Source: Akkermansia muciniphila (lineage in GTDB: Bacteria; Verrucomicrobiota; Verrucomicrobiia; Limisphaerales; JADLHS01). From it: a stretch of 49,586 nucleotides of DNA. This document shows positions 1-49,586 of the stretch, in pieces. The stretch covers positions 1-49,586 of the forward strand of contig CAMCWI010000003.1 of assembly GCA_945882065.1 (NCBI GenBank), in the 5' to 3' direction. The notes below the pieces were generated by a model. The model was not told the origin of the DNA. It searched no databases and worked only from the letters and a program-made list of their open reading frames with translations. The position numbers and the translations under genes were made by a program. Numbering within the stretch: position 1 is the stretch's first letter; each line of letters opens with the position of its first letter.

Positions 1-348
1 GAACCGCAGATGGGGCAGGTGATTGGGATGTTTCTAAGGGATACACCCAAGGAACGCCCGCTCACGCATGACTTGATGCAGAGTGTATTTAAGGGCTTTG
101 GAATCTCCGTCGAGCGCGTCGTCATTACCGACCTTAAAAACTCCACCTACTTCGCGCGGTTGATTCTTTCCCAAAACAATGAGGTGGCGCGGAAGATCGT
201 GGAGATAGACGCTCGTCCGAGCGATTGTCTGGCGCTCGCGGCGGCGCAGAAGTGCAAGATTTACGTGAATAAGGCCTTGTTTGAGCAGGTCGAGGACATG
301 ACGGAAGTGCTCGACAAGATCAACGAAGGCGGGGCTGAACCGGAGTGA
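1..348 (+). CDS. Bifunctional nuclease family protein (DUF151), 5'-truncated by window edge
   Basis: Motifs RPLTHDL, TYFARL and EIDARPSDCLALA; the frame is open from base 1. Confidence 0.9.
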   Translation, partial: EPQMGQVIGMFLRDTPKERPLTHDLMQSVFKGFGISVERVVITDLKNSTYFARLILSQNNEVARKIVEIDARPSDCLALAAAQKCKIYVNKALFEQVEDMTEVLDKINEGGAEPE

Positions 349-349
349 C

Positions 350-1510
350 ATGGCTTCCCCCGTTGCCAAACCAGATGTTCCGGTGGCGTTGTTTTGTGGC
401 GATGATGATTTCGCCGTGAAGCAACGCGCGAAATCATTCTATCTGAAGTGGAGTGCTGAACTGGGCGGTGAAGATCACGAGATCATCGAGGCGACGGTCG
501 GTAACAGCGGTGACGCACTCCGGGCCATTGGCAAACTTCGCGAAGCTCTGCAAACCCTTCCTTTCTTCGGCGGCGGCAAGGTTGTCTGGTTGCGTGATTG
601 CAACTTTCTTGGCGATGAACGCACAGCTTCATCCAGCGCTGTGACGGAAACGCTTGCTGAACTGGCGCAGGAGTTGAAGGAGTTTCAATGGCAGAACGTG
701 CGGTTGCTCGTGAGTGCCGGGAAGGTGGACAAGCGGAAGGTTTTTTACAAGACGCTGGACAAGATTGGCAAGGTGGAGAGCTTCGATGGGTGGTCGGTCA
801 ATGACAAGGACTGGGCGGTGCAAGCCGAGATGATGGCGCGCAAAGCTGTCCAAGCGTGCGAGAAAAAAATTGGTGAAGATGCGTTGTCGGAATTGGTGGC
901 GCGCATCGGGCCGCAGCCACGCCAGTTGACGAACGAGGTGGAGAAGGTTTGTCTCTACGTCGGTGACCGCGCGGAGATCACCGAGGCAGATGTAGATGCA
1001 GTTTGCACGAAGAACAAGATGGCGCGGGCGTTCGCACTTGGGGATGCGTTGGGGAACCGAAACCTGATCGTGTTACTGCGCTGTCTGGATGAAGAGTTGT
1101 GGGAGATGCAGTTCGACAAGGAAAAGAGCGAGATTGGAATGCTCTACGGATTGATCTCCAAGGTTCGGGCGTTGTTGATGCTAAAGGAAATGTTGCGCGA
1201 GGGTTGGATCAAGGCGACGGGCGACTACAGCGGCTTCAAGGCGCAACTCGAACGTGTGCCTGCGTCCAAGCTGCCGTCGGACAAGAAATACAATCCGCTC
1301 GCGGTGAATCCTTACGTATTGTTCAAGGCACTTTCACAAGTCAGGAATTATTCCGAGGCAGAACTCGTGCGCGCGATGGATTTGTTGTTGCAGGCAAACA
1401 TGAGGCTGGTCTCCAGCGCGCTGGATGAGCGGATTGTTTTACAACAGACACTCGTGCAAATTGTCGGTGCGCCTGCTGCGCGTCCCACAGGAGTTCGGGC
1501 AGCGGCGTGA
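350..1510 (+). CDS. holA: DNA polymerase III subunit delta
   Basis: N-terminal LFCGDDDF, LQTLPFFGGGKVV, NEVEKVCLY and AFALGDAL; length and layout match HolA. Confidence 0.85.
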   Translation: MASPVAKPDVPVALFCGDDDFAVKQRAKSFYLKWSAELGGEDHEIIEATVGNSGDALRAIGKLREALQTLPFFGGGKVVWLRDCNFLGDERTASSSAVTETLAELAQELKEFQWQNVRLLVSAGKVDKRKVFYKTLDKIGKVESFDGWSVNDKDWAVQAEMMARKAVQACEKKIGEDALSELVARIGPQPRQLTNEVEKVCLYVGDRAEITEADVDAVCTKNKMARAFALGDALGNRNLIVLLRCLDEELWEMQFDKEKSEIGMLYGLISKVRALLMLKEMLREGWIKATGDYSGFKAQLERVPASKLPSDKKYNPLAVNPYVLFKALSQVRNYSEAELVRAMDLLLQANMRLVSSALDERIVLQQTLVQIVGAPAARPTGVRAAA

Positions 1511-1526
1511 AACAATTTTTGAAACG

Positions 1527-2048
1527 ATGAATACCCCGCCGGCAAAATTGATGGTGTTGATAGGTGAGCAGTTCGCCTGCCTGAAAGTCGCGGGTCGCGC
1601 GAACTTTGCGACGAGTGTGGATTTCAAAATCGTTCTCGCGGGGTTGGAGTTGAAGGGATATCCGTATATCATCATTGAGTTGTCAGACTGTTCGCTCATG
1701 GACAGCACTTTCCTTGGAGTGTTGGCCGCGTTCGGAGTGAGGCTGAATCCCGCTGGAGCGAATTGCGTGAACCAAGTGATTGAGCTGCGGAACGCCAACG
1801 AGCGATTGTTGGAGCTGCTCGAAAGTCTTGGCGTGCTTCACCTGTTCAAAACCTGTCAGGGCGAACTGCCAGAATGCGAGGAAATCACTTCCGCCCCCTG
1901 CAATCCATCCCGCGAAGCCCTGACTCGCGCGTCATTGGAGGCGCATCAGACTTTGATGGAAATCAACCCTGCCAATGTGTCACGCTTCAAGGACGTGACC
2001 AAGTTTTTGGCGGAAGACTTGGAAAGAATTCAGACAAAGTCGGGATAA
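1527..2048 (+). CDS. STAS-domain anti-sigma-factor antagonist
   Basis: IELSDCSLMDSTFLGVL with the conserved phosphorylatable Ser region; C-terminal LEAHQTLMEINPAN helix. ATG at 1527 preferred over the 1425 start that overlaps holA. Confidence 0.85.
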   Translation: MNTPPAKLMVLIGEQFACLKVAGRANFATSVDFKIVLAGLELKGYPYIIIELSDCSLMDSTFLGVLAAFGVRLNPAGANCVNQVIELRNANERLLELLESLGVLHLFKTCQGELPECEEITSAPCNPSREALTRASLEAHQTLMEINPANVSRFKDVTKFLAEDLERIQTKSG

Positions 2049-2166
2049 ACTGCTGCCCAACCGCGCTCTGACTGTGTTGTTGAGTCTTGGAAAAACCCGT
2101 TGCCAAGCCGTCGGTTGAAATGCGTCACCACGCCTTTGCGTTGAATTCGGACTGTCCTGGTTTGGC

Positions 2167-3609
2167 TTACACCTTGTAAAACTGTTCCCAACCTTTGCGC
2201 GGCGGCGGGCCGACGAGCAATCCGTTTGCGACCTTGTCGTTCGTGATCTGCTTCGTCGCGCGGTTGAACACGAGCTTGGTGTTCAAACGTTGAGCGATCA
2301 CACCCAACGCCATCGCCTGACAGAGCGGGCCGGCCACGGCGAATGATGAACGGCATTTCTCCTCGCCCTTCGCCGCGAGCAGGAAGTTCTTGAAATGACT
2401 CGACGGACTCTTCGGCACTTTGGGTAGTTTCGATTCCACGTCCTTCGCCTTATCTTCTGGAATGATCCGCAACGTTGCGCCGTGACTGCCGCCTTTGAAG
2501 GTCAGACCTTCGCCATAAATCACTTTGCCGATCGGCTTCTGCTTCAACTCCGCCGCGCCCGTGGCGTTGGACGGCGGCGGGATGTTCGGATCTAGCGGTG
2601 CTTCGCCAAAAGTATCTGGCAACGACGGAAGATTTTCCTGACCGTCATACCACGTCATCTCCAACGGCGGCTTCCCACCGCGCTCTGGAAACTTGAACGA
2701 CAGCGTGGAGGCTTGCGGAAAAATTAGCGGGCTGTGACCATCGAGCTTCACGGCGTTGACTTCCGTGGGCAAACCGAGATCGAGAAATTCATGCGCGGTA
2801 TCGAAGATGTGCGCGCCCCAATCGCCAAGCGCGCCGTTGCCGAACTCGAACCACGAACGCCACTCACCATTCATGTAGCCGTTGTTGTAATCATGCTGCG
2901 GCGCGGTCGCCAGCCAGCGATCCCAGTCGAGCGTCGCGGGGATTTCCTGCTTGGCGAGATAGTCGGCCACCGTCATGCCGTGCCAGCGACGTTTGCCGTT
3001 CATGAACGCGGTGATCTTGGTGACGTTCTTGATGATGCCCGCGTCCGTCCACGCCTTGAACTGAAAATAGTTCGCTTCCGAGTGGCCTTGATTTCCCATC
3101 TGCGCGGCGAGTTTGTATTTCTTTTCCGCCGCCATCATCAGTTCAACTTCCTGGAACGTGTGCGCCATCGGCTTCTCCACATAGACGTGCTTGCCGTGTT
3201 TCATCGCGAGCATCACGTTCGGGAAATGCGAAAAGTCCGGCGTAGCCACCATCACCGCGTCAATCTCCTTGCCGAGCTTGTCGAACATCTTTTCCGCATT
3301 TTGAAAGCGCGTTACATTGGGGTGTTTCTCCAGAGTTTTGACCGTGTGCGGCGCACCCATGTCCACGTCGCAGAACGCAACAATGTTCGCGAGTCCCGTG
3401 GCGTCGAGAGACTTGATGACCTCAGCAGCTCGATTGCCAATGCCGATGCACGCGAGGTTCACGCGCTCATTCGGCGTGGCTTTGCCGGACGCGGCAAAAA
3501 TGAATTGCGGCGCGAACGCGGTGGACGCACCCGCCACGAATACGCTCTTGAGAAACGAACGGCGATCCACGGTGACTTGGGCTGATTGCTTGCGGGTTGT
3601 TGATTTCAT
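2167..3609 (-). CDS. Gfo/Idh/MocA family oxidoreductase, Tat-exported
   Basis: Tat motif DRRSFLK, Rossmann IGIGNR, VATPDFSH, HVYVEKP and GALGDWGAH; ATG at 3609. Confidence 0.93.
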   Translation of the reverse strand: MKSTTRKQSAQVTVDRRSFLKSVFVAGASTAFAPQFIFAASGKATPNERVNLACIGIGNRAAEVIKSLDATGLANIVAFCDVDMGAPHTVKTLEKHPNVTRFQNAEKMFDKLGKEIDAVMVATPDFSHFPNVMLAMKHGKHVYVEKPMAHTFQEVELMMAAEKKYKLAAQMGNQGHSEANYFQFKAWTDAGIIKNVTKITAFMNGKRRWHGMTVADYLAKQEIPATLDWDRWLATAPQHDYNNGYMNGEWRSWFEFGNGALGDWGAHIFDTAHEFLDLGLPTEVNAVKLDGHSPLIFPQASTLSFKFPERGGKPPLEMTWYDGQENLPSLPDTFGEAPLDPNIPPPSNATGAAELKQKPIGKVIYGEGLTFKGGSHGATLRIIPEDKAKDVESKLPKVPKSPSSHFKNFLLAAKGEEKCRSSFAVAGPLCQAMALGVIAQRLNTKLVFNRATKQITNDKVANGLLVGPPPRKGWEQFYKV

Positions 3610-3643
3610 GGTTGAAAAATGGGTTGAGTGTTTGCAGTTGAAA

Positions 3644-5059
3644 TCATTTTGCCGACAGAACACGAATCTTGACGTTTCGATAGGACACTTCGTCACCGTG
3701 TTCTTGCAACAGGATGTGACCGTCAGCCCACTCGCCGAAGCTGGGGATGTTGTGATACTTGCTCGCCGCGACGAGCGCGCGGAAACTTTCCGAGCCGCGC
3801 TCAAAATTCACTGTCTCTTGGCCGTTCAACCAGAACGTGACGTGCTTGCCGCGCGATAAAATCCGCGCGGAGTTCCAGTCGCCGACCACAGAAACTTTTT
3901 TATCCGCAGGCGCGGGGATCAAATCGTAGAGCGAGCCGACTGTGCGATTGCCATTCTTGCCCAGCTTTGCGTCGGGATGTTTGGCGTCGTCGAGAACCTG
4001 AAACTCGCAGCCGATGGCCGAGCCGAGGCCGGTGGGTTTGCTGGTGACCTTGTCAATTGGCGAGAGGTTTGGCTGCACAAAAATCTTGATGCCGCTGTTC
4101 GCACCGGGCGTGATCTTGAACTCCGCCATCAACTCGAAGTCTGAGTAGCGCTGGCGCGTGATGATGTCACCGCCGCCGGACGTATCGTGAACCGTCAACA
4201 CGCCGTCCTTCATCGTCCAGCCGTGCGCCGGAAAGTTTTCCGACTTTGCGCTGCGCCAACCCTCGGAAGTTTTGCCATCCCAGAGCAACTGCCAGCCCGC
4301 AGTTTTTTCCTCCGCCGTGAGCGTATTGACCGCCGATGACGCGATGGCGGCATTCAGTTCGGTGATCTTCAGATTCCGCCAGCGCACTTGCGCGCCGTCC
4401 TTGTCAGTTTCCTTGGCGATGCCATGAACCTGCAACGCGATAAACCCACGCGGCGTCATCGAATCTTTCACGTCTGCGCACGGCGTGCCGTTGAGCCAAG
4501 TCTTGAGCGAATCGCCACGGGCCTCCACGCGCACATGATTCCAATCGCCCTGCTTGAAAATCTTCCGGCCTTGCTCGGTGAACGCCTTGCCGTTTCCGCC
4601 AGCGAATCCAGGATAAATCCATTTGCGCCGGCCCTCGTCGTAAAGCCCCGCACTCCACCAGCGATTCTGAATTGGGTTCGGATCAATCTCCACTTGGTAG
4701 CCGTGAACACGGCCCGCAGGGATGGCGATGGGTTTGCCTTCCCACTCGATTTGTTTTGCGGCGTCGAAACATTCGCTGCGGATCTGCACGCCGGAGTTCA
4801 GGCGCGGGTCCACTTTGAAATCGTATTCAAAGATGAAATCGCCGTAGGTCTTGTCGGTGCAAAGAAACGAATTGGGCGTGTTGAGCACACACGTTCCCAC
4901 GATGGCCTCGCCCTCGATGGTGTATTTGGCTTTGCCGCCGCGTTGCGTCCAACCGGAGAGATCTTTGCCATTGAACAAATCTGTCCCGGCTGACTCCGCC
5001 AATGCAGCAACGGCAACGCAGCACGACGCGAGCAGTGAGAAAGAATGGATAAGTTTCAT
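3644..5059 (-). CDS. Secreted tandem DUF1080 (3-keto-disaccharide hydrolase-like) protein
   Basis: Signal peptide followed by two domains, each with LF/WN/DGK..SGW, NSG and G.I.LQ.HG..V.(W/Y)RN motifs; ATG at 5059. Confidence 0.92.
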   Translation of the reverse strand: MKLIHSFSLLASCCVAVAALAESAGTDLFNGKDLSGWTQRGGKAKYTIEGEAIVGTCVLNTPNSFLCTDKTYGDFIFEYDFKVDPRLNSGVQIRSECFDAAKQIEWEGKPIAIPAGRVHGYQVEIDPNPIQNRWWSAGLYDEGRRKWIYPGFAGGNGKAFTEQGRKIFKQGDWNHVRVEARGDSLKTWLNGTPCADVKDSMTPRGFIALQVHGIAKETDKDGAQVRWRNLKITELNAAIASSAVNTLTAEEKTAGWQLLWDGKTSEGWRSAKSENFPAHGWTMKDGVLTVHDTSGGGDIITRQRYSDFELMAEFKITPGANSGIKIFVQPNLSPIDKVTSKPTGLGSAIGCEFQVLDDAKHPDAKLGKNGNRTVGSLYDLIPAPADKKVSVVGDWNSARILSRGKHVTFWLNGQETVNFERGSESFRALVAASKYHNIPSFGEWADGHILLQEHGDEVSYRNVKIRVLSAK

Positions 5060-5348
5060 AGAGACAATTTTGAAATGCGACGACAGGCTAACAATTGTGA
5101 CCGCTCTGGCAATCACTCAATCGGGTCAGTCGTCAGCATGGGTGTGATTGGAGGTCAGTGAGGCGCAGCGGAGAAAGAGGTGACCGAATCAAACAACGCA
5201 GGTAGTGAGTCCCTATGGACTCGGCGGGAAGTGGAGTGCCACGCCGCTTTCGTTCGCGCGGGACGGATGGAATGCCTCAGACGTTCAGCGGATAAAACTT
5301 TGTTTCCATGTCCCGCTCTTGTCTCTAATCTATGTCGGATTTTTCAGC

Positions 5349-6155
5349 GTGAGAAAATACTGGCATGTCATCGGCATCGGAGTTCAGAACAACCTGACAT
5401 ACAGGTTCAATTTTCTTGCGCGCACAGTGTTCGGTTTCATCCCGCTTACGGCCATTCTTCTGCTCTGGCGAAACATCTACGAAGGCAAGGGCGATGCCGC
5501 ATCCGTGGCCACGTTCACGCTGGCGCAGATGACGTCCTACTACCTGCTGGTCACACTCGTGGACGCCCTGACGGCGGTGAATGAAGACGACTGGCAGATC
5601 GCCGCCGACATCAAGGACGGCAATATTAGCCAGTTCCTGCTCAAGCCGGTGGATTATCTGTGGTTCAGGTTTTGTCTCTATCTCGCCGGGCGCGGAACGT
5701 ATCTCACCGTGGCCTTCATTCCGCTGGTGCTGGTCACAATTTATCTGCGCGATTATTTCGTTCTGCCACCGGACGCGGCGACGTTCGGTTTGTTTATGAT
5801 GTCGGTGCTGATGACGGCAATGCTGCAATTCTTCATCTCTTACACGATGGCCATGCTGGCGTTCTGGGTGATGGAAGTCTCGACGTTCATCTTCATCCTC
5901 TACGCGTTTGAATACATCGCCAGTGGCCACATGTTTCCGTTAGCAATCTTGCCGCAGGTGGTGCAGGACATTTTGTTTTTCACGCCGTTCCCGTATCAAC
6001 TGTATCTGCCGGTCGGGATTTATCTGGGCAAGATCACCGGTGCTGCCTTGGTCAATGGCTTGTTGGCGCAGGCAGGTTGGGTGGTGGGCGCGTATCTGTT
6101 GGCGCGGTTCGCTTGGTTTCGTGGGATCAAAAAATACGCCGCGGCGGGAGGTTGA
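5349..6155 (+). CDS. ABC-2 family (DUF990-type) permease
   Basis: About six hydrophobic segments; IAADIKDGNISQFLLKPVD and SGHMFPL; GTG start at 5349 inferred. Confidence 0.88.
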   Translation: MRKYWHVIGIGVQNNLTYRFNFLARTVFGFIPLTAILLLWRNIYEGKGDAASVATFTLAQMTSYYLLVTLVDALTAVNEDDWQIAADIKDGNISQFLLKPVDYLWFRFCLYLAGRGTYLTVAFIPLVLVTIYLRDYFVLPPDAATFGLFMMSVLMTAMLQFFISYTMAMLAFWVMEVSTFIFILYAFEYIASGHMFPLAILPQVVQDILFFTPFPYQLYLPVGIYLGKITGAALVNGLLAQAGWVVGAYLLARFAWFRGIKKYAAAGG

Positions 6156-6159
6156 TGAA

Positions 6160-7035
6160 ATGAGTCGAGAGCCGAAAGTCGAGAACCGAGAGACAAACGC
6201 GCCTGCGAGTGCGCCGCCGTCTCTCGACTCTCGACCTTCGATGCTCGGCAGATACGCTGGTATCTACGCCGCTCTGTGGAAAAACTCCGTGACGCGCGAG
6301 ACGATGTTCAAGGGCAATTTTCTGCTCTGGATCGTGGTGGAACTGGCGTGGTTCGCGTTGCAACTCGGTTTCATATCCGTGTTGTATCTGCACACGCAAC
6401 ATATCGGTTCATGGACGAAGTGGCAGGTCGTGTTGCTCGTCGGCGTGAGTCATTTCATCCAGCAACTCTTTCAGGCGTTCTTCCTCATCAACTGCGCAAA
6501 CCTATCGGAGTTGGTTCGTACGGGCAAAATGGATTTTCTCATGATGCTGCCGGTCAACACGCGCTTCGTGGCGTCGTTGCGACAAGTTGATCTCGGTGGT
6601 TTTGTGAACGCAGGTTCTGCGCTGGCCGTGATGATCTACGCGGCGCGTGAATTGCAACTCTCGCCCACGCTGCCGATGGCGGTGGGTTTCCTCGCATTGT
6701 GTTTCATCGGCATCTGCATCCATTATTGCCTGATGTTCTCGCTGGCGTCGGTGAGCTTCTGGACGGTGAAAGCGCAGGGAATTGTTCACGGCTACTACAA
6801 TCTGTTCAACATCGCGCGGATGCCGGACGACGCCTTTCCGCGAGGCGTGTTCAAAACGGTCTTCACATTCGCGCTGCCGGTGTTGCTCGTCTCGAATGTC
6901 CCGGCGCGCTTGCTCACGGATCGGCTGACGTCCAGTTCCTGTTTTCTGCTGGTGGGGATGGCCATCGCGTGCGCCTTCTTTTCCGAATGGGTCTGGCGTA
7001 TGTCGCTCAAACGCTACACAAGCGCGAGTTCGTAG
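6160..7035 (+). CDS. ABC-2 family (DUF990-type) permease
   Basis: LVRTGKMDFLMMLPVN, C-terminal LKRYTSASS and multiple TM segments; the start may instead be ATG 6241. Confidence 0.88.
   Translation: MSREPKVENRETNAPASAPPSLDSRPSMLGRYAGIYAALWKNSVTRETMFKGNFLLWIVVELAWFALQLGFISVLYLHTQHIGSWTKWQVVLLVGVSHFIQQLFQAFFLINCANLSELVRTGKMDFLMMLPVNTRFVASLRQVDLGGFVNAGSALAVMIYAARELQLSPTLPMAVGFLALCFIGICIHYCLMFSLASVSFWTVKAQGIVHGYYNLFNIARMPDDAFPRGVFKTVFTFALPVLLVSNVPARLLTDRLTSSSCFLLVGMAIACAFFSEWVWRMSLKRYTSASS
6161..6241. repeat. Heptamer inverted-repeat element (agtcgag-type units, then ctctcga-type units)
   Basis: agtcgag agccgaa agtcgag aaccgag ... ctctcga ctctcga ccttcga; the right arm is approximately the reverse complement of the left. 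Confidence 0.65.
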
Positions 7036-7298
7036 AGTTTGGAAACCACGAATGAACGGGCGTCCGTGGTTGAACTGCGTTTTCCAGATTTCATCCGTGG
7101 ATCACCCGACGAAAAGCCAGGACGATTATTTTTTCACAACCAGCTTCATGCAGCGGATCAAAACCTTCAAGTTTAAGCCAAGCCAGATGACCGCCCCTTA
7201 CCGCACTTTTTAATTTCCCATGAATATGAAATCCAGCGTGGACTTTCGCAGCGGGAATGACGCTTTTATGGACTGACAGGTTTGCTGAGTGATGCTTG

Positions 7299-10163
7299 TT
7301 AAAATTCGCAACCGACGGAAAGTCCGAACGTGATACCTTTGGTGTGGCTCTTGAGAATGGTTTTTTCGCCTGTCACCCAAGTCTGGCTGACCTCGTAGGA
7401 TGGATTCAGAAGATTTTTTGCCGACAACTTAAACTTCCAGTTTTTGCCGAGTTTTTGACTGAGGAACATGTCTAGTTGGGGAGCAGGCTCTTCGTATTCA
7501 TCCGGGCGGTTCAAATTCACAACCACCAATCGCGGACCGACAATGCCGTAAGAAATGGTAAATGCTGTTTTGGTGGGCTCGTGATCCCATGTCAGGTCCG
7601 TGTTGAAGACATATTCAGGCTGATCAAACATGGGTCGCGTGATCTTACCTCCGCGGACGTTACCCACTACGTTGACATTTCTCTGGATATCATTCAACGG
7701 AACTTCTGATTCGATATAGGTGGCATTGAATCCCAGTGTCAACTCCTTAAGTGGCGACCAAAGATTATCCAAACGGGAGCGGAACTCCGCCTCAACGCCC
7801 ATAATGTCCGCCTTTTCAAAATTCTCGTAAGTTAAGTTATCGCCAGAGAAATCAACGGTGTAGAGCTCGATCGGCGCGTCAATTTTTTTCATGAATAATG
7901 AAAGTGAAACGATTTCTCCGGGTCTAGGATACCATTCCAACCTCAGATCGTAATTGGCACTTTCAGAAAATGTGAGGTTGGGATTTCCGTAGTAAGTGCG
8001 GCTTTGAGCGATGTCATAAATCCCCACGGGAGCTATCTCTCGATAGGCAGGGCGGACGACCGTTTGTGACCACGCCGCACGCAACTGAAGCTTTTCATGC
8101 AAAAAAACGGTAGCACTTAGAGACGGAAGCAAGTCGGTACGATTCAGATTACCTGGCGTAAGTGCTCTCCTCGTGGACTGATTTTCGCCAGTAAGAGTCA
8201 ATTCAGTTTCTTCGACACGTACGCCCCCGACCAGTCGGAGTCTTTCAAAAGCCGCCCAATCGCCCATGAGATACGCTGCTTTAATAAGCTGACTGCCCTC
8301 ATAAGTGATGTTTGCTGGAAAGTTCCGGTATTCTGTAAGTGCTGCGTTGGCCGGGTCGAGGTAACTCTGGGGATCGCCACCTGTGTAAAAGGGATGCGCA
8401 AGACTCGGAGCACGCATATCAAAGCCACGTTGGTAGTAGTCGCGAGTGGAATCGCTGATAGCTGCGCCGGTTTTGAAAAAATTGTCTTTATCGTTGTAGG
8501 AGGGCATCGGGATTTTTAGGTCGCCCCGTAGATTGGTATTGTTTTCTTCCAGCTCCCGCCAAAACCTTGTCGGATAAGACGGTTCAGTTGCCGCTTGCGG
8601 CAGGTAAAATGAATTAATGTCATCTGCCACATATTGGAAGATTCGATAATCCGGTTCTTCTTGCGTTGCTGTGGACATTGACCCGGCCCAATCGAAGGCT
8701 GCATCTTTCAAGGACGGAAAGTCGTGCGAACCCGCGAGCTGATAAAAGGTCAGGTTGCGTTCAGTCCAGTGTAACAAGGATTGATCGAGGTAGGTCTCGC
8801 CGGGCGTGGTGCCCACGTTATCGTCTTGGCCTTTAAGCCGGCGGGCTTCATCCTCCGCCGCCTGCACAAAGAGGAAGTTAAATTTAAGCTCGTGATCCTC
8901 ACCAATGCCCAAAGTGAATGCAGTAGAAGCCGCCCATGTGTACTCGATGACAGCCTTGGCATCTACTTTATCACGGACAATCGCAGTCGGGGTTTCAAAT
9001 TTTCTGGAAACACCATTATCGTAAAACTTGTAATCGTTTTTATAGTTTAACGAGCCGAGGTATCCAAATTTAAGGGTGTCACCCTTGAAACTGTCGCCGA
9101 ACGTCACCGCCATGCTGGAGTTCAGCGGAGACTTTTCGGGAATGGGAGAAAGTTGTGTGGATTTGAAACTGCGTTCAACCGCAGCTTCATTCTGGATTGG
9201 GCCTGACGTCCCCGACGCGCTGGTGCTTCTGGCAATAGCTGGTAATTCGCGTGTTCCGTCGTCCATCGCCAGCCAGTCCGTACCTCCGCGATCTGTCATC
9301 AGGAAATTGTTGTTCAGGTTGGCCTGAGTGTTGTAAGACGTGCCAAGGCTGAATGTCAGCGTGCCTTTCTCGGGATAACTCTTGGTCACGATATCAATCG
9401 CACCGCCGGCAAAGCCGCCTGACATGTCCGGGCTGAATGTTTTTGCAACTTCCATCTTCTCGATGACCTGAGTTGGCAAGAGATCCAATTGCGCCGCCTT
9501 ACGATCTGGATCAGCACTCGGCAGATCGTTGCCGTTGATCGTGGTGGACGTATAACGATCCGCCAGACCGCGAATCACAGCGAACTTGCCGTCGGCAATA
9601 CTTGCTCCAGAGACTTTGGTCAACACTTCCGCCGCGTCGCTCGCGCCGGTTTTTTCAAACTGCTTTGAACCCACACTGTCCATCATCCCGCTGGATTCCT
9701 GACGCTCGATCATGATCTGCTCGGTCTGTTGCGTGAACTCTTCCGCCGTGACCTCGTATTCCTCCATCTCGTAAAACTCAGGGCGCAGATTTCCGTTCAC
9801 AGTTGTGATCTGTCCGGCAATAACGCGCACGTCTGTGACGACAGCCGCTGCGAAGCTGGACTTGGAGATGCGCAAAACCTGATCGCCAAGAGGAAGATTC
9901 TTAAGTTCAAAACGCCCTGTGCTATCTGTTTGCGCGGCGAGAGTTGTTCCACGCACTGTCACCGTGGCTCCGGGAATCGGTTTGCCGTCAAATGAGTTGA
10001 TCACCACGCCAGACACGGCACCAGCATCCTGCGCTTTTGAGGTCAGTGCGGAAATTAAAAGCACGAACGCAAACACGCATACTGTTCGAAGGGGAGACAC
10101 CAGCGCGTGTAGAGTCGCGTTCCATATCTTCGTCGAAATGTGGTGAGGGGATTTGGTTTCCAT
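7299..10163 (-). CDS. TonB-dependent receptor with N-terminal carboxypeptidase-regulatory-like domain
   Basis: Signal peptide; GKPIPGATVTVRGT domain; plug GKFAVIRGLADRY...EVAKTFSPD; C-terminal LSAKNLLN and terminal Phe. Confidence 0.93.
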   Translation of the reverse strand: METKSPHHISTKIWNATLHALVSPLRTVCVFAFVLLISALTSKAQDAGAVSGVVINSFDGKPIPGATVTVRGTTLAAQTDSTGRFELKNLPLGDQVLRISKSSFAAAVVTDVRVIAGQITTVNGNLRPEFYEMEEYEVTAEEFTQQTEQIMIERQESSGMMDSVGSKQFEKTGASDAAEVLTKVSGASIADGKFAVIRGLADRYTSTTINGNDLPSADPDRKAAQLDLLPTQVIEKMEVAKTFSPDMSGGFAGGAIDIVTKSYPEKGTLTFSLGTSYNTQANLNNNFLMTDRGGTDWLAMDDGTRELPAIARSTSASGTSGPIQNEAAVERSFKSTQLSPIPEKSPLNSSMAVTFGDSFKGDTLKFGYLGSLNYKNDYKFYDNGVSRKFETPTAIVRDKVDAKAVIEYTWAASTAFTLGIGEDHELKFNFLFVQAAEDEARRLKGQDDNVGTTPGETYLDQSLLHWTERNLTFYQLAGSHDFPSLKDAAFDWAGSMSTATQEEPDYRIFQYVADDINSFYLPQAATEPSYPTRFWRELEENNTNLRGDLKIPMPSYNDKDNFFKTGAAISDSTRDYYQRGFDMRAPSLAHPFYTGGDPQSYLDPANAALTEYRNFPANITYEGSQLIKAAYLMGDWAAFERLRLVGGVRVEETELTLTGENQSTRRALTPGNLNRTDLLPSLSATVFLHEKLQLRAAWSQTVVRPAYREIAPVGIYDIAQSRTYYGNPNLTFSESANYDLRLEWYPRPGEIVSLSLFMKKIDAPIELYTVDFSGDNLTYENFEKADIMGVEAEFRSRLDNLWSPLKELTLGFNATYIESEVPLNDIQRNVNVVGNVRGGKITRPMFDQPEYVFNTDLTWDHEPTKTAFTISYGIVGPRLVVVNLNRPDEYEEPAPQLDMFLSQKLGKNWKFKLSAKNLLNPSYEVSQTWVTGEKTILKSHTKGITFGLSVGCEF

Positions 10164-10198
10164 GAACAAGTGCGTTTGCGAAGTTGGCGAACGATTGC

Positions 10199-11629
10199 TC
10201 AGGAACGCGCGGTGCGGCTCAGTTGCTCCACTTTTTCCAAATAGCGCTGCACGTTGTCCCGCTGTTTGACCTTTTGCGCCTTCTTCAACAACTCGGCGGC
10301 TTCGAGATATTTCTGAGATTGCACGAGCAGTTGCGCGTGTTTCACATAAGCGTCAGCTTCGAAACCCGTGATGCCGGACGCGGTGCGATAGCGGAACTCC
10401 GCTTTCTCCTTCTGGTTGTTCTTGGCGTAATAATCCCCCGCGAGCATCAACGCTTCCGCATCGAGCGGGTCTTTCTGAATGATCTGCTCCAGCGATTCAA
10501 TCGCCTTGTCTCCCGCGCCCGTGGACATGGCCACTTTGGATTCGAGCTTGAGTAACTTGAGTTCATCCGCGCCAGTCAACGCCGTGCCGGATGCGCGAAT
10601 TTTTCCGAACAGCTCACGCGCCTCAGTCCATGCGCCACGGCTCACGAGAATCTGGGCGGGGCGCAATGCCTTGGCCGGATTTTGACCGTTGTCCTTCGTC
10701 ATCGCCTCGGTGTAAGCGCCTAGAGCGAGATCGCGCGATTCCTGCGCCATGTAAAGATCTCCGAGCAGATTGAGCGATTGGACATTGGCTTTGCCGAGCC
10801 GACGAAGCATTTCCAAACTGATCGCGGCTTTGGCGGGTTGTTCCTTCTGGATGAAAAGATTCGCCTGCAACGTCCAGAGGTTGTCCTTGTCAGGATACTG
10901 TTTGATCAACTCGTCGAGTACGGAAAGGGCGTAATCATAGTTGCCCGTACCGATGGCACTCTTCACAAGGCCGAGTTTGAAATCCAGATTCTCCGGCTCG
11001 AACACGAGAGCCTGGCGATACGCTGCCTCAGCGGAAACATTCCGGCCCTGACTCAAGCAAGCAAAGCCGAGCAGACCAAAAACTTTTCCATCACCACCGC
11101 CTAACCCGATTGTGCGTGTGAGCGGTTTGATGGACTCGGCGTATTTGCCATCGCGAACGAGCGCGAACGCCAGATTCTTCTGCGCGCGACGATAGTCCGG
11201 GAACTTGAGGATCGCCATCTCGAAGTGCTTTGCGGCGTTGGTCAGGTCTTCGCGTTGGAAATAAACGTTGCCTAGCGTGAAATCAAACACCGCACTGGCC
11301 TTCGACGTGGTAAGGCCTTCAAGTGTGGAAATGATTTTCTTGGTGTCGCTGTTCGTGAGGATCGGAATCACGACAGTGCGATATTTTTCAAGCTCGTCGG
11401 GCTGCAACTTCGGCTCCACCTCCGAGGCGAAACCGTAGCTCCCGATCAGACGGCGTTGGAAATCGGGATCGTTCCAGACTGCGGCAAGTTCATGATCCGA
11501 GGACAAGGGGGCAAACTTGTTTGGCGTGGTGGCTACCTCCGTTTTTTCGGCTTTGACCACAGGTGATGTGGCAATGCTCATCAAGAACGCCAGCACCGCC
11601 AGCAAGGGGTTTTTTCTGTTTCGAGTCAT
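10199..11629 (-). CDS. Periplasmic TPR protein (TtpD-like position in Ton operon)
   Basis: Signal peptide and many ~34-aa helical repeats (e.g. FTLGNVYF...AILKFP); lies directly downstream of tonB. Confidence 0.85.
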   Translation of the reverse strand: MTRNRKNPLLAVLAFLMSIATSPVVKAEKTEVATTPNKFAPLSSDHELAAVWNDPDFQRRLIGSYGFASEVEPKLQPDELEKYRTVVIPILTNSDTKKIISTLEGLTTSKASAVFDFTLGNVYFQREDLTNAAKHFEMAILKFPDYRRAQKNLAFALVRDGKYAESIKPLTRTIGLGGGDGKVFGLLGFACLSQGRNVSAEAAYRQALVFEPENLDFKLGLVKSAIGTGNYDYALSVLDELIKQYPDKDNLWTLQANLFIQKEQPAKAAISLEMLRRLGKANVQSLNLLGDLYMAQESRDLALGAYTEAMTKDNGQNPAKALRPAQILVSRGAWTEARELFGKIRASGTALTGADELKLLKLESKVAMSTGAGDKAIESLEQIIQKDPLDAEALMLAGDYYAKNNQKEKAEFRYRTASGITGFEADAYVKHAQLLVQSQKYLEAAELLKKAQKVKQRDNVQRYLEKVEQLSRTARS

Positions 11630-11656
11630 AAAATCAGTTCAATCGGTTTTAGCTAT

Positions 11657-12319
11657 TCAACCCGTTGTGACGCGGAAGCGCAACGGCACGCGGATGTAAG
11701 TGCGCACAGCTTGCCCGTCTTTTTGTCCGGGACTGAAGCGCCATTTTCGGATCGCGTCTAAGGCAGGTTTCTCAAATTCTGGCCGTGAAGAATTCTCCAC
11801 GCGCGGGTCTTCAACGCGACCTGTCTCGTCCAAAATGAAGATCAACGTCACGACGCCCTCAACCTTGGCTTTGCGCAACGCTTCAGGATAAGTCGGCGCA
11901 ACCTGCGATACAGGTTCGGGTCGCTTTTCCAGATCGGCGACATCGAACGTGTCTTCCTGCACGGCTTCAGCAGCGGTGAGCGAACGGATTTCACCAAAGC
12001 CAGCCAGTGCGCCGCCTGATCCCATCGCGACTTCCAAGTCCGCGCTCAATGGAATCTGTTGCGTTGTCTCTGCGAGTTGCGGTTCAGGCGCTGCTTCAGG
12101 TGGTTTCTCTGCTTCAGGTGGTGGTGGCGCGATTTCCTCCTCAACAGGCGGAGGTAATTCCACCGCGCTGGTTGTGCGCAACTCCAGCGAACGTTCAGGC
12201 TTGGCGATGCGATGCGCGAACGGAATGAAACCAAACAACACGGCGGTGAACCCCACGCCGAAAATGACTGCCACCGGCAGCCGGGCCATCTTGCTTTCGT
12301 TCTGATAAACTTTTCGCAT
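11657..12319 (-). CDS. tonB: Energy transducer TonB
   Basis: N-terminal TM segment, Pro/Glu-rich linker, PTYPEALRKAKVEG and AIRKWRFSPG. Confidence 0.93.
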   Translation of the reverse strand: MRKVYQNESKMARLPVAVIFGVGFTAVLFGFIPFAHRIAKPERSLELRTTSAVELPPPVEEEIAPPPPEAEKPPEAAPEPQLAETTQQIPLSADLEVAMGSGGALAGFGEIRSLTAAEAVQEDTFDVADLEKRPEPVSQVAPTYPEALRKAKVEGVVTLIFILDETGRVEDPRVENSSRPEFEKPALDAIRKWRFSPGQKDGQAVRTYIRVPLRFRVTTG

Positions 12320-12320
12320 A

Positions 12321-12725
12321 TCAGATTTTGTCTGTGGCGAGATTCACTTCTTTGGCCCCGCCAAGTTTGGCCTCATCAATCACGCTGATGACCATGCCGG
12401 AATTGGCGTTATCGTCGGCCTGGATCACCACCGGAAGTTTGTCTTTGGAGCAAAGGCGTTTCACGGTCGGTCGCACATTTCCCAAACCGATTTCTTTTCC
12501 GCCGTAGGCAACCTTGCCATCCGCCGTGACCGCGAAAATGATGCTGTTCTTGTCCGTCTGACGCGCGCTGGCGGCGCGGGGTTTGGTCACGGTCACACCC
12601 GGCTCTTCGATAAAGCTCGTCGTCGAGATGAAGAAGATCAGGAGGAACATGATGATATCAATGAGCGGAATCAGATTCAGCTCAATGGACTCATCAGGCT
12701 CGGCAAGTTGACGGCGAAATCTCAT
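12321..12725 (-). CDS. exbD: Biopolymer transporter ExbD
   Basis: LNLIPLIDIIMFLLIFF with the catalytic Asp; VVIQADD and VIDEAKLGG. Confidence 0.93.
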   Translation of the reverse strand: MRFRRQLAEPDESIELNLIPLIDIIMFLLIFFISTTSFIEEPGVTVTKPRAASARQTDKNSIIFAVTADGKVAYGGKEIGLGNVRPTVKRLCSKDKLPVVIQADDNANSGMVISVIDEAKLGGAKEVNLATDKI

Positions 12726-12734
12726 GAAAATTCG

Positions 12735-13142
12735 TTAACTGCGTTGTGAGGCAACGCTCACGTCCTTGGCCCCGCCCATGCGGGCTTCGTCAATGATTCG
12801 GATCATCATGCCGGAGCGGGATTTTTCGTTCACTTGAATCACCACCGGTTTCGCTTCTTCAGCACAAAGCCGCTTCACTGTCGGGCGCACGCCACTCAAG
12901 CCGATCTCTTTCCCTTCATGGCTGACTTTGCCGTCAGGTGCGACTGAAAGAATGATCGAGGTGTTTTCTCCCGAACTGCTGCCGGGGTCGGACTGCGGCT
13001 TGTCCACGGACAAACCTTTTTCCTGCATCATGCTTGTTGTCGAAATGAAAAAAATCAGCAGGAACATGATGATATCAATGAGCGGAATCAGATTCAGCTC
13101 AATGGACTCATCGGGTTCAGCCAACGTGCGGCGGAATCTCAT
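12735..13142 (-). CDS. exbD: Biopolymer transporter ExbD, second copy
   Basis: Same TM motif; VVIQVNE and IIDEARMGG. Confidence 0.92.
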   Translation of the reverse strand: MRFRRTLAEPDESIELNLIPLIDIIMFLLIFFISTTSMMQEKGLSVDKPQSDPGSSSGENTSIILSVAPDGKVSHEGKEIGLSGVRPTVKRLCAEEAKPVVIQVNEKSRSGMMIRIIDEARMGGAKDVSVASQRS

Positions 13143-13819
13143 GCGAGAACGGTTTCCGATTTGACGACTGCGGGCATCGGTGTTGTGCCTGTTTCAGTCT
13201 GGCGTGTGAAGATGCGCGTCATACCATGGAATTCAGGACGGAAGTGCCGCAGCGTGATGCTCTCCAATCGCGCGAGAAATGCGACGTATTCATTGCGCCA
13301 GCGTTTGGCGATGCTCGCCATGACCAATCCCGGAATCGCCACCATCATGCCGGTCTGTGTGGCCACGAGCGCTTCGCTGATGCCCTTGGCGATGATTTCA
13401 GAAGCGGAACTGCCGCCGATGCCAATGGCTTTGAACGTGAGCAACATTCCCAAGACCGTGCCGAGCAATCCGAACAACGGCGCTGAAACCACGAGCACAT
13501 TTAGAAACGCGACGCGGCGATCCAAGTCAGTGACCTGCGAGGCTTCGACTTCGCGGAAGCGGCCTTCGATATCTTTGATCGAATGTATTTCGTCCTGCGT
13601 GTAACGAACCAATTCGCGCACGCTGGCTGGCGCGGTTTCGGGTTTGGCCACCCAGTTGCGCAGAACAACATCAGTCGCCTTGGTCAACCCACGATGATAT
13701 GCCGACATCAGCAATTGCGCCGCGCTCACATACATGACGAGCGACAACAGCACCATGGCCCACATGACCCAGCCGCCGGTCGTCCAGGTGTGCAACATCA
13801 TTTTGAAGATTTCGTTCAT
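13139..13819 (-). CDS. exbB: MotA/TolQ/ExbB proton channel protein
   Basis: APLFGLLGTVLGM and GISEALVATQTG. Confidence 0.92.
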   Translation of the reverse strand: MNEIFKMMLHTWTTGGWVMWAMVLLSLVMYVSAAQLLMSAYHRGLTKATDVVLRNWVAKPETAPASVRELVRYTQDEIHSIKDIEGRFREVEASQVTDLDRRVAFLNVLVVSAPLFGLLGTVLGMLLTFKAIGIGGSSASEIIAKGISEALVATQTGMMVAIPGLVMASIAKRWRNEYVAFLARLESITLRHFRPEFHGMTRIFTRQTETGTTPMPAVVKSETVLA

Positions 13820-13841
13820 AGTTTTTTTGGTGTTGAGGGTT

Positions 13842-15245
13842 TCAACCGAAATTTGGTTTGTCGTCCGACGGGACGCCGTTCACGAAGCCAACTGCTGTTT
13901 GCTCCATGCTGCCGAGAATGCTCTTGGCCTTGCGGCTCAGGAAGGCGTGCAGCAATAGCGCGGGAATCGCCACACCCATGCCGGTGGCAGTGGCCATGAG
14001 TGCTTCGGAAATACCGGACGCCAGCATCTTGGGATCGCCGCTGCCGAAACTGGAAATGAGTTTGAACGTCGCGATCATGCCCGTGACCGTGCCGAGCAAT
14101 CCGAGCAGCGGACCCGTCGTGGCAGTAAGCGCGAGGAACGGCAGACCGCGTTCAAGCCGCGTGCGTGCGCCGAGCATTTTCTCGTAAAGAATCTCTTCAA
14201 TGTATTCCTTCTTCTCGTCCACATGTTGCACGGCTGTGGCGAGCAATTCGCCCGCGATACCGGGAATGCTGCGCGCGTGATTAAGTGCGAGATCGGGCTT
14301 CCGGGATTCGATGTGTTTGAGAACCGTTTGCAGATCGTTCTCAGTAGCGAGCCGAACGCGGGTGAATTGCAGCCACTTGACCAACGCGAGAACCAGCGAT
14401 GCCAGTCCCAGTCCCAACAATGGGATCATGACCAAGCCGCCCTCGGCTAGTTTGTCATACAGGCTCGTGTGCATGGCGGACAGTTTGAATGCGTTGCCGA
14501 GTGTGGGATCGAGAACCATCTGACCGTTGCCAGAAGTGACAAGCGCGCGGCTGGCGTCCATCAACGGTTGTTCCATTTGTGCAATCGTCGGATCCGACTT
14601 ATTCAACTCCTGTTGCAACAAGCCAGCCGATGTCCCCGATGAACTCGCGAACATTGCGACGGGTCCAAAGACCACGACCTTGCCCGCTTGCACCAAGCCT
14701 TGCTTGTCGAGTGCTTTGCCGTCGAAGGTCTCACCGCCTTGTGCGCCTTCAGCCCGTTGCAGAGCGGTCGTGAGAAGCACGGAGCGACGGGCGAATTTTT
14801 CTTTCGCTGCCAAGTCTGCGGAGGCGGCTGTGGCGTCCACTTGTTCGAGCAACGCCTTGTAGCGCGGTTCTTCAATGAAGTTGAGGCGCGAACGAAAAGC
14901 GCGGCCATACTCGGTGACGAGTGAGTCCACATATTTGACTTCGTCAGTCTGACGTTTGGCGTCTGACTTGAGCGCGTTCAACTCGACGAGTTGGTTTTCC
15001 TGAAAGCGCTGCGCCTTCACCAAGTCAGCGCGGCGATTGATGAGTTGCTGTTCCAGATCAGTCACCTTGCGGGCCAGGGGCAATCGCTCGGCTTCGATCT
15101 CCTGACGCACGCCAGAAAGTTCTGCGCTCGCCTTTTGAAGATCGTCGTTCGCGCTGGTGAGGACGTTCTCAATCGTCTGTGCTTGGAGCGTGCAAGAAAT
15201 TGCAACCAACAGTGCAAAACAAATTTTTATGTAGGATTTGGTCAT
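13842..15245 (-). CDS. TtpC-like MotA/TolQ/ExbB protein with long periplasmic coiled-coil N-terminus
   Basis: Signal peptide, coiled coil, then GPLLGLLGTVTGMIATF...GDPKMLASGISEAL. Confidence 0.9.
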   Translation of the reverse strand: MTKSYIKICFALLVAISCTLQAQTIENVLTSANDDLQKASAELSGVRQEIEAERLPLARKVTDLEQQLINRRADLVKAQRFQENQLVELNALKSDAKRQTDEVKYVDSLVTEYGRAFRSRLNFIEEPRYKALLEQVDATAASADLAAKEKFARRSVLLTTALQRAEGAQGGETFDGKALDKQGLVQAGKVVVFGPVAMFASSSGTSAGLLQQELNKSDPTIAQMEQPLMDASRALVTSGNGQMVLDPTLGNAFKLSAMHTSLYDKLAEGGLVMIPLLGLGLASLVLALVKWLQFTRVRLATENDLQTVLKHIESRKPDLALNHARSIPGIAGELLATAVQHVDEKKEYIEEILYEKMLGARTRLERGLPFLALTATTGPLLGLLGTVTGMIATFKLISSFGSGDPKMLASGISEALMATATGMGVAIPALLLHAFLSRKAKSILGSMEQTAVGFVNGVPSDDKPNFG

Positions 15246-15268
15246 CGGGAAAAAATGTTAATGGGTCT

Positions 15269-16033
15269 TCAACGTACCGTGGCGGGCAGAGTCACGAAGC
15301 GCGCCGTGCGCTCGTTGCGATAAATTTTGACGACTTCTTGAACTGTAGATGCGATCTCAGGTTTGACAGCCCATTCCCAACCGTTGCTGCCGGGTGTGCC
15401 TGTGCCCGCGAAATCACCGGCTTCGTTCACGAAGTAAGCTGCACCGAGTCCGATATAAATCGTCTGCACGGCGACTTCCTCGCCTTTGGGATTCTTGCGC
15501 TTCTCGTTGAAGAGATTCACGGCGTTGTTGAACTTGTCGAGTTCGCCGAGCAATCCGACCAGCACCTGCATGCGTTCGGCGGCGAGCATCTTTGTGTTCG
15601 CGGGATCAGCGGGCAATTTGGCGAGCAACGGCTTGAGAATGTCTTGAAGCGGCGAAGGCAACTGCGGCACGAACTTTTTCACACGCGCCTCAAAGTCTGT
15701 CGCGAATTGCCGCGCGCCATCCAGGGTCTCGTTCGACTGCTTTTGCAGCGCGGTGGCTTCGGTCATTTCTTTCGCGACCTGCGAGTTGTTCGTGGACACC
15801 TTCGACATCTGGTCGTTGATGGATTTCAACTCGCGTTCGTAGAGAGCAACGGTCTGTTCCAGAGATTCTTTGTCCGCCTGCCAGTCGTTACGCGTCTTGG
15901 AGATCAACTGCCGCGTCTGCACCCACTGCTCCAGTGTCGTGCGCGTCTGCGCCATGACAGGGGCGTCGGCGGCGACCAGTCGCACTCCACTTGTGAGTGC
16001 CAGGAGCGTGACCAAAGAGAAAAGTAACTTCAT
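15269..16033 (-). CDS. DUF3450 family protein (TtpB-like)
   Basis: Signal peptide, coiled coil, AERMQ and IYIGLGAAYFV...W motifs; first gene of a Ttp-type Ton operon. Confidence 0.8.
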   Translation of the reverse strand: MKLLFSLVTLLALTSGVRLVAADAPVMAQTRTTLEQWVQTRQLISKTRNDWQADKESLEQTVALYERELKSINDQMSKVSTNNSQVAKEMTEATALQKQSNETLDGARQFATDFEARVKKFVPQLPSPLQDILKPLLAKLPADPANTKMLAAERMQVLVGLLGELDKFNNAVNLFNEKRKNPKGEEVAVQTIYIGLGAAYFVNEAGDFAGTGTPGSNGWEWAVKPEIASTVQEVVKIYRNERTARFVTLPATVR

Positions 16034-16077
16034 TCATAAGTAAGGTCGTGAAACCGTGTCACGCCTTGATGTCGGCA

Positions 16078-16097
16078 TTGTTACGACTGTGTGACAA
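16078..16097 (-). promoter_or_regulatory. Pho-box-like direct repeat upstream of the Ton operon
   Basis: Minus strand ttGTCACacagtcGTAACaa: two GT(C/A)AC half-sites with 11-bp period, 45 bp upstream of the first ATG. Confidence 0.5.
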
Positions 16098-16682
16098 TCA
16101 ATCTCTGATACGCCACACAGGGAAATGAAACGCGGGTTCTGAGCGACGTAACATCAATGTAACCCCGCTGGCGTAGAGTTGTCGCAGTAGTCGTGTTTCA
16201 TGGCCTCGAGATGAAAGCGATAATCCCTGTGAAAAAGCATCCCTCAATTTCCTTCGTCACACGTGTGACGGAGGCACGGACGGGTCAGGACTTAAAACCG
16301 TGTGCATCCGTGTCCCGTCCGCTCCCCTATTTCGGCAGCGAGCGACTTCGCGGAATGTTGCTAGTGCGTTTTGCCGTGCGGCGAGACTCCTCGCAATTTC
16401 GCTGGCCATGAAAATCAAATCGGACCGGGCTCCGGTGTTTCTTCAACTTGTCGCCTATCGGCAACGATGGCGCGAGCGTTCGAGTCTGTGGAGAGAGTCA
16501 CAGCGATGTCACAGGAATGACATAATTTCGCCATCGTTCCAACGGAGTCTCAAAGAAGTCTGTTTGATGCTGAATGTTTTGGACGAACGATTTCCGCGTT
16601 GAAGTTCAAGAGTTCACGGGCAACTTGTGTTGTCCGAACGCGGGCCGGAGCGGTCGCAAGGCCGCTCCGGTTTTTGTTTGGA

Positions 16683-17102
16683 TCAGGAAGCGACCGGTTT
16701 TTCCGGCGGGGCGATCTTGCTTGAAGGGAAGAATGGTTTTCGGAACGCATCATGGAAGTCGTAGCCACCGCCGAAATCGTCGCGGCTGTCCTTCTCTGTT
16801 TTGCCGAGCAACCCGATCTCCACCATGTTGAAAACGATTTCGCCAAAATCTTCGCAGCGTTTGATGCCCCATTCCTCGAAGACCATCTGGGTCATCGGGC
16901 CAAATTGTGCGAGCGCGTAGTCGCGGATGCCGCCGAGCAATTCCTGCCCCGTGACGTGGCGCATCTCGCCCTTGTTTTCTTTCAGGACAATTTTCTGCGT
17001 GTGATCAAGCGCGTCCTTCACGAAGAGGTAGGCGTCGCGCGGATAGCGCGAGTCCTTGGCGATCACCAGGGCGAGCGTGGTTTCAAAAGTCAGTTCCTGC
17101 AT
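16683..17102 (-). CDS. Minf_1886 family (Verrucomicrobia/Planctomycetes-restricted) protein
   Basis: DSRYPRDAYLFV, RHVTGQELL, QFGPM..V...WGI...EDFGEIVFNMVE.GLL. Confidence 0.85.
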   Translation of the reverse strand: MQELTFETTLALVIAKDSRYPRDAYLFVKDALDHTQKIVLKENKGEMRHVTGQELLGGIRDYALAQFGPMTQMVFEEWGIKRCEDFGEIVFNMVEIGLLGKTEKDSRDDFGGGYDFHDAFRKPFFPSSKIAPPEKPVAS

Positions 17103-17108
17103 AGCAAT

Positions 17109-17240
17109 TCAAGGTGTGGCGCGCTGGACGATCTGCGTGTTCGGATGCGCTGCGCGATAGGATTTCACAGCCCACCCCATCAGCAACATCCCCAGCACGA
17201 GGCAGAGGACGAGTTGTTCCTGTTTGGTCAGCGCGTTCAC
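17109..17240 (-). CDS. 43-aa single-pass membrane protein (not in ORF track)
   Basis: GTG...TGA encoding MNALTKQEQLVLCLVLGMLLMGWAVKSYRAAHPNTQIVQRATP; ends 6 bp before the Minf_1886 gene on the same strand. Confidence 0.6.
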   Translation of the reverse strand: MNALTKQEQLVLCLVLGMLLMGWAVKSYRAAHPNTQIVQRATP

Positions 17241-17345
17241 GATGGAACTTTAGTGGGCGATGCGCCCGACTGCAACAGTGTATGCTCCGATGTATGCTCC
17301 GACGGAATTTCGCTGTCGGCTGGCAGTTTAATTTAGATTTTCATC

Positions 17346-17567
17346 CTACGAATAATTCTCCATCCCCACGCAGGAACAGACCGGGTTGCGGGCGCCGAAG
17401 AAGTTGTCCACGCGGGCGACGGGTGCTTCTCCTTCTCCGCCTTGAGCGGGGAGAGGGCTGGGGAGGTGTCGAAATCTGCCGTAACCCATCCGCCGCTTTG
17501 CCACGTCCTCCGCAGTCGTTCCCTTGAACGCGCGCAGGTCGAGGATGCATTCGTGCGCGACGAGGCC
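17346..17567 (-). pseudogene. gcvP: Displaced, internally deleted copy of the gcvP 3' end
   Basis: [30 protein letters not shown] (17478-17567, matching 26845-26934) and [24 protein letters not shown] (17346-17420, matching 26485-26559). Confidence 0.9.
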
Positions 17568-17634
17568 TCTCCTATCGCAAAGTGTGAACAATTCGTTCTT
17601 CGTCTGAACTGCGGCTTCAGGTAAAAGGAAACCG

Positions 17635-18549
17635 ATGAGCAGCCAACTTCCCGCACCAGCCGGCAGCAACACCTTTGAACGAATCAAACGTGTCAGTGCC
17701 GAAGGCCACGAATTCTGGTCGGCGCGCGATTTGGCCCAGGTGCTGGAATACACCAACTTTCGCAACTTTTTCACCGTCATCGCCAAAGCACGCGAAGCGT
17801 GTGCGAGCAGTGGCCATACGGTTTTCGACCATTTCGTTGAAACCAACGAAATGGTCAATCTTGGATCAGGAGCGCAACGGCCCATCGAAGATTGGAAGCT
17901 CTCTCGCGACGCCTGCTACCTCGTAATTCAGAACGCCGATCCGAGCAAGCCTCTCGTGGCACTTGGGCAAACTTATTTCGCCTTGCAAACGCGGCGTCAG
18001 GAAATGGTGGTCAGGAGTTTGAAGGGGCGCGGCTGTGTCGTCCTCGACCAGCCGCAGCGCTCGGAAAGGAGAAGCGCATGGAGGTTTTCTAACACGCCAC
18101 CCGTTGTCACCCTGCTGCGGCTGGTCTCCAACACAGCCGTATCTCCGTCCGCTGGCCACTCACCTCCACTTCTGGACGCACCCCGGCGTTGTGCAGCCGC
18201 TGGATACGCCATCTTCATGGATCACGGGTATCGCGGGCTTTACGGCGGGCTGGGTATGCGCGACATCCCCGAGCGCAAGCGGCTCAAACCCAGGCAGCAG
18301 GTTCTCGATCACATGGGCAGCACGGAACTAGTGGCCAATCTGTTCCGCGCCACGCAGACCGAGGAAAAGCTGAGGCGCGAAAACGTGCGGAACAAAGATC
18401 ACGCCAACCGGATTCACAACGAAGTGGGCCGCAAAGTCCGCAAGACCATTCACGAACTCGGCGGCACGATGCCGGAGAATCTGCCCGTGGCCGAGAGCAT
18501 CAAGAAAGTCGCGAGCCGGGAGAAGAAGCGGGTTAAAGCTGGTCAATAA
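17635..18549 (+). pseudogene. dinD: DNA damage-inducible protein D, central part replaced by a palindromic element; ORF still open
   Basis: FWSARDL, GSGAQR, IQNADPSK...GQTYFALQTRRQE, GYRGLYGG, LDHMGSTEL.ANLFRATQTEEKL and GGTMPENLP; unrelated sequence at ~18005-18184. Confidence 0.8.
18024..18146. repeat. MITE/REP-like palindromic element (same family as 49439-49544)
   Basis: gcgcggctgtgt...gaccagccgcagc <spacer> gctgcggctggtc...acacagccg nested inverted repeats. Confidence 0.8.
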
Positions 18550-18558
18550 AATAAACCA

Positions 18559-18816
18559 ATGGCTATACATGCACCCAAAGATGAGATGCTCCATGCGGTG
18601 GAACTGGCTCTGGCCTGCAAGTGGGACGCCGCGCATCAACTAGTCCAGCACTACGAAGAGGACCCAACAGCCGCGTGGATTCACGCCGTGTTGCACAAGA
18701 TCGAAGGCGATCTGGGGAACGCCCGATATTGGTATCATCGCGCAAACCGGATGGATCATGTCGCCGACGAACCGCGTGCGGAACTCGCCGCCATTCAAGC
18801 CGAGCTCAATTACTAG
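18559..18816 (+). CDS. Conserved small helical hypothetical protein
   Basis: WDAAHQLVQ...AWIHAVLHKIEGDLGNARYWY pattern of a widespread uncharacterised family; starts 9 bp after dinD. Confidence 0.75.
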   Translation: MAIHAPKDEMLHAVELALACKWDAAHQLVQHYEEDPTAAWIHAVLHKIEGDLGNARYWYHRANRMDHVADEPRAELAAIQAELNY

Positions 18817-18900
18817 GTTTTGCGAATCGGACTGGTTTCAAAGTCGCACGCAGGAGAAACCCCTTGTCCAACCAAGGTAAAGCCGGACCATTCCATCTGA

Positions 18901-20085
18901 TCACGCGGGCGTTTCGGCCAGCGCCAGCTTCTTATCAAACATGACGGTGTCGCTCATCTTGTGCTTGGACGCGGCGACGCGGCCGGCTGTGTATTTGTCC
19001 AACGCTTGCTGCATCTGGGTTTTGTGATTGGCGTAGTGCAACGCGGTTTCCGGAGCGATATCACCTGCGAGCACGGCGTTGATCAGAGATTGTTCGAAGC
19101 TATGCCAACCCCAAGGTGTGACACTGCTTTCGATGATCTCGTGTAGGTTGTGCTTCTCTGATTCCCCGGAGATGATGACTTCACGCGAGCGCATGTTGTT
19201 ACCCATGACTTCCGTGACCAACTGTAGTCCGCCATCCAGCCTTGGAACAAGCCGTTGACTCACCACCCAGCGCAACGCATCCGCCAACCGCTGCCGCATG
19301 AGGGATTCCTCGCCTTTGTCAAACATGCCCAAGACGCGGTTGATCGTCTGGCTTGCGTTGATCGTATGGAGAGACGAGAAAACGAGATGCCCCGTCTCGC
19401 CAGCGGTGATGGCGACCTCCATGGTTTCCCGATCCCGGATTTCGCCGACCATGATCGTGTGAGGTGACTGACGCAATGCCGCCTTGAGGCCCACCGCAGG
19501 ATCGAAGTAATCCTTGCCGTATTCGCGCTGACTGAACGTCGCTTGAATCGGTTCATGCAGATATTCGATGGGGTCTTCGAGGCTGATGACATGGATATCC
19601 TGGTTGAGATTGATTTCGTTCAAGATCGCCGCCAGCGTGGTCGTCTTGCCTGTGCCGGTGGCGCCGGTGATAAAAACCAATCCGGCGTTTTCGTGGATGA
19701 TCTGGTCAAAGACCGGGGGAACTTTGAGATCCTGAAGTTGCGGGATCGTGTTGGAGAGCTTACGCATGACGATCGCGCGATGTCCCCCTCGAGAATAGAT
19801 ATTGACCCGGAATCGCGCTACACCCGGCACGGAATAACTGCAATCGCACGAGCCGTTCTTGCGGTAGTTTTCCGCGACCAACTCATTGCCATCAATCAGG
19901 ACGTCAGACAATTGCGCCGTCATCTCGGTGGTGACGGGTTCAGCGATCAAATCACTGGTGTATGAACGCAATTTCCCATAACAGGACATCTGCGGCACCC
20001 GGCCGGGAATAAACAACAAGTCGGAAATGCCATTTTCACACAGGATCATGGCTATCAGCAGATCATTGAAACGCTTTTTATTCAT
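18901..20085 (-). CDS. pilT: PilT/PilU family type IV pilus retraction ATPase
   Basis: RFRVNIY, Walker A GATGTGKTT, LEDPIEYLH, ALRQSP..IMVGEIRD, ETGHLVFSSLHT and VVSQRLVP. Confidence 0.9.
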   Translation of the reverse strand: MNKKRFNDLLIAMILCENGISDLLFIPGRVPQMSCYGKLRSYTSDLIAEPVTTEMTAQLSDVLIDGNELVAENYRKNGSCDCSYSVPGVARFRVNIYSRGGHRAIVMRKLSNTIPQLQDLKVPPVFDQIIHENAGLVFITGATGTGKTTTLAAILNEINLNQDIHVISLEDPIEYLHEPIQATFSQREYGKDYFDPAVGLKAALRQSPHTIMVGEIRDRETMEVAITAGETGHLVFSSLHTINASQTINRVLGMFDKGEESLMRQRLADALRWVVSQRLVPRLDGGLQLVTEVMGNNMRSREVIISGESEKHNLHEIIESSVTPWGWHSFEQSLINAVLAGDIAPETALHYANHKTQMQQALDKYTAGRVAASKHKMSDTVMFDKKLALAETPA

Positions 20086-20244
20086 AAAAACATCTATCGG
20101 GGGGCCATTTAGCAATTTCCGTGACATTACAGAGCCGGTGTTTGAGTTGGCGGTTACCCATTCAAGACACGGGAAACTCTGGCGTTATGATACGAAGAGG
20201 CACAGAGGTGAACTGTGAAACAAACGAACGGTGCGCCGGCTATG

Positions 20245-20347
20245 CGCCCTCTCCTCATTCGGCGAGGAAAGGGCAGGGGGGAGGAGTCGTGTGCCTTTGG
20301 AATTAAAGCCCCTCACGTCGTTCGTCTCCCCGTTTTAGCGGGGAGAA
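20245..20347. repeat. REP-like hairpin cluster (ctctcccc..ggggagag family)
   Basis: ccctctcctc..gaggaaaggg and tctccccg..cggggaga hairpins; resembles the filler at 17421-17477. Confidence 0.5.
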
Positions 20348-20408
20348 GCGCGCAAGCATTTGGTTCTTCACAGAAGTTCTCTGTTCCCCTAAAGTCTTGA
20401 CTAGAATC

Positions 20409-22694
20409 ATGAAGTCAAAGGAATCTCCGAACGAGCCGGGCCGTCTCGCCGCGCTCGATCGCTATGCGGTGCTGGACACGCCGGCGGAAGTAGAGTTTGA
20501 TGATTTTACGAAGCTCGCCTCGCAGATTTGCCAGACGCCCATCGCGCTGATTTCGCTGCTGGATGAGCGGCGGCAGTGGTTCAAGAGCAAGGTGGGCCTC
20601 GAGGTCGCTGAGACGCCCCGGAATCTCTCCTTTTGCCAGCACACCATCCAGGGGTCGGAGCTGCTCGAAATCCCCGATGCCCGGCAGGACGAACGTTTTC
20701 GCGACAATCCGCTAGTGACCGGGGAGCCCCGCATCCGCTTCTACGCAGGGGCGCTCCTCACCACCCCGGACGGCTATAACCTCGGAACGCTCTGCGTCAT
20801 TGATCGCGTGCCTCGCGATCTCACAACCGAACAGCGAGACGGGCTCAATCGACTGGCCCGTCAGGTGATGACGCAACTGGAATTGCGGCGGTCCCGAGAG
20901 GAATTCCGTCAGGAGTTGGCGGCGCGGCAGGCGGCGGAGGGACGACTGCGGCGTGCCAGCGACTTACTCTCGGCTGTGGGCCAGCTGCAAGCGGGTTATA
21001 TCAACAAGGTCAAGATAGACTCGGCGGAAACTTTCGACGCCCTTCTGAAGCTGATATTGAGCTTTACGAACAGTGAATACGGTTTTGTGGCTGAAGTGCT
21101 GCGTGATGGCCAAGGCCGACCCTACCTCAAGACCCATGCGATTACGAACATCGCCTGGAACGAGGAGATGCGGGCTTTTTACGAAAAGCACAAAGCCGCG
21201 GGCTTGGAATTCCATAACCTCAAGACCCTGTTCGGCGCCGCCCTCACTACGGGTGAAACGGTCATCGCCAACGCGCCGGACACCGACCCCCGCGGGGGAG
21301 GTCTGCCGCCGGGCCATCCGCCGATGAACTCTTTTCTCGGGGTGCCCATCAAGCACGGCGGCGAACTGATCGCCATGGTGGGCGTGTCCAACCGGCCGGG
21401 CGGCTACGATGAGACGCTGGTCGAGGAAATCGACCCGCTCCTGTCCACCTATTCCACCATCATCAGGGGCTTCCAGTTAGCGAAGCAGCAACGCGCCGAC
21501 CAGCAGCGGATTTTGGCGTTGAATGAGGACTTGGAAGCCCGCGCCGGCGAACTGGCGAAGGCGCAGCAAGAGAAAGACCGCGCGGAGCGCGAGCGTTTGG
21601 AAGCCCTGCAGGAGCATTCGGCCGGTCTGGAGCGGCGGGTCGCCGAACGCACGGTAGAACTGGAGCGAACCCGCCGGCAGTTTGAGGACCTGTTTGAGTT
21701 CGCGCCGGACGCGTTGGTGATGATGGATCAGGCGGGGAGAATCAAACTGATCAACTCTCAGGCCGAGCAGCTGTTCGGTTGGACCCGTGCGGAATTAGTG
21801 GGCCAGGCGGTGGATATCTTGATGCCGAGCCCTCTGCGGGCCGGTTATCTCACCCAGCGCAACCGTTTTCTCCAGGCGGCCAAGGCCCGACCGATGGGGT
21901 CGGGTAAAACCAATCTGCTGGGCCTGCGCAAGGATGGGACGGAATTCTCCGTGGAAATCAGCCTCAGCCCGGTGCAAACGGCGGAAGGCACGCTGGTGGC
22001 CGCCGCCGTGCGAGACATCTCCGAACGCAAGCAATTGGAGCAGGAGTTGGCGCGCCTCAGTTCCCATGAGCAGGAACGCCTCGCCTATGAGTTGCACGAC
22101 CATTTTGGTGCGTATCTGGCCGGCATCGCATTCCGCATCAAAACGCTGTCGGAAGACTTGGGACGGCGCGCCATGCCCGAGGCGGTCATGGCCCAGCAGT
22201 TAGTCCTGCAAGTCAATGCCGGCATTGACCAGGTCCGGAATTTTGCCCGGCTGCTCGTCCCGGTGAATCTGGCCGCGGGGGGGCTCGCGGCGGGATTGTC
22301 CCAGATGGGGAAAGAGATGGAGACGGTTTTTAACATTGTTTGCCGGGTGACAGTGTCGCCGGAGCTGCCGCCGCTGACCCAGGATCAAAGCCTGCAACTT
22401 TACCGCATCGCCCAGGAAGCCGCGCGCAACGCGATCCAGCACGGCAAGGCCCGACAGATCACGCTCTCCATCCGGTGCGACACGGAGAGCCTGATTCAAA
22501 CGGTTACGAACGATGGCAAAACCTGGAATATTGAACATGTTTCCTCTGTGGGACTGGGGCTGCGCATCATGCGGCATCGCGCGGCCACCCTCGGTGGCAC
22601 GCTGACCCTCAAATCCAATCCCGCCGGCCATACGGAGGCCATCTGCCGGGTGCCGCTCGCGACGATCACCCAAAGGGAAAACTCTAGCGCATGA
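20409..22694 (+). CDS. Soluble GAF-GAF-PAS sensor histidine kinase (HisKA_3 type)
   Basis: GAF (ALISLLD.RQWFKS...IRFYAGA), second GAF ([13 protein letters not shown]), PAS (APDALVM...RKDG.EF.VEISLSP), H-box [15 protein letters not shown] and GLGL; no TM segment seen. Confidence 0.92.
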
Positions 22695-23341
22695 AAAAAC
22701 TCCGCATTTTGATCGTGGATGACCACCCGTTTTTTCGGAGCGGTCTGGTGCAATGGTTGAATCACCAGGAGCGGGTGACCAGCTGCGGGGAGGCTGGCTC
22801 GGCGGCAGAGGCCCGGAGTGCCGTGGCTGAATTGCAGCCCGACGTTGTTCTCATGGACCTGCGATTGGGGGATGGCGACGGCTTGAATCTGATCCGGGAG
22901 CTGTCGTCCGAATATCCGCAGATGCGATTTTTAGCGCTGTCCCAGTTTGATGAAGACTTATACGCCCACCGCGCCATGCAGGCTGGCGCCCGGGGTTACC
23001 TGATGAAATCCGAGGCCACCGAAACGGTTCTGGGGGCAATTGAAACGGTGGTACAAGGGGGCATTCATCTCAGCCCGCAGATGGCGGCCAAGCTGCTCCA
23101 AAACATCTTCCCGGATCCGTGCTCCAAAACGGTAAATCTGGCCAAGTTATCCGACCGGGAATTTCAGGTGTTTCAACTGTTGGGCTGCGGCCGGAGCACA
23201 CTCCAGATCTCGGGGCATTTGAAGCTCAGCCCCAAGACGGTTGAGACCTATCGTGAGCATCTCAAAAAAAAGCTGAATCTGCCGGATGGACCGGCGTTGT
23301 TACGTGCCGCGACGATTTGGACAGAATCCGGCACATTGTAG
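22691..23341 (+). CDS. NarL/FixJ family response regulator
   Basis: [20 protein letters not shown] and Lux[13 protein letters not shown]...SPKTVETYR; ATGA overlap with the kinase. Confidence 0.95.
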
Positions 23342-23470
23342 AGTAGCCAACCCACTGCCCGTACCGCGCCCGATGGCGGCATTGAGCCCGGCTGGGCTTG
23401 CCGCAAAAAAATCCTCCGGCCCGAGATCCCTGCCTGTGTGCCATCGTGTTCCGCCCCTGTGGCAGCCGGT

Positions 23471-23510
23471 GTAAGGGTAACCTTTACTCCGAATAGTGGT
23501 GTTCACCTGA
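23471..23510 (+). promoter_or_regulatory. Putative response-regulator binding sites upstream of the PAS protein gene
   Basis: Near-perfect 17-bp palindrome gtaagggtaacctttac (7 of 8 pairs) followed by a weaker one, tagtggtgttcacctga. Confidence 0.35.
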
Positions 23511-23717
23511 TGGCGCGCCGTGCCCCTCTCTGCAACTATAAGCCTCGGTAAATAACGGCGTATGAACCATGATCTATAATTTCACTCTGTACCCTTTGAC
23601 CACCCTGCTGGGTACGCCACCTCTCGTCACGGCGCTCTGCCCGGCAAGCGCTTTGTGCGTGAGAATGTTTCCGCGTGTGGCTTTTATTTTCTGCTCTCTC
23701 TTATGTCTATCCCTGTC

Positions 23718-24749
23718 ATGAAACCTCGCTTATCTCTTATTCTGCTCGGCTTTTTGCTGGCGGCTGCTCCCCTAGGTCGCGCCCAGAGTCTGCTGACCAC
23801 GTTGCCCGTTTTCACCAACGCTTGGGATCTGGCTCATATCCGCGTTTTGGACAAGGACACCAACAGCCTGATTGTTAATGCCAATCAATTGTATCTGGAA
23901 AATCTGCAGGGCGGCGGCCTTGCATGGGTCACCAACTTGGAGAGCATTTTGGGCAAGACGGTCTATGACTTTTACGCGGTCGCCAAGGCTGATGCCTTGC
24001 ATGCCGAGGAGCAGCAATGCCTCGCCACCGGCTTGACCATAGATAAGCTTATCCAACTCTCCCCGTTCGGGACTCCGGCCTCCTGGCAGCATATGAATTT
24101 GAGCCTGCTGAAGGATGATCAGGGCAGGCCTTATGGCTTTCGTTGGCAGTTTTACCCCGTCCCCGCCCCCGGCCAGACCCACATCCCGGACGCCACCAAT
24201 GTGTGGCAGGCCACCCAGCTGTTCATCAGCGACAAAGATACGAACAGTATCATCATCAATGCGAACAGCAATTACATCGCCTCATTGCAGGGTAAATTCC
24301 CCGAGATCCAATCCGTGACCAACCTGATCGGCCGTGACGACTATTATTTCTACCCGACGGCGGATGCGGATAAATTCCGTGCAGACGACCATCAGGTCAT
24401 GACCACGGGGATCGGCTACCATGCCGTGGAAGCCAACCAGCAGATCGGCGGGCCGGTGACCTATCTCGACGTCACCAAGACGCCGCTGCGGGACGCGCAG
24501 GGGAACGTGTTTGGGGTGCATCTCGAATTCTTCGCCCTGCCGCAACTCAGCTTGCAGCGGGTCGCCAGCGGGGGCGCGGAGCTTTTCTGGCCTGCCGAAC
24601 AAAGCGTTTACCGTGTCCAAGAGTCCGCCTCCGTCAGCGGACCGTGGACGAACTCTATGGCCACGCCCGTCATTTCTGGCGGACAGTTCCGGGCGGCGGT
24701 AACCCCAGCGGGGGGTAACCGGTTTTATCGGTTGATAAAAAATCCGTGA
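23718..24749 (+). CDS. Signal-peptide-bearing tandem PAS (PAS_4-like) protein with C-terminal FYRL domain
   Basis: MKPRLSLILLGFLLAAAPLGRA/Q signal; two homologous repeats (DKDTNS.I.NAN ... IG(K/R)..YDF/YYF ... TPLRD..G.V.GV); ~70-aa tail ending NRFYRLIKNP. Confidence 0.8.
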   Translation: MKPRLSLILLGFLLAAAPLGRAQSLLTTLPVFTNAWDLAHIRVLDKDTNSLIVNANQLYLENLQGGGLAWVTNLESILGKTVYDFYAVAKADALHAEEQQCLATGLTIDKLIQLSPFGTPASWQHMNLSLLKDDQGRPYGFRWQFYPVPAPGQTHIPDATNVWQATQLFISDKDTNSIIINANSNYIASLQGKFPEIQSVTNLIGRDDYYFYPTADADKFRADDHQVMTTGIGYHAVEANQQIGGPVTYLDVTKTPLRDAQGNVFGVHLEFFALPQLSLQRVASGGAELFWPAEQSVYRVQESASVSGPWTNSMATPVISGGQFRAAVTPAGGNRFYRLIKNP

Positions 24750-25010
24750 GAGCCGACCCGAAACACATTTTGAATCGACCATAAAAGTGAAGAACAAACT
24801 GACTCAGATCTTCGGCTGGGTGTTTCCGGTGGTGTTCTTCATCTCCCTTGGCAAGTCTCTCCGCGCAGGTCAATTTGCTGCGGCACGCCGCCGGGCCGTC
24901 AAAACACTAATTTCCTATTAGCACCGGCCGCGTTGCCGTTAGCCGCCCCATTTTTGGGGTGGGAGCATTTGTCGCTGACGGCAAGGACGAACGGCGAGCA
25001 CCCCGCCAAG

Positions 25011-25099
25011 CGCCACTCGCCCGTGCCCACAATGAAATCGCCCAAGTAACGCAGCCGGAGCGGGTGCGCGCCGCACGGGCCAAGGTTTTAACCGTGGAT
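25011..25099 (+). repeat. 89-bp direct repeat, copy 1
   Basis: 87 of 89 positions identical to 26241-26329; internal inverted pair gcccgtgc/gcacgggc. Confidence 0.92.
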
Positions 25100-25182
25100 G
25101 ATTCCGATTCAGCCAGTTCGCCGGGCAAAACACGGTTGCTACAACCTAACGAGTGCTTTACCTTCGGGCCAACAGGTTCGAT

Positions 25183-25404
25183 ATGTCAGACCAAGATATT
25201 CAAAAGCTAGAAAGCCAGTTTCCGGCAATTTCCAGCTCGGCTTTCGCTACCGCGCGTGAACGGGTTTTGAAGTCGGGGCAAAGTGTCTTGCAGTCCGAGA
25301 ACGGCGTTATCTATGAGGTTTTCCCCGATGGCCGGCGCGTGGAAGTGAAACGGATCGATCCGCCCACTCAATTCAAAACCGGGAGCATCTTCACGATCAA
25401 GTGA
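25183..25404 (+). CDS. Putative antitoxin partner of the zeta-like ATPase
   Basis: 73 aa; stop overlaps the GTG of the downstream gene; GQSVL..ENG.IYEVFPDG resembles small genes that accompany COG4185 proteins. Confidence 0.65.
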   Translation: MSDQDIQKLESQFPAISSSAFATARERVLKSGQSVLQSENGVIYEVFPDGRRVEVKRIDPPTQFKTGSIFTIK

Positions 25405-26147
25405 GCGCGGCGATTCCACGGCTGCGCATGTTCGCCGGGCCTAATGGTTCAGGCAAAAGCACCTTAAAAACCTATCTACCCGCATCGTTGCTGGGCGTTT
25501 ACCTGAACCCCGATGAGATCGAACAGGAAATCCGGCAGCAGGGCCTGCTTGATTTTGCTGCGTATGGCGTGAGCACGACTGGCGACGATGTAATCCCATT
25601 TTTCAGCACTTCTGAATTTCTAAAGCAAGCCGGTCTTTCGGATGTCGCCAACCGACTTACCTTTGCCGACGGGCGATTGGATTTTTCACAGGTGGAAGTG
25701 AATTCGTATCTGGCCTCGGTCACCAGCGATTTACTTCGGCAGAAACTTCTCGCTCAGAAACTCTCAGTCACATTTGAAACCGTCATGTCGCATCCCAGCA
25801 AGGTGGACATTCTCATTCAAGCACAGGCGGCGGGCTTTCGGACCTATCTCTATTTCGTGGCCACCGACGACTCCGCCATCAACATTTCGCGCGTGCGCAA
25901 CCGGGTGGCACTGAAAGGGCATAATGTGCCAGAAGATAAGATCGTGACTCGCTACCACCGCTCACTGAATTTGTTGGTTAACGCCATCCGATATACTAAC
26001 CGGGCTTACATCTTCGACAATTCCGGGGACAGCAAAGACGGCAAGCAAACCTGGCTGGCGGAAATCACCGAGGGAAAACAGTTGGAATTGAAGACCGACA
26101 AAATCCCTGCGTGGTTCAAGCGGTCAGTGCTGGATAAAATCTGCTAG
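25401..26147 (+). CDS. Zeta-toxin-like P-loop ATPase/kinase (COG4185 type)
   Basis: MFAGPNGSGKST, LNPDEI, FETVMSH, RVRNRV..GHNVPEDKI..RY.RS and IFDNS. Confidence 0.85.
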   Translation: MSAAIPRLRMFAGPNGSGKSTLKTYLPASLLGVYLNPDEIEQEIRQQGLLDFAAYGVSTTGDDVIPFFSTSEFLKQAGLSDVANRLTFADGRLDFSQVEVNSYLASVTSDLLRQKLLAQKLSVTFETVMSHPSKVDILIQAQAAGFRTYLYFVATDDSAINISRVRNRVALKGHNVPEDKIVTRYHRSLNLLVNAIRYTNRAYIFDNSGDSKDGKQTWLAEITEGKQLELKTDKIPAWFKRSVLDKIC

Positions 26148-26240
26148 CCACTCCGCCCCACCTCGGCTTCTAAGCATTCCAACACCTCGCGCATGAACTT
26201 GGAGTGGATTTTGCCAAGCGGCAACAGCCAGCCCAGCAAC

Positions 26241-26329
26241 CGCCACTCGCCCGTGCCCACAATGAAATCGCCCAAGTAACGCAGCCGGAGCGCGTGCGCG
26301 CCGCACGGGCGAAGGTTTTAACCGTGGAT
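26241..26329 (+). repeat. 89-bp direct repeat, copy 2
   Basis: Offset 1230 bp from copy 1; internal 10-bp perfect inverted pair tcgcccgtgc/gcacgggcga. Confidence 0.92.
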
Positions 26330-26385
26330 CAGAAGCGCTGAACGCGGATTCCATTCAACGCGAAGTCGTGTCTCTGTCTCCAGCG

Positions 26386-26456
26386 TTGCAGCGGCGCTCT
26401 GTGAGCGCTGATATTTCTGCATGGCCTGCAACGGCGGTCGTAGACTGCCGCTACAA
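26386..26456. repeat. Degenerate REP doublet
   Basis: tgcagcggcgctctgtgagcgctg ... cggcggtcgtagactgccgctaca; two hairpins with G(T/C)AG...CTAC ends. Confidence 0.55.
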
Positions 26457-26484
26457 TCCATGTTTCATCTGTGTGGCTCTGTGG

Positions 26485-29334
26485 CTAGGAATAATTCTCC
26501 ATCCCCACGCAGGAGCAAACTGGATTCCGATCTCCAAACACGTTGTCCACCCGAGCTACATGCGGCCAAAACTTGTATTCATGGAGAAACTTCGCGGGGA
26601 ACGCGGCCTGTTCGCGCGTGTAAGGTTTGTTCCAGTTATCCGAGGCAATCATATCCGCAGTATGAGGAGCACCTTTGAGCAAATTGTTCTTAGGATCCAC
26701 TGAACCATTTTCCACGGCGGCCATTTCGGCGTGGATGGAGATCATCGCATCGCAGAAACGGTCGAGTTCGTATTTGGATTCGCTTTCGGTGGGTTCGACC
26801 ATAAGCGTGCCGGCGACGGGCCACGAGAGCGTCGGCGGGTGAAAGCCGTAATCCATCAGCCGCTTCGCCACGTCCTCGGCGGTGACGCTGTGGAACGCGC
26901 GCAGATCGAGGATGCATTCGTGCGCGACGAGGCCGTTGCTGCGGTAGAGCGTCGGGAAATGTTTTTCGAGCCGCTTGGAAATGTAATTCGCGTTGAGGAT
27001 GGCGAACTTCGTCGCTTCGGTCAGCCCGTCCGGGCCCATCATCGCAATATACATCCACGAGACGGTGAGAATGCTCGCGCTGCCCCACGGCGCGGCAGAA
27101 ACCGCCCCGATGGGACTTTCGCCACCGAGATTGATGACGTTGTGGCCGGGCAGAAATTCCACGAGATGTTCCGCCACGCCGATCGGTCCAACGCCCGGTC
27201 CGCCGCCGCCGTGCGGAATACAAAACGTCTTGTGCAGATTCAAATGGCAGACGTCCGCGCCGATGAAGCCGGGGCTGGTGAGGCCGACTTGCGCGTTCAT
27301 GTTCGCGCCGTCCATGTAAACCTGGCCGCCGTTCGCGTGGATGATGTCGCAAATCTCGCGGATGGTTTCCTCGAACACGCCGTGCGTGGACGGATAGGTG
27401 ATCATCAGACACGAGAGATCGGCCTTGTGCGCCTCGGCTTTCGCGCGCAGGTCGGCGACGTCAATGTTGCCGTTGGTGTCGCATGCGACGGCGACGACTT
27501 TCATGCTGGCCATGACGGCGCTGGCGGGATTCGTGCCGTGCGCGGAGGTGGGAATGAGACAAACGTTACGATGCGTGTCGCCGCGCGATTCGTGATAGGC
27601 GCGGATGACGAGCAACCCGGCGTATTCGCCCTGCGAACCGGCGTTGGGCTGGAGGGAAATGCCGGCGAACCCGGTGATCTCCGCGAGCCAGGTTTCAACT
27701 TGCTCAAACATTTTCTGATAGCCGCGCGTTTGTTTGATCGGCGCGAACGGATGAATCTTGGCGAACTCCGGCCACGACACAGGGAACATTTCCGCCGCCG
27801 CGTTGAGCTTCATGGTGCACGAGCCGAGCGGAATCATCGAAGCCGTGAGCGAGAGATCGCGCGATTCGAGCCGCTTGATGTAGCGGAGCATCTCCGTTTC
27901 GCTATGATACGAATTGAAGACCTTGTGTTGAAGGAAGTCGGAGATGCGGTCGCAGGCGTGTTGCGTATTGCGTGTTGCGTGTTCAAGCGCGTCCGCCAAG
28001 GTGAAGTCTGGAGCTTTGTCGTTGTTGAAGACTTGCCAGAGTTCGACGACATCGTTTGCGCTGGTGGCTTCATCGAGCGAGATGCCGATGGCCTTGTCGT
28101 CAATGGCGCGGAGATTGATGCGATGCGCTTCGGCGATCTTCAAGATGTCAGCGGACTTCTTGTCGCCAAGATTGATCTTCAACGTATCAAAGCGCGGCGT
28201 GGTGGCGACTTGGCAACCGAGCCGTTCCAGACCGGTGGCCAGAACTTCGGTCAGCGTGTGAACGCGTTGCGCAATCTGCTTCAATCCTTCCGCACCGTAA
28301 TAGCAGGCATAGAGCGAGGCCATGTTCGCGAGCAGTGCCTGCGCTGTGCAGATGTTGCTGGTGGCCTTCTCGCGGCGGATGTGTTGCTCGCGTGTGCCGA
28401 GGGCGAGGCGCAACGCAGGCTTGCCGCGCGCATCTTTGGAGACGCCGACGATCCGTCCGGGCATCTGGCGTTTGAATTCATCGCGCGTGGAGAAGAACGC
28501 GGCGTGCGGTCCACCGTAACCGAGCGGCACGCCGAAGCGTTGCGCACTGCCAACCGCGATGTCCGCGCCGAATTCACCGGGCGGCTTGATGAGCGTGAGT
28601 GCCAGCAGATCGGTCGCGACCGTGACCATCGCGCCAGCGGCGTGAGCTTTTTCCGTGAAGGGTTCGAAATTATGGATCGCACCGAACGTGTCGGGATATT
28701 GAACGAGCGCACCGAAGACCTGGTCGTTGAACTCGAACTTCTCGTGATTGCCGATGACGGCCTCAATGCCCAGCGCCTTGGCGCGAGCAGAGACGACCTC
28801 GATGGTTTGCGGATGGCAGGCTTCCGAGATGAAGAAAACATTCCGTCCATCTTTCAAGCGTGACGACATCGTCATGGCTTCGGCGGCAGCGGTGGCTTCA
28901 TCTAGCATCGAGGCATTCGAGATGTCCAGCCCGGTCAATTCCGTGGCGAGCGTTTGAAAATTCAGCAGCGCTTCGAGTCGGCCTTGGGAAATTTCCGCTT
29001 GGTAAGGTGTGTATGGCGTGTACCAACCGGGATTCTCCAGCACGTTACGCTGGATGACCGGCGGCGTGATCGTGTCGTAGTAACCCATGCCGATGAACGA
29101 ACGGAAAACCTGATTCTGCGCCGCGATGGATTTCAATTCGCGCAGGGCGTCAAACTCGCTCAACGCGGCGGGAAGGTCGAGCGGTTTGCCAAGACGGATT
29201 TGTTTCGGCACGGCGGCATCGGTCAGCGCGTCGAGCGAAGTGTGGGCGAGGAATTTCAATATCTCCGCCGTCTCAGTTATGTTCGGGCCGATGTGGCGGC
29301 GGACGAATTGATCCGGGTGCGACAAGTTTTTCAT
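26485..29334 (-). CDS. gcvP: Glycine dehydrogenase (decarboxylating), glycine cleavage system P protein
   Basis: [54 protein letters not shown] and GGGGPG; the start may be 29364. Confidence 0.98.
27956..27983. repeat. Four tandem heptamers (gcgtRtt) inside gcvP
   Basis: gcgtgtt gcgtatt gcgtgtt gcgtgtt, read as [10 protein letters not shown] in the GcvP inter-domain linker. Confidence 0.85.
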
Positions 29335-29493
29335 GTTTGATTGCTGCGCGTCTGAAAAAGACATGGAGGGAAGATTAGCGGGCGCGATGGGCGCGGGCAA
29401 AAAGAATCAGAAGTGTTTTTGAGGGGTATGAAAGGAAAAGGCCCTCACTATTGCCTGATTGCCGAGGGCAGGGCGGGTATTTAGGCTTGGGGC

Positions 29494-29910
29494 ATGAGTT
29501 CGTTTGCAGTCAGCATTGAAAAGGAAGCTCAACTTGCCCAGCGCATGACTGTGTTGGGCGTGCGTGAGGCGGATATCGAGGAGTCGTTCGTGCGGTCGGG
29601 CGGACATGGCGGGCAAAACGTGAACAAGGTTTCCACCTGCGTGATGCTCATGCATCGTCCGACGGGTTTGCAGGTGAAATGTCAGACGACGCGGCAGCAG
29701 GGGTTGAATCGTTTCATGGCGCGGCATGTGTTGCTGGACAAGATTGCGGCGCAACGTCAGGCGCAGGTCAAAGCGGAGCGAGATCGTGTGGAGAAGTTGC
29801 GTCGCTCGAAACGCAAACGGTCAAAGGGAGCAAAGGAGCGGATACTCGCAGACAAGTCACGTCACTCGGCGAAGAAGTCTTCCCGACGTGGGAAGTTTTC
29901 TGACGATTAA
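29494..29910 (+). CDS. Stand-alone GGQ peptidyl-tRNA hydrolase domain protein (ArfB/RF-1-like ribosome rescue factor)
   Basis: [34 protein letters not shown] and a highly basic C-terminal tail. Confidence 0.88.
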
Positions 29911-29944
29911 GTTTTGGGACGAGAGCGGGATAGCCGTTCGCCGG

Positions 29945-31756
29945 TCACTTCGTAAATTTTCCAGCCAGCAATTCCGCGATGTCCTCGATCTCAAGGAATC
30001 CGTGCAATTGCCGGATACGCGTGGGATGGCGCATTTTGCGGAGCGCCTTGGCTTCGATCTGGCGGATGCGCTCGCGGGTGACGCGAAATTGTTTCCCGAC
30101 TTCTTCGAGTGTGCGCGCGTAGCCATCACCAATGCCGAAGCGGAGTTCGAGGACTTTACGTTCGCGTTCGTTGAGGCTGGAGAGAACGTCGGTGAGTTTG
30201 TCCTTGAGCAGGGCAAAGCTCGTGATGTCTATCGGGTTCTCGGAGTTTTTATCTTCGATAAAGTCGGCGAGGCTGGTGTCGTCCCCATCGCCGACGGGAG
30301 ATTGGAGGGAGATGGGTTGTTGCGCCATCTTCAGAACTGCGCGAACGCGTTCCACGGGATATGCCATTTCTTCTGAAAGTTCCTCGGCCGTGGGTTCGCG
30401 TCCAAAATCCTGGAGTAATCGTTTCTGGGACCGAATTACCTTGTTGATCACCTCGATCATGTGAACGGGAATGCGGATGGTGCGGGACTGGTCGGCAATG
30501 GCGCGTGTGACGGCCTGACGAATCCACCAGGTGGCGTAGGTGGAAAATTTGTAGCCGCGCTTGTACTCGAATTTCTCAACGGCTTTCATTAGTCCCATGT
30601 TGCCTTCCTGGATGAGGTCGAGGAAGGACATGCCGCGATTGGTGTATCTCTTGGCGATGGAGATGACGAGGCGGAGGTTTGCTTCCACCATTTCAGTCTT
30701 GGCCTGGTTGGCGAGTGCGGTGAAATGATTGATGCTGCGATGAGCTTCGGTGAAATCCTTGGTGGACATGCGGACAAATTCTTCTAGGACTCGAATCTTG
30801 CTTTCTTCGATCTCACTCTCCGATACGTGGCCAGCGGCGTGCGAATGATGTTTGTGTTCTTTTACAAGATGGAGGCTGCACTGGAATTTGTCGTGGATGT
30901 TTTCCGCGACGAGTACCATTTCTTCAATGACTTTGTGTTTGAAGAAGAATTTGCCGAATGACGCCTGAAGTTTGGCGTCGAGTTTTTTGAAAACATTGAC
31001 AGCTCGTGTGCGGGTGTCGCTGTTTTTTGCATCGCGAGCGGCATTGAATTGTTCGTCCACCTGCTGATCCAGATTGCGGACGGTTTTCATCAGCGTGTGG
31101 AGCGATTTCAGATAGCTTTCGCGGCTGTTGATCTTTTGATCCACGACCACGCGGTCGAATCGCTCGCGGGGAGGTTCGGCTGTGAGCTTTTCGGCGAGTG
31201 CGACATGTTCCTTGGCGGTGAATCCGAGGCAGTAAATGATGCGTTGGACTTCCTGTTCCGCGTCTTCGATACGTTTCGAGATTTCCACTTCTTGCTGGCG
31301 CGTGAGCAGGGGGACGAGTCCCATCTGTTTGAGGTACATCCGCACGGGATCATCCAGTAAGTCGAGCCGGTCTTTCTCGTCTTCTTCCTTGTCTAGCTGG
31401 GGGGATTGATCTGCTTCTGCATGGTCAACAATATTAATCTCAAGTCCGCGCAGTTTGATAAACACTTCATCAATGTCGTTCGCAGTGACCACACTGTCCG
31501 GTAGCGCATCGTTGATGTCGGAGTAGGTGAGGTGACCTTGTTCGCGTGACAGACGGATGAGTTCCTTGACCTTCTCAGCGATGTCAGCGGGGGTGGACTG
31601 TGTCAAAGGTGCAATGCGGTGGGAATGATCCTGATCGGCGTGGTGAAGTCTGTTGTCTCCATTGGTGTGAGGGGAATCCGCGATGACGCACGGAGTTCTG
31701 TTGAGCTTTTGCATCTTGGCCTTCGGGACTGATGCACACAAATTGCTCTTACGCAT
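29945..31756 (-). CDS. rpoD: RNA polymerase sigma-70 factor, RpoD-like
   Basis: Region 1.1 ([13 protein letters not shown]), [34 protein letters not shown] and [15 protein letters not shown]; start uncertain (31756 or 31714). Confidence 0.9.
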
Positions 31757-31930
31757 AACGAATTAAAAATTATGGCCTTGGTTCAGTGAACTGTGGAACG
31801 CTGGGAAATATGTGGTCGCACTTTCGTGGCGTCAAGCGGTGTAACAAGATATTTACAGAAACGTTTTCAAATTGGAAACACTCGAAGATTTTCAAATAAA
31901 CCCAACGGAAGGCGCGGCATGTTGAATTAT

Positions 31931-32091
31931 CAACATCCAAGCAACAAGCTCCAGAAAGCGGCCCAGCACCAAGCTCTAAGTCAAGTTTCAGGCAAGGTTA
32001 CGATCTAGTAATCTGAATACTGTTTTTCTCCTTCAACAAGCCCGAATTCTGAGCCTCCTGGAGCTTCTCTGGAGCTCGGAGGTTGGTGCTG
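31931..32091. repeat. Heptamer inverted-repeat element (caagcNc family), degenerate
   Basis: caacatc caagcaa caagctc cag ... ggagcttctctggagctcggaggttggtgct; same family as 40722-40851. Confidence 0.6.
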
Positions 32092-32182
32092 CCTCTCAGT
32101 CTTTGCATTCACGATCGCTGTGTTTTCTCGACCACTCGCCGAAAACATTGGATATCTACTAGTGTCGGTTAAACCCGGTTTA

Positions 32183-33250
32183 TCAGTTGCCCACCGGAAC
32201 GGATACCCCAACGCGGGCACCACCGAATGCATTCACACCTTCGTTGGCAGCGACCGTGTTCACAAACGTGGACAGGATGCTGTCCATGTAGCGGGTTATC
32301 GCCCGGTAAGGCGAGTAGGGCACGAAAACGATGTCATGCGGTTCAAGCATGATGTCGCCAGCTTTTCCGTTGATGATGTCGTTGTAGTCCACAATTGCCA
32401 TCTGGGGCGATGTTAATGATCCGCGCACGATGGCGACCTGTGAGATAAACGCGTTGGGTAGCGGCCCACCGCCTGCCGCGATGGCGGCAATCAGAGTCGG
32501 ATGCTCGGACAACGTCATGGTGCGAGGTGTTCTCACGGCACCGAACAGGTAGATTTCCCGTTGGGCGCCAGACGGCACATAAACGAAGTCATCCGGCTTG
32601 AGGTAAATGTTCTGTGACATGTCGCCCTGTTCGACCAAGCGATGAAAGTCCACGGGCAACGTCTGTCCACTGCGGATCACGAACGCGTGACGCAGGTCGG
32701 CAATTTCCACTGTGGCCGTGGCACTCGCGGCTCTGCGCGTGCCGCCTGCGAGCGACATGGCTTCGAGCAGCGTGATGGGTGACGCAGTCGGGTAGGTGCC
32801 GGGTTGCTGGATCGAACCCAACATCCAGATGTGTTTGCTGCCAACCGCGCGGAGTGTCACTGACACTTGAGATCCGGTCACGAACGCGTCGAGTTCTTTT
32901 TCGAGCAAACGTTTTGTCTGGCCGACGGTCAATCCCCACACATCCAGTCCGGGCAGCAGATCAAAATAAACTTTTCCATCCGGGCCGACGGTCATATCCG
33001 CACGAGAAGTTGTGCGGCCCAAAACCTCCGCTTGAATCTGATCGCCCGGTCCGAGCGTGAACAGTTCGCGGTCAGGTTGCAACAGGGCGGGATCGAGTTG
33101 TCTGCCGAGGGTCAAGCCTGCCGCTGAGTTGGAGAAGACGCCAGTGGCGCGCGGGTTGAAGCGCGGAGCGTCGCTGTGACTTGGCGACTGGCAACCCGTG
33201 AGCCATGCCAGCGCGAGACTGATGCCGCAGAGAGAGAATGTTTTCTTCAT
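32183..33250 (-). CDS. Polysaccharide export / SLBB-domain lipoprotein (Wza/OPX-like)
   Basis: Lipobox LTGC, TLGPGD..VGPDGKV export domain and two SLBB repeats (LLEAMSLAGG; LIAAIAAGGG). Confidence 0.88.
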   Translation of the reverse strand: MKKTFSLCGISLALAWLTGCQSPSHSDAPRFNPRATGVFSNSAAGLTLGRQLDPALLQPDRELFTLGPGDQIQAEVLGRTTSRADMTVGPDGKVYFDLLPGLDVWGLTVGQTKRLLEKELDAFVTGSQVSVTLRAVGSKHIWMLGSIQQPGTYPTASPITLLEAMSLAGGTRRAASATATVEIADLRHAFVIRSGQTLPVDFHRLVEQGDMSQNIYLKPDDFVYVPSGAQREIYLFGAVRTPRTMTLSEHPTLIAAIAAGGGPLPNAFISQVAIVRGSLTSPQMAIVDYNDIINGKAGDIMLEPHDIVFVPYSPYRAITRYMDSILSTFVNTVAANEGVNAFGGARVGVSVPVGN

Positions 33251-34311
33251 GGATTTACGATGGGTGAAGTGATGAATGGCCCGACGTGTTGTCCCGTCCA
33301 CGTCACGAGAGCGGCTTGGATGAATGAGAGCGTGGCGCTATCAAGAATCTCTTCTGCTCGCGCCCACGGACGACGAGCCACGTATACGATGTCCTTTGGC
33401 TCAAGTCTGAAATCAGGTTTCTCGCCCGCAAGGATCGCCTTGGCGTCCACGATGTAAGTCTCAGGAGAATCCAGCGAGCCACGCACCACAAGCACACGGC
33501 TTTGATACGCTTTGTCTGCGAATCCACCGCGTGAAGTGATCGCGCTGATGAGCGTGGCGTTCTGCGAATACGGAACAACTCCCTGACCCGCAACTGCGCC
33601 CACGACGAATATCTGATTTGCTGACGATGACGGGAAATAAATATAATCGTCAGGCTCAATGGCGACATTTTGGCTGAGATCGCCTTGCTGAAACAGTTTC
33701 ACGAAATCCACCTTCAATCGCTTGCCGCCACGCATGACAAAGCTGTGCGAGAGATCGGCGAGTTCCACCGTGTTTTGTTCGAACATGCCCGTCTCAAGTC
33801 CGCCAGCTTGCGCGATGGCTTCGATCATCGTCGTGGGGCGTTCCAGTTGGAACACGCCTTTGCGGGCGACGGCGCCGAGCAGGTAAAACTTTTTGCTGCG
33901 GTAGCTGCCGGGCGTGATGATGGTGCGAGGGTTGTTATAAAATTTTCCAAGCTCGGCATCGAATTGTGCGCGCAACTCATCAATCGTCATCCCGGTTGCC
34001 GTCACATCTTCCGCCTGCAAAAATGTCACGCGTCCGTCCGGGCCAATCACGACATCGCGCTTCACTGTGTCTGGCTGGTTGTAGAGGGTGAAGTTCAGAG
34101 TGTCACCAGGGCCGAGAGTCAGACGACGTTGCCAGTTCGCGCGGGATTCAGGCGACGAGGTTGCGAAGAGTTGCTTGGGTGTGGCCGGTGTTGGAGCGGT
34201 TGCGATAGCATCTACGGCGGCCGCCGTCGCGGGTGTCGCCTCCTGTGAGTAAATGGTTGTCGTCGCGAGTGCAGTAAGCAGCAAGACTGTCGTCCGTAAT
34301 CGTTTTTTCAT
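33247..34311 (-). CDS. Polysaccharide export / SLBB-domain protein (Wza/OPX-like)
   Basis: Signal peptide, TLGPGD..IGPDGRV, IEAIAQAGG and LISAITSRGG; paralogue of the adjacent gene with a 4-bp overlap. Confidence 0.88.
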   Translation of the reverse strand: MKKRLRTTVLLLTALATTTIYSQEATPATAAAVDAIATAPTPATPKQLFATSSPESRANWQRRLTLGPGDTLNFTLYNQPDTVKRDVVIGPDGRVTFLQAEDVTATGMTIDELRAQFDAELGKFYNNPRTIITPGSYRSKKFYLLGAVARKGVFQLERPTTMIEAIAQAGGLETGMFEQNTVELADLSHSFVMRGGKRLKVDFVKLFQQGDLSQNVAIEPDDYIYFPSSSANQIFVVGAVAGQGVVPYSQNATLISAITSRGGFADKAYQSRVLVVRGSLDSPETYIVDAKAILAGEKPDFRLEPKDIVYVARRPWARAEEILDSATLSFIQAALVTWTGQHVGPFITSPIVNP

Positions 34312-34468
34312 AGTGCAATATGTGCGCTGATCCATTTTGAGATTCAATGCGGCAACCTCCTATCCTTCGGCTTCCAACGGCGCGAAAGACTACGTCTCCC
34401 ATTTCCATTGTGAAACACCAACGAATCCCGACGCGTGTTCCGGGAGATTACCGAACAAGTTGGAAAAG

Positions 34469-36412
34469 TCACTCCGTTGTTACAAACGGCGGCATCGGAC
34501 AATCCAGTGTTTCTGCGATGCCGCGAAGAAGTTCTGCTTCGTTTTCCTGAATCACGCCATCCGCACCGACAACGCGGACGCAGGCTTCGAGCAGATTCTT
34601 TTTAATCTGCGGCACAGCCAAACCGAGACGGTCGAGCGAATCGTTGATCTCGTTCAGCCCGCACTCTTCGCGCGACAGCAACCTTAGCGGCACGCCGGCC
34701 GGGCGGATATAAGGTGCGCCAGATTGAAATGCTTTTGCGATCTCACCGGGATCGGTCTGCCCTGTGTGAGCGAGCGCGGACAGGAGTAATTCACAATCAG
34801 GTGCGAGCGGCCTGATGGTGTAATACTGCGTGGCGGGCGGCTTCGCACGGGTGAAGTGCGGCTCAAGTTGGTGACGGATGATTTTCTGTAGGACAAATTC
34901 AAACAGCACGATTTGTTCGTCGCTTTCGATCAGCCAAGTCAGCGTGGCAGAAAATTTCTGGAATTGATCCACGCCCAGTTGTCGCAACGCAGGCAAAGCC
35001 AGATTCACGAGCGGCAAGCGCGAACGTTGGACGACAGCGGAAACTTCCGGCCACAGTGCTGCGATCTGTTCGCGCATCGCTGGACCAGCGGCCTTCGCCA
35101 ACTCATCAAGCTGCTTGGTGTGTAAGGATTCGTTGTCGCTCAGAATTAAAGAGTAGAGCAGGGCGCATGCGCCTTGTGGATTCCGCGCTGCCATGACGAT
35201 GTTTTCCGGTAGAGACTCGCGGAACTCCACTGCATACCGCAGATGCAGCGGCGTGGGATTGCCGATGTTGGGCATCACGCTCGACGCTTGGATGACGGCT
35301 GCTACTCCAGCAAGTCCAGCCGCGTCCGTCGGAAATCCGGGAATGATCGGCGGCATCGCAGAACGGCGCGCGGGCTTCTTGTTGTCCAGTTCTTCTTCCA
35401 CCACTTCGTCCGCTGGTTGGGGAAATTTTCCGTCCCAGTACGGCTCAATAGCCTTGATACGTTCTTGAAGCGGCGGATGCGTGGCGAACGCATTGAACAA
35501 AGAACTCTTAATCGCATTGCCAAAAAACATGTGGCTCGCTTCGGTGGCGTGTTCGTTTTCAATCTGTGAACCTGCGTGAGCGGCGCCGATTTTCTGGAGC
35601 GCACCGGAAAGTCCGTCGGGGTTGCGCGTGAATTGAACCGCTGAAGCATCGGCGAGAAATTCCCGCTGCCGACTGATTGCCGCTTGGATGAGTTGACCAA
35701 ACAAGTAGCCGACTCCGCCCAGAACCAGCAGCACCAAGCCCAGCAATGGCAGGGGATTCTTATCGCGACCATTGCCCCGCGACCGCAGCAATGCGCGTCC
35801 AATGACAGTCAGACACACGATGCCGAAGATGATTCCCATCAAGCGCAGATTGATCCGCATGTCGCCGTTGAGAATGTGGCTGAACTCGTGGCCGATGACG
35901 CCCTGCAACTCATCGCGCTTGAGCGTCGTGATGCAGCCGCGCGTCACGCCGATGGCGGCATCGTTGATGTTATGTCCAGCGGCGAAGGCGTTGATGCCTT
36001 CTTCTCCGTCCATTACATAGACCTTTGGCACGGGCACGCCCGATGCGATGGCCATCTCCTCAACCACGTTCAACAACTTCCGTTCGTGCGGATCGCTTGT
36101 GGTTGTATCAATCAATCGTCCACCGAGCGATTCCGCCACCGCACTGCCGCCGCTGGAGAGTTGCATTGTCTTGAACAAACTCCCACCAATGATGACCGCT
36201 AGCGTTCCGCCAGCGGCGTACAGAAAGATTGTAGCGTTCCAGAGTGAAAATGCCGGGGCGGGACCGCGATGCTTGTAGTTCGACGCGCCATGAAACATGA
36301 ACAGCGAGGCGAAGTAGATGCTCACCACGATCAGCACGACCGCGATGACGAAGTAGAACACGAGCAACTTCGTGTTCTTGCGGGCTTTGTCCTGACGCTC
36401 GAAGAAATCCAT
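34469..36412 (-). CDS. M48 family (HtpX-like) membrane metalloprotease with C-terminal extension
   Basis: NVVEEMAIASG, INAFAAG, HEFSH zinc motif, SRQREFLADA and THPPL.ERI. Confidence 0.93.
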   Translation of the reverse strand: MDFFERQDKARKNTKLLVFYFVIAVVLIVVSIYFASLFMFHGASNYKHRGPAPAFSLWNATIFLYAAGGTLAVIIGGSLFKTMQLSSGGSAVAESLGGRLIDTTTSDPHERKLLNVVEEMAIASGVPVPKVYVMDGEEGINAFAAGHNINDAAIGVTRGCITTLKRDELQGVIGHEFSHILNGDMRINLRLMGIIFGIVCLTVIGRALLRSRGNGRDKNPLPLLGLVLLVLGGVGYLFGQLIQAAISRQREFLADASAVQFTRNPDGLSGALQKIGAAHAGSQIENEHATEASHMFFGNAIKSSLFNAFATHPPLQERIKAIEPYWDGKFPQPADEVVEEELDNKKPARRSAMPPIIPGFPTDAAGLAGVAAVIQASSVMPNIGNPTPLHLRYAVEFRESLPENIVMAARNPQGACALLYSLILSDNESLHTKQLDELAKAAGPAMREQIAALWPEVSAVVQRSRLPLVNLALPALRQLGVDQFQKFSATLTWLIESDEQIVLFEFVLQKIIRHQLEPHFTRAKPPATQYYTIRPLAPDCELLLSALAHTGQTDPGEIAKAFQSGAPYIRPAGVPLRLLSREECGLNEINDSLDRLGLAVPQIKKNLLEACVRVVGADGVIQENEAELLRGIAETLDCPMPPFVTTE

Positions 36413-36423
36413 GATTTTATTGG

Positions 36424-36515
36424 GTAGCAGCCGACGTGAGTCGGCTCTGGCTAAAATCCAGACGCAAACTCCAAACCAGACAGAGCCTCTCCCGCATGGC
36501 GGGATTGGCTGCTAC
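36424..36515. repeat. GTAG-type REP doublet between lemA and the M48 gene
   Basis: gtagcagccgacgtgagtcggct ... ggctgctac with a 9-bp terminal inverted repeat and internal hairpins. Confidence 0.7.
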
Positions 36516-36522
36516 AATTCAA

Positions 36523-37122
36523 TCAGAACGTCACCTTCACAGCTTCGCGCTGTTCCGGCACTTCCACCTTGAACGATTCCGCCGGGCCGAAGTTGAACAT
36601 GCCAGCTATGATATTCGTGGGAAACACTTCGCGCGCCGTGTTGTAGCCCATCACGCTGTCGTTATAAGCCTGACGCGCGAACGACACCTTGTTTTCCGTG
36701 GAGGTCAATTCTTCCATGAGTTGATTCATAGACGTGTTGGCCTTGAGATCAGGATACGCTTCCGTGAGCGCGAACAATTTGCCGAGTGACGCACCGAGCG
36801 CGCCTTCTGCGTTAGACAAAGCCTTCATCGCTTCGGGATCGCCGGGATTGCCGGAAACTTTGTTGTTGGCGGAGTAAGCCGAGTTGCGCGCGGCGATGAC
36901 GGCTTCCAGCGTGCCGCGTTCGTGCTTGAGATAACCCTTGGTGGTCTCGACGAGATTCGGGATCAGGTCATAACGCCGCTTCAACTGCACATCAATCTGT
37001 GCCCACGCGTTCTTGAAGCGATTGCGTAGCGCCACTAGGCCATTGTATTTGCCGATGATGAACAACGCGACCACGACAATCAAACCAACAACGACCAGCA
37101 AACCGATAATCAGTGGATTCAT
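36523..37122 (-). CDS. lemA: LemA family protein
   Basis: N-terminal TM segment, AWAQIDVQLKRRYDLIPNLV, EAYPDLKAN, TENKVSFARQAYND and FPTNIIAG. Confidence 0.95.
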   Translation of the reverse strand: MNPLIIGLLVVVGLIVVVALFIIGKYNGLVALRNRFKNAWAQIDVQLKRRYDLIPNLVETTKGYLKHERGTLEAVIAARNSAYSANNKVSGNPGDPEAMKALSNAEGALGASLGKLFALTEAYPDLKANTSMNQLMEELTSTENKVSFARQAYNDSVMGYNTAREVFPTNIIAGMFNFGPAESFKVEVPEQREAVKVTF

Positions 37123-37237
37123 ATCTATTCTTTGTTTGTTGTTAACCGACGCATGAGAACTAGGGCAAACGCGGGAATGAGGCAATTACAAATTCGGGAA
37201 GGTATTCAAGCCGGTCGTAAAACACCGCCCCAGATTG

Positions 37238-37416
37238 TCCCGGAGGGACAAAACATGAATGACCGTGGTGGATAGCCCACGGTTTGTACGGACTAAACTC
37301 GGAAGACAACGTCCCGGGGCAGGGTCGAGATGCGCTCTATTTGACAGGGTGTGATTCAACTCGGGTGAGGCTAATCATCTGACTGAATTGGTAGGGCGCG
37401 GCACTCCGTGCGCGCC
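37238..37416. repeat. REP-like hairpin cluster
   Basis: gtccc..gggac, accgtgg..ccacggt and GTAG-gGCGCG-gcactccgtgcgcgcc hairpins in the divergent intergenic region. Confidence 0.55.
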
Positions 37417-37542
37417 GTCGTCTGCGAGGGAAACCGCTTCGCCGAAGCCTCTCAAAAACTGAGATGCGTGTTGAGTGATTTTGAATACGCCCAAGCTTGA
37501 AATCGTCGGAGCGTGTCGTCAGACTCAGATTACTTTTAGCAC

Positions 37543-40500
37543 ATGCGTCACGGACTATTGAAATTTGTTGTCGGTTGGATTGTTGCGAACTGCGCGGTTG
37601 AGTTGATGGCGGCCAGCAAACCGTCGCCGATTGAATACAACCGCGACGTGCGCCCGATCCTGGCGGAGAATTGTTTCGTCTGTCACGGCCCGGATTCGGC
37701 GTCCCGCAAGGCGAAACTGCGGCTCGATAGTTTTGAGAACGCCACGGTGAAGACCGAGGACGGCGTCTCCATCATCGCTCCCGGAAAGCCGAACGAGAGC
37801 GACGTCGTCCGACGTATCTTCGATGAGGGCGATGATCTCATGCCGCCTGCGGATTCGCACAAGGTTCTCACCTCGCAGCAAAAGGAAATACTCAAACGCT
37901 GGATCGCCGAGGGCGCGAAATTTCAGCCGCATTGGTCGTTCATCGCGCCGGTGAAAGCTCTGTTGCCGCCGGTCAAGAACTCGAAGTGGGTTCGCAACCC
38001 GATTGATGGCTTCATTCTTGCGCGGCTCGAAAAGGAAAAGTTCAAGCCCGCGCCGGAAGCAGATCGGCGCACGCTCGCCCGACGGTTGAGTTATGATCTT
38101 ACCGGTTTGCCGCCGAAGCCGGAGGAGGTCGAGGCGTTCGTCGCGGACAAATCTCCTGACGCATACGAGAAGCTCGTGGATCGTTGGATCGCGACGCCGA
38201 GTTGGGGCGAGCATCGCGGGCGATACTGGTTGGACGCGGCGCGTTACGCGGACACGCACGGGATTCATTTCGACAATTACCGCGAGATGTGGACGTATCG
38301 CGACTGGGTGATCAACGCATTCAACAAAAACATGCCGTTCGATCAATTCACCGTGGAGCAGCTCGCGGGTGATCTGCTTCCGAAAGCCACGCTCGAACAG
38401 AAAACCGCGAGCGGCTTCAACCGTTGCAACATCACGAGCAATGAGGGCGGCGCGATTGCTGAAGAATATCTCGTTCTTTACGCGCGTGACCGAACGGATA
38501 CCACATCGCAAGTCTGGCTGGGGCTGACGGCGGGTTGCGCGGTCTGTCACGATCACAAGTATGATCCGCTCTCGCAGAAGGAATTTTACCAACTCTCAGC
38601 ATTCTTCAACAACACGACACAAAACGCGATGGACGGAAACCGCAAGGACACGCCACCTGTCCTGATCGTCGCCAAGCCCGGCGAGCAGCCGCGCTGGGAC
38701 GCGTTGCTGGGCGAGGTGAAAGACGCGGAAAATCGCGTGGAACAACGCAAGAAAAATGCGCGACTCGATTACGAATCGTGGATGGCGAAACCGGACATGT
38801 CGAAGTTGGATGCCCGCGTGACGAGCGAACAACTGGTGTTTCACGCTGAGTTGTCCGCGGGCGAAACGAACGTGCTTCGGACGAAAGTCGCAGGCGAGGA
38901 ACGGTTGATCACACTCGCGACCAACGCAGCAGCGCAGGGCGGCGTGATCGCGGAGAAGGCTTACACTGTGAGCGGCAATGGCACGCCGACGATTACTGAC
39001 GTGGGTAATTTCGAGCGCACGAATCAATTCACACTTATGGCGTGGGTGAAACTGACGGGTGACGACGGCGGCGCCGTGTTCTCTCGCATGTCGGCCAAGG
39101 GAAACAACTATCGCGGTTGGGATTTGTGGATTGAGGGAGGGACTCCGGGGATTCATCTGGTGCATGAGTGGCCGGGTGACGCGCTCAAGGTGATGGCGAA
39201 AAAACAATTGCCCAAGGATGCGTGGAATCATGTGGCGGTGACCTACGACGGAACATCGAAGGCGAAGGGCGTGAAGATTTACGTGAATGGCGAGTTGCAG
39301 AGAATGGACAAGAACACTGAGACGCTCAAGAGCAGTGTCCGCACGGAATCGCCGTTCAAGATCGGTGAACGTGATGGTTCTGCGCGTTTGGAGAATGCGG
39401 GGTTGCAGGACCTGCGGATTTTTGGGCGCGTTCTGAAACCGGAGGAAGTGCGCGACATCGCAAACTTTTCACGTCTCAGGTGGATCGTCTCCAAACCGGT
39501 CGAGTCGCGCACCAGTGCCGAGAGTGAGGAAGTATTTCCCCCGTGGCTTGCGACGCTGGATTCGGTGCATATCGAACTGGTCGCCAACCGGGACAAACTC
39601 AAAGCGGAAGCCGATGCCATCAAACTGCGCGGCACGGTGGCGCATGTGATGAACGAACGCGAGTCGCCCGCCGAGGCGTATCTCTTGTTCCGTGGCGAAT
39701 ACGATCAGCGTCGTGACAAGGTGATGCCCGAAACGCCGAAAGTTTTTCCGCCCATGCCCGCTGATCTGCCGCGCAATCGCGTTGGTTTCGCGAAATGGCT
39801 CGTTCGCCCTGAGCATCCACTTACCGCGCGCGTCACGGTGAACCGCTATTGGCAGGAATTGTTCGGCACGGGGTTGGTGCTGACCTCTGGCGATTTTGGA
39901 ATCGCAGGGGAGATGCCGTCACACCCGGAGTTGCTCGACTGGCTGGCGGTGGAATTTCGCGATGGCGGCTGGGATGTTAAAAAGTTTTTCCGATTGCTCG
40001 TCACCTCGGCGACGTATCGGCAATCCGCCTTGCACTCGCCGGAGAAACTTTCGCGCGATCCGGAGAATCGGTTGCTTGCGCACGGCCCTCGATTCCGCAT
40101 GGATGCTGAGATGATGCGCGACACCGCACTAGCCGCGAGCGGATTGCTCACGCCGAAGATCGGCGGGCCTAGCGTGAAGCCATATCAGCCCGACGGTGTG
40201 TGGGAAGCCGTGGCGATGCCAGAGAGCGACACCAAATCCTACAAGCGCGACACGGGAGAAAATCTTTACCGGCGCAGCATGTACACGTTCTGGAAGCGCG
40301 CCGCGCCGCCCGCCTCGATGGATATCCTGAACGCGCCGAACCGCGAGACTTGCACGGTGCGTCGTGAGCGAACGTCCACGCCGATCCAGGCACTCGTGAC
40401 GCTGAATGATCCGCAATTCGTCGAGGCGGCGCGGAATCTTGCCGAGCGTACGCTAAAACAGGGTGGAGATAAGGACGCGGCGCGCATTGATTTCATGGCG

Positions 40501-40722
40501 GAGCGGTTGATTGCGCGACCGCTGAACACGGCGGAGAAACGAATTGTCACTGGCGGGCTGAAGGATTTGCTCGCGCACTACAAGTCGTCGCCCAAGGATG
40601 CGGAGGCGTTGGTTGCTGTGGGTGAATCGAAAGCCGACGCAACACTCGACAAGCCGACGCTCGCCGCCTACACGATGGTGGCAAATCAATTGTTGAATCT
40701 GGATGAAGTGCTGAACAAATGA
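37543..40722 (+). CDS. Planctomycete cytochrome c / DUF1549 / LamG / DUF1553 protein
   Basis: Signal peptide, CFVCH and CAVCH heme motifs, RYWLDAARYADT, LamG-like WNHVAVTYDG, HPELLDWLA and QALVTLND. Confidence 0.93.
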   Translation: MRHGLLKFVVGWIVANCAVELMAASKPSPIEYNRDVRPILAENCFVCHGPDSASRKAKLRLDSFENATVKTEDGVSIIAPGKPNESDVVRRIFDEGDDLMPPADSHKVLTSQQKEILKRWIAEGAKFQPHWSFIAPVKALLPPVKNSKWVRNPIDGFILARLEKEKFKPAPEADRRTLARRLSYDLTGLPPKPEEVEAFVADKSPDAYEKLVDRWIATPSWGEHRGRYWLDAARYADTHGIHFDNYREMWTYRDWVINAFNKNMPFDQFTVEQLAGDLLPKATLEQKTASGFNRCNITSNEGGAIAEEYLVLYARDRTDTTSQVWLGLTAGCAVCHDHKYDPLSQKEFYQLSAFFNNTTQNAMDGNRKDTPPVLIVAKPGEQPRWDALLGEVKDAENRVEQRKKNARLDYESWMAKPDMSKLDARVTSEQLVFHAELSAGETNVLRTKVAGEERLITLATNAAAQGGVIAEKAYTVSGNGTPTITDVGNFERTNQFTLMAWVKLTGDDGGAVFSRMSAKGNNYRGWDLWIEGGTPGIHLVHEWPGDALKVMAKKQLPKDAWNHVAVTYDGTSKAKGVKIYVNGELQRMDKNTETLKSSVRTESPFKIGERDGSARLENAGLQDLRIFGRVLKPEEVRDIANFSRLRWIVSKPVESRTSAESEEVFPPWLATLDSVHIELVANRDKLKAEADAIKLRGTVAHVMNERESPAEAYLLFRGEYDQRRDKVMPETPKVFPPMPADLPRNRVGFAKWLVRPEHPLTARVTVNRYWQELFGTGLVLTSGDFGIAGEMPSHPELLDWLAVEFRDGGWDVKKFFRLLVTSATYRQSALHSPEKLSRDPENRLLAHGPRFRMDAEMMRDTALAASGLLTPKIGGPSVKPYQPDGVWEAVAMPESDTKSYKRDTGENLYRRSMYTFWKRAAPPASMDILNAPNRETCTVRRERTSTPIQALVTLNDPQFVEAARNLAERTLKQGGDKDAARIDFMAERLIARPLNTAEKRIVTGGLKDLLAHYKSSPKDAEALVAVGESKADATLDKPTLAAYTMVANQLLNLDEVLNK

Positions 40723-40851
40723 AATTCCAAGGACCAACATCCAAAATCCAGAGAAGCACCAAGCCTCAACGTCCAAACAGCCCAAACAGTTCGCTTGGAG
40801 CTTGGTATTTGATACTTCTCTGGATGTTGGAGCTTGGTGCTTGGAGCTTTT
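40722..40851. repeat. Heptamer inverted-repeat element (caagcNc / gagcttg family)
   Basis: caaggac caacatc caaaatc cagagaagcac caagc ... ttggagc ttggtat ttgatac ttctctggatg ttggagc ttggtgc ttggagc. Confidence 0.8.
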
Positions 40852-40855
40852 CCCT

Positions 40856-42361
40856 ATGAACCCCTTTCCCAACTTCACCCCGCACCCATTGTTCAAAGAC
40901 TACGTCCGTTCGGAAACGCGCCGCCAGTTCCTGCGGCGCGGCGCGAACTTTCTCGGCACGGCGGCACTCGCTGCACTTGCGCCCAACATGCTTTTCGGCG
41001 GTGAGAAGAAAAATGATTCCGCGCCGTCCATGCAGGACGTGATGAAAGCCATCGGACCGCACTTTCCGCCCAAGGCGAAGCGCGTTATCTATCTCCATAT
41101 GGTCGGCGGGCCGTCTCAGGTGGATTTGTTCGATCACAAGCCGGTGATGAATGATTGGTTTGACAAGGAATTGCCGGACACCATTCGCATGGGGCAACGA
41201 TTGACCGGGATGACGAGCGGACAAAAACGTTTTCCCGTTGCGCCGTCGAAATACAAATTTGAGAAGCGCGGCAAGAACGGGATGTGGGTTTCCGAACTGC
41301 TTCCGTGGACGGCGAAGATGGTGGACGATCTGACGTTCATCCGCTCAATGCACACCGAGGCGATCAATCACGAACCCGCCATCACCTACATGCAGACGGG
41401 CAACATGGTCACGGGGCGACCGTGTCTCGGCTCGTGGGTCTCGTATGGGCTGGGTTCGATGAATGAAAACCTGCCGACGTTCGTGGTGCTGGTCGCCAAG
41501 CCGAGCAACACCGAGCAGATTCAAGCCATCTCCGCGCGGCTGTGGTCATCAGGTTATCTTTCGGGAGAACACGCGGGGGTTTCCTTCCGCTCGGCAGGCG
41601 ATCCGATTTTGTTCATCAACAATCCTGACGGCGTGAACGAAAAGGTGCGGCGCAAAACGCTGGATGGGTTGAAGGCGTTGAACGAAATGAATTATCGCGA
41701 AGTCGGCGATCCTGAAACGCACACGCGCATCCAGCAGTATGAATTGGCGTTCCGTATGCAGGCCAGCGTGCCGGAACTCACGGCCATCACGAACGAGCCG
41801 GAATCCACCTACACGCTCTACGGCGAGGACGCAAAGAAGCCCGGCACATTCGCGAACTCAGCGTTGATGGCGCGACGACTCGTGGAGCGCGGCGTGCGCT
41901 TCGTGCAGATTTACCACAACAACTGGGACACGCACTCGAACACGTCGGGCCGGTTGCCGAGCCAGTGCAAGGACGTGGATCAGGCGTGCTACGGATTGAT
42001 CCAGGATTTGAAGGCGCGCGGGATGTACGACGACACACTCGTAGTGTGGGGCGGGGAGTTCGGGCGCACGATCTACACGCAGGGAAATTTGACGAAGGAA
42101 AATTACGGTCGTGACCATCATCCGCGTTGCTTCACGATGTGGATGGCTGGCGGCGGCGCGAAGCCCGGTGCTATCCACGGCGAGACGGACGACTTCAGCT
42201 ACAACATCGTGAAGGACGGCGTCCACATCCGCGACTTCCACGCGACGGTGCTGAATCTGCTCGGCTTCGATCACGAACGCTTCACGCATCGTTATCTCGG
42301 CCTTGATCAGAAACTGACCGGCGTGGAGAAGGCGATGGTGGTGAAGGAATTAATTTCCTGA
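40856..42361 (+). CDS. DUF1501 domain protein, Tat-exported
   Basis: TRRQFLR, KAKRVIYLHM.GGPSQ.DLFD.KP, ARRLVERGVRFVQ, WGGEFGRT and RDHHP. Confidence 0.93.
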   Translation: MNPFPNFTPHPLFKDYVRSETRRQFLRRGANFLGTAALAALAPNMLFGGEKKNDSAPSMQDVMKAIGPHFPPKAKRVIYLHMVGGPSQVDLFDHKPVMNDWFDKELPDTIRMGQRLTGMTSGQKRFPVAPSKYKFEKRGKNGMWVSELLPWTAKMVDDLTFIRSMHTEAINHEPAITYMQTGNMVTGRPCLGSWVSYGLGSMNENLPTFVVLVAKPSNTEQIQAISARLWSSGYLSGEHAGVSFRSAGDPILFINNPDGVNEKVRRKTLDGLKALNEMNYREVGDPETHTRIQQYELAFRMQASVPELTAITNEPESTYTLYGEDAKKPGTFANSALMARRLVERGVRFVQIYHNNWDTHSNTSGRLPSQCKDVDQACYGLIQDLKARGMYDDTLVVWGGEFGRTIYTQGNLTKENYGRDHHPRCFTMWMAGGGAKPGAIHGETDDFSYNIVKDGVHIRDFHATVLNLLGFDHERFTHRYLGLDQKLTGVEKAMVVKELIS

Positions 42362-42375
42362 TTTTTCCGCTCAGT

Positions 42376-42468
42376 CATGGGAATCGCAGGCTTAACGGAG
42401 GATTGGGAATGCGCGACATCCATCAGATCAAGCGCCGCAAACCCAAGCAGCATGTTCTCGATCACATC
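42376..42468 (+). pseudogene. dinD: Short internal dinD fragment
   Basis: HGNRRLNGGLGMRDIHQIKRRKPKQHVLDHI aligns without gaps to HGYRGLYGGLGMRDIPERKRLKPRQQVLDHM of the dinD at 18223-18315. Confidence 0.75.
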
Positions 42469-42485
42469 GAATTGGATTTGGGTGG

Positions 42486-43481
42486 TTAAGTAAAACTCGG
42501 CACGCCGATGTCGGTCATCAAGAGCAAGCCCGGTTGCGCTTTCAGTATGCGAGGTGCCGCGTTCACCAATGAAGCCACCGTTGCTCCGTCGCCTACCACG
42601 CCACCGTTGATGATCATGTTCATCGCGGGTTCACCATCAATCTGACAGGCATCGTGCGGGTTCGGTGCTTGGAGATACATTTTGATGTCGAGCGTGATCT
42701 TCACTTCGCCACGCAAGCGACCCACAGCGAGTTGATGGATGCCGCAACATTGGCCCTTCTTGACGCTGACATGTGGTGTGTGGATGTCTTGTAACGCAAC
42801 CAGCGCTTTGCCGGTCTCGATCAACTCATCCAGTTTCCAGCCGAGGCAATAGGCGATGAGCGCGGCGGATTCTTTCAACCCGGCGTGTCCGGTTTTGCCT
42901 TCGTTGAACAGGCGTTCAAATTCTTCCGGCGCGAGGCCGCTGCCAATTTTCTTTTGCAACGGGCCACGTCGCGTGGTGGCGTCCACGACGCGCTGGACGT
43001 GGACAGCTCGGACGTTGCGGCAAACTCCGGTGAGACAGACGGGCAGCACGTCCATGACGAAACCGGGATTCACACCCGTGCCGAGCACCCGCGCGCGGCC
43101 AGCCTTGCAAGCGGCGTCGAGCTGGGCGGCGAGTTCGGGTTCGCGCAGGGCAGGGTAGAGCAACTCTTCGCACGAAGAGACGACGCTGATGCCGTGGCGC
43201 ACCATCGGTTCGATCTGATCGCAGGCGGCGCGCACTTTGGAGACGGCGGTGTGGAAGATGACGTCGGGTTTGTTTTTCGCGATGAGTTCGTCGAGTGAAC
43301 GATAGACGGGAGCGTTGCCACAGTTCTTGTCGCCTGTGATCTCGGCGAGCGGCTTGCCGATCTTGGAGGGATCAATGTCAATACCTCCGACGATTTCCAC
43401 CCACGGTTTGCTCGCCGCGAGTTTGAGGGTTTCAATGCCGATGGGTCCGAGACCGAACTGTGCGATCTTGATTTTCTTCAT
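42486..43481 (-). CDS. DapB_N-type NAD(P)-dependent dehydrogenase (2,4-diaminopentanoate dehydrogenase-like family)
   Basis: QFGLGPIG, VVSSCEEL.YP, LGTGVNPGFVMD, RRGPLQKKIGSG and GD.AT. Confidence 0.8.
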   Translation of the reverse strand: MKKIKIAQFGLGPIGIETLKLAASKPWVEIVGGIDIDPSKIGKPLAEITGDKNCGNAPVYRSLDELIAKNKPDVIFHTAVSKVRAACDQIEPMVRHGISVVSSCEELLYPALREPELAAQLDAACKAGRARVLGTGVNPGFVMDVLPVCLTGVCRNVRAVHVQRVVDATTRRGPLQKKIGSGLAPEEFERLFNEGKTGHAGLKESAALIAYCLGWKLDELIETGKALVALQDIHTPHVSVKKGQCCGIHQLAVGRLRGEVKITLDIKMYLQAPNPHDACQIDGEPAMNMIINGGVVGDGATVASLVNAAPRILKAQPGLLLMTDIGVPSFT

Positions 43482-43557
43482 CGAGGGAAAGCTTTGCTGG
43501 TTGAAGTGGTTTTCAAAAGCCTGAACTTTCATGATCAAAGGTCACACGCCGCCTCTA

Positions 43558-43695
43558 AACATGTCGCGCCGACGGCGCTGGGATGGGTGAGCGCGGGTGG
43601 GATGGAAGTTCAGCCGTCCCTGCCGGGCTTGAATTGCGCCGCACCAAACCCGGCGTTAAAACGCCGGGCTATTGTCATTTGTCCCTTCGGAACAA
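43558..43695. repeat. REP-like hairpin cluster
   Basis: gcgccgacggcgc, gtccctgccgggc, cccggcgttaaaacgccggg (perfect stem) and gtcccttcggaac. Confidence 0.6.
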
Positions 43696-43716
43696 TCTGC
43701 ACGTTCGCTGGTGATT

Positions 43717-44406
43717 TTACTTCCCAGGCATTTGTGCCCCTGTCGGCTTAAATACTAGATTAAAGGTCAATTTCACCTCGTTACTAAAGATGGTGATATG
43801 TGGGTAATTATTGCCGTTCGAATTTGGAGCTGACTGGAAAAGTGGGGGTTCGATCGCAAAATCCTTCAGCTTGAGTTCAGTCGTGCCGGTGATTTTGAAC
43901 TGGGTCGCCTCAGGGTGGGTGAGTCGTGCTGGAAAGCTGATGAGGTTGGTGACTCCAGCCAGAGTCAGTTTGCCTCGGACTGTAAATTCCCAAGTCGGGA
44001 TTGGTTCGCGCAACGCGTTGGTGAGAGTCAATCGATTCATCACGAAGAAGATCGTTGGGTGTTTCTCGTCGCGGATCGCGTGGCGAATCCAGCGTCCTTC
44101 CAGATTGTTGGTTGGTTTGCCCGTGAGATCAATTGAGCCTAGAGATGCAGCCTGAATCGAAACGGTCAGATGACTTTCACAGTGGTGTGGAACTGGGCTT
44201 GTGGAGATGCTCAGCCAGTTTGTGGTGGTTTCCCATTGGCCGGAGATGTCGCGAGTTTGTGCGCTCCAACTGTGTATTGTTCCGTCGCCATCCAGTCGGA
44301 TGCTGCTTTCGGGCTGAAGTGTTAATTTTAACTCAGAAGCAGTCAGCATTGACTGGCCTGCAAGCAGCAAAAAAACAATCAGTATACTGAAGCGATTCGG
44401 GTTCAT
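43717..44406 (-). CDS. YceI family protein
   Basis: Signal peptide, S.I.LDGDGTIHSW, KHPTI.F, GKLTLAGVT and LKLKDFAIEPP. Confidence 0.8.
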   Translation of the reverse strand: MNPNRFSILIVFLLLAGQSMLTASELKLTLQPESSIRLDGDGTIHSWSAQTRDISGQWETTTNWLSISTSPVPHHCESHLTVSIQAASLGSIDLTGKPTNNLEGRWIRHAIRDEKHPTIFFVMNRLTLTNALREPIPTWEFTVRGKLTLAGVTNLISFPARLTHPEATQFKITGTTELKLKDFAIEPPLFQSAPNSNGNNYPHITIFSNEVKLTFNLVFKPTGAQMPGK

Positions 44407-44407
44407 C

Positions 44408-45541
44408 TTACTTCCCGCCATGCACCTCGCCGTAAACTTTCACGATGCCTTTTTCCAACGCCTCCCAATCGGCGGCGGTGGTTTCCCAGCCGCTGCTGAA
44501 GCGCAGGACTTGCGTGACTTGCCCGGCTTTGTAGCCCATCGCGCTGAGGACGTGGGACGGTTCTTCCTTGCCGGTGGTGCAGGCGGAGCCGGTGCTGACG
44601 GCGAAGCCCGCTTTGTCGAGGCGCGTGACCCAGCGTTGCTGGCCGCCTTCAGGCATGAGCGCGGAAACGGTATTCCACAAGCGCGGCGCACCGAGGCCCA
44701 CGACGGTGGTACCGGGCACTTGGCGGAGCAGGAGTTTCTCAAACTTCTCCCGCCACACGGCGCGGGTGTCGTGATCGTTGTTGGCGAGTTGTTTTTCGCG
44801 GGCATCAAGCGCGGCGAGCATGGCGACGATGATCGGAAGATTTTCCGTGCCGGCGCGTTGGCCGCGTTCTTGTTTGCCGCCGAAGATGAGTGAATTGATT
44901 TTGCTTTTATGCGGGGCTTTCAGAAAACCCACGCCGCGCGGTCCGCCGAATTTGTGTGCGGCGCCGGTGATGAAATCGCAAGCACCCAAATCTTTGGCGG
45001 GCATTTTGCCGAGCCATTGCACGGCGTCGGTGAAGAACGGGACTTCATACGCCTGACAGATGGCGAGGAGTTCGCGCCAGGGCTGAATGACGCCGGTCTC
45101 GTTGTTGGCGCACATCACGGAGACGACGCCGGGTCGCGTGTCGGCCATTTCGGTGGCGAACCATTCCATGTCCACCACGCCGTCGTGCGTGACGGGAATG
45201 ACTTTCGTGCGCTTGCCGAAATAGTGGCGCGAGGAATCATGCACGCAGGGATGTTCGATGGCGCTGATCCAGACTTCGCTTTTCGCGTCGAGCGTTTGCG
45301 CGAAGTGGTGTATCGCCATGTTGTTGGCTTCGGTGGCGCCGCTGGTCCAGATGATGTCGGCTGGATGGCAGCCGAGATGGTGCGCGAGTTTCTCGCGGGC
45401 TTCGACGAGAGCTTTATTGGCGGCCAAACCGAACGCGTGCGGGCTGCTCGGATTGCCATGAATTTTCTCGGTGGCTTCGAGCCAAGCTTCGCGGGCTTCG
45501 CGCATGACAGGCGCAGTGGCGTTGTAATCAAAGTAAAACAT
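44408..45541 (-). CDS. Cysteine desulfurase (IscS/NifS-like, aminotransferase class V)
   Basis: YFDYNATAP, GNPSS, TSGATEANN, NNETGVIQP, AHKFGGP.G (PLP Lys) and STGSAC (catalytic Cys). Confidence 0.93.
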   Translation of the reverse strand: MFYFDYNATAPVMREAREAWLEATEKIHGNPSSPHAFGLAANKALVEAREKLAHHLGCHPADIIWTSGATEANNMAIHHFAQTLDAKSEVWISAIEHPCVHDSSRHYFGKRTKVIPVTHDGVVDMEWFATEMADTRPGVVSVMCANNETGVIQPWRELLAICQAYEVPFFTDAVQWLGKMPAKDLGACDFITGAAHKFGGPRGVGFLKAPHKSKINSLIFGGKQERGQRAGTENLPIIVAMLAALDAREKQLANNDHDTRAVWREKFEKLLLRQVPGTTVVGLGAPRLWNTVSALMPEGGQQRWVTRLDKAGFAVSTGSACTTGKEEPSHVLSAMGYKAGQVTQVLRFSSGWETTAADWEALEKGIVKVYGEVHGGK

Positions 45542-45553
45542 TTCAGTCCAAGT

Positions 45554-45790
45554 TCATTTACGAATCAGCTTTGGGTTCTTCGCGGAATCAAAATAATGTT
45601 TCCCGTCCTTCGCCATTGACCAAATGTCGCTGAGTTCCCGCTTGGATGGCAGCAGTTCAGTTTCTGGTTTTGCGTGTAAAACTGATCGAACGCAACGCCG
45701 CTCAACACGGTTGGCTTGACGCTTGTCCGCCTTTTCCGTGGCGGCAGTTGTTATGCCAGTGATCGTGGTTTTCTTTTGTGATCGGCTCAT
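45554..45790 (-). CDS. Small basic hypothetical protein
   Basis: MSRSQKKTTITGITT...EKADKRQANR...W.MAKDGK.YF resembles a sporadically distributed small family; ends 12 bp before the desulfurase gene. Confidence 0.6.
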   Translation of the reverse strand: MSRSQKKTTITGITTAATEKADKRQANRVERRCVRSVLHAKPETELLPSKRELSDIWSMAKDGKHYFDSAKNPKLIRK

Positions 45791-46138
45791 TGGCTTTGTT
45801 TGGCTCACGCGCCCCGGACATTAAAACGATCTGCGTGGGCGTTGACGAGTTGAAACTATGCAACGGCGTGTGATTAAATCTGACGGGAACACGCCTTGAG
45901 TGGAGCGCCGATCTTTGATCGGCATATATCAGTCGAGTAACGATTCTCGTGATATTCTTTTTGATCACCGTGTGTCACGGGTTTGTGTGAACGCAAAGCC
46001 GGTCACAGACCGGCGCTCCCTCACCAAGACCAGAGCCTCACCCGCTTTTATTTACAGCCCATGCAAATGGCCCGTGCCCACATCTTCTTTACTCGCGCCG
46101 CGCGTTTCATTTATTCTCGCGGCACTTTTCCAACTATT

Positions 46139-46855
46139 ATGGCTAGAGAACCAATTGAAATGTTGATCGAATCGGTGACCACTGAGTTGCCGGATACCAA
46201 AACGCTCCGGCTCAAATGGCCGGACGGTCACAACCCCGAATTTCTCACTGGGCAGTTCATCACGGTGTATTGGCCGGACACGCCCGGCTATAAACGCGCT
46301 TACTCGCTCTCGTCCTGCGCGCTGGATCGCGGCGCGTATGAGGTGACGGTGAAGCGCGATGGCAAAATGGGCACGCGCGTGGTGGATTGGGCGAAGGCGG
46401 GCGACAAGATGTTCGTGCTGCCGCCTGCGGGGAAATTCCTGCCGGACTTCGCGCCGGGTAAACAACTCATCTGCATCGCGGGCGGTTCAGGCGTGACGCC
46501 GTTCCGTGGATTTGTTCGCGAGGCGACGAGACGAAATCTCGACACGAAGATCACCGTGCTTTACAGCGTTCGCACCACGAACGATATCATCTTCAAACAG
46601 GAGTTTCACGAACTGACGTTGCAGAATCCGAACTTCAACTTCTATGTCACCTGCACGCGATTGAACGAAGGTGATTCATGGCAAGGTCATCGCGGGCGGA
46701 TTGATTCTGCGTGGGTCAAAGAACACGTCCATGATCTACCGAACACAGTCTTTTATGCGTGCGGCCCGAACGCGCTGGTGGAAGCCACGGAGGAACTGGT
46801 GTTGCAAGGATTGAACGTGCCCAAGGCGCAGATGAAGACGGAGAAGTGGGGATGA
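46139..46855 (+). CDS. FAD/NAD(P)-binding oxidoreductase (FNR family)
   Basis: FLTGQF, RAYSLSS, IAGGSGVTPF, GRID and FYACGP; no 2Fe-2S domain. Confidence 0.9.
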   Translation: MAREPIEMLIESVTTELPDTKTLRLKWPDGHNPEFLTGQFITVYWPDTPGYKRAYSLSSCALDRGAYEVTVKRDGKMGTRVVDWAKAGDKMFVLPPAGKFLPDFAPGKQLICIAGGSGVTPFRGFVREATRRNLDTKITVLYSVRTTNDIIFKQEFHELTLQNPNFNFYVTCTRLNEGDSWQGHRGRIDSAWVKEHVHDLPNTVFYACGPNALVEATEELVLQGLNVPKAQMKTEKWG

Positions 46856-46857
46856 GA

Positions 46858-46964
46858 CAATTCAAAATTAAAAATGCAAAATTAAAAATGTTTTGCATCA
46901 TGGCGGTCGGGTGGTGTTCTTGGAACGCGACTCTTCCCAATTTTTAATTTTTAACTTTTAATTG
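46858..46964. repeat. AT-rich heptamer inverted-repeat element
   Basis: caattcaaaattaaaaatgcaaaattaaaaat ... tttttaatttttaacttttaattg. Confidence 0.7.
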
Positions 46965-46966
46965 CT

Positions 46967-48094
46967 ATGAAGCGCACTTCACTTTACGAAGCTCACCAGA
47001 AACTGGGTGGCAAACTTATTGAGTTCGGCGGTTGGGAAATGCCCGTGCAATACACGAGCATCACGGACGAGCATCTTGCCGTTCGCAATGCCGCCGGGAT
47101 TTTCGACATCTCGCACATGGGTGAAGTAACCGTGAGCGGCGCGGCGGCAACGGAGTTCCTGAACAAGATTCTCACCAACGACATCCGCAAGCTCACGCCC
47201 GGCCTCGGCCAATACACTCTCATGTGCAACGAGAGCGGCGGCGTGATTGACGATCTTTACGCCTACTGCCTGTCCGCGAATGTTTTTCTGCTCATCATCA
47301 ACGCATCGCGGATCGAGCCAGATGTGGCGTGGTTGCACAAACAGGCAGCGGCCTTCGGTCGGCCCGACGATCTGACGATGAGTGACTCTTCCAACAATTA
47401 CGATGCCGTGGCGGTGCAGGGCCCCCGCGTGAAGGAATTCATAGATGGCTGTTTTTCTGGCGTGTCCAACTGTGCGATGCGCGTCGCGCGCGTCACCGAT
47501 CTGAAAAAGAACGAGATTGGCGGCTTTCCTTTCGCCGGTGCGACGATGATGGTTTCGCGCACGGGTTACACGGGCGAGGACGGTTTTGAAATCGTTGGGC
47601 GTGCGGAATCCATCGCCAAGATGTGGGACAAGCTGCTCGAAGCAGGAAAATCTTTTGGCATCAAGCCGTGCGGACTCGGCGCGCGCGATACGTTGCGCAC
47701 GGAAGTTTGTTATCCCCTCTACGGTCACGAGCTGGATGAACAGACGACGCCTATTGAAGCAGGCGTGGGATTTTTCGTCGCGTTGGACAAAGGTGAATTC
47801 ATCGGACGCAGCGTGTTGGCGGAGCAGAAGTCGAGCGGTACGAAGAAAAAGTGTGTCGCGTTCAAGCTCACGGACAAAGGCGCACCGCCGCGTCCGGGAT
47901 ATCCCATCTGGGCGAACGGCGTCGCAGTCGGGCAAGTCGTGAGCGGCACGCAAAGTCCGTCGCTCAATCTCGGCATCGGCATGGGCTACGTACCGCCGGA
48001 GTTCGCAAAGGTCGGGACAGTCATCGAGATTGAAGCACGCGGACGTCGCACCGCAGCCGTGGTGGTGGCGAAGCCGATTTACAAACGGGCTTAG
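46967..48094 (+). CDS. gcvT: Aminomethyltransferase, glycine cleavage system T protein
   Basis: FGGWEMPVQY, FDISHMGE, RTGYTGEDGFE and GLGARDTLR.E...LYGHE. Confidence 0.97.
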   Translation: MKRTSLYEAHQKLGGKLIEFGGWEMPVQYTSITDEHLAVRNAAGIFDISHMGEVTVSGAAATEFLNKILTNDIRKLTPGLGQYTLMCNESGGVIDDLYAYCLSANVFLLIINASRIEPDVAWLHKQAAAFGRPDDLTMSDSSNNYDAVAVQGPRVKEFIDGCFSGVSNCAMRVARVTDLKKNEIGGFPFAGATMMVSRTGYTGEDGFEIVGRAESIAKMWDKLLEAGKSFGIKPCGLGARDTLRTEVCYPLYGHELDEQTTPIEAGVGFFVALDKGEFIGRSVLAEQKSSGTKKKCVAFKLTDKGAPPRPGYPIWANGVAVGQVVSGTQSPSLNLGIGMGYVPPEFAKVGTVIEIEARGRRTAAVVVAKPIYKRA

Positions 48095-48204
48095 TGCGGC
48101 TGTCTTAAATCCGCGTTGACGGTACGGCGGAGTTGTCCGCATCATGCAGGCTGCTTTGCGCTCATAAGCGTGGGGCAAATTGAACTTTAACTGAAAACGA
48201 AACC

Positions 48205-49428
48205 ATGAGTCTCGACGCCCTCTATTCTGAACTGACACTGAAACCCAACGCCAAACTCGCGTTGATCGTCCTTGACGGTCTTGGCGATATTGCTACGAAG
48301 GAGCAAAGCTTTCTCACGCCGCTCGAAGCCGCCTTCACTCCGAATCTCGACGCGCTCTCCAAAAATTCTGCGCAAGGCCGCATGATTCCGGTCGCACCCG
48401 GCATCACGCCCGGCAGCGGGCCCGGACATCTCGGCTTGTTCGGTTACGATCCGTTGGAATTCCAAGTCGGACGCGGCGTCATCGAAGCACTTGGTCTTGG
48501 AGTTGAGTTGAAGGCAGGAGATGTTTGCGCGCGTGCGAATTTCGCCACGCTCGACTCAAAGGGAATTGTCACAGATCGCCGTGCCGGTCGCATCCCGACG
48601 GAGACGTGCGAAAAGCTCGTCGCGTTGTTGTCTGCGAAGATCAAAAAGATTGGCGACACTCAGATCATCATCAAGCCGGGCAAGGAACATCGCTTCGTGG
48701 TCGTGTTCCGTGGCAAAGGTCTGGAAGGCCCACTCACGGACGCCGATCCGAACCGCGAAGGTTACGCCGTGCCGACAGTGAAGCCGCGAGATCCGAAGAA
48801 TGCGAAGCAGAAAAAGATGGCGGGTTTGATCGCGGAATTTTACAAGCTCGCATTGCCGATTCTTGCGAAAGAAAAACCGGCGAATGGTTTCCTCATGCGT
48901 GGTATCGCGCATCAGCCCGAGATTCCGTTGTTTGAAGATCGTTATAAGCTCAAGCCTGCATGCCTCGCGGTTTATCCGATGTATAAAGGTCTCGCGCAAC
49001 TCGTCGGCATGAAGAAGATCGAAGGCCCGCAGACCATCGCCGAACAGTTCGATCGTTATCTGACGGAATACAACAACTACGATTTCTTCTTCATCCATTA
49101 CAAATACACGGACAAAGCGGGCGAAGACGGAAACTTTTCCGCGAAGAAGAAAGCCATCGAAGACTTCGATGCAGCATTGCCGATCTTGTTCAAGAAACGT
49201 CCCGATGTCATCGCCATCACCGGCGACCACTCCACGCCCTGCGCGATGAAGGGACATTCATGGCATCCGCAACCTGTGTTGCTGAACTCGTCAGTGAGCG
49301 GATCAGACAAGCTGGATCGTTTCACGGAAACGGGCGCGAATAACGGTTCGCTCGGAATTTTCCCGGCAAAGTTCCTTATCCGCTTGATGCAGGCGAACGC
49401 GAAGATGTTCGACAAGTTCGGCGCGTGA
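48205..49428 (+). CDS. apgM: 2,3-bisphosphoglycerate-independent phosphoglycerate mutase, archaeal type
   Basis: IVLDGLGD, TPLEAA.TPNLD, TPGSGPGHL.LFGYDP, DRRAGRI, TGDHSTP and HSWHP.P. Confidence 0.93.
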   Translation: MSLDALYSELTLKPNAKLALIVLDGLGDIATKEQSFLTPLEAAFTPNLDALSKNSAQGRMIPVAPGITPGSGPGHLGLFGYDPLEFQVGRGVIEALGLGVELKAGDVCARANFATLDSKGIVTDRRAGRIPTETCEKLVALLSAKIKKIGDTQIIIKPGKEHRFVVVFRGKGLEGPLTDADPNREGYAVPTVKPRDPKNAKQKKMAGLIAEFYKLALPILAKEKPANGFLMRGIAHQPEIPLFEDRYKLKPACLAVYPMYKGLAQLVGMKKIEGPQTIAEQFDRYLTEYNNYDFFFIHYKYTDKAGEDGNFSAKKKAIEDFDAALPILFKKRPDVIAITGDHSTPCAMKGHSWHPQPVLLNSSVSGSDKLDRFTETGANNGSLGIFPAKFLIRLMQANAKMFDKFGA

Positions 49429-49438
49429 GTTTGACGGC

Positions 49439-49544
49439 GGAGCGCGGCTGTGTCTAAAAGACCAGCCGCAGCGCGTGGATAAACTCGTGGGTATTGAATA
49501 ATCGGAAGTGCTGCGGCTGGTGCTGCTGCACACAGCCGCGCTCC
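49439..49544. repeat. MITE/REP-like palindromic element
   Basis: Perfect 15-bp terminal inverted repeat ggagcgcggctgtgt/acacagccgcgctcc and perfect 12-bp inner inverted repeat accagccgcagc/gctgcggctggt. Confidence 0.88.
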
Positions 49545-49586
49545 AGGAAGTTTCACAGTCATGCAAACACTCACGACCTATCTTTG

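Follow-up and report, generated by a model that had tools for sequence, protein, structure and literature searches.

How does a gene for a metabolic enzyme come to have two 3' ends, lying in the same orientation some 9 kb apart? The window analysed here (the whole stretch of 49,586 nucleotides) holds an intact gcvP, encoding a glycine dehydrogenase of 971 aa on the minus strand (26485..29400; open frame, Pfam GDC-P E=1.4e-196, GcvP2_C E=5.4e-53), and the 3' end that this gene now uses is foreign. Compared with gcvP of two relatives (G001 and G036; G numbers denote genomes), mismatches occur about once per 15-20 nt until gene position 2680-2693 (window ~26708-26721) and about once per 3 nt downstream of it, and GC3 is 0.79-0.85 upstream but 0.60 over the last 97 codons. 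The terminal segment delimited by this mismatch jump, by GC3 and by identity (26485..26715, minus strand; about the last 225 nt) is 91-94% identical to G014 only, the other relatives compared reaching 64-81%. The 158 nt directly 3' of the stop codon (26327..26484) are 99.4% identical to G014 (blastn, query positions 180-337 of 26148-26484 against L003). An earlier inspection of the letters (hereafter the sequence-only reading) had remarked that A/T-ending codons are commoner in the tail in use, at about 26485-26720, and that the displaced copy is GC-rich; GC3 bears this out, being 0.60 here and reaching 0.88 in the displaced copy's terminal block.

That displaced copy (17346..17650, minus strand) is a decayed relic of the genus-typical gcvP tail that starts at codon ~797/798, as traced by local alignment to the G057 relic and to the window's active gene, and by tblastn pieces covering gcvP residues 781-852 and 948-971. 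Block 1 (17478..17567, minus strand; codons 823-852) pairs with 26845-26934 of the active gene over 90 nt at 86% identity, with 13 nt and 5 of 30 residues different, and block 2 (17346..17420, minus strand; codons 948-971 plus the stop) pairs with 26485-26559 over 75 nt at 80%, where 15 nt but 2 of 24 residues have changed, so that the two ends do differ mostly at synonymous sites, as had been claimed. Identity to a seven-relative consensus is 92% for block 1 and 95% for block 2, compared with 86% for the active tail. Between them, 285 nt of gcvP are replaced by a 57-nt dispersed repeat (17421..17477), recognized from the alignment and from 82-87% matches on two other contigs of the same genome (C24, C56), a net loss of 228 nt. 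The sequence-only reading was thus right that a gcvP 3' end follows each copy of a short repeat and that both finish in the same ten residues and stop, but the displaced copy is not whole, nor is it limited by that repeat, since it extends upstream, badly decayed, to ~17650. On these comparisons the relic is the displaced tail of the genus-typical kind, left when foreign DNA replaced the end of gcvP.

The repeat itself, a perfect 29-bp identity on the minus strand (26906..26934 in the active gene, 17539..17567 in the relic, both inside the VAHECILD codons and the 90-nt block), exists as described, in a gene that had been taken for an attachment or recombination-anchor site. The same stretch is identical or nearly so in gcvP of most relatives; being near-invariant coding sequence across the family, it neither marks a crossover nor argues for an attachment core. 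In the active gene the breakpoint lies about 200 nt downstream of it.

Nor is the 9.6 kb between the tails one island, as had been proposed; its content mixes accessory genes with a gene shared with relatives. Nearest the relic is a dinD-like gene with a Bro-N domain, also a candidate defence gene PDC-S13 (17635..18549, plus strand; PADLOC E=5.8e-96), which scores 326 bits in two stretches against NCBIfam PRK11525, above the curated cut-off of 242 for DinD, and whose last ~340 nt are 93-96% identical to G011, G005, G003 and G043. It is followed by a pilT-like ATPase (18901..20127, minus strand; T2SSE E=4e-43, pilT_fam 312 bits, just below the cut-off of 319), which is no island cargo: it is 88-89% identical to genes downstream of gcvP in G011 and G017, the two relatives where it was found. 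Next come a GAF-GAF-PAS histidine kinase (20397..22694, plus strand; Pfam), accessory and without a full-length match in 23 same-genus genomes, a LuxR-type response regulator with Response_reg and GerE domains (22691..23341, plus strand) and a PAS-domain protein (23655..24749, plus strand; PAS_4) shared with G014, whose contig covers 92 of its residues at 95% identity. A 101-nt direct repeat (24999..25099 and 26229..26329, 94% identical) flanks a putative toxin pair. Its first member is an 83-aa candidate antitoxin (25153..25404, plus strand), which has no family match in PADLOC and NCBIfam profile searches, overlaps the next gene by 4 nt and has an ORF of 88% identity at the same position in G011. 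The second, a Zeta-toxin/AAA_33-like kinase (25401..26147, plus strand; Zeta_toxin 32.5 bits against a cut-off of 22.3, covering part of the profile only), is 84% identical in G011 and reduced to a fragment in G014. In G011 dinD and the toxin pair lie between gcvP and the relic, and pilT lies outside. Beyond the relic of the window are a 43-aa ORF (17109..17240, minus strand) and, next to it, a Minf_1886-family gene (16683..17102, minus strand; TIGR04138 156 bits against a cut-off of 60). The predicted empty site, with gcvP directly followed by these two, was seen in none of the four relatives in which the Minf_1886 gene could be located: G011 and G017 carry this gene 20-25 kb downstream of gcvP, G016 has it far away, and in G001 it is on a different contig. 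The left flank (a DUF3450 and ExbB cluster) sits on other contigs in G011, G017 and G014.

We found no recombinase that could have driven these changes from within. Tyrosine and serine recombinase Pfam domains were absent from 16 ORFs of the window and from the 19 six-frame ORFs of at least 110 aa in the interval, in agreement with the sequence-only reading, which had called the DNA integrase-less. Recombinase or transposase domains were likewise absent from 172 called ORFs (the window and 28 loci) and from 150 six-frame ORFs of at least 110 aa in 17 gcvP-to-relic or gcvP-downstream intervals. Across the ~40 loci examined, neither an integrase beside a gcvP 3' duplication nor a related autonomous element with an integrase for this site came to light, and among the matches listed (150 of 352 in the family) no PF00589 domain lay near gcvP, the nearest being 45 kb and 57 kb away. 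Some intervals are too small for a recombinase (~160 nt in G057; a single type IIG restriction gene in G041). An integrase-bearing relative could nevertheless be missed, since the relatives searched were species-representative MAGs only and mobile elements are often missing from bins. Direct repeats of the target 3' end are present at both borders and gcvP is kept intact, as in e14-like integrative elements, with the distal repeat decayed. Set beside the att repeats of a cis-mobilizable element (CIME), those at gcvP are present but ragged. Terminal inverted repeats beyond chance were not detected, the best inverted match of the interval ends being 12 nt and within the shuffle range, and no core above ~6 nt is common to the active and relic copies at the codon-797 joint. 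Tn7-type transposons insert without duplicating a gene tail; a Tn7-like element was rejected here, as there were no TnsA, TnsB, TnsC or TniQ domains, no terminal inverted repeats and no 5-bp target duplication. An integron was rejected too: no integrase lies beside gcvP, and the repeats between cassettes are gcvP coding sequence.

The suggestion that the gcvP 3' end is a recombination target is supported by the relatives, in which the arrangement recurs. Of 27 loci retrieved through gcvP homology, 13 have relics downstream of gcvP (11 of 20 within the family of the window), two further relic loci were found through a junction motif, and nine more contigs carry tail pieces without the gcvP body. 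An identical, arbitrary flank of ~45 nt is joined at codon 797 in G045, G041, G031, G057 and G142, which span three families; the window relic begins at about the same codon with a different flank, and in all the boundary was seen in seven genomes with more than one upstream flank. The motif is rare: JGI metagenome contigs gave one exact match, and 2 genomes had it in a sample of 301 from the order that included none of the three family genomes where it was first seen. The foreign part of the active gene begins at gene position ~2379-2389, which is codon 797, in G045 and G031, and native/foreign breakpoints differ among genomes (~2389, ~2476, ~2690, ~2790, ~2840). gcvP is mosaic over its whole length; the window and G031, for example, are 93-97% identical at 1726-2250 and 57-77% elsewhere in stretches. 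Compared with the active tail of its own genome, a relic is mostly nearer to the seven-relative consensus (G031, 95-98% vs 75%; G032, 96% vs 76%; G045, 85-89% vs 80%; G011, 93% vs 85%), with G041 and G008 as exceptions, and in G045, G031 and G032 the relic is just 73-74% identical to its own active tail. Many derived T-ending codons are common to the foreign tails of G011, G031 and G045. Three relics form a tandem array in G045. In G004, G011 and G001:C75 short relics group loosely 106-112 nt from the end, the left ends of short relics overall spreading from 48 to 204 nt before it. Cargo differs at nearly every locus and is often of defence type (PDC-S13, a type IIG restriction-methylase and PDC-S31 by PADLOC; GmrSD, RhuM, KilA-N, Fic, DUF559 and ResIII by Pfam; also the zeta-like toxin), so that a fixed place by a core gene, differing cargo and enrichment of defence genes are found together, as in a defence-island hotspot.

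The hotspot is common to an order of freshwater Verrucomicrobiota (Limisphaerales-type MAGs), and we read the interval in the window, with a probability of roughly 0.55, as one local state of it, with the following history. A founder insertion would have cut gcvP at codon ~797 and brought a substitute tail of lower GC3, leaving the original tail downstream as a relic; the two-tail structure would then have spread between lineages and been reshuffled by homologous recombination anchored in gcvP, with defence-type cargo turning over around the tails and relics decaying by deletion. The window itself has a foreign last ~225 nt in the active gene, a native-type tail reduced to a 305-nt pseudogene 9 kb off, and composite DNA between, with no recombinase encoded in cis. 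We infer both the single founder event and a recA-type mechanism of spread; of the options raised earlier (recombinase lost, acting in trans, or homology-driven), the homology-driven one fits best. Some observations tell against this history. A common codon-797 cut with at least two different upstream flanks would also be expected from a site-specific recombinase, the foreign part in G045 and G031 begins right at the border of the duplicated segment, where a homologous crossover would be unlikely unless the founder state is preserved, and the relics of G041 and G008 are not nearer to the consensus than the active tails. Nor does the history account for a pilT-like gene between the tails. An extension that we put forward only tentatively is that the duplicated gcvP tails are portable arms of homology: a crossover between active and relic copies would loop out a circle with the cargo and one tail fragment beginning at codon 797, and one further homologous crossover could take this circle back into any gcvP. 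A joint between the two tails was not present among the contig pieces listed, in which rare forms would be invisible.

Site-specific integration by a recombinase acting in trans is possible, though clearly less probable than the homology-driven history. The islets would be CIME-like leftovers of elements targeting gcvP near codon 797, perhaps with a second site ~110 nt from the stop, piled up in tandem as at tRNA genes or ssrA, the integrase being elsewhere or lost. Such elements would explain why the codon-797 boundary recurs behind more than one flank, why the tails of G045 and G031 turn foreign exactly there, and the T-ending codons shared with G011, as if one element family were involved; the tandem array of G045 and the loose clustering of short relics also suit them, and CIME accretion is an established route (PMC5704250). 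The empty integrase searches in every interval examined and the PF00589 matches listed speak against them, as do the lack of a shared core at the joint, the scatter of short-relic ends and the rarity of the motif. The model in its original form, in which a single Campbell-type event at the 29-bp repeat inserted one 9.6-kb integrase-less island, bringing the present tail and pushing the old one to 17346-17567, is improbable. Two co-oriented tails do bracket the interval, the active one foreign and the distal one native-type, but the breakpoint lies at ~26715 rather than 26906-26934, the 29-mer is conserved in most relatives, the relic reaches past the proposed core to codon ~797, and the position of pilT, inside the interval here and outside it in G011, does not suit a single island.

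Two further readings fare worse still. That the gcvP 3' end was simply duplicated in place and then diverged, with no foreign DNA, might be suspected where the relic lies ~20-160 nt after the active stop (G004, G043, G057). In G057, however, the two copies are alike only as far as the stop codon and what lies downstream is not duplicated, and active tails are lower in GC3 and related across genera while relics are of consensus type; we regard such a duplication as disfavoured and very unlikely. A chimeric contig, joined through repeated gcvP sequence or dispersed repeats, is the least credible. The genome is a 348-contig MAG of 89.7% completeness and, as noted, the left flank lies on other contigs in three relatives; against this, independent contigs from different studies cover 16376-17705, 16433-18056, 17538-18056, 18029-18583 and 18036-25040 with few differences, and X1 shows an even depth of about 37 in most bins of the interval. 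The sequence-only reading had singled out 17300-17700 as the place where misassembly should show, and there the relic is bridged by an X1 contig (16376-17705) and, from a different study, an X3 contig (16433-18056); among the contig pieces listed, none bridged 26270-26804.

If the homology-driven history is correct, conserved gene ends could offer defence cassettes a place to land in lineages with few classical mobile elements, and serial gcvP-tail relics would offer a simple marker for such hotspots in metagenomes. Portable arms, if real, would amount to a recombinase-free, recA-driven movement of small defence cassettes between genera, and would explain the conserved junction, the absent integrases, the relic arrays and the mosaic gcvP across the order. 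Full-text searches brought up no paper that presents gcvP as such a site; where the gene is mentioned, it is for a disruptive island insertion in Pseudomonas aeruginosa and for a plasticity region next to it in Photorhabdus/Xenorhabdus.

Replacement of the 3' end of a housekeeping gene by incoming DNA is textbook knowledge for e14 and phage 21 in icd, and is usually tied to an integrase. The gcvP locus is a variant of this pattern without a recombinase found in cis, and many uncultured freshwater Verrucomicrobiota bear the e14-like footprint at this gene, beside changing defence-type genes. In Escherichia coli these elements sit in the 3' end of icd and supply a substitute end with mainly synonymous differences, and the icdC pseudogene is the displaced C-terminal fragment at the far end of e14 (PMC13626634). 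To that extent the likeness is close: the 3' end of a housekeeping enzyme gene is replaced, mainly synonymously, and the displaced fragment is kept as a pseudogene. Here, however, gcvP is the target, its relic has suffered deletion and decay, and composite DNA separates the copies; e14, moreover, has its own integrase and excises on SOS induction. CIMEs, integrase-less leftovers at the att sites of streptococcal ICEs and IMEs, carry repeats of the target 3' end and stack in tandem, newer arrivals lying next to the target (PMC5704250), and islands at ssrA in Dehalococcoides are a case related to this accretion (PMC3146451). In these respects they resemble the gcvP islets, which lack an integrase, are bounded by repeats of the target 3' end and are tandem in places. 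CIME systems nonetheless have cognate integrases that are known, and their att repeats are short and precise, whereas the gcvP repeats are coding, ragged and up to 525 nt long, with no cognate integrase found.

Integrase-poor defence hotspots between core genes are familiar from E. coli and P. aeruginosa, and like them the gcvP locus offers a fixed place by a conserved gene with differing cargo (type IIG restriction, GmrSD, dinD/PDC-S13, RhuM, KilA-N, Fic, zeta-like toxin). To our knowledge, serial relics of the flanking gene's 3' end have not been described in those hotspots. A parallel for such series lies in the orphan C-terminal cassettes downstream of rhs and cdiA, where a new 3' end arrives with cargo on incoming DNA and the earlier ends pile up downstream in arrays. 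gcvP likewise gains a new 3' end with cargo and keeps older ends downstream, but the variable end of rhs and cdiA is a functional toxin tip under diversifying selection, whereas that of gcvP is part of a metabolic enzyme and its variation is mainly synonymous.

The window carries two co-oriented 3' ends of the glycine dehydrogenase gene gcvP. The gene itself (26485-29400, minus strand) is intact and encodes a 971-aa protein (GDC-P, E=1.4e-196; GcvP2_C, E=5.4e-53), and its 3' part recurs, co-oriented, as two blocks near 17.4 kb. The first, of 90 nt and 86% identity (17478-17567 versus 26845-26934), begins with the perfect 29-bp repeat (17539-17567 and 26906-26934; the 29-mer); the terminal one is 75 nt long and 80% identical (17346-17420 versus 26485-26559), with the last residues and the stop alike in both copies. 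Between the blocks the alignment gives 57 nt in the distal copy and 285 nt in the active gene, a net loss of 228 nt, and because the 57-nt piece is matched by two other contigs of the same genome, it is a small dispersed repeat. By local alignment the distal copy extends upstream of the 29-mer, badly decayed, to about 17650, which is gcvP codon 797/798. The sequence-only reading was right about the perfect repeat and the paired tails but described them too neatly: given the internal loss and the decayed upstream stretch, the distal copy is a 305-nt relic and not a complete spare end. GC-rich small dispersed repeats lie inside the gcvP relics of three genomes (window, 17421-17477; fetched loci L038, about 2239-2334, and L139, about 12171-12447), and in the relic of one relative (G031; G numbers denote genomes of relatives) such an insert keeps the reading frame, which stays open over 210 aa.

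Metagenomes from lakes, rivers and freshwater sediment (ten studies) contain the stretch, and independently assembled contigs from four runs of four studies, one of which may be the source of the window itself, were compared with 13500-31500. Contigs of run X1 span 16376-17705 and 18036-25040, one of run X3 spans 16433-18056, and those of run X4 span 17538-18056 and 18029-18583. The relic and the joins to both its neighbours are present in more than one assembly; this check applies to the relic side, the right-hand join (26270-26804) being unspanned among the pieces listed. The X3 assembly lacks 12 nt at 17279, beside the relic, and has 27 extra nt after 23697, before the PAS gene; both are small strain differences. 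One X3 contig follows the gcvP body to 26923, inside the 29-mer, and then runs into 59 nt of unrelated sequence, which could come from a variant or relative with another join there.

The tail now in use is the foreign one. When 22 full-length gcvP genes of relatives were aligned, the window gene was 87-98% identical to those of the same-genus genomes G001, G036 and G007 over most of positions 1800-2625, and its last ~290 nt were 64-81% identical to relatives, with the sole exception of G014 (91-94%). Mismatches with G001 and G036 place the switch at gene position 2680-2693 (window ~26708-26721), and GC3 falls from 0.79-0.85 to 0.60 over the last 97 codons of the active gene, compared with 0.88 in the terminal block of the relic. 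A consensus drawn from seven relatives whose tails are undisturbed and GC3-rich is matched at 95% and 92% identity by the relic blocks and at 86% by the active tail. On this point the sequence-only reading was right: the present end is of outside origin, and the distal copy is the older, native type. The 158 nt 3' of the active stop are 99.4% identical to G014, where a PAS gene and a fragment of a zeta-like gene adjoin gcvP. A tail replacement has therefore taken place in gcvP, and a relic of native type persists; the gene is mosaic over its whole length. The 29-mer had been regarded as the crossover point, yet the native/foreign switch lies ~200 nt downstream of it, and since the 29-mer is identical or nearly so in the gcvP of most relatives, it constitutes no evidence of a crossover core.

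Queries with the entire protein or with just its last 149 residues turned up extra tail pieces in many genomes, and relics in the fetched loci were mapped by tblastn and blastn. Loci fetched by gcvP homology were counted if they had a relic or no less than 1 kb beyond the gene; of these 27, 13 have one or more relics after gcvP (G000, G004, G006, G008, G011, G013, G020, G021, G036, G041, G042, G043 and G045, the last with three), that is, 11 of 20 in the window's own family and 2 of 7 (G020, G021) in other families of the order; as kin are not independent, these counts are descriptive and carry no test. No relic was seen in the available sequence of the other 14 (G001, G003, G005, G014, G016, G017, G022, G025, G026, G034, G035, G038, G039, G044), and loci with less than 1 kb after the gene were excluded (G007, G030, and contigs G031:C106 and G032:C994). 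Two further loci from other families of the order, G057 and G142, were found through the junction motif discussed below and, being a biased sample, stand outside this count. The two-tail pattern thus recurs across an order, which makes gcvP a recurrent target, as had been suggested. Tail pieces without a gcvP body also occur on nine contigs (G031:C149, G032:C727, G001:C75, G022:C18, G038:C59, G042:C105, G032:C787, G043:C937, G047:C625). Stand-alone tail proteins were discarded as evidence: the thousands of short gcvP fragments are mostly contig-end pieces or ORF starts at an internal Met. In two genera, a tail piece lies far from gcvP directly after a large DUF7133-HEAT gene (locus L027, 5036-5134, on G001:C75; L050, 6886-7052, on G032:C787), and in G001 a Fic gene and a fragment of dinD come next; such a piece may mark a second landing site, or an islet that was translocated.

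Most relics resemble the consensus, even in genomes whose active tail does not, with identities to the consensus of 95-98% versus 75% in G031, 96% versus 76% in G032, 85-89% versus 80% in G045 and 93% versus 85% in G011; in G041 and G008 this is not so. Many derived, T-ending codons are common to the foreign tails of G011, G031 and G045.

The relics of G045, G041 and G031, from three genera of the window's family, and those of G057 and G142, from two other families, all start at codon 797 and are preceded by the same ~45 nt, unlike gcvP; G042 shares the last dozen bases of this flank. The relic of the window starts at codon 797 too, with a different upstream flank (the class-I flank scored 28 upstream of it, which is not significant, as shuffled sequences averaged 19.4, sd 3.9, and reached 40). 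Compared with the consensus in 45-nt steps, the active genes of G045 and G031 are 87-100% identical up to ~2385 and 62-64% in the next step (the G032 row was left out), and in both the replacement begins exactly at the start point of the relic. In G057, the junction lies only about 160 nt from the active stop, and since the two copies cease to resemble each other at the stop codon, a plain tandem duplication is disfavoured. Elsewhere the switch lies at gene position ~2476 (G011), ~2690 (window), ~2790 (G041) or ~2840 (G004, G006, G013), and short relics have left ends at 48 to 204 nt before the end, some of them grouped loosely at 106-112 nt. Scanning for the codon-797 junction motif gave one exact match in metagenomes, with just 483 nt of upstream sequence, and matches in 2 of 301 genomes of the order, a draw that included just eight genomes of the window's family, none of them among the three in which the motif was first noticed.

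From the relic towards gcvP, the interval encodes a dinD-like protein (NCBIfam PRK11525, 326 bits versus a cut-off of 242; PADLOC candidate PDC-S13), a pilT-like ATPase, a GAF-GAF-PAS histidine kinase with a LuxR-type regulator, a PAS protein and, nearest gcvP, an 83-aa ORF overlapping a zeta-toxin/AAA_33-like kinase, with 101-nt direct repeats on both sides. A full-length match to the GAF-GAF-PAS kinase was found in none of 23 same-genus genomes, so that its block is accessory. In G011 and G017, a gene 88-89% identical to the pilT-like one lies downstream of gcvP, following a GFO/IDH/MocA oxidoreductase. The order in G011 is gcvP, cargo (dinD and toxin pair as in the window), relic, oxidoreductase and pilT, so that, coming from gcvP, the relic precedes pilT, unlike in the window, where it follows. 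Homologues of the Minf_1886 gene beyond the window's relic lie 20-25 kb downstream of gcvP in G011 and G017; in both, the ExbB/DUF3450 cluster, which is further left in the window, stands on other contigs. These differences in order and position indicate that the interval is composite and rearranged; the single island of the sequence-only reading must be given up, and the empty site it predicted, in which the 43-aa and Minf_1886 genes come straight after gcvP, was seen in none of four relatives whose Minf_1886 gene was located.

Several details of these genes deserve mention. The 83-aa ORF and the zeta-like kinase form a 1230-bp unit between the 101-nt repeats (24999-26329; 94%), and one X4 contig (depth 3) passes through the repeat from 26240 back to 25011, the pattern expected of a circle or a tandem copy; an assembly artefact at the repeat could look alike. 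One repeat copy and just the first 76 codons of the zeta-like kinase are left in G014. The last ~340 nt of the dinD-like gene (18197-18539) are 93-96% identical to G011, G005, G003 and G043, against ~78% for the 5' part, and fragments of the 3' part alone lie downstream of gcvP in several other genomes, twice in G034 (loci L023, L030, L026, L041, L027, L046, L048, L035); on this similarity, the dinD 3' part looks like a second recurrent recombination anchor. A tie of dinD to gcvP was considered and rejected: gcvP sequence was present in 3 of 19 dinD-homologue loci (species genomes), all three from genomes already known, so dinD is not bound to gcvP. The Minf_1886-family gene (16683-17336 region; minus, 139 aa) is wholly overlapped by a longer plus-strand ORF (194 aa); the minus frame is the conserved one (78-79% identity, one continuous match, versus 58-61% in two separate pieces).

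Cargo in relatives differs at almost every locus, and much of it is of defence type: a type IIG restriction-methylase (G041), GmrSD (G003), RhuM (G008, G036), KilA-N (G034, G022:C18), Fic (G001:C75), a RelA/SpoT-like protein with a ParA-like ATPase (G005), DUF559 and PDC-S31 (G039), a ResIII helicase (G031), DuOB with DUF488 (G042, G020) and dinD (several genomes). The DuOB and DUF488 pair lies between gcvP and relic in two families (G020, L031 11550-13487; G042, L037 871-2640). Recombinase domains are absent: Pfam searches found no integrase, resolvase, large serine recombinase, rve/DDE transposase or Tn7-type domain in 172 called ORFs of the window and 28 loci, nor (E up to 1e-7) in 150 stop-to-stop six-frame ORFs of at least 110 aa from 17 gcvP-to-relic or gcvP-downstream intervals, in keeping with the lack of an integrase first noted. 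The ends of the window's interval showed no inverted repeat beyond chance, Rfam detected no RNA family in 15000-31000, and a scan of the window detected no tRNA, hence no tRNA-type att site. A tail-only attP of viral origin was sought and dismissed, the 80 IMG/VR stretches kept all bearing gcvP either entire or truncated at the end of the contig; the 297 IMG/VR stretches encoding relatives of the tail (54-62% identity) are unrelated to this lineage. Many of the kept viral-labelled contigs (L058-L137) are just 4-8 kb, and several Verrucomicrobiota-like MAG records (L140, L144, L155) are titled 'uncultured Bifidobacterium sp.', at odds with their content.

How might such loci have arisen? That three families have an arbitrary junction in common, and that the switch points of G045 and G031 coincide, suggests a single founder insertion at gcvP codon 797. 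Its two-tail product would then have spread through homologous recombination in the 3' half of the gene, which is well conserved, with later exchange or conversion shifting the native/foreign switch and deletions trimming the relics. The window's present tail, toxin pair and PAS gene were probably acquired by such exchange, or came through it to be shared with a G014-like lineage, and its relic would be an older leftover, not the other end of the exchange that brought the present tail. We give this overall reading, a founder insertion spread and reshuffled by homologous recombination, a probability of about 0.55. The main rival is site-specific integration by a recombinase encoded elsewhere, with CIME-like accretion. 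Tyrosine recombinases are present in 36 of 36 genomes of the family, the nearest to a gcvP locus, among 150 of 352 PF00589 matches listed, being 45 kb and 57 kb away. A common cut at codon 797 with different flanks is what such an enzyme would leave; yet the codon-797 joint has no shared core longer than ~6 nt and no cognate integrase was found in the intervals or among the matches listed, and we regard this route as rather unlikely. Of the original interpretation, tail replacement at a recurrent target with no integrase holds, but not the single island, the 29-mer crossover or the empty site.

A full-text literature search found no report of gcvP as a site with 3' restoration; for other bacteria, the gene is mentioned as lying next to or inside islands. 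Nearest among described cases is e14 (and phage 21) in icd of Escherichia coli, where the element brings a substitute icd 3' end with synonymous-site differences and the displaced icdC fragment stays at the far border (PMC13626634). Unlike the gcvP interval of the window, e14 carries its own integrase. Integrase-less leftovers between att repeats and tandem accretion are in turn described for streptococcal elements (PMC5704250).

Follow-up and report, generated by a model that had tools for sequence, protein, structure and literature searches.

The locus examined here, in the genome of a freshwater Verrucomicrobia, raises the question of what a protein made of two PAS domains, a type of domain usually confined to the cell interior, would do behind a signal peptide. 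The window, that is, the whole stretch of DNA that was analysed, comprises 49,586 nucleotides. The reading that we favour, with some reserve and with its mechanism included, is that of a Sec-exported stand-alone binder composed of two VqmA-like PAS_4 domains and an FN3/Ig-like "FYR" domain. The features on which the argument turns are as follows.

20397..22694, + strand: soluble histidine kinase, GAF-GAF-PAS-HisKA_3-HATPase (Pfam), possible regulator
22691..23341, + strand: NarL/LuxR-type response regulator, Response_reg plus GerE, possible regulator
23342..23717, + strand: upstream intergenic region, 376 bp between the response regulator and the tandem-PAS gene
23718..24749, + strand: gene of the predicted exported tandem-PAS protein, 343 aa plus stop (ORF and translation)
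23718..23783, + strand: predicted Sec-type signal peptide, residues 1-22, predicted cut after GRA (charge, core, -3/-1 residues, hydropathy)
23796..24164, + strand: PAS domain 1, the diverged copy, residues 27-149 (repeat HMM)
24174..24545, + strand: PAS domain 2, the canonical copy, residues 153-276 (repeat HMM)
24555..24746, + strand: C-terminal beta-sandwich FYR tail, residues 280-343 (HMM from the same genome)

Fold and predicted export of the tandem-PAS protein

The tandem-PAS reading frame is open from 23580, with candidate starts at GTG 23655 and ATG 23718, and the latter yields a protein of 343 aa (P0001) that has the same length and sequence as P0002 in a public protein collection. 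The mature protein consists of two homologous PAS_4 domains followed by a beta-sandwich tail of ~65 aa. The Pfam PAS_4 model (PF08448) matches two stretches (E 5.4e-11, with 43.1 bits where the cut-off is 23.1), the best at residues 199-267 inside domain 2, and is the only Pfam family to pass its cut-off; Pfam detected no output domain, HTH included, and a search of NCBIfam returned no family. In an internal BLAST comparison, residues 23-150 and 151-275 are 32% identical over 123 aa (E 4e-25). In domain 1, 18 of 45 columns conserved across the family are changed; in domain 2, none of 41 is.

In the AF2 model of the whole protein (mean pLDDT 80.8), both domains show the strand order beta-beta-helices-beta-beta-beta, and the best matches of a Foldseek search against the PDB were tandem classical PAS structures, namely MmoS (3ewk, E 5.9e-10), HIF-2a/ARNT, PpsR and PERIOD. 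The ESM Atlas gave generic PAS clusters only, with scores (0.82-0.84) under the meaningful level. The Cache/PDC sensors, among them LuxQ, CitA, DcuS and chemoreceptors, likewise use PAS-like folds to bind small ligands outside the cytoplasm. Cache domains, as the accessible text of PMC4822843 describes them, lie between two transmembrane helices of output-domain proteins and have a long N-terminal helix. The tandem-PAS protein, by contrast, matches PAS_4 and no Cache family of Pfam at E<=10, has N-terminal helices of only 6 residues in its modelled PAS domains (35-40 and 162-167), is free-standing, lacks an output domain and has its sole hydrophobic segment at the N-terminus. As modelled, its fold is that of classical tandem PAS and not of Cache.

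Residues 1-22 (MKPRLSLILLGFLLAAAPLGRA, then QS) have the make-up of a Sec-type signal peptide, with two positive charges in the N-terminal part, an uncharged hydrophobic core of 15 residues, a mean Kyte-Doolittle hydropathy of 1.49 (19-residue window) and a predicted cleavage site with G at -3 and A at -1. The segment contains no Cys and therefore no lipobox, and it has no twin arginine; a hydropathy scan of the whole protein found no further hydrophobic segment. Residues 1-29 have pLDDT <50 in the AF2 model.

The protein belongs to a small family, limited to Verrucomicrobiota, in which 1-6 PAS repeats per protein are joined by a conserved Pro-rich linker. An N-terminal, signal-peptide-like hydrophobic stretch is present in 23 of 31 family proteins, the remaining 8 being N-truncated or fragments. 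Among nine longer members that were scanned, none carries an output domain and eight are fused to extracytoplasmic domain families: TctC (P0026, P0033), Peripla_BP_6/ANF_receptor (P0020, P0030, P0046), OpuAC plus Peripla_BP_6 (P0032), PPC plus Ig (P0023), and Calx-beta, CarboxypepD_reg and BACON_2 (P0024). Loci L161 and L157 carry the same kinds of fusion. Since the signal peptides and the extracytoplasmic fusions of the family point the same way, export is well supported, and on sequence grounds the tandem-PAS protein is almost certainly exported. It is very unlikely that the N-terminal segment is instead an uncleaved signal anchor, or that translation starts elsewhere and the protein is cytoplasmic, with no soluble export: the upstream GTG 23655 would lengthen the protein by 21 residues, and the crude signal-peptide heuristic has a high background (positive in 229 of 600 random ORFs), but homologues begin right at the charged n-region, the fusion partners belong to extracytoplasmic families, and a signal anchor with a positive N-terminus would leave the PAS domains outside anyway.

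The first-pass annotation had described an apparently secreted protein with two internally homologous domains of the classical PAS rather than the Cache type, and with neither output domain nor anchor. The signal peptides and fusion partners bear out the first point, Pfam and internal BLAST the second, the PAS_4 match, the lack of Cache matches and the AF2 and Foldseek results the third, and Pfam together with hydropathy the last; every motif that it quoted occurs as written in the translation.

Once the ~14 clusters at E<=1e-30 are passed, the sequences that come closest are those of long multi-PAS kinases. These cytoplasmic histidine kinases of Planctomycetota, Verrucomicrobiota and other groups, which are nearest to the family among the proteins that lie outside it (E 1e-48 to 1e-14), have the subfamily motifs in common with the exported repeats, including a Lys and aromatic pair. 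They bear HisKA/HATPase outputs and no signal peptide (for example, the architecture of P0027), whereas the exported family has no kinase or other output. A cytoplasmic PAS repeat may have moved outside the cytoplasm in this small Verrucomicrobiota family, either alone or fused to solute-binding domains of the periplasm and to other extracellular domains.

Reviews, in the parts accessible, regard sequence-defined PAS domains as cytoplasmic, and state that every experimentally studied case of an "extracytoplasmic PAS" was later reclassified as Cache (PMC10468136; PMC4822843). The signal peptide and the extracytoplasmic fusions, as predicted from sequence, place the present protein outside this usual location. 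In a literature search covering mostly abstracts, we found no free exported tandem PAS protein, and periplasmic or extracytoplasmic PAS domains appeared only within membrane receptors; the localisation tables of PMC4822843 may list extracellular PAS_4. A branch of PAS_4 whose members have signal peptides and extracytoplasmic partners is a clean counter-example at the level of sequence and fold, and the family implies that a classical PAS cavity may be usable outside the cell without a membrane-spanning transducer.

The C-terminal FYR domain

An HMM trained on the tails of other proteins encoded in this genome matches residues 280-339 at E 8e-15. Across the genome it finds 86 domains in 80 ORFs, with 73 ending <=12 aa from the stop, in agreement with the first-pass statement that the tail is common to many exported proteins. 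The carriers are diverse exoenzymes, in which the tail is almost always terminal and sometimes tandem or internal. The signal-peptide heuristic, a loose one, is positive in 46 of 66 tail ORFs against the background of 229 of 600 (Fisher p 1e-6). The AF2 model of the tail has six strands (pLDDT 89.8), and its fold neighbours are FN3/Ig-like: with Z-scores that are middling in both cases, the best is a cytokine-receptor FN3 domain (Z 7.3, rmsd 2.8, 72 aligned residues), and the Fn3-like protein 3mpc is matched at Z 5.2 with 26% identity. Pfam fn3 (PF00041) matches none of 36 tails; the model has six strands as against the seven of FN3. At E<=1 no Pfam or NCBIfam family, the profiles of type IX secretion (T9SS) C-terminal domains included, is shared by any of the 36.

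The C-terminal domains of the T9SS in Bacteroidota offer a parallel, being small beta-sandwiches found, within one genome, at the very end of numerous exported enzymes and adhesins that are unrelated to one another. The FYR tail differs from them in having no Pfam or NCBIfam match and in being sometimes internal or tandem. A search of the genome, which is 89.7% complete, for SprA_N of the T9SS machinery gave no match, and control genomes were silent too. Sorting signals of the PEP-CTERM/LPXTG type combine a short motif with a hydrophobic helix and then a basic end; the tail is set apart from them as a folded six-strand domain that ends in FYRLIKNP and has no hydrophobic helix. The same genome has 21 PEP-CTERM matches, on other ORFs, and, at its 89.7% completeness, no match to the exosortase family PF09721.

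Within the exported PAS family the tail is internal in four members (P0020, P0031, P0033, P0023) and absent from six (P0008, P0009, P0015, P0016, P0029, P0046); export in this family therefore does not require it. A role in sorting, as earlier proposed, is no more than a possibility in view of the internal positions in P0023 and in the fusions of PAS to solute-binding proteins, and of the lack of matches to known sorting families. The tail would retain the protein at or within the envelope, as perhaps it does for ~80 other exoproteins of the genome. The tandem PAS unit adds one more cargo type to an uncatalogued tail of Verrucomicrobia, the internal occurrences of which bear on the question of a sorting signal.

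Neighbouring genes and distribution

Upstream of the tandem-PAS gene, the start of the response regulator overlaps the stop of the kinase by 4 nt, and the kinase has no TM-like window, as expected from the first-pass description of a soluble kinase and regulator. It is possible, though we advance it only tentatively, that the tandem-PAS gene is a target or accessory of this NarL-type system, the soluble kinase sensing a cytoplasmic cue and the regulator activating the gene. The gene lies directly downstream of both, on the same strand; a HisKA_3 kinase is found <~2 kb from the family gene in three (the window, L158 and L004) of the eight loci whose flanks could be used; and the kinase, the regulator's region and the tandem-PAS gene are missing together from five congeners. 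The two positive loci among the seven other than the window correspond to a rough chance probability of 0.02-0.05, given 18 HisKA_3 genes in 3.86 Mb, an estimate that presumes equal kinase density in the other genomes. Against such a tie, the flanks examined at five of the eight loci (L002, L003, L160, L161, L157) lack a kinase of this type; the three kinases have nothing but a generic catalytic part in common (24-27% identity) and are unlike in sensor domains and orientation; and the gap between regulator and tandem-PAS gene is 376 bp. The tie is only suggestive, and so is any joint action of the protein with the two-component system: the kinase recurs at a minority of loci and the sensor parts are not orthologous. 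In an hhalign comparison, the profile of the exported repeats and the kinase's own PAS domain matched with a probability of 0.4%, giving no sign that the kinase would sense the same ligand inside the cell. Control by the NarL-type system would be compatible with the stand-alone binder and would add a functional unit to it.

A sequence scan of the 376-bp upstream region detected neither a sigma-70-like promoter nor a terminator. Over 23200-25450, the scan gave no promoter-like site and two weak terminator-like sites, shuffled sequences giving more, and an Rfam search of 23300-25450 returned nothing at E<=1. Contigs of four RNA libraries overlap parts of 23557-24779, which is weak evidence of expression; one of them covers 23557-23707, upstream of the gene, and 22282-23550 and 24820-25101 are left without cover. 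Such contigs are uninformative on absence, starts and levels, and we therefore draw no operon claim from them.

The tandem-PAS gene is rare: among the other genomes, 3 of 300 in the order and none of 6 in the genus have it, and its role is therefore dispensable. A search for the empty site in the congener G051 failed, as the 12 kb beside gcvP there share no gene with the left flank of the window; for this reason the gcvP remnant is the sole marker of the island's left border. The tandem-PAS gene is a single accessory gene of a variable island and not a conserved multi-gene system, so that its earlier designation as the best candidate for an undescribed system was an overstatement.

The PAS cavity and its possible ligands

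VqmA is the receptor for the autoinducer DPO in Vibrio cholerae and in phage VP882. When a profile of 10 exported repeats was compared with 177,635 PDB sequences (E<=0.01), it gave four matches, all of them VqmA: 6ugl, 6kju and 6ide at ~4.4e-9 to 4.8e-9, and 7dwm at 2.6e-3. VqmA, which has a PAS_4-type fold, is thus the only solved structure family that the repeats resemble at this threshold. Domain 2 aligns to VqmA residues 21-114, at a single-protein bit score of 20.7 that reflects low identity, and its K173, Y186, F220, D224 and K254 occupy the positions of VqmA K23, Y36, F67, D71 and K101, all of which are conserved in the exported repeats. The available portion of a VqmA study reports F67 and K101 as essential for DPO binding (bioRxiv 10.1101/2019.12.19.881847). 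Among 70 exported repeats, an aromatic residue stands at the F67 position in 66 and a Lys at the K101 position in 62; in domain 1 the two positions are taken by L94 and L128, and the third VqmA contact, F99, is replaced here by Val or Thr (V252 in domain 2). In the cytoplasmic multi-PAS relatives the same positions hold K in 471 and Y/F in 369 of 492 repeats, and because the pair is equally conserved there, it marks the PAS subfamily and not a ligand. VqmA itself is a cytoplasmic transcription factor with a C-terminal LuxR-type HTH, whereas the tandem-PAS protein combines a signal peptide with two PAS domains and an FN3-like tail, and lacks an HTH.

From these data we infer ligand binding, as we do the role of the tail and any two-component tie. 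The specific resemblance to the ligand-binding PAS domain of VqmA sharpens the first-pass suggestion of an exported ligand binder, sink or signal carrier. The tandem-PAS protein is probably a small-molecule binder that acts outside the cytoplasm. The canonical repeat would hold the ligand in the PAS cavity by means of the conserved Lys and aromatic pair, so that domain 2, with K254 and F220, would be the binding copy, and domain 1, having lost the pocket residues, would act as partner or scaffold. The protein has no output domain and is therefore viewed as a binder, serving ligand capture, buffering or hand-over, and not as a transducer. A heme, flavin or other chromophore as cofactor was provisionally set aside on reading the sequence, which contains no CXXCH, a single Cys (C101) and none of the twin-arginine signals by which a folded cofactor protein would be exported.

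A PAS domain may likewise act purely as a protein-protein module. The exported repeats could then be beads for protein-protein contact or oligomerisation in a structural or adhesive surface protein, with no small ligand. The variable repeat number and the conserved Pro-rich linker would suit such a role, as would the attachment of the PAS unit to large Ig/PPC/Calx-beta exoproteins and the fact that the PAS domain of VqmA doubles as a dimerisation domain (PMC8284805, in the part accessible). We consider it unlikely, as the polar pocket residues are conserved across repeats beyond what a spacer needs and the solute-binding fusions suggest small-molecule chemistry.

These fusions, to three different solute-binding families, raise a further alternative, that of a periplasmic co-sensor which, when loaded with ligand, would attach to a membrane receptor or transporter from its outer side, in the manner of LuxP with LuxQ or of solute-binding proteins with kinases and chemoreceptors. 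Like the exported PAS proteins, the solute-binding proteins (TctC, Peripla_BP_6, OpuAC) are exported, soluble binders of small ligands with no output; they differ in their unrelated fold, and the protein of the window has no solute-binding domain and no adjoining transporter gene. Solute-binding proteins can stimulate membrane receptors, according to the part of PMC8050422 that was available. No gene for a membrane receptor or an ABC/TTT transporter was seen beside the tandem-PAS gene in the window, however, and the three adjacent kinases have no TM-like segment and cannot be the docking partner. A docking role is accordingly a quite doubtful addition to the stand-alone binder.

A more specific form of the stand-alone binder would be an extracellular receptor of the VqmA type, in which the repeats bind a diffusible signal, pyrazinone/DPO-like or another small heterocycle, as sink, buffer or carrier, and the fusions of PAS to solute-binding proteins hand the ligand to uptake systems. 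This we hold to be improbable. If it were true, freshwater Verrucomicrobia could intercept or hoard the chemical signals of other bacteria, and an extracytoplasmic role in sensing or binding would be on record for the first time in a bona fide PAS family. The likeness to the VqmA pocket suggests a starting ligand class, and the protein is tractable: it is small and soluble, and of its two pockets one is canonical and the other degenerate, which makes ligand hunting feasible.

A probably exported tandem-PAS protein

The open frame over the tandem-PAS gene begins at position 23580 and contains two candidate starts, GTG 23655 and ATG 23718. Since family homologues start exactly at the charged beginning of the hydrophobic segment, ATG 23718 is the likely start of the gene; translation from it yields a 343-residue protein (P0001), and the same 343-residue sequence is present in the public protein collection (P0002, 100% identity and coverage). 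The N-terminus reads MKPRLSLILLGFLLAAAPLGRA, followed by the predicted cut and then QS, and displays the three regions of a signal peptidase I substrate: two positive charges, a 15-residue uncharged core and G/A at -3/-1. The signal peptide proposed by the first-pass annotation is thus borne out in its n-region, core and cleavage-site residues. On inspection, the N-terminal sequence contains neither a lipobox cysteine nor a twin arginine. This segment is the sole hydrophobic stretch of the protein by hydropathy, and residues 1-29 are disordered in the AF2 model.

PAS_4 was matched twice (Pfam; E 5.4e-11, 43.1 bits versus a cut-off of 23.1); no other Pfam family exceeds its cut-off, and the NCBIfam scan gives no match. 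Residues 23-150 and 151-275 are 32% identical (E 4e-25), which establishes that the halves are homologous and confirms the earlier observation of two related PAS_4 domains, every cited motif of which occurs in the translation. The AF2 model, computed from a family alignment of 10 sequences (A1; mean pLDDT 80.8, pTM 0.66), consists of two beta-beta-helix-beta-beta-beta PAS units followed by a C-terminal sandwich of six strands. The top PDB structural matches (Foldseek) are tandem classical PAS proteins, led by MmoS (3ewk, E 5.9e-10), with HIF-2a/ARNT, NPAS4/ARNT2, PpsR, PERIOD and DosP among the further matches. The solved "extracellular PAS" domains belong, according to PMC4822843, to Cache, which is defined there by a long N-terminal helix. 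The PAS units have no such helix, and no Cache model is matched in the Pfam scan; the fold is that of classical tandem PAS. By both sequence and fold, these domains are PAS in the strict sense.

The FYR tail

The C-terminal module (residues 280-343) had been put forward as a putative sorting tail. An HMM of it, iterated to convergence on six-frame ORFs of the same genome (3.86 Mb, 348 contigs, 89.7% complete), detected 86 domains across 80 ORFs; 73 of the 86 stop at most 12 residues before the ORF end, typically with [FY][FY]R[LV]xx(P). Scored with a crude heuristic, the start resembles a signal peptide in 46 of 66 assessable tail ORFs, as against 229 of 600 background ORFs (Fisher p 1e-6). 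Fifty tail ORFs reach 400 aa or more; in the 40 of them scanned with Pfam, unrelated extracellular domains were found: Ig_3 in nine, I-set in eight, Laminin_G_3 in four, FGE-sulfatase, YHYH and PATR in three each, and, in single ORFs, GH5 cellulase, subtilase, non-specific endonuclease, chondroitinase B, alpha-amylase, melibiase and CBMs. The 36 tails tested have no common Pfam or NCBIfam family, and the tail belongs to an uncatalogued family. Modelled alone, it forms a confident six-strand sandwich (pLDDT 89.8) with FN3/Ig-like neighbours, the best being a cytokine-receptor FN3 domain (Z 7.3, rmsd 2.8, 72 residues aligned); the Fn3-like protein 3mpc scores Z 5.2, and Z scores in this range (5.2-7.3) may point to nothing more than a common arrangement.

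Members of the PAS family differ in their use of the tail: P0020, P0031 and P0033 carry it internally, P0023 has three copies in one chain (two of them internal), and P0008, P0009, P0015, P0016, P0029 and P0046 lack it. Its behavior is that of a folded domain found mostly at the chain end, and not that of an obligatory export signal.

Six of the 21 PEP-CTERM matches in this genome (G000) lie at most 1.5 kb from a FYR-tail ORF (e.g., G000:C35:8624-9124, C62:2814-3893 and C76:5877-9084), and in three instances the two share a strand, the PEP-CTERM gene ending 7-119 bp before the tail ORF begins. Exosortase (PF09721) was not found in the 89.7% complete assembly.

A predicted exported PAS branch with a likeness to VqmA

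A word-indexed protein search returned only 20 proteins at E<=1e-3; an exhaustive search of 1.84 billion representatives returned 3010 at that threshold and only 14 at E<=1e-30, the matches that follow being long histidine kinases with multiple PAS domains (e.g., P0027). By source name and record title, the close relatives are Verrucomicrobiota, Limisphaerales, Verrucomicrobiales and Verrucomicrobiaceae MAGs. Two copies of the PAS unit, which comes with a conserved Pro-rich linker (IPAPNQT.IP), occur in P0006, P0007, P0010-13 and P0025, three in P0004, P0005 and P0008, four in P0003 and six in P0022. This inter-repeat linker is almost invariant family-wide (residues 147-156 of the window protein, nt 24156-24185), with P149, P151, Q153 and T154 invariant in A1; the family version includes an N-x-T motif, in place of which the window protein has G-Q-T.

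Eight of nine family proteins scanned with Pfam carry additional domains, every one of an extracytoplasmic kind: TctC (P0026, P0033), Peripla_BP_6/ANF_receptor (P0020, P0030, P0046), OpuAC with Peripla_BP_6 (P0032), PPC with Ig (P0023), and Calx-beta, CarboxypepD_reg and BACON_2 (P0024). The same fusions are encoded at two family loci (PAS-PAS-TctC at L161, OpuAC-PAS-Peripla_BP_6 at L157), and no kinase, cyclase, HTH or membrane segment was found in any scanned fusion, these two included. An uncharged hydrophobic N-terminal stretch is present in 23 of 31 family proteins; of the other eight, six begin inside or at a PAS domain or without a Met start, P0017 is a frameshifted fragment and P0024 has no evident signal. 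Because of these signal-like N-termini and extracytoplasmic fusion partners, predicted export of the PAS branch is well supported.

Over its last 325 residues, P0023 shares 69% identity with the window protein. P0023 (1558 aa) is a signal-peptide-bearing PPC/Ig exoprotein with its own FYR tail, joined directly to this PAS-PAS-tail unit, which is devoid of the window protein's signal peptide.

The best PDB sequence match of the single window protein is the autoinducer receptor VqmA (E 0.002). A profile of ten PAS repeats (A4), searched against 177,635 distinct PDB sequences, retrieved only four at E<=0.01: 6ugl, 6kju and 6ide (about 4.4e-9 to 4.8e-9) and 7dwm (2.6e-3), all of them, as described in PMC8284805, DPO-bound VqmA from V. 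cholerae and phage VP882. In VqmA, bioRxiv 10.1101/2019.12.19.881847 reports, DPO is stacked on F67 and F99 and hydrogen-bonded to K101, and F67A and K101R abolish binding. Residues were mapped from the alignments of the single protein and of the A4 profile.

VqmA residues and their aligned counterparts in domain 2 of the window protein
K23: K173
Y36: Y186
F67: F220
D71: D224
D85: E238
H87: N240
F99: V252
K101: K254

Lys occupies the K101 position in 62 of 70 exported repeats, and Tyr or Phe the F67 position in 66 of 70; in repeats of cytoplasmic relatives the counts are 471 and 369 of 492. Being equally present in cytoplasmic relatives, these residues mark a VqmA-like PAS subfamily and not a specific ligand. 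Domain 2 retains all 41 family-conserved columns; in domain 1, 18 of 45 are changed, including K128L at the K101 position, and L94 occupies the F67 position (A1). P0023, the closest relative, is 81% identical in domain 2 and 56% in domain 1. Despite the similar pocket residues, the window protein is not a VqmA, because it has no HTH and is predicted to be exported.

PMC4822843 places 74% of PAS domains confidently inside the cell, and PMC10468136 states that every extracytoplasmic PAS domain studied by experiment was subsequently reassigned to Cache. In the literature searched, periplasmic PAS-like domains figure only as parts of membrane receptors, and no free exported tandem PAS protein was found. 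A true PAS protein outside Cache, with a VqmA-like pocket, no HTH and an uncatalogued tail, thus represents a predicted exported offshoot of a sensor domain otherwise at home in the cytoplasm; its most likely role would be extracytoplasmic binding of a small ligand.

Genomic neighborhood and distribution

Two signaling genes lie upstream of the PAS gene on the same strand, as assigned with Pfam:
20397-22694 (+), GAF-GAF-PAS-HisKA_3-HATPase kinase
22691-23341 (+), NarL/LuxR-type regulator

The kinase has no TM-like segment, in agreement with its initial description as soluble. A 376-bp gap separates the regulator from the PAS gene, on the 3' side of which are a small ORF and a zeta-toxin/AAA-like ORF. 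Among eight family loci with usable flanks (the window, L158, L004, L002, L003, L160, L161 and L157), a HisKA_3 kinase occurs within about 2 kb of the family gene in three (the window, L158 and L004); none was found within the flanks examined of the other five. At L158, the gene for the closest free-standing homologue (53% identical along 317 aligned aa) faces a convergent, cytoplasmic signaling cluster (L158:2595-8814, minus strand) comprising a CheB/CheR-PAS_10 fusion, a PAS hybrid kinase with receiver, a HisKA_3 kinase and a NarL-type regulator; L004 encodes a PAS-Peripla_BP_6 fusion and then a multi-PAS HisKA_3 kinase. The three adjacent kinases share 24-27% identity over the catalytic part only, differ in sensor domains and are all devoid of TM segments. 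Given the 18 HisKA_3 genes of the window's genome, the rough chance probability of such a kinase at two of seven other loci is 0.02-0.05. Overall, this pattern is suggestive of transcriptional coupling, provides no evidence for a conserved system and speaks against the exported protein touching these kinases directly.

With P0001 as query (E<=1e-25), the family was detected in three of 300 other genomes of the order and in none of six same-genus genomes (92-96% complete). Fourteen runs, from eight studies with the label lake water or freshwater, each contain at least half of the sampled words of the DNA stretch; two of the runs may be the source. Contigs from four RNA libraries (four studies) align, with 93-100% identity, to parts of 23557-24779; they hint only weakly at transcription, as the libraries were picked because they contain the PAS gene and DNA carry-over is possible.

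Across 19000-29500, DNA-level conservation in five congeners is limited to gcvP, and the kinase was not found either, except that one congener has a GAF piece. Positions 17346-17567 contain a degraded copy of the gcvP 3' end, in direct orientation and about 9.1 kb away from the stop of the intact gcvP; it matches the intact gene at 26485-26559 (80% over 75 nt) and 26845-26934 (86% over 90 nt), and a 179-aa ORF there matches GcvP2_C. Because this remnant brackets it, the block of about 9 kb has the look of an island specific to the strain; it encodes a BRO-N protein, a PilT-like ATPase, the kinase, the regulator, the tandem-PAS protein and a toxin-antitoxin-like pair, and no integrase was identified. 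Congeners have extra gcvP-end fragments near their own gcvP, and together with the remnant these give the gcvP 3' end the look of a hot spot for integration. Two direct copies of a 101-nt sequence (24999-25099 and 26229-26329; 94% identity) bracket the small ORF at 25153-25404 together with the zeta-toxin/AAA-like ORF at 25401-26147, which suggests that the toxin-antitoxin-like pair is a separately inserted cassette.
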